A stretch of 42,038 nucleotides of DNA. Source: an uncultured Pseudomonadota bacterium (GTDB lineage Bacteria > Oederibacteriota > Muellerivitia > Muellerivitales > Muellerivitaceae). Below, one piece after another: positions 1 to 42,038 of this stretch. The notes beneath the pieces were generated by a model, which saw only the letters and a list, made by a program, of their open reading frames with translations, did no database searches and had not been told where the DNA came from. The translations under genes were made by a program, and so were the position numbers. Position 1 is the stretch's first letter; each line of letters starts with the position of its first letter. The DNA lies in contig CAWJKT010000016.1 in the NCBI GenBank assembly GCA_963843375.1, positions 1 through 42,038 on the forward strand, read 5' to 3'.

Positions 1-1245
1 AATAAATTCCTTCTGGGGGGCTTTCGTCCGTTTGTCCCACGTGATATCGGATTGGTGCAAAAGGCCTTCCAATCCATCCTCAATTTCCATGAACAACCCA
101 AAATCCGCGATGTTCGTCACGGTGGCTTGGATATTCGAACCGATTGGATACGTTGGGCCACATTTTCCCACGGGACTTTTTTCAAGACGTTTAAAGCTGA
201 AACTGATCTTTCGTTTTCTCGAAATCCATCTCGATAATCTGGGCTTGTCGTTTTCTCACCCACTTTGAAAAGTTCGGCGGGTTTCTTTAATTTTTTGGAC
301 CAGGAAATCTCGGTCACATGGCAGAAGCCCTCCAAATTATCCACTGTCCTTAAAAACACCCCATAATCGGCAAAATGAGTTACTTCCACTTCGATCGATC
401 TGCCCGACCCGATAACGTTTATCCGCCTCGGTCCAGGGATCGGTTGTCATTTGCTTGATCCCCAGGGATATTTTTCCCTTTTCCTTGTCCACCTGAAGCA
501 CCATCACCTTGATGAGGGCGTCCGATTTCACAAAATCTTCGACTTTGTTCACCCTTCCCCAGTCAATATCGGCGATATGCAAAAGGCCATCCACTCCTCC
601 CAAATCAACGAAAGCCCCATAACTCACAAGGCTTTTAACCCGGCCTTCAATCACATCCCCGGGATTCAATTCGTTTAGCCGTTTGTTTCGGTTTTCGCTG
701 CGTTCAACTTCCAACACGGGCCGACGGGAAACGACCACATTGGAACGGCTGCGGTCGATTTTGATGATTTTGAAATCGTAAATCTTTTCAAGATGATCCT
801 CGCCAGCCTCGGGATTTTTGTGAAGGGTCATTTGACTGGCGGGTAAAAAGGCTTCTACCATCCCCAAATCCACGCGGTAACCGCCATTTACCTTTTTGGT
901 GACGCGTCCTTTGACAAGACCTCCCGCATTATTCATTTCCTCAAGATTTTGCCAAACCCGGCTTTTGTCCACATTGCGCTTGGAAAGCCTGAGACGGCCG
1001 TTGGAATCGGCCATACGTTCCACGGAAACCTCTACTTTGTCGCCGACCTTGACCGTCAGTTCTCCCGTGATGTCTTGAAACTCCGAACGGGGAATAACAC
1101 CTTCGGTCTTATAACCCACATCAATGACGAGTTCTTCATCGCCGATTTTGACAATTTCACCCGTGACCACTTGGCCTCGGGCAACGCGTTTCTCCTCATT
1201 TAAAAGCTCTTCCATTGTCATTTCTGGGATGGGTGAATCAGCCAT
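1..1245 (-). CDS. rpsA: 30S ribosomal protein S1, 3' end runs off the window; frameshifted near 395 and further left (probable sequencing errors)
   Basis: Tandem S1 repeats (VIDVGYKTEGVIP, AFLPASQ, YGAFVDLGGVDGLLHIADIDW, YGVFLR..GFCHVTEISW) across ORFs 337..1311 and 117..389. GAGGT RBS 5 nt before ATG at 1245. Confidence 0.95.
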
Positions 1246-1375
1246 GGTTGACCTCATAAATTTTGAATTCTTAACTCCGTGGGGGAGGAAAGTGAAATTA
1301 ATAGAAGGCACATTCTACAACAGGGGAAAGGCTGATGGATACTGTTTCGAGGAAAAGAGCCTTATCGAAAGGATT

Positions 1376-2006
1376 TTACGAATTTTCGAAGGTCGAAGAC
1401 GGCGTGATATTTTCCATGACACGATCGGCGATCTTTATGTAAGTGCTTTTTTCGGCTTTTTCACGGTAAAGATCATCCAATGGGACAGGCGGACCATAAG
1501 TTACTGAAGTTTTTCCCGGGCGGGGTAACAGTTTACCTTTGGCCAGCAGTGCAAAGGTCCCATCAATATACGCCGGAACTACCGGAACCTTGGCGTTGTA
1601 AAGAAGCATTCCCGAGCCCTTTTTAGCAGGTTGAAGATCACCGGTTAGGGTTCGGGTACCTTCGACAAAAATAACAAGGGGTTTCCCTGAATGTAAAAAA
1701 TCATGGAATTTTTGGATCGCTTCCCTATCTCCCGACTCCTCTTTTCACAGGAAAAGCGCCACAATAGGCAATGATCCACCCGAAAACCGGAACATGAAAA
1801 AGTTCTTCCTTGGCCATGAAACCCACTTGCCTTTCAATGCTGGTATAACCGATAAGGTAAGGATCCAGAAAACTAGCATGGTTGGCCACGACCACAAAGG
1901 GTCCGGTTTTCGGAATGTTTTCAGTGCCCAACCCCTCGGTATGGAAATAAGATTTGATGAACCAAGTGGTGAAAAAACGAAGCTTGGGAAAGGAAGCCAT
2001 TCCCAT
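1376..2006 (-). CDS. plsC: 1-acyl-sn-glycerol-3-phosphate (lysophospholipid) acyltransferase, split by one extra base near 1732
   Basis: NHASFLD (HX4D), FMAKEELF and GAFPVKRG motifs. Removing one base joins them to FVEGTR and VPVVPAYI (ORF 1376..1609). Confidence 0.9.
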
Positions 2007-2090
2007 CCTTTCAGGAATTGAATTTAATTCGCAATGATGAATTTTGAAAGGAATCCTAAATAACTTAAAATCAAAATTAAAAATTAGGTT

Positions 2091-3205
2091 TTATCGGTTC
2101 CAGAGTTTCTTAAGCCGTTGGTCGGCGGAAAGGAGAAGTTCTTCGGTCGTGATCCAATTAATACAGGCATCGGTAATGGAAACTCCATACTTTAATTTGG
2201 ACCTGTCCTTTTGCAGAGGTTGGTTTCCCTCGTTCAGGTTGCTTTCCAGCATAAAACCTACGACCGATTCATTTCCTTTTTCAATTTGATCGATAACGGC
2301 GTTGAAGGCGACTGGTTGTAATTTGTAATCCTTGTTGGAATTTCCATGGCTGCAATCCACCACAATGTTCTTTGGCAGGCCTGCCTCTTCCAAGGCTTTT
2401 TCACAAGCGGCGATTGAAGCGGGATCATAATTGGGCTTGGAGCCGCCCCGAAGGACAATATGGGCGTAGGGGTTCCCAGTGGTCCGGAAGACGGCCGTCT
2501 GCCCGTTCTGGTCGATGCCCAGGAAATGGTGGGAAGTCCGGGCGGACTTGATGCCATTCAAGGCCACTTGGATGCTTCCATCGGTGGCATTTTTGAATCC
2601 AACGGGCATGGAGAGTCCACTGGCCAATTCCCGATGGGTTTGGGATTCGGTCGTACGGGCCCCAATCGCCGACCAGCTGATCAGATCGGCCAGGTATTGG
2701 GGAATGATCGGGTCCAGAGCCTCCGTGGAAGTGGGTAACCCCAACCCGGTGAATTTCAAAAGCAGACTTCGTGCCAGCAGGATACCCTTTCTCAATATTA
2801 AAGGAATCGTTCATGTCGGGGTCGTTAATGAGCCCTTTCCATCCGATGGTAGTCCGGGGCTTCTCAAAATAAACCCGCATGATCAGAACCATCGTGGATT
2901 TCACCAGACCCGCTAACCGCTTGAGCTTGACGGCATATTCATAGGCGGCCTGGGGGTCATGAATGGAACAGGGGCCCACCACCACGAAGAGGCGGCGGTC
3001 CTTGTGATCCAAAATCGCTTCCAATTCCTGGCGCCCCGCGAGAACTACCTCATAGGCCCGTTTGTTCCCAGGTAACTTACTTTTGACTTTCTTGGGCGTG
3101 ATAAGAACTTCTTCCCCTGCCACATGGGTGTCTTGGGTTTTTGCGCGAAGGGACACCTTCCCGATTTGGGTGATTTTTCTTTTGGGTGGATTTATTTTTC
3201 GCCAT
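2091..3205 (-). CDS. aroG: DAHP synthase (3-deoxy-7-phosphoheptulonate synthase), type I-alpha; frameshifts near 3175 and 2790
   Basis: GPCSIHD, RVYFEKPRT, GWKGLINDP, IGARTTESQTHR, GFKNATDG, DCSHGNS, SITDACI motifs across ORFs 2425..3315 and 2091..2795. The isoenzyme (aroF/G/H) cannot be assigned. Confidence 0.92.
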
Positions 3206-3241
3206 GTCGTTTCCGCGCTTTCGCATTGGTTTGGAGGTGGA

Positions 3242-3270
3242 ATTATAAGGAGTTCGCAATCCACTTCCAA
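3242..3270 (-). promoter_or_regulatory. Putative sigma70 promoter of the DAHP synthase gene
   Basis: Minus strand reads TTGGAA-N17-TATAAT, ending 36 nt upstream of the ATG at 3205. Confidence 0.55.
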
Positions 3271-3942
3271 GGGACATTTAAACCGCCAAAATATGATTTT
3301 ATTGCGGATCGGCACTTCGTCGGTGAGTGACCAAGATGGGGCTGAACGATAGACTCCACCTTGGTTTGAAGAATGGAGGCGAATTTTTTCGGGCTTGGGC
3401 AGTTTAAAAGAACCAAAAAGCCCGAAGGGCTTCCCGTATCAATCTCGATATGGCCGAAATTTAAGATCAGGCCAACGAGGCTTTGTTGGTATCCCACCCG
3501 ACGGACCGAACCATAAGGTATGCCGATGACCCGGCGGAAAGGAAACCAGCTTTCAACATGGATATCGTGGGATGTCAATTGATACCGCGTACCTAACCTG
3601 CCAGAGGTTATGATAAATTGCCGCCGCAATGGCCATCCAGGTCAAACCCCTTTCACCCCAAAAAAGCCCCAATCGGCCCAAGACTGTGGAATACCCTTTA
3701 AATGCTTCAGAACTTCATATAAGTAAGGTGGAAACCAATGAAAGAAACGTTGAACCCCATAGCAAAAAACCGCCGCCAAAAGATAGCTCAGAAGGACCAC
3801 CCACCAGGAAGGCATGGACTTGAAAAAAAACTCAGTGGCCGGAGAGGGCAGCGAGGACTTGGTTCGGGCATGGATGATCGACCGTGATCTTGGCCGTCTC
3901 GGGCTGCTTTTTCTTGAAAATGTTAATGACCGGTGCGCGCAT
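3243..3942 (-). CDS. Membrane protein with bacterial PH (bPH_2-like) domain, frameshifted; ends uncertain
   Basis: ORF 3243..3629 has YQLTS..I......F.R...IPYGSVRRVGYQQSLVGLILNFGHIEIDTG, typical of bPH_2. Hydrophobic fragments continue upstream to an ATG at 3942. Confidence 0.6.
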
Positions 3943-4061
3943 CCAATGTCCTTTAAATTAAGAACGGCTAACTGTACCAGAAAAACCGTACCTTTTCATC
4001 CCCGAGTTTCCCGAAGCGCCTTATTAAATTAAAACTTTTGACTCAAGTCCCACCCCAAGAG

Positions 4062-7000
4062 TCATCCAAGGCTTCCAAAGTATCGGGCTTCAAAAAAGAC
4101 TTCAAGAATGCCAATGGAATCCTCAAGCGTCAATTCACTGCGGACAAGGTACCCTTTTCCAATTTTTTGGATGATAACCGCTCCCTGTTCCGGATGCTGA
4201 GAAAGAACAAGCGGGGCTTTCCATTGACCGCCCGCGGGAAGGAGCCCATGGCTGACCTGCCCCACTTCCTGGTTCGGGCCGAATCCCAAAATTTGGGCTA
4301 AAGACTGGTTGGTGCCTCCTTCGACCTTGAACATCCAAAGGTGGTACAGGTTTATTTCATCCCCCGTTTTCGATGTCAAGCGCAGGGTGGTTTGATTGGA
4401 CGTGATGTATTTTTCGGGAATGTCGAAATAAATGGCAAGAAAATGTCGGGTTGTGCCGTCGCTTTGGGTCCGAATACCTACTTGTTTCCATTCGTCACCC
4501 ACCTGGACTTGCAAGGCCATTCCCTTAATGTTGTGTCCTGTATTAACCCGTACCCAAAGGCGGTGCTTGATACCTGGCTCACTTTTGACCGAAAACTGGT
4601 AATACCCTGTGAAACCTCGGCCGTCATCCTGGATCATTTTCTTTTCGTTCTGGCTGTCCGGAAGGTTTTGGGTGTCTTCAAAAGTCTCCCCCGTAAAAGT
4701 AACTGCATGGGACAATTCGGAGCCCGAATTGTCGACATCCACTTCGTCCAAATACTTCTGGTTGGACTGCATTTTGGTGGAATCGGAAACGACAACATTG
4801 TCCGGCAGGGTTCCCTCCTCCCAGCCACCACCGCTCAAGGTCACCAGCCAGTCGGGCAGGACTTCCCGGTCGGGGTAAGAAGGGCCGAGGAACAGGCACC
4901 CTCCCTGCTCGATATATCTTTTTATGGTCTTACCCAATTCGGGGTTAGTCCAGTAGGAAACGGGTTTGAAATTATTTTTTCCCGTCGAAAAGGCTCCCCG
5001 ACCAAAAACGGCTAGTTTGGCCTTGGGATTACCTTTCTCGTCCATTAAGCCTCTGGCGATGTCTTCCGGTGCGACCGGTAGGTCAATATCCAGGAAACTG
5101 ACCGAGGAGGTCACGCGATTCATTGTTTTTAATTCGCTGGTTCCAACCGAAAAGATATCCTCGGGCAAAACATGCTTGTGCTTGTTCATGATTCCACTGG
5201 GTGAGGTGATTAAGAGCAAGTCAGAACTGGGAACATCATATGGATCGGGATGAAACGTCTGTGGCTTAGGAGGGGTCAATTCCTCGTCGGGAAGCAGAGA
5301 ACCTTCCGAAAGAAGGAAAACACAGTCCTTATCCGCAGTGATGGTAAAACTACACCGACCCTCGCGCCCCTTGGAGTCGCTCAACGTTTTGTCCCAGGTC
5401 ACAGTTTCATCAGTTGCGATGTCGGAAATGAGACGGCGACTAGCCCAAAAATCCATTATGACGTCCATTTGTTCCCCCCGATCAAGGTGAAGGGTAACCG
5501 TCCAACTGCTGGAATCCACTCGTTTCAGAAAAATTGAAACTTTTAAAGGGCCGACTAAAAGACGTTGAGCTCCGAATTCCTTCATATCTTCTGGCAGGTG
5601 GGGTGAAAAAACCACACGGTTGTCGCCCGCGTCAGGCGAAAAACCAGTCAAATATTCCAAAATGCCTTCCACATTCAAACCGCCTTCCCAAGGCCGCAAT
5701 CTTCCGCTGGTGCCTATCCCCCAGGCCGGAGGATTCCATGGATGATAATCCCCATCGTACATTTCAGCGAAATCACCCGACGGAGAAGCGGTTTTCAAGA
5801 CGGAAGGGTAAACCTTATCGGCCCAGGGCAAACGGGCCTTGCAGAGGGCGTACAACAACTGACCGGGATTCATGCCCACGAAAAAATCAATTGATGGAGT
5901 GGATTTCCAAAAACTATCTTCGCGGCCCAACCACGGATAGGCGTTTTTGATGGCCTCCACCGCGCGTTTGGAAACATGGGAGTCTCGCCTATTGGATCCA
6001 GATCAGTACGGGAATAACCACACCAAAAGGGATTGAAGAGGATATTGGCGAAAGGCGCGTTGTAAAGCGGGCCCAAAAGTGACTGAGCCGGTTCCCAATA
6101 ACCCGCTTTTTCACTCCAATAAGTTTCCTCAGCTTTATCCCGAACATTCTCTCGCTAGGGTCTTGAGCGTGGAAACATCTTTGTCCATTTCCAGGTATTT
6201 TCCCATATAGGCCAAGTGGTCGGCGGCGGAAACTAGATCAAAGCTAGAGTCAACGGCAAAAGCATAAGTGTTCAGCATGTAATTCGGAAAAGGAACATGA
6301 TCGAAAACTCGGGACTCCAGGCACCAGAGATAGGTCTCGTCCCGATTGAAAAAATACTTGTTATCCTCATTGACTTGCCCCTGAATGCATTGTTTCAGGT
6401 AAGCCCATCGCCCACGGATATATTCGATGTCCCCGGTGGTCATGTAATACCACCAATGCTGCAGCACAATCCAACTTGGCGTTTCGGCATGGCCCACCTG
6501 TAAATGCGAAAGGTTTTTCAGGTGATAGTTCAGGGAGTAATCGACTCGAACGCTGCTGGGAAGAGTTCCCATGGAGGAACTGACACCATAGAAAAAATCC
6601 ATTGGCTTCTGGCTTCTTGGGGATGGCCCGTTTTCAAAAACCAGCGGATGGGGCCGTTGTTGTCCCTGATCCAGGTATAGGAATAACCGATCAAGGGCGA
6701 AAACCCTCCCGTCCGGGCCTGGACCGCCTTTAAGATGATGGACTCAACCTCGAAAAGATCAGCCACTTTGGTGTCACCCGTGAACTGGGTACCGGATTCG
6801 AACCATTTTTGGTAATAGTCCCGGGTTTGATCCAGGAGAACTTCAGCGGGCCGGTATGCCGCAGATCGCTGACGAGATCCTCAATTTCTTGGGAGGAATC
6901 GGCAGAGGCAAGGTAGAAGGACACCCAGGTTTCCTGGCCCGGATCCAGGGAGGGCACGCTGTAATGAAGGTCGTTATCCCAAATACGGACATCCTTATTG

Positions 7001-7764
7001 ATTAAAAGCTCCCAGCCTCCAGAATGTCCTTTTTTTGGCCCTAGAAGGCTTTTGATCGATAAGCAAGTCCCGGCTGTCCACCTTTTCTTTGAATTTAAGG
7101 TTCCAGGCCGGTTGGAGTTTTATGGCGATATCAAGATCGGTTCTCGGTCTGATCTCCCCCGTTCACGATATGGACTAGACGGACCAATACCGCTGGGTTG
7201 TTCCAGGCATTGTCCTCCGATGGGCGAAACCGGCGCGAAATCGTAACTTTCCACCGTAAGTCCGGCTCCCACGGCTTTTACTTTCACGACGCCCGAGCGT
7301 TTTACCCAGCCGATTTGTTGTTGGGTTAATTTAGCGTCCACGCCAGCCCGGGTAACGGTCATGCGCATATCGCCCAGTGTTGGCTCTTGATAGGAATCGC
7401 CATAGATGTTCGACCAGTTCCAGAGCGGGCTAGAAAGGCCGACTAATCCAAAAGCCCGGCCATTTCCCACACAATAGGCGCCGGTCAAATTGGGAACCAC
7501 CTGATTGGTGCTCCAAATCAAAAGTTTCTTTCCAGGAATAAAGGTCATTCATCCAGGGCCGATCCTGAATTACTTGGATGCCCGGCTTTTTCCAATGGCA
7601 GGTTTGTCTTAACAGGAGTTGGTTGAAGGGTATCCTTTTCTATAGTCGTTGGGGCTAAAGACAGGACCAAAGGTTGGAGTTTGGCTGAATAACGTGCCCG
7701 AATTTACAAGAAAATAAGAAAAAAGAAACATTCCCAAAGAAGTGAAAAAAAATATTTTCCTCAT
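4062..7764 (-). CDS. Large exported six-hairpin glycosidase-like protein (~1200 aa), multiply frameshifted
   Basis: Signal peptide MRKIFFFTSLGMFLFSYFL at 7764 and collinear fragments 7120..7548, 6730..6957, 6530..6766, 6135..6602, 5870..6076, 4062..5960. YSYTWIRDN (W-x-R-D of (alpha/alpha)6 GH15-like enzymes), YYMTTGDIEYI, GDFAEMYD, FSPHLP. Confidence 0.65.
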
Positions 7765-9541
7765 GAAGTTTCTTCGATTTCTTTTACTTCTTCGGATCAA
7801 GCCGGCACATGGGGAGTGGCCTCTGACGCGGGTGCTTCCATTGGGGTTGGTTCCAACAAGCTGGCAAAAATAAACCTTTCCCCTATAAGTGACCGGTTCC
7901 ATTCCGTATTGGTGGAAAAAATCGGACATTCGTCCCTTCGGCAATTTCAACATGGTTTCGAGTTTTTCCCGCCAAACGTCGTTTTCATCTTCCGTTTCGA
8001 CCATGACCCAAACTTGTCGATGATGTTTCCACTTCTCCTCAAATCGGTCCGCCAAATCCTTCCAGGGATCCGGGCGTTGGGGTCGGGCTTGCTTCGACCG
8101 AAACGGCGACTTTTCCCTGTTTTGATTTCTCTTCCTTATCCTTCAATGCCGCGATCTGATATCTTCGAAAAAAAGGATAAAGCCCCAGATATTCTCTTTT
8201 TTGAAATCGATCTAGGTAAAAAGGCAAGGTATTGATGCCGTCAAGAACCAAGCAGGTCATCCACTTGCACTTTCCAGTCCAGGGCGCTCATCATCGGCCG
8301 GCGGTCATGGGTGGAAGCAACAGGGTTGCTGGACCAGGATATCACTAAAATTATATAAGAACAACAAACCCATGAGGCCGCCCCAGAAGAGCGAGTACTA
8401 TCTCCACGGTTCGCAATTGACAGAACCGGATTATCCCAACGATTAGATAATTCGGCAACCACCGTGCCCATGAGTATCCAGCAAGGTGGAGTGGTGGTTA
8501 CCCAGAATTCAATATTGTCGGGATCCCACCAGATGAAAAAAGGGACAAAAGGCAAAAGCCACAAGAAGAAAAAACACAGCACCTGACGGTGGTATTTCCA
8601 AAAAAGATTAAACCGCATGACAAAAAAAACCAGAAGGGCGAAAAGACTATATTCCAGAATGCTTTGGGCGGTTTGCAAGGGTAAAAGAAATGGGAAAAGT
8701 CTCAAAAGAGTAAGTATTTCCTAAGAAGGCCTTGAGGGTTCCGAATTTGGCCATGGCAAAACCGCTGGGACCGAAATTCCCACGGGGCCAACCGGGAATA
8801 TGGGAATAGGCCAGAATCCAGGAAATCCATTTGGCATAGGTCGTCCGGTCGCAAGCGAACCTTCCCACAAAACCGTAAACCGTCAAAACCCAAAATCCTA
8901 AAGCGAATAAATAATACAAACTGGTTTTGAAACGTTCCACACGGCTCTTATTGCTAACGCACCAGATGCCGGCTAAAAAAGCCGGAATCAAATAAAGATT
9001 GGTCTGGTGCCCCAGGACGGCAATGCGCGTGCGCCGAACCCACGGCTAAACCAAACCACGGTTTATGGTCCTTTGAGATAAGTCAGCACATACCAGGCGA
9101 AAAGCGGAGTAACGGAAGCGAATATCCGCACTCCAGGCGAAGTTGAAAAATACCAGTAACTGAAAGGAGAAGGCCAATCCCAATGCCGTCAAGGCGGCCA
9201 CAAGCCGGTTTCCGGTTTCCCGGACCAACAGATGGAAGGCGATCAATACGCCGGTCAGCCCGATGACTATATCCATAAACTGGAGGGTCACTAGACCATC
9301 CCAGATAGCGCCTTGGGCCCTTCCCCAAACGAAAGACCATCCGGCCCAGGAACGTATAAAGAAGATGGTGCGGATGGAAAAGATCCCATAGGCGAACATG
9401 ATCGTTCTCAACGCGGGAAGCGAAAACCATTCCATCGTAGGTGTAGTTCAAGGGTATTTTCGAAAGATAAACAAAAAGGCAGAGAACTCGCAAGCTGGAT
9501 CCGAGAAAAAGGGTGCTTGCCGGCTTGCTCCATTCACGCAT
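7761..9541 (-). CDS. Polytopic membrane protein, GT-C (ArnT/PMT/DUF2723-like) glycosyltransferase candidate, multiply frameshifted
   Basis: First TM is followed by YTYDG...LFHPHHLLY, then many TM fragments (9046..9435, 8647..8991, 8241..8705) and a soluble C-terminus. The probable stop overlaps the next start (ATGA 7761-7764). Confidence 0.55.
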
Positions 9542-9595
9542 GGGAGTCCTTAATTTCTAAAACAATTCATTTTTTATTCTCGTCTTGCCAATTCT

Positions 9596-10587
9596 TCACG
9601 CCAAACCTTGTTGAAGTTTTTCACCCATCACTGAATAAGGGCGGTGAGTCCCGCTTTTGCCTTTTATTCGAATCGGTTCCAAAGCCTCCATCCGGAACAT
9701 GTCCCCAGCGATAAGGGCCAAATCCTGATTTATCAAAATTTGTCCGTCTTCCGCGATAGAACAAAGCCGAGAGGCGAAATTGACATTATCGCCGATGAGA
9801 GTGAATTCCATTCTACGGGCGGAGCCAAGGTTGCCGATAATGACATCGCCCCCCGTCATTCCTATTCCCAAACCCGTATGAATCGTTTCGCTGTAATTTT
9901 CCTGAAAATTGACCTGGATCTGATGAAAAGAATCCTGCATCCTCAGGGCCGCCAACAAGGCTTTTTTAATCGCTCCATTCGCTGATTCTTGCGGAAAAGG
10001 GAAATAAGCCAAAAGAGCGTCCCCAATGAATTTATTAATTTCCCCGCCCGAAAAGGCGATCACCTCCTCAAATTCCGTGAACATGCGGTTGAGATAACGG
10101 AGGGTTTCCTGGGGTTTCAATTTTTCCGACATGCTCGTGAAACCCCGCACATCAGAAAAAAGTACGATAGCCCGTCGTTAATTGCCCTTCCCAAACCGCC
10201 TGTCTTCCTTTTTCGGTGGCGAATTGGGAGGCCTTGGTACCCACAAATTTATCCAATATATACCGGGTCTCCGTTAATTTTTTTTGGCTTTGCTGGAATT
10301 GACCGGAAGCCAAATCCATCAGTTCACGTTTCTGTTGCTCCAAGGTCTGCAAGGATGGATGTGCGAACGATTTTGTAATCTTCCGGTAAAATTCGACTGC
10401 GAACCAGGAAAAATTGAAGTTCAACAAAAAAACCTTTTTTGAGCTTTATTAAAAATATCCGACGAAGAGAGGTAAACGAAAATGACGATCCAATAAGGCC
10501 AACACTTAAACAAGCCATCCAATTTTGACTAAAGTACCAACAAACTCCGGCAGAAAAAAAGACCAGGACTATGATCCATTTGGTCAT
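9596..10587 (-). CDS. Membrane-anchored class III adenylate/guanylate cyclase; frameshifts near 10430 and 10180
   Basis: VLFSDVRGFT, EINKFIGDALLAYF, GIGMTGGDVIIGNLGS..RMEFTLIGDNVNFASRL. N-terminal TM segments start at ATG 10587. Confidence 0.88.
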
Positions 10588-10686
10588 AGCTGAAGTATCC
10601 AGCCGATAGTTAATTTTGATTCTCCGAAGAAGGCATTTTAAGAGATCCCTTTCGCATCGTTTAACTTTTACTACATCATACAACTA

Positions 10687-10716
10687 AGAATATCGATACC
10701 AGCTATTGACCGTCAA
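10687..10716 (-). promoter_or_regulatory. Putative sigma70 promoter of the cyclase gene
   Basis: Minus strand reads TTGACG-N18-TATTCT. The -35 lies inside the palindrome TTGAC-C-GTCAA (10706-10716). Confidence 0.45.
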
Positions 10717-10765
10717 GGAATGATTTTAATTTGTCCGGTCAAAGAATATTCGGCTGAAAAGGAGA

Positions 10766-11456
10766 TTATTTTGGATTTTGTCGAATGAATTGGTAAAGGG
10801 CTTCGGCGGATTCCTCAACCGTTAAATCGGAATGGTCCATGACGATGGATTCAGGGGTCTTCCGGAGGCCGCCACCGGGTCGATTATAATCCCTTTCATC
10901 ACGGGCTTTGACCTCGGCCATGACTTGATCAAGGGTTGTTTGGATGCCCGGCTTTTTCTAACTCTCGCAAGCGACGGCGGCTACGCGTCTCAACGGAAGC
11001 ATCCAGGAAAAACTTGTACTGTGCATCCGGGAAAACATCCGTTCCAATGTCCCGCCCCTCTAAAACCGCCCCCCCATAGGAAAAGCTTTCCTTTCGGCCC
11101 ATTTGTTGTTGCCTGGCCACTAATATTTTTCGGACCGGAACCGAATTGGCGATATATGCCGAAGCTTTCGTGACTTCGGGCGATCGAATTTCCCTTGTCA
11201 CTTCCTCCCCGTTCAAGAACACCTGATTTTCCGCTTCTCCGGGCTTTAGTTGGATTTTTGATTCACGGGCGATTTTCTCTAATTCCAAATCGTTTTCCAA
11301 ATTGGCCTTTTGTCTTAAAGCGGCCAATGTAACTCCCCGGTACATGGCACCCGTATCAATGTGCAAAAAACCAAGTTTTTTAGCCAACGTCTTAGCCACG
11401 GTACTCTTCCCGGCTCCCGCGGGGCCGTCAATTGCGACAATGATAACTTGGCTCAT
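10766..11456 (-). CDS. cmk: Cytidylate kinase; one frameshift near 10935
   Basis: AIDGPAGAGKST, DTGAMYR, EGRDIGT.VFPDA. The shifted frame continues RDERDYNR...DHSDLTVEES to TAA at 10766. Confidence 0.95.
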
Positions 11457-12748
11457 GGGATTGAAACTTTCTTCAGTAAATTTTCAAACCCCGGAAAAGA
11501 AGTGTCAATATTTTCCGTATCCATGACAATGGTGGGGCCCTTTGCGATCAATGCGGCAACGGCCAAGGACATCGCAATCCGATGATCCCCGCCCGAAGAA
11601 AGCCGGCAACCTTTTAATGGCGTTGGCCCTTTGATGATCCATCCATCGGCAGTCGATTCAATATTGGCTCCCATTTTCTTGAGGGTGACCGCCATCATGA
11701 GAATCCGGTCGGATTCCTTCACCTTCAAATCTTGCGCGTTTCGGACAATCGTGGTTCCTCGGGCCTGAGTTGCGGCCACCGCAAAAATGGGAAATTCATC
11801 TATCATCCGAGGTACCGTTTCTCCACCAATCTCTATCGCCTTCAAGTTTGAGGAATATAGGGTGATATTCGCAATGGGTTCTTCGCCCTTGCCGGTTTTC
11901 AAGGGCGAAACAATGATATGAGCTTTCATTTGTCGCAAAACATCCAACAGGCCCGTGCGGGTGGGATTGATTCCAACATTTTTCAAAACAATTTTTGACC
12001 CGGGCACGATCAAACCGGCCACCATGAAAAATGCCGCGGAAGAAATGTCGCCTGGTACTTTGATCACTCGGCTCTTAAATGGCGCCACGGGCCCTTTCAC
12101 GGAAACCCCATGATTTTTTCTGGAAAAAGGAATGGAAAAGGCCTTAAACATCCTTTCCGTATGGTCCCGGGTGGGAAGGGGTTCCACAACCTTCGTTTTG
12201 CCTTCGGCAAAAAGGCCGGCCATGAGAATCGCGCTTTTAACTTGTGCACTAGCGATCGGAAGGCGGTATTGAATACCCTTCAATTTTCGGGCTTCGATTT
12301 TAAGGGGTAAAAAGTTGCCTTCACTGGGCCCGGTAATCCTGGCGCCCATGAAAGCCAATGGCGCGACAACCCGTTTCATGGGGCGCCGCCGCAAATATCG
12401 ATCCCCAGTCATCCGGCTGGTAAAGGGTTGGCCGGCCAATAGTCCTAAAAGAATTCGTGCGGAGGTTCCCGAGTTTCCAGCATCCAAAATTTCGGAAGGA
12501 GGCTTTAGTGAATTTAAGCCCTTGCCTATAATGGAAACCTGATCTCCGGATTGCCGGATTTGAACCCCCATTTTTTTAAAAATGTCGATCGTGGAGAAGC
12601 AATCCTTCGAAGCGAGAAAGTGGTCGATGCGGGTCGTCCCATAAGCCAAGGATCCCAGCATCACCGCTCTATGGGAAATCGATTTGTCCCCGGGAACTGT
12701 CAGGGTTCCTTGGAGGGATTGAACGGGATGAATAACGATTTTTTTCAC
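11453..12748 (-). CDS. aroA: 3-phosphoshikimate 1-carboxyvinyltransferase (EPSP synthase, class II-like)
   Basis: PGDKSISHRA, DAGNSGT, ASAQVKSA, RDHTERM, PGDISSAAF, KESDRI, DHRIAM. Confidence 0.97.
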   Translation of the reverse strand: MKKIVIHPVQSLQGTLTVPGDKSISHRAVMLGSLAYGTTRIDHFLASKDCFSTIDIFKKMGVQIRQSGDQVSIIGKGLNSLKPPSEILDAGNSGTSARILLGLLAGQPFTSRMTGDRYLRRRPMKRVVAPLAFMGARITGPSEGNFLPLKIEARKLKGIQYRLPIASAQVKSAILMAGLFAEGKTKVVEPLPTRDHTERMFKAFSIPFSRKNHGVSVKGPVAPFKSRVIKVPGDISSAAFFMVAGLIVPGSKIVLKNVGINPTRTGLLDVLRQMKAHIIVSPLKTGKGEEPIANITLYSSNLKAIEIGGETVPRMIDEFPIFAVAATQARGTTIVRNAQDLKVKESDRILMMAVTLKKMGANIESTADGWIIKGPTPLKGCRLSSGGDHRIAMSLAVAALIAKGPTIVMDTENIDTSFPGFENLLKKVSIP

Positions 12749-13593
12749 TCGATTTTCTCCCGAAAGGTTCTGGACTTTTCAAAAAAATTCAACCAGTAAC
12801 TGGCATTCCCTTTTTTAAGATTTTTTTCCAGTTCGCCTAAACGGCGTCGATAGCGGGAAAGGAATTTTTTAATTTCACCCGCATTCATCGTCACAATATC
12901 CCCCCACATCGAAGGATTACCCGCCGCGATCCGGGTAAAATCTCTGAATCCCGAACCGACCGCTTTTTTGAAAACCGGGGTTCGTCCTTGATTTTGGCCG
13001 TAAAGCTCCATCAAGGCCGAAGCCAGGATATGGGGAAGGTGGCTGGTCAGGGCCACGCTTCGATCGTGAATCAACGGGTCCGTCACTACGGGAACAGCGC
13101 CAACTTTTTTCCAAAAACGGAAAGCTTGTTGGACCAGGCTTTTCGCGTTTTGGGGTAATGGGGTAATGAAAACTATTCTTCCTTCATAAAGTTCCGGATC
13201 AGCAAAAGAAGGGCCCGACTTCTCCTTACCGGCCATGGGGTGACAAGGCACGAAATGCCGACCCATTTCGGAAATTCGATTCGCTTCCCTTACGACTTCT
13301 CCTTTCACGCTGGAAACATCCATGATGAGGGTATGGGGACGAATCAGGGGAACCAATCGGCGCAGTGATTCCGATATGGAACCGGAATGGGAACAAAGGA
13401 CGATGATATCCGCATTTTGTGTGGCTTTTTCAAAGCTGTCAGCCACGGGAATCAGGCGTGAGGCTTTCTTCCGGGAACTGGCCCGGTGATTCCATCCTAC
13501 TAACTGGACATCTTTTTTCTTTCGGAGGGCAAGAGCAAGGGACCCTCCTAAAAGTCCCACCCCCACAATAGTGATTTGGGTTCGATATGCCAT
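12745..13593 (-). CDS. tyrA: Prephenate/arogenate dehydrogenase
   Basis: GVGLLGGS Rossmann motif, DVSSVKG, HPMAGKEKSG, HD..VALTSHLPH, GFRDFTRIA. Confidence 0.93.
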   Translation of the reverse strand: MAYRTQITIVGVGLLGGSLALALRKKKDVQLVGWNHRASSRKKASRLIPVADSFEKATQNADIIVLCSHSGSISESLRRLVPLIRPHTLIMDVSSVKGEVVREANRISEMGRHFVPCHPMAGKEKSGPSFADPELYEGRIVFITPLPQNAKSLVQQAFRFWKKVGAVPVVTDPLIHDRSVALTSHLPHILASALMELYGQNQGRTPVFKKAVGSGFRDFTRIAAGNPSMWGDIVTMNAGEIKKFLSRYRRRLGELEKNLKKGNASYWLNFFEKSRTFREKIE

Positions 13594-14693
13594 CAGACTT
13601 TCAAAACCCCCCGCGGTGCCAAAATTTCGGAAAAAACTTTTAAAAAGTTTTCCGTTTCGGTTTCAGTTCCTGTGGTGACGCGCAAAGCCTCAGGACCCAC
13701 GGGCCGGACAATGACCCCTTTTCTCAAAAGAGCTTGGTAAATATCACGGGCGTATGGAATGTTGAAATAGACGAAGTTTGCCTGAGATGGGGTAGGTTTC
13801 AGATCCAACTGGGTGAGACCCGTGAAGATTTTTTTCCGCATCCGGCTGTTCAACTCTACCGATTTCTTCATGTGGGGTATGTCCGTCAACGCGGATTCGG
13901 CGGCCACCATTGCCAAGCTGTTCACGTTGAATGGCTGACGTGTTTTTTGGTAAACCTCCACTAATTGGGGGTGGGCGATACCGTAGCCTACCCGCAATCC
14001 AGCCAGTGCGAAGGCTTTTGAAAATGTTCGCAAAATAACGAGGTTGGGATAACTTTCCCTCAAACTCAAGGACTCAAAATAGTTTTTTTCTTCGACGTAC
14101 TCGTAATAGGCCTCGTCCAACACAACTAAAACATCCTTTGGGCATATTTTCAGGAAAGCCTCGATGGCCAGGAGAGGCACCATCGTTCCCGTTGGATTGT
14201 TGGGATTACAAATAAAAACCAGGCGGGTTTTGTCAGTCAAGGCGTTGGAAAAGGACTGAAGGTCATGGGTTTCATTTTTTAAAGGGACCATTTTGGGAAC
14301 AGCCTCAAAAAGCTGGGTGGTTAGGGTATAAACGAAGAACGTATTTTCCGAGAAAAGGACCTCGTCCCCCGGATTTAGGACCATTTGCCCCAAAAGCACT
14401 AAAAGCTCGTTCGAACCGTTTCCCAATATAATTTGACCCGCAGGAACCGTTAAATAATGGGCCAGCGCTTGCGAAAGATTGTGCGCCGCCCCATCCGGAT
14501 ACCGGCTGATTTTACTCAAAGCTTTGGCCAATGATCCCAAAACTTTTGGAGAAGGCCCCAGAGGATTTTCGTTGGAAGCGATTTTGGAAGCGTTCTTGAT
14601 CCCTAATTCCCTTTCCAATTCCTCAATCGGTTTGCCAGGGACATAGGGTTTCATGCTTAAAAGATGATTCCGGAAAGGAACGGGGAAAGTCAT
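13593..14693 (-). CDS. hisC: Histidinol-phosphate / aromatic aminotransferase
   Basis: YVPGKP, SNENPLG, GNGSNE, NPNNPTG, DEAYYEY, RTFSKAFALAGLRVGY. Confidence 0.95.
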   Translation of the reverse strand: MTFPVPFRNHLLSMKPYVPGKPIEELERELGIKNASKIASNENPLGPSPKVLGSLAKALSKISRYPDGAAHNLSQALAHYLTVPAGQIILGNGSNELLVLLGQMVLNPGDEVLFSENTFFVYTLTTQLFEAVPKMVPLKNETHDLQSFSNALTDKTRLVFICNPNNPTGTMVPLLAIEAFLKICPKDVLVVLDEAYYEYVEEKNYFESLSLRESYPNLVILRTFSKAFALAGLRVGYGIAHPQLVEVYQKTRQPFNVNSLAMVAAESALTDIPHMKKSVELNSRMRKKIFTGLTQLDLKPTPSQANFVYFNIPYARDIYQALLRKGVIVRPVGPEALRVTTGTETETENFLKVFSEILAPRGVLKV

Positions 14694-14738
14694 TTCATCG
14701 CCTTTTTCTTTCAGGAAAGCCCGGGCAGTTAAACATTT

Positions 14739-15821
14739 TTATTTCTCGCACCGTGGGTAGGAGCCCAGGACCTTTATTGTTAAGGACGCCTTCTCGATTT
14801 CTTTGATGGCCGCTTGGACCTTCGAGTCATTGATATGACCCAGAAAGTCGATGAAAAAATAATAATCCCACGCCTTCTTTCGGGATGGCCGGGATTCAAT
14901 ATTGGTGAGGTTCAAACCTTGTTTTTCAAAAGGATAAAGGAGTGAAAATAGGGCACCTACTTTGTCTTTAATGGAAACCATGACCGAAGTCTTGTCATTT
15001 CCCGTTTTTTCCGCGGCGGTCCGACCAATCACCAAAAAGCGGGTGTAATTATCTTGCATATCTTCAATGCGTTTAGCGATGGGTTTTAATTTATACAATT
15101 TCGCCGCCAGTTCGGGAGCGATTGCCGCCGCGGAGGGGTTAGAGGCCGCTTGTTCTGCCGCCCGCGAGGTACTGGCGCTTTCGACTATTTTTACGCCGGG
15201 CAAATTAGCTTCCAGCCAAATACGGCATTGTCCTAAGGCTTGGGGGTGGCTATAAACCAACTTAATTTTATCCATGTCTCCCGTCTTGGACATGAGGGTG
15301 TGGGAAATGGGCATTAAAATCTCGGAACAGATTTTCAAATCCGATTCCACGAATAAATCCAGGGTATGGTTGATCATTCCTTCAGTAGAATTTTCAATCG
15401 GCACAACGCCGTAGTGAGCTCTTCCCCGCTCCACCTCCAAAAAAACATCTTTCAAAGTTGGACCGGCGATGTACCCGGTGGAACTGCCGAATTTTTGTAA
15501 TGCGGCGATATGCGTGTTGGAACCCGCTTGCCCGAAATAGGCAATTTTTAAACGGGCTTCCAGGGCAAGGGAACCTGACATAATTTCGCAATAGATATTG
15601 TTGAGAACTTCGACCGGTAACGGTCCCTCGTTCAATTTGGCAATACGCTGGTAAACCTCTTTTTCCCGGTGTGGAGCGTAAAAATGAATTTCGGCTTTTG
15701 ATTTGAGGGCTTTCACTTTCAATATGCTCTTCGCTCGTTCATTCAATAGTTGAACGAGTTTTGAATCGATTCGGTCGATTTCATTTCGTATTTTTTTAAG
15801 GTTTTTTTGGGAAGATTTCAT
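14739..15821 (-). CDS. pheA: Chorismate mutase / prephenate dehydratase (P-protein)
   Basis: N-terminal AroQ domain (IRNEIDRIDSKLVQLLNER), VVPIENSTEG, SHPQALGQC, NYTRF, ACT domain with NLTNIESRPS. Confidence 0.95.
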   Translation of the reverse strand: MKSSQKNLKKIRNEIDRIDSKLVQLLNERAKSILKVKALKSKAEIHFYAPHREKEVYQRIAKLNEGPLPVEVLNNIYCEIMSGSLALEARLKIAYFGQAGSNTHIAALQKFGSSTGYIAGPTLKDVFLEVERGRAHYGVVPIENSTEGMINHTLDLFVESDLKICSEILMPISHTLMSKTGDMDKIKLVYSHPQALGQCRIWLEANLPGVKIVESASTSRAAEQAASNPSAAAIAPELAAKLYKLKPIAKRIEDMQDNYTRFLVIGRTAAEKTGNDKTSVMVSIKDKVGALFSLLYPFEKQGLNLTNIESRPSRKKAWDYYFFIDFLGHINDSKVQAAIKEIEKASLTIKVLGSYPRCEK

Positions 15822-16450
15822 GGTCGAAGCTTTCGGTGATTTCAATAAAACATAAGCGAAAATGTGATTATATTATATTTAAAGTGTTCCAAGGAAAGAT
15901 TATGAAATCATTCCCCTTTTTCACCCCTGCCGATGGATCAGGAATTATCAAATCACCCAGTTGCGGAAGGCATGTCGTATTATTTTCCATCGAATTGGAA
16001 TTACCCGTTTATTAAAAAGCAGGGACCTCCAAAACATCCAAGAATTCATTTTAATTTAAACCTTGCGGTTAAGCCCTTCGTTTTAGGGACGTTTATTTTT
16101 TTAGGGGGTTGTAGCGTTTGTTCTTCCATCAAACAAGTTGAAAATCAATCTTAAACTAGATGATGGGGCCCTTTTTTCTCCTCAATAGGGGTCCTGCTAT
16201 TCCGAAGTGGTCCACTCAAGTAGTAGGGTTTTTGGACAAAAATTTGGACTTATTAAAAAAAGCAGTTTGATTGATCTCCACCAGGATAATTCCTTGGTTA
16301 AGACCATCTGAAATTGAGGAGAAAACAAAATCCTTAAACCTTATTCGAGCTTTCTATCTCGTTACTCTTTTGTAAAACAGGCCAACAGGCTTGTCTCGTT
16401 ATTTTGGAAATACAAAGTTAATCCGCATACCCCTAAAATCGTTGATTTTG

Positions 16451-16479
16451 TTGACTTTTTAGAACGGACCTCATAAACT
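16451..16479 (+). promoter_or_regulatory. Putative sigma70 promoter of the TolB-like gene pair
   Basis: TTGACT-N17-TAAACT followed by AGGA and a TTG start at 16495. Confidence 0.55.
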
Positions 16480-16494
16480 GCCTTCCAGGATTAG

Positions 16495-17842
16495 TTGAAC
16501 GACAAGAATTTCATCGGGGATCAAAGATTGCGCGAAACCTTTAAAAGCCTCTCGATTTTCTCCGCAATGCTGTTGTTGTTGTTGCTTATTTCCACCGGTT
16601 GCGACGTGAATATCCCGGGTTGCGGGAAACGCTCCCTCCCTTTTTTTAGGCCCATTGCCCCGGCACAAGCCTTAAAAACAACTGTAAATACGCCCTCTCT
16701 TCCTCCTAATATCACTCCTTCTCAATCCTCAACCCCGACCTCTTCCACTGCACCATCAACATTATTAGCCAATCCCCCCTCCAAGCAACCGGCCCTTGAG
16801 TCATCCGTGGAAATGTCCATTTCAAAACCCAAGCCAACCGCTACAACGACCGCCACACCCACGGCTACCCCTCAAGAAGTTGAGAAATTTGCCTTTACTA
16901 CGATTGAACGAGGAAAACCCACTCTCTGGACCATGAATGTCGACGGTACGAACAGAGTCCGGGTGACGCCGATTGGAACCAGTTCCTGGTTTCCGCTTTG
17001 GTCTCCTAATGGAAGCCTCCTTGCCTTTCTTTCGGACATGGGGGATGGAAAAATGAACTTATATATCCTCAAAAAAGGTACCGTTGAAACAAAGCAAATC
17101 ACTTTTTTTTCGGATATGTCCTTTGCGGATGCCAGTAATTTAAAACCTCCTTTTTCCTGGTCTCCCCGTAGCGATGAAATTGTTTTTTATTACCACAACC
17201 AAATTTGGAAAATTGGTGTTGACTCTTATTTCCAAGAAAGCATCGTCATGGTAGATCCAAATTATTCCATTTCGGCAATTGAATGGGCTCCCCATCGCGA
17301 TAATCGGTATGTAGCCTATTTAGTAAAGAAAGGCGAAAATTATTTTGGTTTAAAACTGTCCAATCCTCGTTTAAAAGACGACTTAAGACTGGTGGATTCT
17401 TCCGTTCCCCTTTCGGATATTTCCTGGTCTTCGGATGCCCGGGATGTGGCTTATATATCGAATAACACCGTGATTTACTCCGCCTCGGCTCAGACTTCCC
17501 TTCCTAAAACCTTAGTGAACTTGCCCGGCCCCATTTTGGGACCGTTGGTGGCATTTTCACCCTCCGAAACCGGAACTCTTTTGATGGTTTTAGCCAAACA
17601 AGATCCAGTGGAATTAAAGTATCGCGTGGCAATTGTGGATAAATTTGCCACGGATGAGGATCCCGGCAGTTTAAAATACTTGACCGATCCGGGAGTGGAT
17701 TACGCCATTTGGTCGCCAAGCGGCAACAAAATCGCTTATCTCCAATCCGGTGAACTTTGGGTGATGGACGTTCCCTACCGGCGCTAACAAGACAAGAATT
17801 GCCGCAACTGGGATTGAATCTCCCAGTTGGTCGAAAAAGTGA
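16495..17842 (+). CDS. TolB-like (PD40-repeat) beta-propeller lipoprotein with Ser/Thr/Pro linker; one extra base near 17773
   Basis: Lipobox LISTGC and repeated P.WSP.G..(I/L)AF/Y units. Removing one C restores the C-terminus TGANKTRIAATGIESPSWSKK to TGA at 17842. Confidence 0.8.
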
Positions 17843-17850
17843 GCCAGAAA

Positions 17851-18891
17851 ATGAATCTTCAAGCTTTATCAAGGTTGTCTTTATTGTGGGTTTTCCTATT
17901 CCTTTTGGGCGCAGCTTTTACGACCGCATGCAAACCCAAAAAGGTGGAACTTCCCCCTCCGACCCCCATACCCACGCCTGTCGTTCCGCCCGGAAGCATT
18001 GTTTTTGTTCAAAGGGGCCATTTAGTTCGTTTGGATTTGGATTCGTCCCAAATCACGCCGTTAACCAGCGGTAAAAGCACCGAATGGTATCCCGCTTGTT
18101 CCCCCAAAGGCGATCAAGTGGTTTATTGGTCAAACGCAGTTGATCGGGATGATCATAATAAATCCGATACCGGCGTATACAACTTATGGAAAATCAATCT
18201 CGACGGTTCCAACCGGGTTCAACTCACCTTTGATGAAACCAATTCGCTGAAGAGTGCCGACCAAAACTTATTGGTCAACAACACTCCTTCTTGGTCTTCG
18301 GACGGTAAAAAAATCCTATACTGCGCCTCTGGGGACATTTGGATGATGGATTCGGATGGTTATAACCCCGAAACCCTTCTTCTAGGTCATTCCGCTCTTT
18401 GCCCGCAATTTTCTCCTGACGGGAAGTCCATCATTTTCATCAACAACATTGATGATGCCGTCTACAACATTTGGACCATGTCCGTTTCGGACAAGAGCCT
18501 GAAAAAATTGACAGCCTATACCGATTGGAATGTTGGCTCGCCTTCATTTTCAATGGATGGCAGCAAGATCCTTTTTAATCTTTACCGGTCGAACACAACC
18601 CAGGTTTATACGATCAACGCCAAGGATGGAGAAAACCCCGTTAACATCACCAATGACAATCGGAGTCTTTGCCCTAAATTCGCACAGAATGACAGGAAAA
18701 TTTTATATTGTTCCTACGGGACGGGTGAGGATGTGGCGCTGGATATTTTTATCGCCAACAGCAATGGCACCGAATCAAAAAGCTTGAATCTGGAAGGTGG
18801 ATCCTCCCCCAGTTGGGTGCCGGCCCGTGTTTTAACCGCGATTCCATCCATTCTTCCAACCGCGGCACTGCCTGCCCCCATGGGCAAATAA
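17851..18891 (+). CDS. TolB-like (PD40-repeat) beta-propeller lipoprotein
   Basis: Lipobox FTTAC. Repeats PACSPKGDQVVY, PSWSSDGKKILY, PQFSPDGKSIIF, PSFSMDGSKILF. An alternative GTG start at 17839 overlaps the upstream stop. Confidence 0.85.
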   Translation: MNLQALSRLSLLWVFLFLLGAAFTTACKPKKVELPPPTPIPTPVVPPGSIVFVQRGHLVRLDLDSSQITPLTSGKSTEWYPACSPKGDQVVYWSNAVDRDDHNKSDTGVYNLWKINLDGSNRVQLTFDETNSLKSADQNLLVNNTPSWSSDGKKILYCASGDIWMMDSDGYNPETLLLGHSALCPQFSPDGKSIIFINNIDDAVYNIWTMSVSDKSLKKLTAYTDWNVGSPSFSMDGSKILFNLYRSNTTQVYTINAKDGENPVNITNDNRSLCPKFAQNDRKILYCSYGTGEDVALDIFIANSNGTESKSLNLEGGSSPSWVPARVLTAIPSILPTAALPAPMGK

Positions 18892-18931
18892 ACCGAGTTA
18901 CTTTCCGGCCAACCCTTTTAAACCATCTTTT

Positions 18932-20245
18932 TTAAATCCCTTTTAACAATTCGGGATAAAGTGGGAATTTTTTTGTCACTTCCGCGATCTCGCCCTTCAC
19001 TTTCTTGCGGACCCCCTCATCCTCGGGGGCCGAAACCACTTCATTAATCCACTTGGCAATCAACTTGAATTCTCCTTGCTCAAAACCCCGGGTGGTCAGG
19101 GCCGGTGAACCGAGCCTCAATCCACTGGTGAGAAGGGGTGATTCGTTGTCCCAAGGCACAGCGTTCTTGTTGGTGGTAATGTTGGCCTCGTCCAGAGACA
19201 ATTGGGCTTGTTTGCCGTTGATCTTCTTGCTTCGAAGGTCGATGAGCATCAAGTGATTGTCCGTTCCGCCTGAAACCACTTGAAATCCGTAGCCCATCAG
19301 TCCCTCGCAAAGAGCCTTGGCATTCACTTTGACCCGCTTGGCGTAATCCTTAAACGTCGGTTTTAAGATTTCGCCGAAGGCTACCGCTTTGGCGGCTACC
19401 ACATGCATCAAGGGCCCGCCTTGGATGCCCGGGATTATCTGGCTGTCCAAAAGCTCGCTCATTTTCCGGGTCCTGCCGCTTTTGGGAGCCGTAATTCCGA
19501 AGGGATTATCAAAATCCTTCCCCATCAGGATCATCCCGCCCCGGGGACCCCGTAAAGTTTTATGTGTGGTGGTCGTGACCACATGGCAATGAGCCATGGG
19601 ATTATTTAACTCGCCCGCCGCGATCAAACCCGCTGTATGGGCAATGTCTGCCCAAAGAAAGGCACCAACCTCGTCGGCTATTTTCCGGAACTCGGCGTAA
19701 TCCCAGTCTCGGGAATAAGCGGAGGCTCCGATGCTAATCATCTTGGGTTTGTGTTTACGGGCCAGGTCCTTTACCTGGTCTAGATCCACCCGGCCATCTT
19801 CCTTGCGAGTCTGGTAGGCAAAAAAATTGTACATTTTCCCCGAAAAATTCACCTTACTACCGTGGGTCAGGTGTCCCCCATGGGATAAATCCAGACCCAG
19901 GATCGTGTCGCCTGGTTTCACGAAAGTGAAATAGACAGCCATGTTGGCCTGGCTTCCCGAATGGGGCTGGACATTGACATATTCGGCGTTGGAAAATATT
20001 TTAGCGGCCCTTTCCCGGGCCAAATTTTCCACCACGTCCACATACTCACAACCACCGTAATAGCGATTGCCAGGATAGCCTTCGGCGTATTTGTTGGTCA
20101 TCACCCCGCCTTGTGCGGCCATAACCGCCAAACTGGTGAAGTTCTCGGAGGCTATCATTTCCAATTTCTCGTTCTGTCGCTTGAGCTCGTTTTGGTTGGC
20201 CTCCCAAACGGCGAGATCAGCGTTTCTCAGGAAATCAATGGACAT
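18932..20245 (-). CDS. glyA: Serine hydroxymethyltransferase
   Basis: [56 protein letters not shown] before ATG 20245. Confidence 0.98.
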
Positions 20246-20294
20246 GGTTTCTCCTTGATGGGGCTTATTTTTCGACGGGGCTTTGAAGTCACGA

Positions 20295-20323
20295 ATTATA
20301 GGGGAAAGGACTTTCCCTCGCAA
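20295..20323 (-). promoter_or_regulatory. Putative sigma70 promoter of glyA with a palindromic spacer
   Basis: Minus strand reads TTGCGA-N17-TATAAT. The spacer contains the perfect inverted repeat GGGAAAG-N2-CTTTCCC (20302-20317). Confidence 0.65.
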
Positions 20324-20412
20324 GGATTGGAACGGAAGGTAAATCCTTCCTTTTGGAAAAAATACTATGCCCTGGGCAAGATATCTCTAGCCTCCCCCTA
20401 CTCCTTTATCTT

Positions 20413-23400
20413 TCAGCGAACGATGAGGACTTTGAAAATTTTAATCGTCTGGGAATTCCCCACTATGGCCTTCACCCGGATGTAATAAAGCCCATCGGAA
20501 ACGGGTATTCCATCCTTATCTTTCAAATCCCACGAGAGGAAAGTTTTTCCAGAAAGTGGTTGAGATCCCTCCATTACCTTGCGAAATGCAATTGTGAAAA
20601 CATCCCAAATGAGATTGGCGCCCGGTGGACTTTGGAAATCCAATGAAACCGGTCCCCCGCCTTCGATAGGATTGGGATAAGGTGGTCCAATTACCACTTC
20701 CGTCATGGCCGGGGTCGGAATGCCGAAGGGGGTAAGGCTAATCGTCGGCGTCAAAGTAGCCGTCGGGAGAGGAAGAGGCGGTGTCTGGGTGGGTGTAAGA
20801 GTGATACTGGAAGTAAAGGTTTCGGTCAGCGTGTTAGTGGCCGAACGGGTGGGACTGGAGGTTGGAGTCATTGTCGTGGTACTCGTAAGTGTCGCCGTGT
20901 TGGTGAAAATGGCAGAGGATGTCGGGGTGGAAGTGAGGCTATTCGTAGGGGTACCAGCAGGCGTCAAGGTGGGAGTGAGGCTCAAGGTCATAGTCGTCGT
21001 CGAGGTAAAAGTGAAAGTGGCTGTAGAGGTGGTCGTCATGGTTGGCGAGAAGGTCAGGGTAGGGGTAGAGGAGGCCGTAAACGTCGAGGTGACGGTGGGA
21101 CTGAAGGTGTTGGTGAAAACCGGATAAGTGTCCCCAATGATCTGGCTCGTAAACGTGGCCGTGGGCTGGGTTCCAGTGGCCGAGGGGGTCGAAGTCGCTG
21201 TGCCGGTTGCTGTGGCGGTAGGTAGTGTGCCCGTGGCCGTTGGAATCAAAGTCAGAGTCGCCGTGGGTGAAGGGGTGAAGGTTGGCGTTGACGAAAAGGT
21301 TGGAGTCATGGTGGCACACCCCCCCGTGTTAACTTCCACCGGCCCGAAACCCATGGTCACCAAAGTACTTTGATCGCTGCTTTCGACCAATCCGATTTCG
21401 AGTGGTGCGGTCAGGGTTACGGTCGCCGATCCCAAACTGGACCAAGTTCCAAGTTCTTCAATGTAGGCCGTGTAGGTATTGCCCGATTGGACTAGGGCAT
21501 AATCTATCGGCTGGCCAATGCCATGCAGGGATACCGCAACCGAAGGGACTGCCCCGGCGGTCCCACGGTAGGTAAGCTCGATATAATCCAAAAGTACCGT
21601 AGAGACCATCACAAAAGGAGCATCGGCTGAAAGACCCGAACGGATCATGAGACCCGTTTTATCATTCGTTGTAAAAGTGGAGGAGCAGGGAGAAGCGCAG
21701 GCATAGGATACGGCGGTAATTGCCCCATTGCCGCACAAAGGTTGCCAAAGAAAATTGAAAGCGTCCGTACCCGTGTTTAATTCGTTCCCGGAACCAGAGA
21801 CGTAATAGTTTGAGCCGTCAAAGAGGGCAGTTCCCGCGGCCGGAACCGCGCCGATATCCTGGTCCGTCCAGGGAGGAGGCGCTGGGCCCAAGGTGGCGGT
21901 CATCGTGGCAGTGGCGGTGGTGGTCGCCGTGGAAGTGGGACTGCCGGAGGTGGCGGTCGGGGTAAATGTTAGGGTAACAGTTGGGGTCATTGTGACGGTA
22001 GGGGTGAAGCTGTTTGTGAAAGTAGGTGTCACCGTGGCCGTTGGCTCGGAAACGTAAACCACGTTCGAACAGGAGGCCTCCATCCCGCCCTGGTTGTTGA
22101 TGGCATCCGCGCTGATGTAATAAGTTCCTGCGGAGGGGGGTGTCCACACCAGCGTGTAGGGCGAAGTGGTGGAGGTGCCCACATACAGGTCGTTGACCAT
22201 AAAATCGACTTGGCCTACCGTGCCACCCGTATCCGAGGCAAGGGCCGTGAATGTGATGGGCGTAGCCGAGGGAAAGTAGCTTCCGGTCAAAGGTGAGGAT
22301 ATTTGGACCGTGGGCAGTGGATAGGCGCCTGTATAGGGAGTGTTCGGGAAGTTCTGGTTGATCTCCAGAGCGTTGTCGGCCGCAGTGACAGAAGCAGGGT
22401 CAACCCCGGTGGGCTGTCCCATAAAATTCACTGCGGGATTGGAATAGTTCAATATCCAGTTCCCCGGCTGATAGGCCATGATAGTGATAAAAGTGGTGCC
22501 CCCCGAGGCAAAACGGTAACCATAGTTGAAGCCGTTTCCCGAAGGCACGTCATCGGTCTGGCGGTCGTGGTGGCATCCCATGTTATGGCCAACTTCGTGG
22601 GAAAAGGCGATGTCCGCATACGGATAATAACACACGGTCGCAAACCCCGGTAATTGCCCTACCCCGGCCACGATTCCTCCCCCAGTCGTCGTGGCGGCCG
22701 AACCTACGAAAAGCGAAACGTAGTTCGCGCCATAAGTGGCCATCCATGCGCCAAGCTGTGGAAAATAAGCGGCGTTGGTCAGGTTGCCCAGGTCGGTGAT
22801 GACGTCGCCCGTCTCGAGGTAGGTGACCGGCTGGGTAGCCACCAGTTCCATCTCAGCGGTTACCCCGCTGTTATAAAAGGCCATATTCATGCCGGCCCAA
22901 TCCATGTCTATCAGGGTTTCCAGGGCCTCCGCGCCGCCCGCATTTTCCGCGGCGAGAGCCGTGTAAAGCACCATGATCTGACTGACTTTAAGGGATTGAG
23001 AGTTTGGGCATCCACTCTGGGTAGCCTGGGGATAAAAAGTCGGAACGCCTTGTGAGGCGACCCATTCGGCACCGGTGGGACCCGCTTTCTCGGGTCCCCC
23101 GTCCAACAGCACCTGGCCCGGGGCGGGATTGGTTTCAGAAATAAGGTGGAGGCCATTCTGAAGGTAGCGCACCTCGAATTTGTTGTGTCCAGGGACCCAG
23201 ACATCAGCTTGGAGAATTCCATCACGATAAGCCATGATCACCCGCCCGGTCTCTTGTCCGGGGATCGATCCCCAGACCACCCATCCCCCTTTCGGTCGCA
23301 CCCGAAGACGTTCCACGCTCCACTCGACTTGAACATCGTCGAACAGATTCAACTTGAATCCTGGATTCCAGCCTGGATGCTTAAACCGGCTTGGTAATCC

Positions 23401-23652
23401 ATCCAAAAGCGTCCGATCAAATTGAACATAACCTTCTCGACGGATTTTGCTCGGCAACGCGACCGGGCCCGCGGGTACCGGCATGGAATGAAAAAGTCCG
23501 GTCTGTCCCCCGTTTCCAGGAGCAGCCTCGGTGAGGACCGGAATACATAAGAAGGTCATTGCCCATATCAGGGATATCCTGGAGGAAGAAGCAATCTCCG
23601 GAAAAAAAAATCGAATAAGACGAAGAATCATGTTCCTCTTTAAAGTGTCCAT
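20413..23652 (-). CDS. Secreted reprolysin-like (M12B-type) zinc metallopeptidase with Ig-like domain, beta-sandwich domain, Thr/Pro linkers and T9SS-like C-terminal domain
   Basis: Signal peptide, prodomain, HEVGHNMGCHH with Met-turn TIMAY, Big-like domain (ALASDTGGTVGQVDF..PYTLVW), WTDQDIG..KTGLMIR domain, C-terminal YPNP..GLYYIRV..KVLIVR. Confidence 0.85.
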   Translation of the reverse strand: MDTLKRNMILRLIRFFFPEIASSSRISLIWAMTFLCIPVLTEAAPGNGGQTGLFHSMPVPAGPVALPSKIRREGYVQFDRTLLDGLPSRFKHPGWNPGFKLNLFDDVQVEWSVERLRVRPKGGWVVWGSIPGQETGRVIMAYRDGILQADVWVPGHNKFEVRYLQNGLHLISETNPAPGQVLLDGGPEKAGPTGAEWVASQGVPTFYPQATQSGCPNSQSLKVSQIMVLYTALAAENAGGAEALETLIDMDWAGMNMAFYNSGVTAEMELVATQPVTYLETGDVITDLGNLTNAAYFPQLGAWMATYGANYVSLFVGSAATTTGGGIVAGVGQLPGFATVCYYPYADIAFSHEVGHNMGCHHDRQTDDVPSGNGFNYGYRFASGGTTFITIMAYQPGNWILNYSNPAVNFMGQPTGVDPASVTAADNALEINQNFPNTPYTGAYPLPTVQISSPLTGSYFPSATPITFTALASDTGGTVGQVDFMVNDLYVGTSTTSPYTLVWTPPSAGTYYISADAINNQGGMEASCSNVVYVSEPTATVTPTFTNSFTPTVTMTPTVTLTFTPTATSGSPTSTATTTATATMTATLGPAPPPWTDQDIGAVPAAGTALFDGSNYYVSGSGNELNTGTDAFNFLWQPLCGNGAITAVSYACASPCSSTFTTNDKTGLMIRSGLSADAPFVMVSTVLLDYIELTYRGTAGAVPSVAVSLHGIGQPIDYALVQSGNTYTAYIEELGTWSSLGSATVTLTAPLEIGLVESSDQSTLVTMGFGPVEVNTGGCATMTPTFSSTPTFTPSPTATLTLIPTATGTLPTATATGTATSTPSATGTQPTATFTSQIIGDTYPVFTNTFSPTVTSTFTASSTPTLTFSPTMTTTSTATFTFTSTTTMTLSLTPTLTPAGTPTNSLTSTPTSSAIFTNTATLTSTTTMTPTSSPTRSATNTLTETFTSSITLTPTQTPPLPLPTATLTPTISLTPFGIPTPAMTEVVIGPPYPNPIEGGGPVSLDFQSPPGANLIWDVFTIAFRKVMEGSQPLSGKTFLSWDLKDKDGIPVSDGLYYIRVKAIVGNSQTIKIFKVLIVR
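20705..21310 (-). repeat. Thr/Pro/Ser low-complexity coding stalk, (T-x)n and TPT repeats
   Basis: About 200 codons of TPT/TAT/TFT repeats. They generate the Val/Gly-rich antisense shadow ORFs. Confidence 0.85.
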
Positions 23653-23670
23653 ACCTTCGAGGCTCCTACG

Positions 23671-24582
23671 TTAAAGCTCGCTTAAAATATCCGCTAACTC
23701 TGCCTCGCTTTGGTAACCCGTCGCGTCAATGATTTCTTTTCCATCGAGGAAGAAAGCGGTTTGGGGAAGCCCGTAAGTATGACCACCGGGAGTGGTGGGT
23801 ACCGCATATTCGTTCAAAAGCGCTTCGTTTTCGTCGGCGTTCACCCGGACCACGATGACTTGACCGGCGTAATCACTGGCGAACTGAGTGACCACGGGAG
23901 AATAGATTGTGCAGGTCGCGCACCAGGATGCCCAAAACTCCAACACAACCGGCACCGTAGTATTGGCGAGGATCTCGCTGAAATTGGCAGTTGTCCCAAT
24001 CACTACGGTTCCAGGTGGAATGGCTGTGGGCGTCGCAGTGACCGTTGGGGTAGCGGTGAAAGTCGAGGTGTCGGTTGGCGTATGAGTGGGAGTTGTCGTT
24101 TTGGTTCCCGTATCAATGGGTGTGGAAGTGGAAAGACTCGTAGGAGTGTCGGTCAAGACAAAGGTAAAAGTTGCTGTTGGAGTAACCGTACATGTAAAGG
24201 TTTGGGTAAAAGGAATGGCAATGGCCGTGGAACTAGGGGTCAGGGTGGGCGGAGTGGAGGTGAAGGTGACGCTAGGCAAAGCAACCGTGGATGTAAAGGA
24301 GGCAGTTGGCGTGGGTGAAAATACCGGCGGGACATAAGCTGTAGAACTGGGAGAAGGGGTTCCCGTCGAAACCGTCACACTAACAGTCGAGGTGGAAGTC
24401 GCGATTGCAGAGGGCGTCGAAACGAGGGTGGCTGTCAATCCGGGGGTAGAGGAATTATTTGGACTCACGGGTGTTGGATCGAAAGGGCTGAGGGGTGAAG
24501 TTTGATAAGATTTTTGGCAGTTCATTCCACAAACAGCCAAGACGGTCCAAACGGTAATATAAAAAGCCTTCATGTATTTCAA
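23671..24582 (-). CDS. Putative lipoprotein: Thr/Pro stalk plus C-terminal thioredoxin domain (WCATC)
   Basis: AAGGA RBS before TTG, signal peptide with Cys (AVCGMNC), long T/P linker, VVLEFWASWCATC..VRVNADEN..LPQTAFFLDGK. Confidence 0.85.
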   Translation of the reverse strand: MKYMKAFYITVWTVLAVCGMNCQKSYQTSPLSPFDPTPVSPNNSSTPGLTATLVSTPSAIATSTSTVSVTVSTGTPSPSSTAYVPPVFSPTPTASFTSTVALPSVTFTSTPPTLTPSSTAIAIPFTQTFTCTVTPTATFTFVLTDTPTSLSTSTPIDTGTKTTTPTHTPTDTSTFTATPTVTATPTAIPPGTVVIGTTANFSEILANTTVPVVLEFWASWCATCTIYSPVVTQFASDYAGQVIVVRVNADENEALLNEYAVPTTPGGHTYGLPQTAFFLDGKEIIDATGYQSEAELADILSEL

Positions 24583-24637
24583 AATTGAGTCCTTTCGGTT
24601 GCCCCTGTTAAATCCATGGTTCTAGGGCAGTCACTTT

Positions 24638-24666
24638 TATAGTGACCAGAGAAGGGACTTTATTCC
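24638..24666 (-). promoter_or_regulatory. Candidate ECF sigma promoter, copy 1 (thioredoxin-peptidase operon)
   Basis: Minus strand GGAATAA-agtcccttctctggt-CACTATA (N15), 55 nt upstream of the start at 24582. Confidence 0.75.
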
Positions 24667-24750
24667 AACAATGCTTGATTTATCTTTGAGAAATGAACAA
24701 TTGAATAACCGTGTTCAAGAATTCCAACTGCCAACCTTGGACCCGGTTTT

Positions 24751-26127
24751 TCACGGGTGAACGGCCATGAAACAGGCCGTCCCTCCAAGACTGATGGAGG
24801 ACAGCGCGGTTGGCGGAGTAGTGGTGATATTAGCCTCGTAAAGGACTTGGGCGAAATAACCTGGAATATAAGCGGTAGACCCATCCTTTGATAACCAGTC
24901 GTAGTGGACGTTATCGGTTGTGCTGTCGAACATTAATTGGTTGACGTAACTGTAGGTGTCTGTTGCCGTATCCACGCTGAATTCCTCTAAATAAGTATCA
25001 CCATCGGAGGCTACCCAGAGAGTGGACCCGTTGGAAGAAAGGGTATTGCCCCGGAACCCGAATCCTGAACCTCCGGTGAAAGTGGTGACCGTTCCAAATG
25101 TTGAGGTATTAATAACCTGGATCCCTCCGGAACTCCACATTGAAAGGAAGGCCCGGGTTCCATCCGCCGAAACCGAAATTCCTTGGGGATTGCCGCCCGT
25201 GGTCAGTGTAATCTCCTGTTTCGTCGCAAATCCAGAGGAAGCCGGGTTGCTGTTGATGACGGCCACCAGCGAGGGACTGCCATAAGGGCCGCTCTCAGGC
25301 CACCACAGTTGGTTTCCATTCGGCGTAAATGCCGCCTCACCGATGAGACTTGTCGTGAAACCGGTGATATCCGCCACCACCTGCTGATAGTTGGGGCTGG
25401 AGGGTTGGATATTGAGAACTTCCATGCCACACCCGTCTGAGAAATAAGCGTAGGCTCCCGCAGGATCAATCCATACCATACCGACTGCGGTGCTGTCGAG
25501 GCGCAGATAGGTGACTTGGTTTTCATTGGAACTGGTTGGATCGGTATTGATGACGGCCAATCCGCTTAGACTTCCGCCGAAAATATTATTGGCGACGACG
25601 TAGAGCTCTTTCCCGTTCGGGGTGAAGGCCATGTTATTGATAGACGTGGCCTGGATGGGAATATTTAGGACGATGGCCCCGCTATTGATAGCCTGCACGT
25701 TAACCGTTGTGGAATTGGACACATAAACCGTTCCGGTTAGAGCCGAAGGGGTTCCTGAAACGCTGACGGGGGCAGTGGAAACACAGGCATTAAGGGGTGT
25801 TCCGGTGGGGGTCGCAGTGCCCGTGGATGTGATCGTTGGGCTTGCCGTAGGCGTTCCCGAGAAGGTTACGGTGGGCGTGAGCGTGGGGGTCGAACTGGGA
25901 ACAGGAGAGGTCGTCTTGGTCGGGCTGGGTGTGGACGTTCCGGTGGATGTGGGCGTTGGCGTAACAGTCTGGGTCGGACTGGACGTGGCCGTTCCTGAAA
26001 CCGTCCAGGTCAAGGTCGGCGTCGAAGGCGCTGGGGGCAAGGAAGGAAGGGGTCTTCGCTCGCAGCTCCATAAATCCATCATCACGAGAATCAAACCCGC
26101 GAAAAGAAAATTAAAAAATATTTTCAT
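24751..26127 (-). CDS. Putative lipoprotein: Thr/Pro stalk plus YncE-like beta-propeller
   Basis: GGAG RBS before ATG 26127, signal peptide ending LWSC. Blades MAFTPNGKELYV, AAFTPNGNQLWW, ISVSADGTRAFL, LSSNGSTLWV, LSKDGSTAYI. Confidence 0.8.
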   Translation of the reverse strand: MKIFFNFLFAGLILVMMDLWSCERRPLPSLPPAPSTPTLTWTVSGTATSSPTQTVTPTPTSTGTSTPSPTKTTSPVPSSTPTLTPTVTFSGTPTASPTITSTGTATPTGTPLNACVSTAPVSVSGTPSALTGTVYVSNSTTVNVQAINSGAIVLNIPIQATSINNMAFTPNGKELYVVANNIFGGSLSGLAVINTDPTSSNENQVTYLRLDSTAVGMVWIDPAGAYAYFSDGCGMEVLNIQPSSPNYQQVVADITGFTTSLIGEAAFTPNGNQLWWPESGPYGSPSLVAVINSNPASSGFATKQEITLTTGGNPQGISVSADGTRAFLSMWSSGGIQVINTSTFGTVTTFTGGSGFGFRGNTLSSNGSTLWVASDGDTYLEEFSVDTATDTYSYVNQLMFDSTTDNVHYDWLSKDGSTAYIPGYFAQVLYEANITTTPPTALSSISLGGTACFMAVHP

Positions 26128-26160
26128 GACCAGTCTCCGAATGTTTTTTCCCACCGTTGA

Positions 26161-26189
26161 TATAGTGACAAGCGGATGAGCTTTATTCC
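26161..26189 (-). promoter_or_regulatory. Candidate ECF sigma promoter, copy 2
   Basis: Minus strand GGAATAA-agctcatccgcttgt-CACTATA (N15), 33 nt upstream of ATG 26127. Confidence 0.75.
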
Positions 26190-26303
26190 CATTTCTCAAT
26201 AAGAAATCTTTTAAGAATAACTTCCCGTTAATCATATCCCCAAACAGGTGACCACCAGGGTTAAAACAAACTCGGGCTTAAGTGACAACAATGACTCCCG
26301 AAC

Positions 26304-26332
26304 TATAGTGATCGGCAAAACCCTTTTATTCC
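26304..26332 (-). promoter_or_regulatory. Candidate ECF sigma promoter, copy 3
   Basis: Minus strand GGAATAA-aagggttttgccgat-CACTATA (N15), 143 bp upstream of copy 2. Confidence 0.7.
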
Positions 26333-26481
26333 GTTTACTTTAAAAATATTCCACAATAATGTACGTTCTCAAAAACCATCCAACGATATAAAATATGGCC
26401 CCGTTAGCCATTTGATGCGGCGAAACACGACACTTTTAAAAAGGCCAAAACCATACCGGTTCGCCAAAAGGCTTGAACGCC

Positions 26482-26865
26482 ATGATTCTATTTGTGATTC
26501 GACAGCTTTTAAATCGGTCCTTATTCCTTTCCGGGCTTCTTTTCTTTCTCATCCTCACAAGCACTTCCCTTTCCTTTCAAACACCGACTGCTGGTTCCTG
26601 TTTTGTGTACCCTTCTCCCGCCACCGGCAGCTCAGTCTGGGTGGTTTACACTATGCCCCAGAACGGATCGGTGGAGGTGCGAATTTACAACGAAGCAGGG
26701 GATTTGGTTTTAGAGAGTACCGACCAGCAGGCAACCGGCGTCCAAGAAACGGGAATAAATATTTCTTACTTGCGCAACGGGGTCTATCTTTGCCAGGTCC
26801 TCCTAACGCCGGAGGGTGGATCGACTCAAGCCTTAAAGATCTTTGAGTTCTCGGTTGTGCGATGA
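26482..26865 (+). CDS. Small exported protein made of a signal peptide plus one T9SS-like C-terminal (sorting) domain
   Basis: Hydrophobic signal, then FVYPSPATG..VEVRIYNEAGDLV..LRNGVYLCQV..FSVVR, matching the type A CTD pattern YPNP..IY...G..V..GxY. Confidence 0.7.
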   Translation: MILFVIRQLLNRSLFLSGLLFFLILTSTSLSFQTPTAGSCFVYPSPATGSSVWVVYTMPQNGSVEVRIYNEAGDLVLESTDQQATGVQETGINISYLRNGVYLCQVLLTPEGGSTQALKIFEFSVVR

Positions 26866-28157
26866 AAGTCCAGTGGTGGAAAGGCATTCTAAGAATCCCA
26901 TGGTTAGTATTTCTTTATTCGCCCGTTCTTTCCTTTGCCGACCAAACCACCTACACCACTGCATTTATTCCCTATCCATTGGAAAGCCTGGACTATTCCC
27001 CCAGAGCCGAAGCCATGGGCTCGGCTTTTACTTCAGTCGAGGGCGACTCCGCTTGCCTCTTTTATAATCCAGCCGGGTTGGCGGGCGTTTTAAATCCGGA
27101 AATTTCTATCGTTCACCAATCTTGGCTCGCCAACCTCTCGCAAGAAAACTTGTCCGGAGCCCTTTCGATTGGAAAAGCGGGGACCCTGTCCTTCGGAGCC
27201 GATTACCTCAGCTACGGAACTTTGCAAGGCTATGACGCCAATGGCTTTTCCACCACCACCTACCAGCCCTTTCGCACCTCTCTCGTAATGGGTTGGGGAT
27301 GTTATCTTTTCCCTCGTTTCGCCATCGGATTCTCCCTGAGGGGACTAGACCAGTCTCTATTCACGGGAGTGGACACAATGGCTTCGGCGATCGGCATCGG
27401 ATTCCTTTGGCGCCCCTTACCCCGCTTGAACTTGGGAGGCTTTTACACTTTTCTTTATAGCGATGCCGAAGCGGACTTGGGCCAGCTCAAATGGGGCGCT
27501 TCCTATAAACTTCCTGTTTTTGGCAAGAGCTCCGCCCTTTTATCAGTGGATTTTTCCATGCCGCCCGACGGGGTTTACCAGATTCAATGCGGCGCGGAAC
27601 AGTCCATTTTCAACATCCTGACCTTCCGACTGGGTAATCAATGGGACCTGAAGGACAATGAAATTGCAGGATTTCGGGAATTCACAATGGGGTTGGGCCT
27701 GCATTGGAATGGACTGGACCTGGACGCAAGCTTTGTCCCGGATGGGGACTTGGGCTCCTCCCAAATGCTTGGCTTGACCTACCGTTTTCCTTCGGAAACA
27801 CCCCATCTCCCTCCCGCCGTTCCGCTTAATTTTATTCCCCCGTCGGAAATAACTCCCGCCGACAAGGCGCTGGATGTTAAGGTACAGTTCTCAAAAGGCC
27901 CGGGGATGGCGGCTCCCAGTCTCTCTCCCGAAACCCAGAAAGAGCTGGATATTCTGGGGAAACAAGTACAGGACCATCCCCAGGACGTCACGTCTTGGGC
28001 TCGGTTGGGAAGACTGTATTGGCTCTCCAACCAACCTGAGTATGCCGTTCAGTGTTTTGAGGAAATTCTCCGTCTTCAGCCTGGGGACGCTTCTTTAAAA
28101 GCCTGGTTGGATCGGTACCATCAACAACACCCCCCGCATTCCAAGTCCGGGGAATAA
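26862..28157 (+). CDS. PorV/PorQ (UPF0164/FadL-like) outer-membrane barrel with C-terminal TPR
   Basis: PRAEAMGSAFTSV.GD..LFYNPAGLA signature, amphipathic strands ending LGLTYRF, Pro linker, then TPR (SWARLGRLYW..AVQCFEEILRLQP). Confidence 0.8.
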   Translation: MKVQWWKGILRIPWLVFLYSPVLSFADQTTYTTAFIPYPLESLDYSPRAEAMGSAFTSVEGDSACLFYNPAGLAGVLNPEISIVHQSWLANLSQENLSGALSIGKAGTLSFGADYLSYGTLQGYDANGFSTTTYQPFRTSLVMGWGCYLFPRFAIGFSLRGLDQSLFTGVDTMASAIGIGFLWRPLPRLNLGGFYTFLYSDAEADLGQLKWGASYKLPVFGKSSALLSVDFSMPPDGVYQIQCGAEQSIFNILTFRLGNQWDLKDNEIAGFREFTMGLGLHWNGLDLDASFVPDGDLGSSQMLGLTYRFPSETPHLPPAVPLNFIPPSEITPADKALDVKVQFSKGPGMAAPSLSPETQKELDILGKQVQDHPQDVTSWARLGRLYWLSNQPEYAVQCFEEILRLQPGDASLKAWLDRYHQQHPPHSKSGE

Positions 28158-28179
28158 TTCGGGCAACTGAAACACTATA
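28151..28179 (+). promoter_or_regulatory. Candidate ECF sigma promoter, copy 4 (autoregulatory position)
   Basis: GGAATAA-ttcgggcaactgaaa-CACTATA (N15), 12 nt upstream of the ECF start. The TAA is also the stop codon of the PorV-like gene. Confidence 0.75.
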
Positions 28180-28191
28180 CAGAGGGAAACA

Positions 28192-28764
28192 TTGGCGGAC
28201 GAAAAGGAACTGGTCCAAAAAATTCTGGCGGGCGATCCGAAAGCCCAGGCCTTTTTCTACGCGGAAAACGCGCCCCGTCTTTATCCGGTTTGCGTCCACT
28301 TCCTGGGATACCAGGATCCGGACGCGGAGGATATTGTCCAGCAAACTTTTCTTATCGCCCTTCAGAAATTGAGGGCCTTTGAATTCCGGTCCAGCCTTTA
28401 CACCTGGCTGGATCACATTTGCGTGAACCTTTGCTATGAAAGATTGAGAAAAAGGAAAAGGGAGCTGGCGTCCCTGTCGGAGGACTTGGAAAAACTCACC
28501 CAGCCCCAGGCCGGATCATTGGACCACCAGCAAATGGTTGAGGATGAGAAAAAAAGAAGGCTTGAGATTTTGCGGAATCTCACCAAATCCATGAGCGAAA
28601 AATGCCGGGAGGTTCTGGTTATGAGGGATCAAAAAGGCGAAAGTTACATCGATATCGCTCGCAGCCTCAAGATTCCCATTGGGACCGTGATGTCCCAATT
28701 GGCCCGGTGCCGGAAAGCCCTTCGGCACATGATGGAAAATGAAATCAAGGGAGCCCATTCTTGA
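28192..28764 (+). CDS. ECF (sigma-70 group 4) RNA polymerase sigma factor
   Basis: Region 2 DAEDIVQQTF..FEFRSSLYTWL and region 4 SYIDIARSLKIPIGTVMSQLAR. GAGGG RBS before TTG. Confidence 0.93.
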   Translation: MADEKELVQKILAGDPKAQAFFYAENAPRLYPVCVHFLGYQDPDAEDIVQQTFLIALQKLRAFEFRSSLYTWLDHICVNLCYERLRKRKRELASLSEDLEKLTQPQAGSLDHQQMVEDEKKRRLEILRNLTKSMSEKCREVLVMRDQKGESYIDIARSLKIPIGTVMSQLARCRKALRHMMENEIKGAHS

Positions 28765-29552
28765 ACTTGATCGAGGAATATTTTAAAAGAGATTTGACGG
28801 AAACCGAGGAACAAGAACTCGCGGTTTGGCTGGAATCCCATCCGGAAGATTCGGTTCGTTTCGCCCAGATGATGAAAAGTTTTTATGAACAAACAGGCCT
28901 TCCCGAACCCGCCTGGCCCCATTCCCCTGATCCCACTCAGGTTTCCGCGCCTCTGGTGAAATGGCTGATCCCCCTGGTTTTACTTTTTATGGCTTTCGGT
29001 GTCTACCTTTGTCGGTCCAAAATCACCGCCCTTTTCCAACCTTCCTCCGCACCGGTCATTGAAACGGCCCCGGCCCCATCGATTGAGGTCCCGGTTCAAA
29101 AGCAGAATCCAATTCAAGAGGAAGTGCCTGTTCCCACTTCCATCCCGGAAGAAACTCCGGTAAAAAAGCCTTTACCCGTCCCCACTCCCTTCCCCAACAA
29201 TCCCAAACCGGTAGCGATTCTTCCTCTTTTACCTATTCCTCCCCTCGCTCCCCTTCCAACCGCCCGACCTACGGAACCCGTTTCAACAGGAAGGATATAC
29301 GAACGTCTTTCAGTAATGGTCAACTTGCCCCAAGGCGGGCTAGCCACGGTGCGAGTCGTCGACAGCCAGGACAACGATATCCGGCTTCTTTACGCCGGTA
29401 TATTGCCGGCGGGCCAGCAAACTTTCACCTGGGATGGGAAAACGGCCCAAGGGGCTTTAGCTCCCCCAGGCCACTACTTCGTGGAAATAAAATCCGGAGC
29501 GGATGTTTTGCGCCAGGAAATCCATTTGCAACAGGACTCATCGGCACATTAA
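28761..29552 (+). CDS. Putative transmembrane anti-sigma factor with Pro-rich linker and C-terminal FlgD-Ig-like domain
   Basis: Overlaps the ECF stop. N-terminal helical ASD-like segment (IEEYFKRDLTETEEQELAVWL), one TM, Pro linker, then VRVVD..IRLL..G.QTFTWDGK...G..APPGHYFVEI. Confidence 0.75.
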   Translation: MNLIEEYFKRDLTETEEQELAVWLESHPEDSVRFAQMMKSFYEQTGLPEPAWPHSPDPTQVSAPLVKWLIPLVLLFMAFGVYLCRSKITALFQPSSAPVIETAPAPSIEVPVQKQNPIQEEVPVPTSIPEETPVKKPLPVPTPFPNNPKPVAILPLLPIPPLAPLPTARPTEPVSTGRIYERLSVMVNLPQGGLATVRVVDSQDNDIRLLYAGILPAGQQTFTWDGKTAQGALAPPGHYFVEIKSGADVLRQEIHLQQDSSAH

Positions 29553-29693
29553 TTGGGTAGATGGCAATGATCCCAAGGCCCTTTGTTCATCCCGTTTTTT
29601 CCGGATCAGTAACAGCTGGCATTTTAACGCCCTTTCATCATGGAATAACTTGGCTCCCCGCTTCGGTTCACAGGTTATCAAGCTTTCATCAGG

Positions 29694-31823
29694 CTAACGG
29701 TCGACAAGAACTTTTAGGATTGTGGTTTGATTGACGGGACCGGACACCCTGACCTTTAAATAATAAAGTCCGTTGGCCACTGGCCTTTGCCATTGATCCT
29801 CCAAATTCCAAACCAAGTTGAAATTATTTCCCGGAATTAGATTTGACCCGTTCAAAACCTTCCGAAAGACCGTCGTAAAGACACTCCATTCGATCGTCGA
29901 GCCTGTGGGAGACTGGACCTGAATGGTCACTGGTGCTGGGCCATAAACCGGATTGGGATAAACCGGACCAATCACAACACCTCTTGAATTGGGGGTTAAA
30001 GTAGGTGTGGAAGTAAAGCTCAAAGAGGGGCTTTGTATCGGTGAATTTGTTGCGGTCTCGGTCATTGTAACGGTAGAACTCAGGGTAGGCGAATTGGTCG
30101 GCGTGGAAAAGCCGGTCGGGGTCGATGTTAGTGTCACCGTAGCCGTAGGAGTCGAACTCGGCATTACGGTCGCGGTAGGGGTGGGCGTGAAACTATTTGT
30201 CTGAGTCAAGGTTCCAGTCGCTGTAAGTGTTGCGGTACCAGTCATGGTTGATGTCGGGGTGTTGGTTGCGGTTTTGCTAGCTGTCGGGGTTTGGGTTAAA
30301 GAAGCGGTAGAGGTAGCTGTCCTGGACGGGCTGTCCGTAGGGGTGAAGGTGACCGTTGGAGTTCCGGTAAACGTAGGGGTACCCGTCGCGGTATAAGTCG
30401 GAGTATTGGTTGAACTTCCGGGTTGGGGAATAATCTGAATCGCGTTAATTTGGGCGTTGTTTTCACTGCCGTTAGTGAAAACCAGGACGATCTGGCCGTT
30501 GGCGTTGGGCGCAATACTATTGTAAACCTCGTTGACCGCGATAAATTCCCCGCCTGCGTTAGCAAAAATATCGAAATTTGTGGCTTCGGTGGTCCCGTTT
30601 ATGGAATAGTTGAATTCCCTGTCGCCGGATGCCGTAAAGTAATCCTCCGCGAATTTCAGGGTCACCTGGTAATTGGAACCGGTCGGCACGCTGAAAGCAT
30701 ATGTCACTCCCGATCCAGTAGCAGTGTTCAGGTAACGGTTGTACTGGTAAAGCTGCGAGTCCGAGGTGTTGGAAACGGTAGTGGCGGCGTAGGCCGGCAG
30801 GCCGTTCTCAAAGCCGAAATTCGTGTCCGCCAGCCAAGTAATGCCACTACTCGGGCTCACGTAATTGCTGCTATCCCCGCAGGCCACGTACCATGAGCTT
30901 TGAACCACCGGAGTGGGTGTGGGTGATCCCTGCTGGTAAACCCTGACATAGTCCACCAGCATCGTCACCGGAAAAACGGTGGTTGCGTTCGGCGCTCCCG
31001 TGCCGGCATCACCCCCGATGGCCATATTCAAAATAATATATTCCGGCTGGATGTAGGGCCATCCTCCCGATTCGTTGTCCGTTTCATACAATTGCCCGTC
31101 CACAAAAAACTGGACCATGCTCGCGGGGCTCGAGGTGCTCAACGCCGCAAAGGTATGGTAATCCGTGTTATAGCCAATCGTGCCGGGTCCCACCAAGTTG
31201 TATTGGCTTGTTTCACTCACCTCCCCCGCTGTACCGAAATGCAGGGAACCCATGTTGATGTTCAGTTGGGACGGCGTGGCCCCAGCCCCGAAGTTTTCCA
31301 TGATGTCGGTTTCGCCACAGGCGGGCCATCCCACTGTTGAATAATTGGACCCCAAAGTCCAAAAAGCCGGCCAGGTTCCCACTTCATATGGCATGTGGAC
31401 ACGGGCGACATAATAGGTATTAGCCTGGTTGGCTCCATATTGCTGCAAGCCGGAGGTATCGATACGAGCTGAATGGTAGTCCCCCGCCATGCCGTTATTT
31501 CCACCCGGATCGGTGGCGATAATCGCCAAAGAGGACCCGTCCACCGCGTTGGGATCGGACACAATCTGGCAATTGGTCACTCCATAAGAGGCGCTGTAAT
31601 ACTCCAGTTCGGCGTTCCCTTCCCCGCTGCTGTTGGTTTCGATATTCCAATTGGCCGGGTTTGGAAGGTTTCCCGCCGTCCCATTAAACTCGTCGCTCCA
31701 GGCAAGACCATAACCTGGCGGAACGCCGTCCCAACTGCCCGCCCAAATTTCGCCTTTGAAAGTGAGGAAAAGCAGAAAGGAAAAACCTAATATTTTTGTT
31801 TTTTTGGAGAGGAACAATTTCAC
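29694..31823 (-). CDS. Secreted GH16 (laminarinase-like) glycoside hydrolase with malectin domain, Thr/Pro stalk and T9SS-like C-terminal domain
   Basis: WSDEFNG, GTWPAFWTLG, WPACGETDIME (ExDxxE), malectin YQVTLKFAEDYF..GDREFN..FDI, C-terminal YPNP..GLYYLKV..KVLVDR. GAGGT RBS before GTG 31823. Confidence 0.9.
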   Translation of the reverse strand: MKLFLSKKTKILGFSFLLFLTFKGEIWAGSWDGVPPGYGLAWSDEFNGTAGNLPNPANWNIETNSSGEGNAELEYYSASYGVTNCQIVSDPNAVDGSSLAIIATDPGGNNGMAGDYHSARIDTSGLQQYGANQANTYYVARVHMPYEVGTWPAFWTLGSNYSTVGWPACGETDIMENFGAGATPSQLNINMGSLHFGTAGEVSETSQYNLVGPGTIGYNTDYHTFAALSTSSPASMVQFFVDGQLYETDNESGGWPYIQPEYIILNMAIGGDAGTGAPNATTVFPVTMLVDYVRVYQQGSPTPTPVVQSSWYVACGDSSNYVSPSSGITWLADTNFGFENGLPAYAATTVSNTSDSQLYQYNRYLNTATGSGVTYAFSVPTGSNYQVTLKFAEDYFTASGDREFNYSINGTTEATNFDIFANAGGEFIAVNEVYNSIAPNANGQIVLVFTNGSENNAQINAIQIIPQPGSSTNTPTYTATGTPTFTGTPTVTFTPTDSPSRTATSTASLTQTPTASKTATNTPTSTMTGTATLTATGTLTQTNSFTPTPTATVMPSSTPTATVTLTSTPTGFSTPTNSPTLSSTVTMTETATNSPIQSPSLSFTSTPTLTPNSRGVVIGPVYPNPVYGPAPVTIQVQSPTGSTIEWSVFTTVFRKVLNGSNLIPGNNFNLVWNLEDQWQRPVANGLYYLKVRVSGPVNQTTILKVLVDR
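29990..30420 (-). repeat. Thr/Pro/Ser low-complexity coding stalk
   Basis: TPT/TAT repeats between the malectin domain and the C-terminal domain. Confidence 0.85.
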
Positions 31824-31992
31824 TGGTAACCTCGACAAAGGATTTTATCAAATTCTTCGCCGGAGGAGCTCAGTGGAATTCATCGGGCGCCCAAAAGAGG
31901 GGACGCAGGAGCCGAGGTCTAAGAATAGAGGAATAACCCAAAGGAAAAGGTTCCGCCTTAAATTTCCAAGACGGGCATTTTAATTTAAAAGT

Positions 31993-32262
31993 TTATTCTT
32001 CCCCAAATTTGTTTAAAAACAAGTCACGGATAGATGCGCAAGCGTCCCGGGCGTCCTCGCCTTCAAATATGAAAGTAAGCTCCGATCCGTAGCCCGCCGC
32101 CAATGTCAACAAATTGATCAGGCTTTTGGCGTCCGCGTTTCGATGCTTATTTTTCACTAAGATCCGGCACTTGAATTGGGAGAGGGCCCTTACCAACAAG
32201 GCCGCAGACCGGATGTGAACCCCTAAACGATTTATGATTTTCACTTTTTCGGTGATTACCAT
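31993..32262 (-). CDS. ptsH: HPr-family phosphocarrier protein
   Basis: INRLGVHIRSAA (His15/Arg17 equivalents), ADAKSL (Ser46 equivalent), C-terminal FGEE. GGAGG RBS before ATG 32262. Confidence 0.88.
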   Translation of the reverse strand: MVITEKVKIINRLGVHIRSAALLVRALSQFKCRILVKNKHRNADAKSLINLLTLAAGYGSELTFIFEGEDARDACASIRDLFLNKFGEE

Positions 32263-32286
32263 GCTCTCCTCCGTTTCCAAAAATCA

Positions 32287-32673
32287 TCATGAAACAACTT
32301 GATCCTTAAGGCTTATCGTTTTGTCCAAGTAGTTCTTTAAAGTCTCCAAATCTTCAGGCCTTATCATGACAAAACGGAGGCCCGCACCCGTCACATTGGC
32401 CCACACCACTTCGGCATAAACAACCAATGGTTTAACTTTAGGTGGAAGGAAAATATTAAAACGCAAAAGACTGTTCAATGTTAATTGTTGGTCCACCGCC
32501 ACATACATTCCGCCCAGGCTCAAATCCATGATTTCCGCTGGTTTAGCTGTTTTTCGCCATTCCTCAATGCTTTGGAGTTCCCGCTCGTCTTCCGTTAATC
32601 GGAATTGAACCGGTAGTTTCACCGAAATCCGAGGATGAACCCGTTTTTCCATGAACATTTTAGCGTCAATCAT
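32287..32673 (-). CDS. Single-domain PilZ protein (c-di-GMP effector)
   Basis: RVHPR (RxxxR), DLSLGG (DxSxxG), AEVVW..GLRF. Confidence 0.9.
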   Translation of the reverse strand: MIDAKMFMEKRVHPRISVKLPVQFRLTEDERELQSIEEWRKTAKPAEIMDLSLGGMYVAVDQQLTLNSLLRFNIFLPPKVKPLVVYAEVVWANVTGAGLRFVMIRPEDLETLKNYLDKTISLKDQVVS

Positions 32674-32762
32674 TTGACCCTTCTCCCTTTTCCCGCGCGT
32701 GGGATGATTTTAAAAACCCTTGTTTTTCAATCCCCCAAAACAGTTGAAAAAAATCTGGCATT

Positions 32763-33113
32763 TCAAAACTTCTCAGCGGCTTCCCGTTCGTTCTTAAGTA
32801 TTTGGAACAAACCGGGAAGGTCTAAAAGATCAAGCACGTTGTAGATATCCTGGTTCACTCCCGTGAGTTTGATGTCGCCCTTGTTTTTTCGAACGTCCTT
32901 GATGAAACCGACCAGCACGCCTATTCCGGCGCTGGAAATGTAGGTAAGTTTTTCAAAATTGATAATGATTTTATATTGTTTTTTTCTAAAGAATTCCTGA
33001 AGCATGTCGTCAAATGCCCCGACCGTGTTGATATCCAAAACACCCTCAACGTCCATCACGGATACCGCCGTATTGGACATGGCTGACCGCGAAGCCAGAA
33101 CACAACTATTCAT
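32763..33113 (-). CDS. STAS-domain anti-sigma-factor antagonist
   Basis: EGVLDINT, IINFEKLTYISSAGIGVL with the conserved phosphorylatable Ser. Confidence 0.9.
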   Translation of the reverse strand: MNSCVLASRSAMSNTAVSVMDVEGVLDINTVGAFDDMLQEFFRKKQYKIIINFEKLTYISSAGIGVLVGFIKDVRKNKGDIKLTGVNQDIYNVLDLLDLPGLFQILKNEREAAEKF

Positions 33114-33622
33114 GAAAGACCCCCCATTCGCCTGAAGTTGGAACATTTGAATTTTTAACGTTTAACCTCGTATGAACAAAAAAGTCCTGTCAAGGATTTC
33201 TGATTCACATTTCGAAAATTACAAATTAACTATGTATTATTTTTTGGAGAGGCATTTTCACGAAGGCATTCGTGGGAAGGGAAAATACTTCACTAATATT
33301 AACCGGCACTTCCCGTCTTTTGCAATTGAATCGTAGTTTTTTTGTTCATGGACTACAAGAAAAATCTCGGTAAATACTTAAACCCTATTTCAATCTTGAA
33401 AAAGCCCTTTCATCCCTCGTCCTTGCTGACGAATCATCCAAGTCTCATCAAATTGTGGGATTTTTAAAGGATTTCGAGTGGCCCAAAGGGAGATTCCATC
33501 CGCCAGTCTTGCCTTCAGCGGGGGAAAGAAGCAACATAAACTGCAACTGATAAGCCCGCTTTCCCTAAAACCTTTCTTAAAGAAGCCGGCTGAACGGTTG
33601 TTCCAATTTTAAAGGGAGCCTG

Positions 33623-34414
33623 ATGAAACGCCTGATATCTCTTCTTTTGGCTGCCATTTTTGTCATTTCCTGTAGTAATAATAATAGTGCTAACTCCACT
33701 ACCCCAACTTTACCCGGCGGCGGAAACGGCAGCGAAGGCCCAGGAGGGAACGGGGGTGGAGTGACTTTCTTAACCTCGCCTATGCTGGAGGCTGCCATTG
33801 TGGATAACACTCTTGCAGTTTCCACTACTCCTACCATCGAAGCAGATGTAAACATTGCCGCATCCTCAGGCCCCGTGACCAATGCGGCAATCACCTTGTC
33901 CGGTCCAGTCGTCGGCAGCCTCGCGGTGACTTTTTTGGGATCCACTTCCCTTCCCGTTAACTTTAATGGCGGCGTCAGCCTCGTCCCTTTTGGCAGTTAC
34001 ACCGCCACCGGATGGACTTATGCGGTGGGCGAACCTTATACGGTGACCGCTTCCTTCGGCGGAGCCACCTATACCGCTTCTATTACCGCCGTAGGGAACG
34101 TCACCGTTCAAACTGGCGGCGTGGGGACGGCCGTGACTTGCTCCTGGACCAACGCCGTTGCCACCTCCTCCGCGAATCCGCTGAATATCAGCCAATTTAT
34201 CGCAACGAACTCATCAAACGCCACCCTCTATTCCGATCCCGCCACCTTAGCGGCTCCCTACCTTACTTCTCCAGTAACCATTTCAGCTTTTTCCCTAACT
34301 GGGTCCGTGGTGGATGTTTCCCTGACCACCGGAACCATCCTTACTTCCGCTTTCCCGGGAAGCTTTTCGCAATCTTATATTTTATCCAGCTCACAGGTTC
34401 AAACCTTATACTGA
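33623..34414 (+). CDS. Hypothetical Ser/Thr-rich beta-rich lipoprotein
   Basis: GGGAG RBS, MKRLISLLLAAIFVISC lipoprotein signal, Gly/Asn tether. Confidence 0.75.
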   Translation: MKRLISLLLAAIFVISCSNNNSANSTTPTLPGGGNGSEGPGGNGGGVTFLTSPMLEAAIVDNTLAVSTTPTIEADVNIAASSGPVTNAAITLSGPVVGSLAVTFLGSTSLPVNFNGGVSLVPFGSYTATGWTYAVGEPYTVTASFGGATYTASITAVGNVTVQTGGVGTAVTCSWTNAVATSSANPLNISQFIATNSSNATLYSDPATLAAPYLTSPVTISAFSLTGSVVDVSLTTGTILTSAFPGSFSQSYILSSSQVQTLY

Positions 34415-34461
34415 TTTCTAGCCTCGTTCCATAAAGTCGACGATAAAGCGCCAAGGTAAAT

Positions 34462-35598
34462 ATGACTCCCAAAAAAGATTATTACGAACTATTAGGCATC
34501 TCGCGCGCCGCTAGTGCGGATGAAATCAAGAATGCTTTCCGAAGCCTGGCGAAAAAGTACCATCCGGACGTCAACCCCAACAACAAAGGGGCCGAGGAAA
34601 AATTCAAGGAAATCAACGAGGCCTATGGGGTCCTATCCGATCCCAAAACGAAATCCGAATACGACCAATTCGGGCACGCGGGAGTGGGAGCCGGAGGTTT
34701 TCGTCCCCCGGGTGCCGAAAATGTTACCGATGATGAGGGTGATATCAACGATGTTTTCAGTCAATTCTTTGGGAACAGAGCAAGAGGCCGTTCAACACCC
34801 CCTCGAAGACAAGCTGAAACGGGCAACGACCTCCGTTTTGACTTGGAGGTCACGTTTGAAGACGCCGCTTTTGGGACAACCCGTGAAATCCGGTTTCGCA
34901 AGCTTTCGATCTGCGAGATTTGCCATGGCTCCGGGGCGGTGGCCGGTTCAGGGCAAGTGGTTTGCCCGACTTGCCATGGGTCAGGTCAGATTCAAGAATC
35001 CCAGGGCTTTTTCATCACCACCCGGACTTGCAGCCGTTGCAACGGTCATGGGCAGATACCCGGTTCCCCCTGCCCAACTTGTACCGGAAATGGCCGCCTT
35101 GAGAAAGACTGTTTTCTTTCAGTGAAAGTACCTGCAGGGGCGGATGAGGGCTCTCGCCTCCGGTTTCGCGGCGAGGGAGAAGCGGGACTCAATGGCGGAC
35201 CCGCGGGGGATCTTTTCGTATATCTGCATGTCAAAAAACATGAATTCTTTACACGGGAAGGAAAAGACCTTCATTGTGAGATTCCCGTTAACCTTGTCCA
35301 GGCCGCTTTAGGCGCCGAAATCGAAGTCCCTACCTTGGAAGGACCCGTTAAAATGAAGATACCCTCCGGCACCCAGACCGGCCTAATTTTCCGTTTAAAG
35401 GATAAGGGTATTCGGCCCCCCAACGAAAATGCGCCGGGCCATTTATTTGTGAAGGTCTCGGTGGTGGTTCCAACAAACCTTACCCATGAACAAAGGATAA
35501 AGCTCGAGGAACTAAAAGACCTTTTGACAGAAAACAATTCACCACCCATCACCGATTTCATGAATAAAATGAAAAGATATTCTTACCGAAAATATTAG
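34462..35598 (+). CDS. dnaJ: Molecular chaperone DnaJ (class A)
   Basis: J-domain with HPD, G/F region, four CxxCxGxG repeats, C-terminal domains. Confidence 0.95.
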   Translation: MTPKKDYYELLGISRAASADEIKNAFRSLAKKYHPDVNPNNKGAEEKFKEINEAYGVLSDPKTKSEYDQFGHAGVGAGGFRPPGAENVTDDEGDINDVFSQFFGNRARGRSTPPRRQAETGNDLRFDLEVTFEDAAFGTTREIRFRKLSICEICHGSGAVAGSGQVVCPTCHGSGQIQESQGFFITTRTCSRCNGHGQIPGSPCPTCTGNGRLEKDCFLSVKVPAGADEGSRLRFRGEGEAGLNGGPAGDLFVYLHVKKHEFFTREGKDLHCEIPVNLVQAALGAEIEVPTLEGPVKMKIPSGTQTGLIFRLKDKGIRPPNENAPGHLFVKVSVVVPTNLTHEQRIKLEELKDLLTENNSPPITDFMNKMKRYSYRKY

Positions 35599-35819
35599 AT
35601 TGCCCTCTTTTTGGCCAATTTTAAAAAGTCAATCGCGACCCATAAAAAGACCCGTCTTTAGTTTTATAAACTCCAGCGTTAAAACAGTTTGAATTGTGAC
35701 CGTTTTAACCTTACCGATACGAACAATTTACCGAAACGTTTCTTGGGAGAAAAGCCTATGTGAGTACCGTCAGTTTTAATAGTCTTCCTTTTCAATCAAC
35801 CTTTTTAAAAGGAACTACC

Positions 35820-36341
35820 ATGACCCCTCATGATCGGTCTTCCATTGAAACCCTTTCCGCTAAAAACGATTCCTCCTTTCCGTCTCGCATTGACCTTTTC
35901 AACGCCTTGGAGAACATCCTTTGGTTCTGGCCCGACCTTTTCATCCAGAGCGCGGAATTCGGCGAAAACCTTTCAGAACATCTTTCCCTCGCCCGTTCCG
36001 TCCGGCTGACGGGAACCCATGAGGGTTTTGTGGTTCTGCGAACGACACCGGGCTTGGGGGCAATGATGGCGGAAAAACTTTTGGGACCCGGGGAAACAGA
36101 TTCTCGCTCTGCGGACGCTTTTGCAGAATTCGTGAATATGTTTTGCGGTTATCTCATGGCCAGAATCCGCGAAAAAGGCAAGGCCTCCTTCCGACATTTT
36201 CTGCCTGTGAATACCGCCAAAAAAGATTGGCCCACCATGGAACCTAACGCCACCCTGGTGGTAGGCGTCCAAGACCACCTCTTGGAAATAAGTCTTTGGA
36301 CCAGTCCTTCCACCGTCGAAGAGCCAAGCGAAAAACCATGA
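35820..36341 (+). CDS. cheX: CheX-like chemotaxis phosphatase
   Basis: DAFAEFVNMFCG (ExxN) motif and LTG..EGFVVL strand. AAGGA RBS. Overlaps cheA by ATGA. Confidence 0.7.
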   Translation: MTPHDRSSIETLSAKNDSSFPSRIDLFNALENILWFWPDLFIQSAEFGENLSEHLSLARSVRLTGTHEGFVVLRTTPGLGAMMAEKLLGPGETDSRSADAFAEFVNMFCGYLMARIREKGKASFRHFLPVNTAKKDWPTMEPNATLVVGVQDHLLEISLWTSPSTVEEPSEKP

Positions 36342-38404
36342 CCACCGAACCCGGGCTCTTGGAATCCGTCTTCCGATTGGATCAAATGCTTTCCGCAATT
36401 GCCGAACAGGCCAAAACCGTTAGCTTGGAAAAACCCGATAATCTCCTGGAGCTTTGCGGTGAGTTTGAACAATGGACCGACAAGGCCATGCTTCATTTTG
36501 GTCCCGGGATCGCCACCCTGGCACGCCAGTCCAAGCAGTTGGTCAAGGGCCTTCAGGCGGGGCGGCCGCCGCTCCAGGGTTTAGAAAAATTGTTACAGGG
36601 AATTTTGGAAGCCAGCGATCTACTAGCCCATTTCCAATCGTCCCAGGACCCCAAATCCAAAACGGAAACAGGAAGGGAAGTCTATTTTTTTAGCCCGGAG
36701 AAACCCGAATCCGCCGGTTCCACGGGAGAAATCTTTCTCAAGATAAAGGAAGAGGATCTGGAAGGTTTTCAGGATTTTCTCCGGGAAGTCCCCGACCATC
36801 TTTCCGCCATTGAATCCAGCCTTTTGAGTTTGAGCCGGCAAGGCGACTGGAATGTCATGAAAATTTACCGGCCCTTCCATACCTTAAAGAGTCTTTTTGG
36901 TTATCTGGGATTCACGGCCATGGCCGAAGCGGCCCACCTGGCCGAGGCTCTGCTGGAACCCTATAAAACCGGTCAAGGCCGCCCCAACGAAGCCCAAAGG
37001 GAAACCCTTTTGAAATTATTGGATCTCTTCGTGCGTCAGGCGCACTTGATTTCAAAGGGTTTCGAAAAAAGGCAGGTGGAACTCTGCCGGATTCCGGATT
37101 TCTTGAAAAATTCACCGGAACCTTTTCCCCATGGTCACCGGAACGCCCAGTCGGTAAGTTCAACCGCGATGAATAAGAACGTCCCGGAAAGTCCCGTCAC
37201 CGGCGAGGAAATCCAGGAACAATTCATCCGCGTCAACGTCAGCAAGATGGACGGTTTGTTGGAAGTCATGGAAGAATTGGCCATCGGCCAAAACCAGTTG
37301 TCGGTTATAGCGCAGGAAAGCTCTTCCCCCTCTTTGCGGGAAGCCGTGGAAAGGTTGGGAAAGTTTTCCCGTGTTCTCCAGGATCAGATTCTGTCGATGC
37401 GCATGGTCCCGGTGGAACCCCTCTTTCAGCGTGTTTCCCGCTTGGTGCGTGAACTTTCAAAAAAAACCGGCAAGGCCGTTGAACTTCAGACCGAAGGAGC
37501 GAATACCGAATTAGACAAGCGTCTGGTGGATGAATTGTGGGAACCAGTCGTACATTTGGTTCGCAACGCGATGGACCACGGCTTGGAATCTCCTGAAGAA
37601 AGGGCATGGGCCGGGAAAAGCGCCCATGGGACCTTGATCGTGAAGGCAGGGCACCGGGGCGGGGATTTTGTTTTAGAAATTACCGACGATGGACGGGGCT
37701 TGAACCTCCAAAAGATCGCCGAAAAAGCCGGCCGATTGGGATGGCTGCCACCGTCCGGAATTTCCAACTCCTATTGGCTGGAGGAATTGGTTTTTAGTCC
37801 GGGTTTTTCCACGTCTGAGAAGGTCACCGAAATCTCGGGCCGAGGAGTGGGATTGGACGTAGTGAAGCGCCGAATCCAAAGCCTAAAGGGCCTCATCCAC
37901 CTGGAAAACCACGAAGGCAAAGGATGCCATTTCACCTTGCGCATACCCTTAACGCTGGCTCTGATGGAAGGGGTGCTTCTTCGCGCCGGACAGGGGCTTT
38001 ACCTTTTGCCACTCACCCAAGTAGGCCGCTTTTGGAACATGGTAGGCATCCAAGCCCTGGAAGCCGGGGACGTCTCCCCTAACGAAGAGGGGGACCAAGC
38101 CCATGTCCTTGCGAAAAAATTCCCCCTTCGTCGCATCGACCTGGCGGAAAAATTTGGCGAACGACCCGATCCTTCCCGTCAGCCCGTGGGCATCCAAGTC
38201 GGCCTGGAGGAAAACCAGGCCTTCCTTTTGGCGGATGAGATCCTGGGCAAAAAACAGGTGATCCTCAAGGGCCTCTCGGGCGTGATGGAAGGGTTTCCAT
38301 CGGTCAACGGTGCTGCCCTCTTGGAGGATGGGCGTATCAGCCTGGTTCTGGATATCCCTTCCCTGCTCCTGGAAACCACGGTTTCCCCCGGAGGTGTGTT
38401 TTGA
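36338..38404 (+). CDS. cheA: Chemotaxis histidine kinase CheA
   Basis: HPt YRPFHTLKS, dimerisation IRVNVSKMD, HLVRNAMDHG, DDGRG, GFST, GRGVGLDVV, C-terminal CheW domain. Confidence 0.95.
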   Translation: MTTEPGLLESVFRLDQMLSAIAEQAKTVSLEKPDNLLELCGEFEQWTDKAMLHFGPGIATLARQSKQLVKGLQAGRPPLQGLEKLLQGILEASDLLAHFQSSQDPKSKTETGREVYFFSPEKPESAGSTGEIFLKIKEEDLEGFQDFLREVPDHLSAIESSLLSLSRQGDWNVMKIYRPFHTLKSLFGYLGFTAMAEAAHLAEALLEPYKTGQGRPNEAQRETLLKLLDLFVRQAHLISKGFEKRQVELCRIPDFLKNSPEPFPHGHRNAQSVSSTAMNKNVPESPVTGEEIQEQFIRVNVSKMDGLLEVMEELAIGQNQLSVIAQESSSPSLREAVERLGKFSRVLQDQILSMRMVPVEPLFQRVSRLVRELSKKTGKAVELQTEGANTELDKRLVDELWEPVVHLVRNAMDHGLESPEERAWAGKSAHGTLIVKAGHRGGDFVLEITDDGRGLNLQKIAEKAGRLGWLPPSGISNSYWLEELVFSPGFSTSEKVTEISGRGVGLDVVKRRIQSLKGLIHLENHEGKGCHFTLRIPLTLALMEGVLLRAGQGLYLLPLTQVGRFWNMVGIQALEAGDVSPNEEGDQAHVLAKKFPLRRIDLAEKFGERPDPSRQPVGIQVGLEENQAFLLADEILGKKQVILKGLSGVMEGFPSVNGAALLEDGRISLVLDIPSLLLETTVSPGGVF

Positions 38405-38913
38405 ATGAGGAAGCCCTCTTGGAGATCGCCTTTCCCGGCACCTATTTCGTCTTCCAAATGAGAGATAAATTATTCGGTTTCGAAGCACGCTGTCTTTGGG
38501 AAATTTCCACTACCGTGGCCCTTTCACCCCTTCCCCTTTCCTCAGTTCGTTTGACCGGTATGACGCACCTGCACGGGAAGATTATTCCCGTAGTGGACCT
38601 TTGCTCGCTCCTGGAACTGCCCTTCCTGGAGCCGCGCCTGGCGCGCGGTTTCGTTGCCGTGAAACCGCCCGGCTGGAACGCTCCGGCCGGTTTTTACGCC
38701 GGAAACATTTTGGGATTCGAAAAATTCACGGATGCGGAAATCGAGGCTTCGCCTGAAGGCGCCCTCCCTTTCCTCAGGAGAAGAACCGGCTCCCCCGAAA
38801 GACCCGTTGAACTTTTGGATATGGGCCGGCTTTTTGCAGGGGTCCAGCAAAATCTGCTGGCGGGCGTCCTTCGGGACACCACTTTTAACTTTAAAGGAGC
38901 AAATCATGTTTGA
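38401..38913 (+). CDS. cheW: CheW-family coupling protein
   Basis: [25 protein letters not shown] pattern, located between cheA and the MCP. Confidence 0.85.
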
Positions 38914-40483
38914 AAACTTGAGCCTTCGAACCCGACTGCTGGTTAGCGTGGCCATCCTGGGCGTGGCCCTGGTGGGCACCACTGTGGTGGGCCTGCTTTT
39001 GGCCTGGCAGATGTCGGACAGCCTGAATAAAATCTACAATTCCAGCGCCCCGCTAAACAACCTGAAAAAAGTTTCCGACGCTTACGTGGTTGGAATTGTC
39101 TCCGCTATCCAAAAGACGAGGAACGGGGATAGCTGGGAGTCAGGCCGCCAGACCCTGGAAGATTCCCTGAAGATCAGCGACGAAAATTGGAAAGCCTACC
39201 TGACCTTTCCCGACATGAGCCCGGAAGAAAAGACCCTGGTGATGGTGGTTAGCGCCACGATGAAGGACAACAATTACTTCATGATGCAGTTGCGCGAAGC
39301 CTTCGAAACAAAGAACAGCAAGGTTCTGGATATCCTGGCCCAAAGCAATCTCTACCCCGTCATCGATCCCATCACGGACGAGATCAACAAGTTGGAGGAT
39401 CTGAAATGGAAAACCTCCAAAACCCTCGTGGAACAGGCCGAAAGAAATTACCACTGGGCCTTTTTAGGAATGGTGGCGGCAGCCATTCTGAGCCTTTTAT
39501 TGGGCGTGGGTATCAGCGTGATGGTGGCCTTGAGAGTGTCGAGGAAGTTCCATTCCATCGTCGGTAGCCTGGACGCCAGCGCCAACCAGGTTTCTTCGGT
39601 TTCCACCAAGGTGTCCGCCGCCTCCTCCCAATTGGCTTCGGGCGCCGCGGACTCGGCCAGCAACCTGACCCAGACTAGCAGCGCTCTGCAGGAGATGTCC
39701 AACGTGACTAGGAAGAACGCCGAAAGTGCCACCAACGCCAGCCACCTGATGGACATCAGCCAAACCACCATGATCAAGAGTAGCCGTTCTATGGAAAATA
39801 CACTGGGTGCCATGAAATCAATCAACCAGAGCGCAGACAAGGTTTCGCGCATCGTGAAAACCATCGAGGAGATCGCCTTCCAAACCAATATCCTTTCCCT
39901 GAATGCCTCGGTGGAGGCGGCCCGTGCGGGCGAACACGGAAAGGGCTTTGCGATCGTTGCCGAGGAAGTACGGAATCTGGCCCAGCGCACAACCCAAGCG
40001 GCCAAGGAAACCTCCCTCTTGATAGAGGAAAACGCCCAGCAGGCCCAGAGCGGCATGGAAGTGACCCAAGAGACCGGCGAAGCCCTGCGGGAGATGATCG
40101 CCGAAACCCACCGGGTGGCGGAAATTCTAAACCAGATCGAGACTGCCAGCCACCACCAGTCGGAGGGCATTCACGAGATTACGTCGGCCGTCTCCCAGAT
40201 GCAGAACGTCACTCTGAACAACAACATCAACGCCAAGGAAACGGCCGCCGCCAGCGAGGACATGGCCCTCCACGCCGCTTCCCTGCGGCTGGTTGTTAAG
40301 CAATTGGTCACGATTGTGGAAGGAGTGAAAAAAGGGACATCAAATGAAAAAGTCCTTTCGCGGCCAACTGTGGTGAAAAACAGGGCGCCCCAAACGAGGC
40401 CTATGCCAGTTGCCATATCGCCCCTGGTGATAGACCCGCTAATTTCAAAGCCGTTAACCCATGAAAAAGTCAGCTCAAATTAA
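38906..40483 (+). CDS. Methyl-accepting chemotaxis protein with four-helix-bundle sensor
   Basis: AAGGAG RBS, two TMs, [37 protein letters not shown] hairpin tip. Confidence 0.95.
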
Positions 40484-40525
40484 CTTTTTTACGGTATTTA
40501 TTTTTATTTGTTTGAAGGAGGAAAT

Positions 40526-40909
40526 ATGGCAATCAATGTATTAATCGTGGATGATTCTGCCACCATGCGGGGATTCATCAAAAGAACCCTAACCTCCACC
40601 CAATTGTCCTTGGGTGATTTATATGAGGCTTCCAATGGACTGGAAGGTCTGGCCCTGATGGAGGCCCATTGGGTGGACCTGGTCCTGGCCGACTTGAATA
40701 TGCCCGATATGACCGGCGTTGAGATGATCAACCAAATGTCGAAAAACCAGGTCCTGGCCGCCCTGCCGGTAGTTGTGATTAGTTCGGAAGGAGACCAAGC
40801 GGTCCTGGATTCCCTATCACGCAAAGGGGTTCTGGAATTCATCCGCAAACCCTTCCGGACCTCCTTGTTGCAGGAAGTCGTGGAGCGCGTGCTGTCTACT
40901 AGCCCCTAA
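40526..40909 (+). CDS. cheY: Single-domain response regulator (CheY-like)
   Basis: LIVDDS, LADLNMPDMTG, VISS, IRKPF. GGAGG RBS. Confidence 0.85.
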   Translation: MAINVLIVDDSATMRGFIKRTLTSTQLSLGDLYEASNGLEGLALMEAHWVDLVLADLNMPDMTGVEMINQMSKNQVLAALPVVVISSEGDQAVLDSLSRKGVLEFIRKPFRTSLLQEVVERVLSTSP

Positions 40910-40911
40910 TA

Positions 40912-41679
40912 ATGAAAGGAACAACTTTGACCTACTTATCCAATAAAACAAATGTGAGTCTGAAAAAAGTGCTGTTGGTGGATCCCGACAGCCGTACCCG
41001 CAATTGGGTGGCGATCCGGTTGGAATCGATGGACCTCCATGTGGCAGAGGCCCTCAACGCAGAGGAAGCCATGAATATACTGGACTCCCAAGAAATTCAC
41101 TTAGTCGTCACTGACGGGCCCCTAGAAGGCGGCCTCAAGGTCGAGGCTTTTTTCCATAAACTCAACCAGTTCAAGATACCTTTCTTCCTCTTTTCCCAAT
41201 CCCCTCGAGGAGAGGAAAGCACACGGTTCATTCCTCGCCAGAACCGGGACCAGTTGGTTGAACAAGTCGCGGTTTTTTTCGGCTCCAACCATAAAGCCCG
41301 CCACATTCTGATAATCGAGGATTCTCCTACTTTGCGGGGGTTCCTGCGCCGGGCTTTGGAAAAGGGATTTCCAGGAGACGTGATTCGTGAAGCCGAGGAA
41401 GGGCGCCAGGCATTTTCGCTGATGGCCCAGAAGAAAGTGGACCTGATCATCACTGACATGGAGATGCCAGGAATGGACGGCCGGACTTTCCTCAACCATT
41501 TGAATGCCAACCCCATCCTGTCGAAAAAACCAATACTGGTTTTTTCCTCCAATATCACCTCCGAATTGGAGCAATTGGCGGCCAACCTGTCTAACGTAAG
41601 GCTTTTGGCAAAGCCGGCTGACCCCGAGAAGGTCATCGCAGAAGCCTCTGTATTATTGGGTGATCGAACCACCGCCTGA
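40912..41679 (+). CDS. Tandem receiver-domain response regulator (first receiver degenerate)
   Basis: REC1 LLVDPD..VVTDG lacks a clear KP. REC2 IIEDS..ITDMEMPGMDG..FSS..AKP is intact. Confidence 0.85.
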   Translation: MKGTTLTYLSNKTNVSLKKVLLVDPDSRTRNWVAIRLESMDLHVAEALNAEEAMNILDSQEIHLVVTDGPLEGGLKVEAFFHKLNQFKIPFFLFSQSPRGEESTRFIPRQNRDQLVEQVAVFFGSNHKARHILIIEDSPTLRGFLRRALEKGFPGDVIREAEEGRQAFSLMAQKKVDLIITDMEMPGMDGRTFLNHLNANPILSKKPILVFSSNITSELEQLAANLSNVRLLAKPADPEKVIAEASVLLGDRTTA

Positions 41680-41824
41680 GGGGCGGGAGTAAAGAATGGA
41701 TTTAAGTCTCAAACCTCTTACAAACCGAAGAAAGAATTAGGTTTAACAAGACAAAACCCTCATAAATAATCACAGGGCAGAACTCAAAGGTTTTTCTTCT
41801 ACGCCAACGGAGGCGCTTTTAAAC

Positions 41825-42038
41825 CTACTTCACCACCGTTTGCGCGTAACTTTCCGAAATCTCAAAAGCGCCCGTTGCCCCATTGGTAAATATCGTAGTT
41901 AGTGCGACTGGATCTGTTGAAACCGTATAAGTGACCCCGCCCGTTTGAGGATAGGCTGAACTTGGAATTGAGAAGGGAGATTTGGCATCGGTAATTCCCG
42001 CCGTTTGGGTATCGTAAGTCACGCTGCTGGGACCTGAT
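41825..42038 (-). CDS. 3' end of a hypothetical Ser/Thr-rich exported protein, start outside the window
   Basis: Open frame from the right edge to TAG at 41825. Its C-terminus resembles that of 33623..34414. Confidence 0.55.
   Translation of the reverse strand, partial: SGPSSVTYDTQTAGITDAKSPFSIPSSAYPQTGGVTYTVSTDPVALTTIFTNGATGAFEISESYAQTVVK

Follow-up and report, generated by a model that had tools for sequence, protein, structure and literature searches.

A repeated motif as the probable promoter of an ECF sigma factor seemingly switched by an outer-membrane secretion barrel

What is a bipartite element doing when it recurs four times around one sigma factor gene, and what switches that sigma factor? 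The window analysed here, a 42,038-nucleotide stretch of contig CAWJKT010000016.1, contains four copies of GGAATAA-N15-CACTATA, and we confirmed all four at the positions and on the strands given by the sequence-only reading (Table 1). Each copy also faces a gene start, as that reading had stated: 12 nt separate the copy that overlaps the final codons of the PorV-like gene from the sigma TTG codon, 64 nt lie between a second copy and the ATG of the thioredoxin lipoprotein, and the propeller lipoprotein ATG is preceded by a tandem pair at 33 nt (proximal) and 176 nt (distal). Upstream of the GH16/malectin gene and the CTD-PorV genes, where none had been seen before, there was again no copy at up to one mismatch. 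Tandem pairs also occur in loci L041, L043, L047, L048, L049 and L050; the interval between the tandem copies gave no stable fold as a small RNA (z -0.6 to +2.0).

Table 1. Coordinates of the locus features in the window, with the evidence or reading for each
Feature	Position	Strand	Evidence or reading
Secreted M12/reprolysin-like metallopeptidase, Ig domain, stalk, CTD-like tail	20413..23652	-	Possible read-through target
Lipoprotein, Thr/Pro stalk, C-terminal thioredoxin (CxxC)	23671..24573	-	PF00085
Motif copy ahead of thioredoxin lipoprotein	24638..24666	-	Predicted +1 ~24631
Lipoprotein, 458 aa: lipobox, Thr/Pro stalk, YncE/lactonase-like beta-propeller	24751..26127	-	TIGR03866 weak; Atlas features 0.93
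Proximal motif copy, propeller lipoprotein	26161..26189	-	Predicted +1 ~26154
Distal motif copy of tandem pair, propeller lipoprotein	26304..26332	-	Exact match; predicted +1 ~26297
Signal peptide and bare T9SS type A CTD, ~127 aa	26482..26865	+	Por_Secre_tail, TIGR04183 above cut-off
PorV/PorQ-family outer-membrane barrel, 431 aa	26862..28157	+	NF033709 98.5 bits (cut-off 90); barrel model
Conserved alternating hydrophobic strand in barrel tail	27858..27902	+	60/73 tails by pattern; Phe nearly invariant
Motif copy, probable autoregulatory promoter	28151..28179	+	Read as -35 to -7; predicted +1 ~28186, 6-nt leader
ECF sigma factor, 190 aa, TTG start	28192..28764	+	Sigma70_r2, r4_2; TIGR02937 above cut-off
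Putative anti-sigma, 263 aa	28761..29552	+	FlgD_ig; hydropathy and linker
Anti-sigma Ig domain, six strands, lacking the YPxP first strand of T9SS type A CTDs	29286..29549	+	AF2 model pLDDT 83; Foldseek FlgD

The 4.05-Mb assembly (32 contigs, 80% complete) contains no exact match other than these four. The same scan returned four one-mismatch sites with the 15-nt spacer, one site with a 16-nt spacer at zero or one mismatch, and none at that stringency with spacers of 13, 14 or 17 nt; one-mismatch sites at C4 fall within ORFs and were not considered further. Because the motif was derived post hoc, chance or functionless local duplication had to be weighed, but the same element is found ahead of all 17 orthologous sigma genes from other genomes, with unrelated spacers. 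These independent data remove the post-hoc worry and uphold the original judgement that chance was improbable. Dinucleotide shuffles (n=100) produced no match, and 31 family genomes yielded 52 exact sites, in 15 of them, against two for the reversed control. Orthologue conservation and the genome scan refute a chance origin, to which we attach next to no weight.

The downstream gene encodes sigma2 and sigma4.2 domains without sigma3 in ~190 aa, which identifies an ECF (group 4) sigma factor. The -35 element stands upstream of 88 of 98 family sigma genes, compared with a background of 165 of 821 other ORFs. The -10 element is non-canonical and varies by paralogue; at -11 it has C where T is usual. 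Sites near a sigma gene repeat the -10 variant of that sigma, with 25 exact matches in 21 of 84 loci against a permuted mean of 2.7 and maximum of 10 (0/1000 permutations). Within the clade, the variants shift in concert (L055, L057 and L054), as do the 14-nt spacers of L048 and L049. A first PWM took in three 14-nt-spacer sites out of register, and only the top matches of that PWM were used.

A family-wide promoter serving several paralogous sigmas, or a single master, with no private regulon, would fit the shared -35 before nearly all family sigmas, the many -10 variants that differ by only one or two bases, and the three exact sites in genomes without the clade sigma. We consider it decidedly unlikely, since own-variant matches reach 0.298 per locus versus 0.007 for foreign variants and since sites follow the clade sigma across genomes, with 49 of the 52 in the 15 genomes that carry it and 3 in the other 16. 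A 99% complete genome of the same genus without the clade sigma has no exact site, and relatives carry up to 10 per genome, mostly preceding stalked lipoproteins. Paralogue cross-talk is nevertheless likely, because the -35 is common to all paralogues. The scan of genome and relatives proposed by the sequence-only reading shows a directional motif that accompanies the clade sigma and faces gene or RNA starts.

Specificity residues point the same way in part. In RpoE numbering, the sigma carries Met171, His76 and Glu84. The excerpts of Todor et al. consulted here report that Met at position 171 was measured to go with T at -31, and Table S1 lists the pairs 76/-8 and 84/-12,-13. Met171 is present in 93 of the 98 sigmas, together with GAAT. 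Among kin genomes, His76 accompanies T at -8 in 17/18, Gln76 accompanies A in 29/33, and Arg76 accompanies G in 16, A in 11 and T in 2; the clade member L054 is an exception, having Arg76 and retaining T. Sigmas with Asn84 have A at -12 in 14/20, versus G in the published code. The code is therefore matched at 171/-31 T and 76/-8 and mostly contradicted at Asn84/-12 G, with kinship as a confounder: the counts and residue-base tables are not independent, because the genomes are kin. In an unguided mutual-information scan, clade structure was the dominant signal; tabulation was confined to residue-base pairs, and the sigma tree is a quick version.

Alternatively, the element could serve as the operator of a different regulator or belong to housekeeping promoters. 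A sigma70-like -10 is contained in its reverse complement, and a 10/12 sigma70-like site at 26282-26309(+), a candidate promoter for the CTD-PorV genes, overlaps the distal copy. That overlap, present here, recurs in none of 16 orthologous loci scanned, and the motif is directional and bipartite, always points to where a gene or RNA begins, and covaries with sigma residues, all of which makes such a role highly improbable. Footprinting, own-variant matching, the co-occurrence of sites with the sigma clade and the partial agreement with the residue-base code support the autoregulated ECF promoter originally proposed. A look-up of public RNA runs for 23500-29700 listed none. On the comparative evidence, the repeated motif is very probably the promoter of the stress-type ECF sigma at 28192.

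An autoregulated ECF promoter as such is ordinary. In the available passages of the supplement to PMC7826278, ECF26 and ECF207 promoters combine a -35 GGAATAAA with a -10 of GTT or GTC. They resemble the present case in the GGAATAAA-like -35, the promoter directly before the sigma gene and a single-TM anti-sigma at +1, but differ at the -10, which here is CACTATA with its clade variants. Those passages contain no FlgD, PorV or FCPU426 term.

Of the targets first named, the sigma gene, the anti-sigma gene that overlaps it by 4 nt, and the propeller and thioredoxin lipoproteins are credible. The peptidase would be reached by read-through: an 18-nt gap with no listed terminator separates it from the thioredoxin gene, and in orthologous loci it was not seen behind the motif. 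Two further one-mismatch sites in the genome precede a lipoprotein gene (C18) and a structured RNA (C1), and with these two distal members the regulon probably extends beyond the locus. Target genes vary freely between genomes and give no clue to the signal.

The C1 site adds an undescribed structured RNA of ~125 nt. Ten of its 24 copies begin directly after the motif, which is absent from the RNA model; this serves as a proxy for a transcription start behind the -10. The RNA in L149 and L151 has no Rfam match near the gathering score. A Csr/Rsm sponge identity fails, as CsrA occurs in 0 of 31 family genomes; Hfq was not found in the 80% complete genome. When 4559 start regions were scanned for duplexes, no target stood out convincingly: the thioredoxin lipoprotein came 73rd and the sigma 4185th.

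What, then, would control the sigma? The sequence-only reading is supported on the sigma promoter and left out the cassette: the sigma gene is one of four conserved genes of an FCPU426 cassette, the other three encoding a membrane anti-sigma, a protein with a T9SS tag and a PorV-like barrel. Near 101 sigma matches we found 75 anti-sigmas, 73 PorV barrels and 63 CTD proteins; in orthologous loci L053 and L056, barrel and CTD genes are absent nearby. The four genes probably form the input pathway of the sigma.

Judged by position and anatomy, the ORF behind the sigma gene is a putative anti-sigma, with an N-terminal helical domain, one TM helix, a 95-aa Pro-rich linker and a C-terminal FlgD-type Ig domain. 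FlgD_ig was the only domain found in it, which does not fit a FecR-type anti-sigma. By hhalign (80%), the Ig domain and the cassette CTD are homologues. A complete seven-strand T9SS type A CTD was rejected: six strands are modelled, and the YPxP first-strand motif appears in 0 of 75 anti-sigmas versus 47 of 63 cassette CTD partners.

NF033709 and the fold place the barrel in the PorV/PorQ family, below the PorV and PorQ equivalog cut-offs, and Foldseek ranks chains from two entries for the T9SS translocon highest (E 1.6e-12). Its C-terminus consists of a Pro linker, the conserved strand and a TPR. A PDB sequence search with the barrel gave no match; with the tail, the best 60 of 198 matches were TPR proteins, and a tail profile search of 1.84 billion proteins was swamped by TPR repeats. 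The CTD protein, a T9SS type A CTD by its C-terminal Por_Secre_tail/TIGR04183 match behind a signal peptide, is the putative cognate ligand of the barrel; such proteins measure 107-161 aa in the clade and 348-762 aa in most paralogous cassettes. The genome holds an M50 protease and 24 PorV-family matches. For SprA, three partial matches stay below the cut-off (best 7.5e-35), the match being split over two ORFs.

Modelling suggests how barrel and anti-sigma may meet. A complex of the barrel tail strand and TPR with the anti-sigma Ig domain scored 0.78, whereas the best of three controls scored 0.00; the mark for this score is reached by 116 of 157 solved pairs and 2 of 215 mismatched pairs. At least 85% of contacts are common to the runs, the partners have pLDDT 83 or higher, and tail residues 12-26 lie against Ig residues 2-19 and 66-79. 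The strand is disordered alone and sits at the Ig interface in the complex. The tail strand and TPR thus seem, by this model, to bind the Ig domain, which would resemble TonB-type signalling in having a barrel appendage bind the anti-sigma C-terminal domain. A mirror-tree comparison of Ig and tail gave r 0.71 (0/1000 permutations), which is not counted as contact evidence because shared descent explains it.

Another account leaves the promoter in place and makes the Ig domain a secretion tag, functional or a decoy, by which the anti-sigma samples export directly, with the barrel as no more than a CTD shuttle; active or blocked secretion would pull on the tag or lead to its cleavage, much as in FlgM export. 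The kinship of the Ig domain with the cassette CTD, the SprA-like gene and the many PorV-family matches would suit such a tag. The first CTD strand, however, is missing from every one of the 75 anti-sigma Ig domains, and the account leaves aside the dedicated strand and TPR kept on the barrel tail and modelled onto the Ig domain far above the controls. We consider this account of the tag and the barrel unlikely.

We lean instead, with some confidence, towards cell-surface signalling with PorV as transducer, which joins the promoter to a barrel-linked switch. The switch for the sigma seems to be an outer-membrane secretion barrel taking hold of the anti-sigma across the envelope. From the motif, sigma and anti-sigma would form a positive loop with a built-in brake, and the output would include the two adjoining stalked lipoproteins; the peptidase, reached by read-through, the distal lipoprotein and the small structured RNA are probable further members. 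The input would be the upstream CTD-PorV pair, probably transcribed from another promoter because no motif copy stands upstream of it. The anti-sigma would hold the sigma at the inner membrane and span the periplasm on its Pro-rich linker, presenting a secretion tag without strand 1; in the model, the barrel's C-terminal strand completes this sheet and the TPR clamps it. An exported cognate CTD protein may dock on the outer face of the barrel and report a state. A change there would loosen the tail, the incomplete Ig domain would be cut, and a site-2 protease would free the sigma. In this clade the CTD protein carries no sensor domain, and for that reason the signal is most likely not a sugar but the occupancy of the barrel, in other words the status of secretion or of the outer membrane.

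TonB receptor barrels have 22 strands; the barrel here is PorV-like, with a C-terminal strand and TPR as appendage, and is not a TonB receptor with an N-terminal signalling domain. The anti-sigma ends in a truncated T9SS tag, versus FecR/STN in TonB-dependent signalling, the barrel gene lacks a promoter copy in this clade, and the output is lipoproteins and RNA, versus iron uptake. From the part of PMC11637429 available, the Fox appendage binds the anti-sigma C-terminal domain and shields it from proteolysis, and the FecA-FecR-FecI and FoxA-FoxR-FoxI systems share with the cassette a barrel with a periplasmic appendage, a membrane anti-sigma and an ECF sigma. The Porphyromonas PorA-PorV-PorXY-SigP system, as given in excerpts of PMC7712824, is alike in that a small CTD protein using PorV influences an autoregulated ECF sigma; it runs through a two-component relay whose periplasmic link was unresolved there, whereas the dedicated barrel tail and anti-sigma here would provide a direct link. 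Excerpts of PMC12618676 describe dedicated, cognate shuttle-CTD pairs of the PorP/SprF type, in which, as here, the barrel gene adjoins the CTD protein gene; the present cassette differs in its type A-like CTD, its PorV-family barrel with a signalling tail, and its ties to sigma and anti-sigma genes. Signalling by a secretion barrel that holds an anti-sigma across the envelope is not known to have been described so far.

For FCPU426 as a whole, we hold evenly balanced a joint reading in which a trans-envelope signalling class was assembled from T9SS parts, a dedicated PorV barrel sensing its cognate CTD protein on the outside and giving a beta-strand to a deliberately incomplete anti-sigma tag on the inside. 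As parts of that one reading, up to seven paralogous channels per genome would share one -35 and be told apart by a three- to four-base -10 code, and these channels would drive interchangeable stalked lipoproteins or secreted enzymes together with their own copies of the new small RNA. Through the promoter work, an uncultured phylum gains a promoter code and a regulon, and its paralogues make up a natural library for studying -10 specificity and for orthogonal switches. The locus suggests that barrel transducers come in a second kind next to TonB receptors, and it supplies a concrete proposal for how surface proteins docked on a T9SS may signal across the periplasm.

The element GGAATAA-N15-CACTATA was recovered at all four positions proposed by the sequence-only reading (Table), with no match in 100 shuffles and, as that reading also held, with a gene start ahead of every copy. 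A pattern scan of the entire 4.05 Mb assembly found no exact copies besides these four, all in the window, and four more sites with one mismatch at identical spacing. On the opposite strand, a σ70-like site (10/12) that overlaps the distal motif copy could serve as a candidate promoter for the CTD-PorV genes; this overlap was found in none of 16 orthologous loci scanned.

We asked which sigma factor reads the element. Sigma matches numbered 98, in 32 of 99 genomes of the phylum and 26 of 30 genomes of the family. Our sample, 94 regions for 95 foreign matches plus four own-genome regions, contained 101 sigma hits, 98 of normal length for alignment. The window sigma and 17 orthologues (>57% identity) form one clade (SH-aLRT 99, quick tree), and the element lies upstream of all 17 orthologous genes, 12–15 nt from the start codon, with unrelated spacers that measure 14 nt in three. 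Among all family sigmas, an exact GAATAW occurs within 250 nt upstream of 88/98 sigma genes versus 165/821 other ORFs, and the −10 differs clade by clade. We anchored the −10 in 84 of the 88 loci, dropping four, and searched every locus for its individual combination of spacer and −10 hexamer. This uncovered 25 further exact sites in 21/84 loci (permuted mean 2.7, maximum 10, 0 of 1000), or 61 against 15.9 permuted with one mismatch allowed. The deviant −10 of three related loci (L055, L057, L054) and the short spacer of two others (L048, L049) recur at their own secondary sites, indicating that the variants co-change within the clade. Across 31 family genomes, GAATAW-N15-CACTATW matched exactly 52 times in 15 genomes (reversed control, 2); 49 of the 52 sites fall in the 15 genomes with a clade sigma and three in the other 16, and a congeneric genome, 99% complete, carries neither clade sigma nor exact sites. 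The scan of genome and relatives suggested by the sequence-only reading shows the motif tracking the clade sigma. Together, upstream conservation, own-variant matching and co-occurrence argue strongly that the motif is a real ECF promoter of a known kind, and that the sigma reads the copy before its own gene.

To set the register, we numbered the sigmas by RpoE, anchored on residues named by Todor et al. In that preprint, Met at position 171 is measured to specify T at −31, and the SI lists Arg76 as the determinant of −8. Met171 is present in 93/98 sigmas. Residue 76 pairs with the −8 base as His with T (17/18), Gln with A (29/33), and Arg with G (16), A (11) or T (2), counts to be read with the kinship of these non-independent sigmas in mind. 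Counter to the code, −12 is A rather than G in 14/20 Asn84 sigmas, and L054 has Arg76 yet T; −11 is C in 79/84 promoters, which we count against the promoter reading. In this register the motif spans −35 to −7, predicting a 6-nt sigma leader that clips the Shine-Dalgarno. With the TTG start codon, this suggests that sigma autoregulation is a low-gain loop. The promoter-to-start gap is 11–19 nt in 55/84 loci.

Table. Features of the window and of the source genome (G000; C, contig; L, locus)
Feature	Coordinates	Strand
Motif copy	24638-24666	-
Motif copy	26161-26189	-
Motif copy (distal)	26304-26332	-
Motif copy	28151-28179	+
σ70-like site	26282-26309	+
Signal peptide + bare T9SS type A tag	26482-26865	+
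PorV/PorQ-family barrel with TPR tail	26862-28157	+
ECF sigma	28192-28764	+
Putative anti-sigma: one TM helix, 95-residue Pro-rich linker, FlgD-type Ig domain	28761-29552	+
Stalked propeller lipoprotein	divergent from sigma cassette	-
Stalked thioredoxin lipoprotein	divergent from sigma cassette	-
Secreted M12-like peptidase	divergent from sigma cassette	-
Secreted GH16-like/malectin protein, stalk + CTD-like tail, convergent with anti-sigma	29694-31838	-
Paralogous cassette	G000:C11:291140-295227	
Paralogous cassette	G000:C12:7102-11191	
Paralogous cassette	G000:C6:199860-203000	
Lipoprotein, one-mismatch site upstream (C18:47280; L182)	G000:C18:47280-48431	+
SprA-like gene	G000:C15:110180-115226	+
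Structured RNA, one-mismatch motif upstream (C1:183287; L181, L216)	G000:C1:183135-183259	-
Structured RNA, second own-genome copy (L203)	G000:C6:199632-199773	-

Three more sigma/anti-sigma/barrel modules reside in the source genome. Those on C11 and C12 each have their own −10 variant; the C11 anti-sigma is two ORFs, by frameshift or sequencing error. On C6, sigma and anti-sigma form a single ORF, a type without the motif. Two further stretches of the window, 1-16000 and 32287-41679, are ordinary. They carry aromatic amino acid and cmk/S1 genes, among which several ORFs look broken, as well as PilZ, STAS, DnaJ and a group of chemotaxis genes.

Targets of the sigma would be largely exported proteins. 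In 13/17 orthologous loci, a divergent gene 1.9–3 kb upstream has one or two copies facing it. Where the sequence could be read (it is broken by an assembly gap in L041), that gene encodes a stalked lipoprotein; the remaining four loci comprise two early contig ends and two loci without the cassette. Lipoprotein payloads differ: propellers, NHL or LRR repeats, and, judged from sequence, a serpin-like tail. The 42 distinct exact sites examined in own and related loci precede a sigma (7), an exported protein (24, three of them the window's own, with signal peptide or lipobox judged by reading), a structured RNA (2) or other/unclear ORFs (9). Of the proposed thioredoxin-peptidase operon, the motif-led thioredoxin lipoprotein is a credible target; the peptidase could be reached by read-through only. 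As had been noted, the GH16-like/malectin gene lacks the motif; its place is taken by large CTD cargo genes in L041, L042 and L044. Across the source genome, the exact motif precedes only 2/29 stalked lipoproteins picked, both in the window. The C18 lipoprotein is a probable distal target, given its homology to a motif-led lipoprotein of a relative (L043; 39% identity, E 1.6e-67). Separately, a conserved short ORF of no known family lies ~75–95 nt behind exact sites in two genomes (L153, L171; G051, G052), other short ORFs follow sites in L172 and L180, and L046 carries a ~22-codon tandem repeat between CTD gene and lipoprotein promoter, ~1.9–2.9 kb upstream of the sigma.

The undescribed RNA behind the C1:183287 site is ~125 nt long (120–145 nt across copies) and ends in a terminator (z −3.6). 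Its 5′ hairpin shows compensatory changes across eleven aligned related sequences, with a covariation score reached by 0 of 500 shuffles, the structure being derived from the same rows. A covariance model built without the promoter identified 24 copies in 14/99 genomes, all within the family. Their promoters are GGAATAA-N15 (10), canonical-looking ECF with CGTC (11) or variants of these (3), a split of 4, 6 and 3 among the 13 newly found copies. The copy beside the L057 cassette uses that cassette's deviant −10, and tandem copies in G062, G063 and G071 stand under different promoters. Starting right behind the promoter, the RNA offers the best proxy for a transcription start. Searches with two copies (L149, L151) gave no Rfam match near a gathering score, a duplex scan of 4559 start regions gave no clear target, and CsrA, the test for a Csr/Rsm sponge RNA, was found in 0 of 31 family genomes. 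At L195 (G000:C11:209147-209170), 24 bases that lie antisense to a mobile-element-like ORF match the conserved 3′ part of the G070 RNA, probably by chance. σE-dependent RNAs exert negative feedback on envelope genes; by analogy, we guess that this RNA may do likewise.

Near the 101 sigma hits, in several gene orders, we counted at least 75 anti-sigmas, 73 barrels and 63 CTD proteins, minimum numbers given that some loci are cut short by the end of a contig and that ORFs were called by a simple method. The predicted barrel fold resembles the T9SS shuttle, and 60/73 barrel tails bear a conserved alternating hydrophobic strand that is disordered in the monomer model. The anti-sigma Ig, six-stranded in its predicted model, is homologous to the T9SS tag; the tag's first-strand motif is absent from 75/75 anti-sigma Igs and present in 47/63 CTD partners. 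Strand complementation was predicted ahead of complex modelling. The modelled tail-Ig complex scored 0.78 (best of three controls, 0.00), against a mark reached by 116/157 solved and 2/215 mismatched pairs that applies roughly, because we used our own alignments. Runs shared at least 85% of contacts, with partner pLDDT of at least 83. The model has barrel tail and anti-sigma Ig in contact, placing the tail strand against the first and last Ig strands and the TPR over the Ig tip. Since model output gives contacts, not hydrogen bonds, completion of the Ig sheet by the tail strand is our interpretation. The best 60 of 198 PDB sequence matches to the tail are TPR proteins, with no solved complex of this kind among them.

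Comparative evidence supports motif, cognate sigma, targets and cassette; the full signalling mechanism we consider moderately likely. The CTD protein would dock on the outside, the barrel tail would sit inside the periplasm, and sigma would be released through proteolysis; the genome encodes an M50 protease. The switch direction may follow FoxA, whose signalling domain protects FoxR (PMC11637429). The clade CTD protein (107–161 residues) is a tag without passenger, so the likeliest candidate signal is the occupancy of the barrel or the state of the envelope. Surface or periplasmic lipoproteins, thioredoxin and peptidase as output fit an envelope response. The SprA-like gene, split over at least two ORFs and scoring below the cut-off, and 24 PorV-family matches genome-wide suggest a T9SS-like system outside Bacteroidota. 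A literature search, mostly without subscription papers, found no account of a cassette, promoter or RNA of this type. In its workings the system resembles cell-surface signalling, although it falls outside that family.

Follow-up and report, generated by a model that had tools for sequence, protein, structure and literature searches.

A conserved module joining a CTD protein and a PorV-family barrel to an ECF sigma factor and its candidate anti-sigma factor: a probable TonB-independent route for cell-surface signalling

The analyzed window, a stretch of 42,038 nucleotides, carries a four-gene operon (A-B-C-D) that recurs as a conserved unit among relatives of the host and that probably forms a TonB-independent signalling chain leading from the cell surface to an ECF sigma factor. 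All four ORFs lie on the + strand. Gene A (26482..26865 from an ATG, with an alternative TTG start at 26473) encodes a signal-peptide-like stretch followed only by a CTD. B (26862..28157) encodes a PorV/PorQ-family 14-strand barrel with a C-terminal Pro linker, an orphan beta-strand motif and a TPR region, C (28192..28764) an ECF sigma factor, and D (28761..29552) a candidate anti-sigma factor. The A/B and C/D pairs each overlap by 4 nt and the B-C gap is 34 nt, in agreement with the original prediction of four co-oriented genes overlapping or 34 bp apart. Contigs from 4/4 public DNA runs (two studies) have zero substitutions across positions 23500-30000; one insertion, in a single contig, falls outside the operon.

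The two direct upstream neighbors, both on the - strand, are lipoprotein genes without a CTD and are predicted targets of the sigma factor. The first (24751..26127; likely start ATG 26127, the longest ORF reaching 26235) combines a Thr-rich stalk with a YncE/lactonase-like beta-propeller, and the second (23671..24582) a Thr-rich stalk with a thioredoxin (CxxC) domain. Downstream lies a convergent GH16/malectin gene with a CTD, and the nearest upstream CTD gene, encoding an M12 protease, is 2.8 kb off; the proposed flanking by CTD-bearing cargo genes is therefore only loosely correct. The CTDs on either side belong to the bulk type, not to that of the module, and neither gene has its own promoter among the top-scoring CTD genes. 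We therefore rejected the M12 protease and GH16 proteins as cognate cargo of the module.

Among 100 sigma/anti-sigma pairs from relatives, 80 also have a barrel and a CTD protein, and the four-part unit is present in 28/31 genomes of the uncultured host family, with several paralogous sets per genome. These 80 copies are arranged in three gene orders (CDAB, 35; ABCD, 27; CDBA, 18), so the neighborhood check on gene order upheld the proposed unit. For pairs with long flanks, the barrel and the CTD protein were found in 60/70. Seven of the 70 well-flanked pairs have no barrel or CTD protein within 5.2 kb, two of them having both slightly beyond, and in another family two sigma/anti-sigma pairs have no adjacent PorV barrel; the anti-sigma factor may therefore work barrel-free. 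An apparent sigma/anti-sigma fusion on contig C6 was discarded, as comparison with a same-genus ortholog with separate genes revealed a one-base indel at the junction.

Protein A matches Por_Secre_tail (PF18962; 37 bits, cut-off 27) and TIGR04183 (32 bits, cut-off 23). It fits a T9SS type A CTD by this C-terminal profile match, with a hydrophobic stretch as the sole sign of a signal peptide. This type of CTD is exclusive to the module. Against a profile built from 71 foreign copies, this genome's three module CTDs score 117-128 bits and the next-best CTD 41, and 20/20 further CTD matches fetched adjoin a barrel of the same subfamily. The sole match of the CTD profile in a PDB sequence search, a weak one (E 0.1), is to a T9SS CTD. 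In most copies the CTD protein also bears ligand-binding domains (PA14+CBM9, lectin, pectate-lyase+malectin or propeller domains); in the paralogs, sugar-binding domains are located on protein A, not on D. A collinear SprA homolog of about 2000 aa was found in 28/31 host-family genomes, always below the TIGR04189 cut-off, and is frameshifted in this assembly. GldM/PorM (PF12080) and the PorU sortase (PF01364) were detected in 0/31 genomes, these profiles being equally silent in control genomes.

Barrel B belongs to the PorV/PorQ family (NF033709; 98.5 bits, cut-off 90) and is not PorV proper (equivalog NF033710; 34 bits, cut-off 250). Its AlphaFold model (pLDDT 89.7) is a 14-strand barrel with an N-terminal plug. 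PorV chains rank first in Foldseek, whereas a fold search leaves PorV and FadL unseparated (Z 30.4 vs 30.0), and FadL, TodX and CymD tie with PorV in structural scores; these searches were run chiefly on the barrel and on the Ig domain. Behind the barrel, the motif V339-x-V-x-F343 (27876..27890, +), unstructured in the monomer model, is a candidate contact for the anti-sigma factor, with F343 kept in 94% of 78 barrels. It is followed by TPR helices at about residues 356-422 (27927..28127, +), which are presumably periplasmic and give weak TPR matches at residues 367-413.

This tail co-occurs with the anti-sigma factor. We gathered 114 barrels by barrel sequence alone and scored them for tail type and a nearby anti-sigma gene. 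The strand+TPR tail with an anti-sigma factor nearby was observed in 73/114 and, given full flanks, without one in 0; other or no tail without an anti-sigma factor accounts for 24/114. The contrast is confounded with family. One contig-cut tail has an anti-sigma factor, and 16 barrels are too short to call. Since a single family holds nearly all of the tails and nearly all of the anti-sigma factors, this two-by-two table amounts to few independent events, and within the host family only one tail-less barrel has full flanks. In another family, the same tail is found on a non-PorV protein encoded directly after a sigma/anti-sigma pair. PorV-like barrels with plain TPR tails also occur without any anti-sigma factor.

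Protein C contains Sigma70_r2 and r4_2 and is an ECF sigma factor with the one-pass candidate anti-sigma factor D adjacent. D consists of three N-terminal helices (residues 3-44), a membrane helix (66-87), a Pro-rich linker and a six-strand FlgD-type Ig domain (183-256; FlgD_ig 36.9 bits). The profile search of D returned no Por_Secre_tail (PF18962) match and no FecR domain at E <= 0.1. The Ig domain is closest to FlgD and misses the first CTD strand with its YPxP; its relation to the module CTD is distant (hhalign probability 86%, 45 columns), and it aligns with the PorU C-terminal domain at Z 8.6. The original description of a CTD-like anti-sigma factor is thus imprecise. The further suggestion that this domain is an export tag, held by the barrel like cargo, is not supported, given the missing strand and the membrane anchor of D.

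A predicted ECF promoter (GGAATA-N16-CACTATA; 28151..28179, +) precedes the sigma gene, indicative of autoregulation. Such a motif precedes 82/97 sigma genes, the reverse strand and shuffled sequences giving 5 and 4, respectively; the matrix was trained on 94 of these 97 regions, and three held-out sigma genes of this genome score 17.7-21.4. A local variant of the promoter has four sites in 4.05 Mb, all of them here: the one before the sigma gene, two motif matches before the propeller lipoprotein gene (26304..26332, directed away from the operon, and 26161..26189, both -) and one before the thioredoxin lipoprotein gene (24638..24666, -). A divergent lipoprotein gene is found in 15/16 members of the CTD-only subclade, compared with 0/10 long-cargo ABCD modules and 2/49 sigma-first modules, and 13/16 members have a promoter aimed at it. 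Hence the sigma factor of this copy likely switches on the neighboring lipoprotein genes. The motif precedes 6/69 CTD genes vs 9/1855 other genes; five of these six CTD genes encode GH30, GH62 or GH28. Upstream of the SprA gene, a module-type promoter was not detected. An uninformative sigma-70 scan yielded 8 sites, with 4.3 +/- 2.4 expected. An ECF promoter aimed at A-B was seen in 0/16 members of the CTD-only subclade, which leaves the linkage of A-B to the sigma genes unexplained by sigma control.

By analogy with PorV, the CTD protein, exported via the SprA homolog, would bind its own barrel from outside, while in the periplasm the barrel's strand+TPR tail would grip the membrane-anchored anti-sigma factor by its Ig domain, the orphan strand possibly completing the six-strand fold of that domain. 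A change at the surface would then set the sigma factor free, perhaps by proteolysis (RseP is present in the host), and the released factor is predicted to transcribe its own gene along with, in the present copy, the two divergent lipoprotein genes. The paralogs, with sugar-binding or propeller CTD proteins and secreted glycan hydrolases as predicted targets, would therefore sense polysaccharides. A TonB-like energy source for signalling via the plugged barrel is not apparent. A fuller scenario, a new class of trans-envelope signalling, can be offered tentatively, with less than an even chance of being right: exchangeable sensors would be exported by a motor-less T9SS and remain clipped by a private CTD to a dedicated PorV-like barrel, the signal would pass TonB-free through the barrel tail, its one strand completing the Ig fold, the paralogs would be a diderm counterpart of clostridial biomass sensing, and the CTD-only set would monitor export or surface-lipoprotein status.

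Three other explanations were weighed against this signalling chain. The genes might be co-regulated only, barrel and CTD protein forming a cargo-anchor pair, the Ig domain by itself sensing something in the periplasm and the tail binding another partner. Cargo and barrel pairs of the same subfamily do occur without any sigma factor in many families, a barrel is missing near some sigma/anti-sigma pairs, and a region-specific covariation signal between barrel and Ig domain was absent from 78 paired sequences (about 52 effective). This explanation nevertheless appears unlikely, as the strand+TPR tail is found only with the anti-sigma factor, moving with it even onto a different protein, linkage is kept through three gene orders, and the sigma factor has no promoter toward A-B in any of the 16 CTD-only modules. 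A transporter role for B is far harder to credit: a FadL-type barrel would import a small hydrophobic molecule to which the sigma factor responds. The NPA motif, the 14-strand fold, the tied structural scores and the Treponema FadL-TPR proteins, described as transporters in the available part of PMC8407342, are compatible with it, but the family profile and the top Foldseek matches point to PorV, and genes for this barrel subfamily are coupled to CTD-protein genes whether or not a sigma factor is present.

A quite improbable third explanation is export monitoring by mimicry, in which the Ig domain of D acts as a tethered export tag for SprA/PorV and secretion flux sets sigma activity. It would account for the kinship of D to the module CTD and to the PorU C-terminal domain, and for a CTD-only protein without a sensor domain, as expected of a pure reporter. 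It is at odds with the FlgD-like Ig domain, devoid of the YPxP strand and of a Por_Secre_tail match, with the ligand-binding domains and predicted glycanase targets of most paralogs, and with the absence of the module-type promoter before the SprA gene and most CTD genes. Export monitoring, also part of the original prediction, may still apply to the CTD-only copy, but the CTD protein of most copies bears ligand-binding domains.

Returning to the signalling chain, the outer-membrane-to-sigma chains covered in the available part of a review (PMC9249621) use TonB-dependent receptors. FecA-FecR-FecI, PupB-PupR and HasR-HasS share with the module an outer-membrane barrel, a one-pass anti-sigma factor that has three helices in the cytoplasm and a domain in the periplasm, and an adjacent ECF sigma factor; RseP, too, has its counterpart in the module host. 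The module differs in its 14-strand PorV/FadL-fold receptor, in a candidate C-terminal strand+TPR tail in place of the N-terminal signalling domain, in a FlgD-type Ig instead of the FecR domain, and in a separate CTD protein as the candidate sensor. The originally proposed FecA-FecR-FecI analogy therefore stands in the sense of "works like", given the conserved unit and the co-occurrence of the periplasmic tail with the anti-sigma factor, and fails for the receptor and anti-sigma domains.

In Porphyromonas gingivalis, a small PorV-bound CTD protein likewise acts upstream of an ECF sigma factor (PorA-PorV-PorY/PorX-SigP); as presented in the accessible text of PMC7712824, this is a two-component relay with an unknown periplasmic link and PorV as a general shuttle, whereas the module has a co-encoded anti-sigma factor, a dedicated tailed barrel and paralogous sets, several to a genome. 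Type B CTD/PorP-SprF pairs also place a cargo gene beside its own barrel with a barrel-specific CTD type, but the module's CTD is type A-like and its barrel belongs to the PorV family, and the available portion of PMC12618676 describes no regulatory link. Clostridial sigma-I/RsgI systems, as far as the available parts of PMC6852018 and PMC6582324 show, resemble the module in their paralogous sigma/anti-sigma pairs, variable sugar-binding domains (including PA14) and glycanase control; there, the sensor is located on the anti-sigma factor of a one-membrane cell, while the module would have a separate exported sensor beyond the outer membrane and a standard ECF sigma factor. Treponema pallidum TP0548, TP0859 and TP0865 adopt the FadL barrel fold and carry TPRs that extend into the periplasm (PMC8407342), and BamG is a FadL-fold docking platform for a surface lipoprotein (PMC12611786); the available parts of both papers describe no sigma, anti-sigma or CTD partner.

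The signalling route is apparently undescribed. A literature search, with most subscription papers and the ECF group tables in bioRxiv supplements outside its coverage, returned no description of the module, and the main text of the 2019 ECF re-classification contains 0 mentions of FlgD or PorV. If true, the chain would give two-membrane cells a second way of detecting large external polymers, in a lineage that does not belong to Bacteroidota. Moreover, it offers a testable answer to the question raised by PorA-SigP (available text of PMC7712824), namely by what means a CTD protein bound to PorV passes its signal inward, and supplies sigma/promoter sets that are orthogonal, have predicted regulons and are assayable in laboratory hosts.

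For the CTD-only copy, which has no sensor domain, the input would most likely be the status of the envelope, of export or of disulfides, or else a ligand bound by the lipoprotein. A Cys pair is present in 11/16 CTD-only proteins, A among them, vs 0/56 long ones. Redox sensing by this copy nevertheless stays a lead, since the thioredoxin lipoprotein gene is located next to no other module.

Re-examination of the window bore out the four ORFs, the spacing and the domain calls of the original prediction: a CTD-only protein A (26482..26865), a PorV-like barrel B (26862..28157), an ECF sigma factor C (28192..28764) and an anti-sigma candidate D (28761..29552), all on the forward strand. The sequence is matched by public DNA contigs from four of four runs; the host genome (4.05 Mb, 80% complete) contains several frameshifts. 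An anti-sigma profile was run against 99 genomes of the phylum, and conservation was scored in 100 regions around the listed matches plus the host paralogous loci, with 461 weaker matches lying outside this sample. The listed matches and host paralogs together yielded 100 distinct sigma/anti-sigma pairs, of which 80 are accompanied, at a distance of up to 5.2 kb and on the same strand, by both a barrel and a CTD protein (60/70 for pairs with long flanks). The proposed four-part unit is conserved: 28 of the family's 31 genomes carry complete copies (80 in all), one to six per genome, in the orders sigma-anti-cargo-barrel (35), cargo-barrel-sigma-anti (27; the window's order) and sigma-anti-barrel-cargo (18), the cargo being the A-type CTD protein.

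Among the matches listed, other families contributed two sigma/anti-sigma pairs from one genome, neither adjoining a PorV barrel. The nearest relatives of sigma C include one record of candidate division FCPU426, and the anti-sigma profile matched 199 clusters (taxonomy not given) at E <= 1e-30 in 1.84 billion representatives. Four module copies reside in the host genome, on contigs C16 (the window), C12, C11 and C6. The C11 anti-sigma gene is frameshifted (L012:3653-4363), and the apparent sigma/anti-sigma fusion on C6 (L013:5445-7403) was rejected, as it reflects a one-base indel relative to a same-genus ortholog. At two further loci (L160:1019-2081 and L174:6798-8003), related ECF sigmas are followed by a single-domain response regulator in place of the anti-sigma factor, about 2-3 kb from a subfamily barrel.

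Of the 31 family genomes, 28 encode a SprA homolog (about 2000 aa; score below the curated cut-off), including all 17 that are near-complete; the host copy (G000:C15:110180-115226) is split by frameshifts in the assembly and intact in relatives. This locus has a LytS/LytTR-like pair 5' and a large CTD protein 3'. GldM and C25/PorU profiles gave no match in the 31 genomes, with control genomes equally silent. Elsewhere, the host genome encodes RseP and has six matches to TonB-dependent receptors.

About 70 host proteins have CTD-like C termini. A CTD profile built from 71 foreign module copies scored three host module proteins at 117-128 bits and the next at 41, and all 20 further module-type matches, independently fetched, adjoin a barrel of the same subfamily. 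Since this type is commoner in other families (14 matches in one genome), with no sigma gene nearby, its privacy is a family trait. The heads of 63 long A versions most commonly contain PA14+CBM9 and NHL/SBBP/Kelch propellers; others match lectin+DUF11, pectate lyase+malectin or IgGFc, and several lack a head match. CTD-only A proteins in the window's order were found in 17 copies, including the window's own, from 15 genomes, and 15 of the 17 form one clade in a quick sigma tree. A cysteine pair is present in 11/16 CTD-only versus 0/56 long A proteins. The window also encodes two adjoining TolB-like (PD40) propellers (16495-18891), and an M12 metalloprotease (20413-23652) and a GH16/malectin protein (29694-31838), each of which has a bulk-type CTD and a long Thr-rich stalk.

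In the predicted structure of B, a disordered linker connects a plugged 14-strand barrel to four TPR helices. A lone strand motif in the linker, unstructured in the monomer model, is kept in 71 of 78 barrels, with F343 present in 94%. The host genome has 24 NF033709 match segments; on contigs C4, C14, C15 and C28, several other PorV-family barrel genes lie directly 3' of a gene whose product bears its own variety of CTD. Barrels of the same subfamily in other families have tails judged by eye as OmpA-, LysM- or FN3-like (L167, L168, L170, L173, L174, L177, L178), which suggests cell-wall anchoring of the cargo-barrel pair. In D, three N-terminal helices are modelled with confidence, followed by one membrane helix, a linker rich in Pro and a six-strand sandwich; a hydrophobic segment exceeds the set threshold in 68 of 84 homologs.

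We consider it probable that these proteins form a signalling chain with putative contacts, in which the CTD protein would be exported and sit on its own barrel, the barrel tail would hold the anti-sigma factor, and a surface signal would release sigma. FadL-type transport by B is very improbable. Foldseek ranked PorV first (E 5.6e-12; FadL family 3.5e-9); VIA-align gave a tie (PorV Z 30.4, rmsd 3.9, 276 aligned; FadL Z 30.0, 2.9, 258). Export monitoring through CTD mimicry by D is doubtful; its sandwich is nearest to FlgD (Z 9.1, rmsd 1.9, 71 aligned), tied with the PorU C-terminal domain (Z 8.6), and has no counterpart of the module CTD's first strand. In the favored signalling chain, the lone strand of the barrel may fill this gap. 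Barrel-Ig covariation yielded no informative signal.

Mere co-regulation of the four genes, with no signalling, is unlikely, if less so than mimicry. Barrels were listed by barrel sequence alone (114 matches, 99 genomes), and tails and neighbours were then classed. A strand+TPR tail with an anti-sigma gene nearby was observed in 73, and none of the 114 had this tail and full flanks free of an anti-sigma gene; in 24 without anti-sigma the tail is absent, OmpA-like, LysM, FN3 or plain TPR, and the split tracks the family boundary closely and therefore does not represent 97 independent trials. The remainder are one contig-cut strand tail with an anti-sigma gene and 16 barrels with too-short flanks. 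This family confounding is softened by a quick midpoint-rooted tree, in which tailed barrels form separate lineages with tail-less ones between, and by a locus from another family (L124:6358-7401), where the strand+TPR tail ends a non-PorV protein directly after a sigma/anti-sigma pair. The L124 product is glycine-rich and helical, with a terminal beta-hairpin as well as the shared tail.

The earlier analogy with FecA-FecR-FecI (PMC9249621) holds for the proposed way of working, but the receptor and FecR tests failed: the module's receptor is of another type and it has no FecR. It resembles PorA-PorV-SigP (PMC7712824), type B cargo/barrel pairs (PMC12618676) and clostridial RsgI sensors, but is identical to none of them. 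The literature consulted, including comparison papers (PMC12611786, PMC8407342, PMC7031533, 10.1101/2019.12.11.873521), contained no description of the module. It is real and conserved, and apparently an undescribed variant of sigma signalling across the envelope.

A two-block motif, GGAATA(A/T) and a CACTA-like box separated by 12-13 nt, precedes the sigma genes as a predicted ECF promoter, exceeding 10 bits in 82 of 97 upstream regions (versus 5 when the reverse strand was scored and 4 after shuffling). With a matrix trained on 94 of the 97 regions, the three held-out host regions scored 17.7-21.4. The variant GGAATA-N16-CACTATA, picked after the matches were seen, has four sites in the host genome, all within 24638-28179 (0.00 expected in the window); a relaxed version is found 24 times across the 177 kb surrounding CTD-only modules and once across 870 kb surrounding the others. 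One of the four sites lies 5' of sigma C. The other three point outward from the operon, at two reverse-strand genes for lipoproteins with a Thr-rich stalk, a propeller (24751..26127) and a thioredoxin (23671..24582). The M12 protease gene closely follows the thioredoxin gene and may be co-transcribed with it. By our own lipoprotein rule, a divergent lipoprotein gene accompanies 15/16 CTD-only, 0/10 long-cargo modules of the same order and 2/49 sigma-first modules; in CTD-only modules the predicted promoter is aimed at this gene in 13 of 16 cases and toward A-B in none of 16. Elsewhere in the host genome, the motif precedes 6/69 CTD genes versus 9/1855 other long ORFs. The products of these six are three GH30 proteins, a GH62, a GH28 and a malectin protein, in keeping with the PA14-CBM9 and lectin paralogs. 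At least 34 predicted host lipoproteins combine a Pro/Ser-rich start with a Thr-rich stalk, and possibly constitute a surface class with a common export motif. In one relative, a tandem repeat array (L109:2045-3086) separates the divergent lipoprotein gene from the module.
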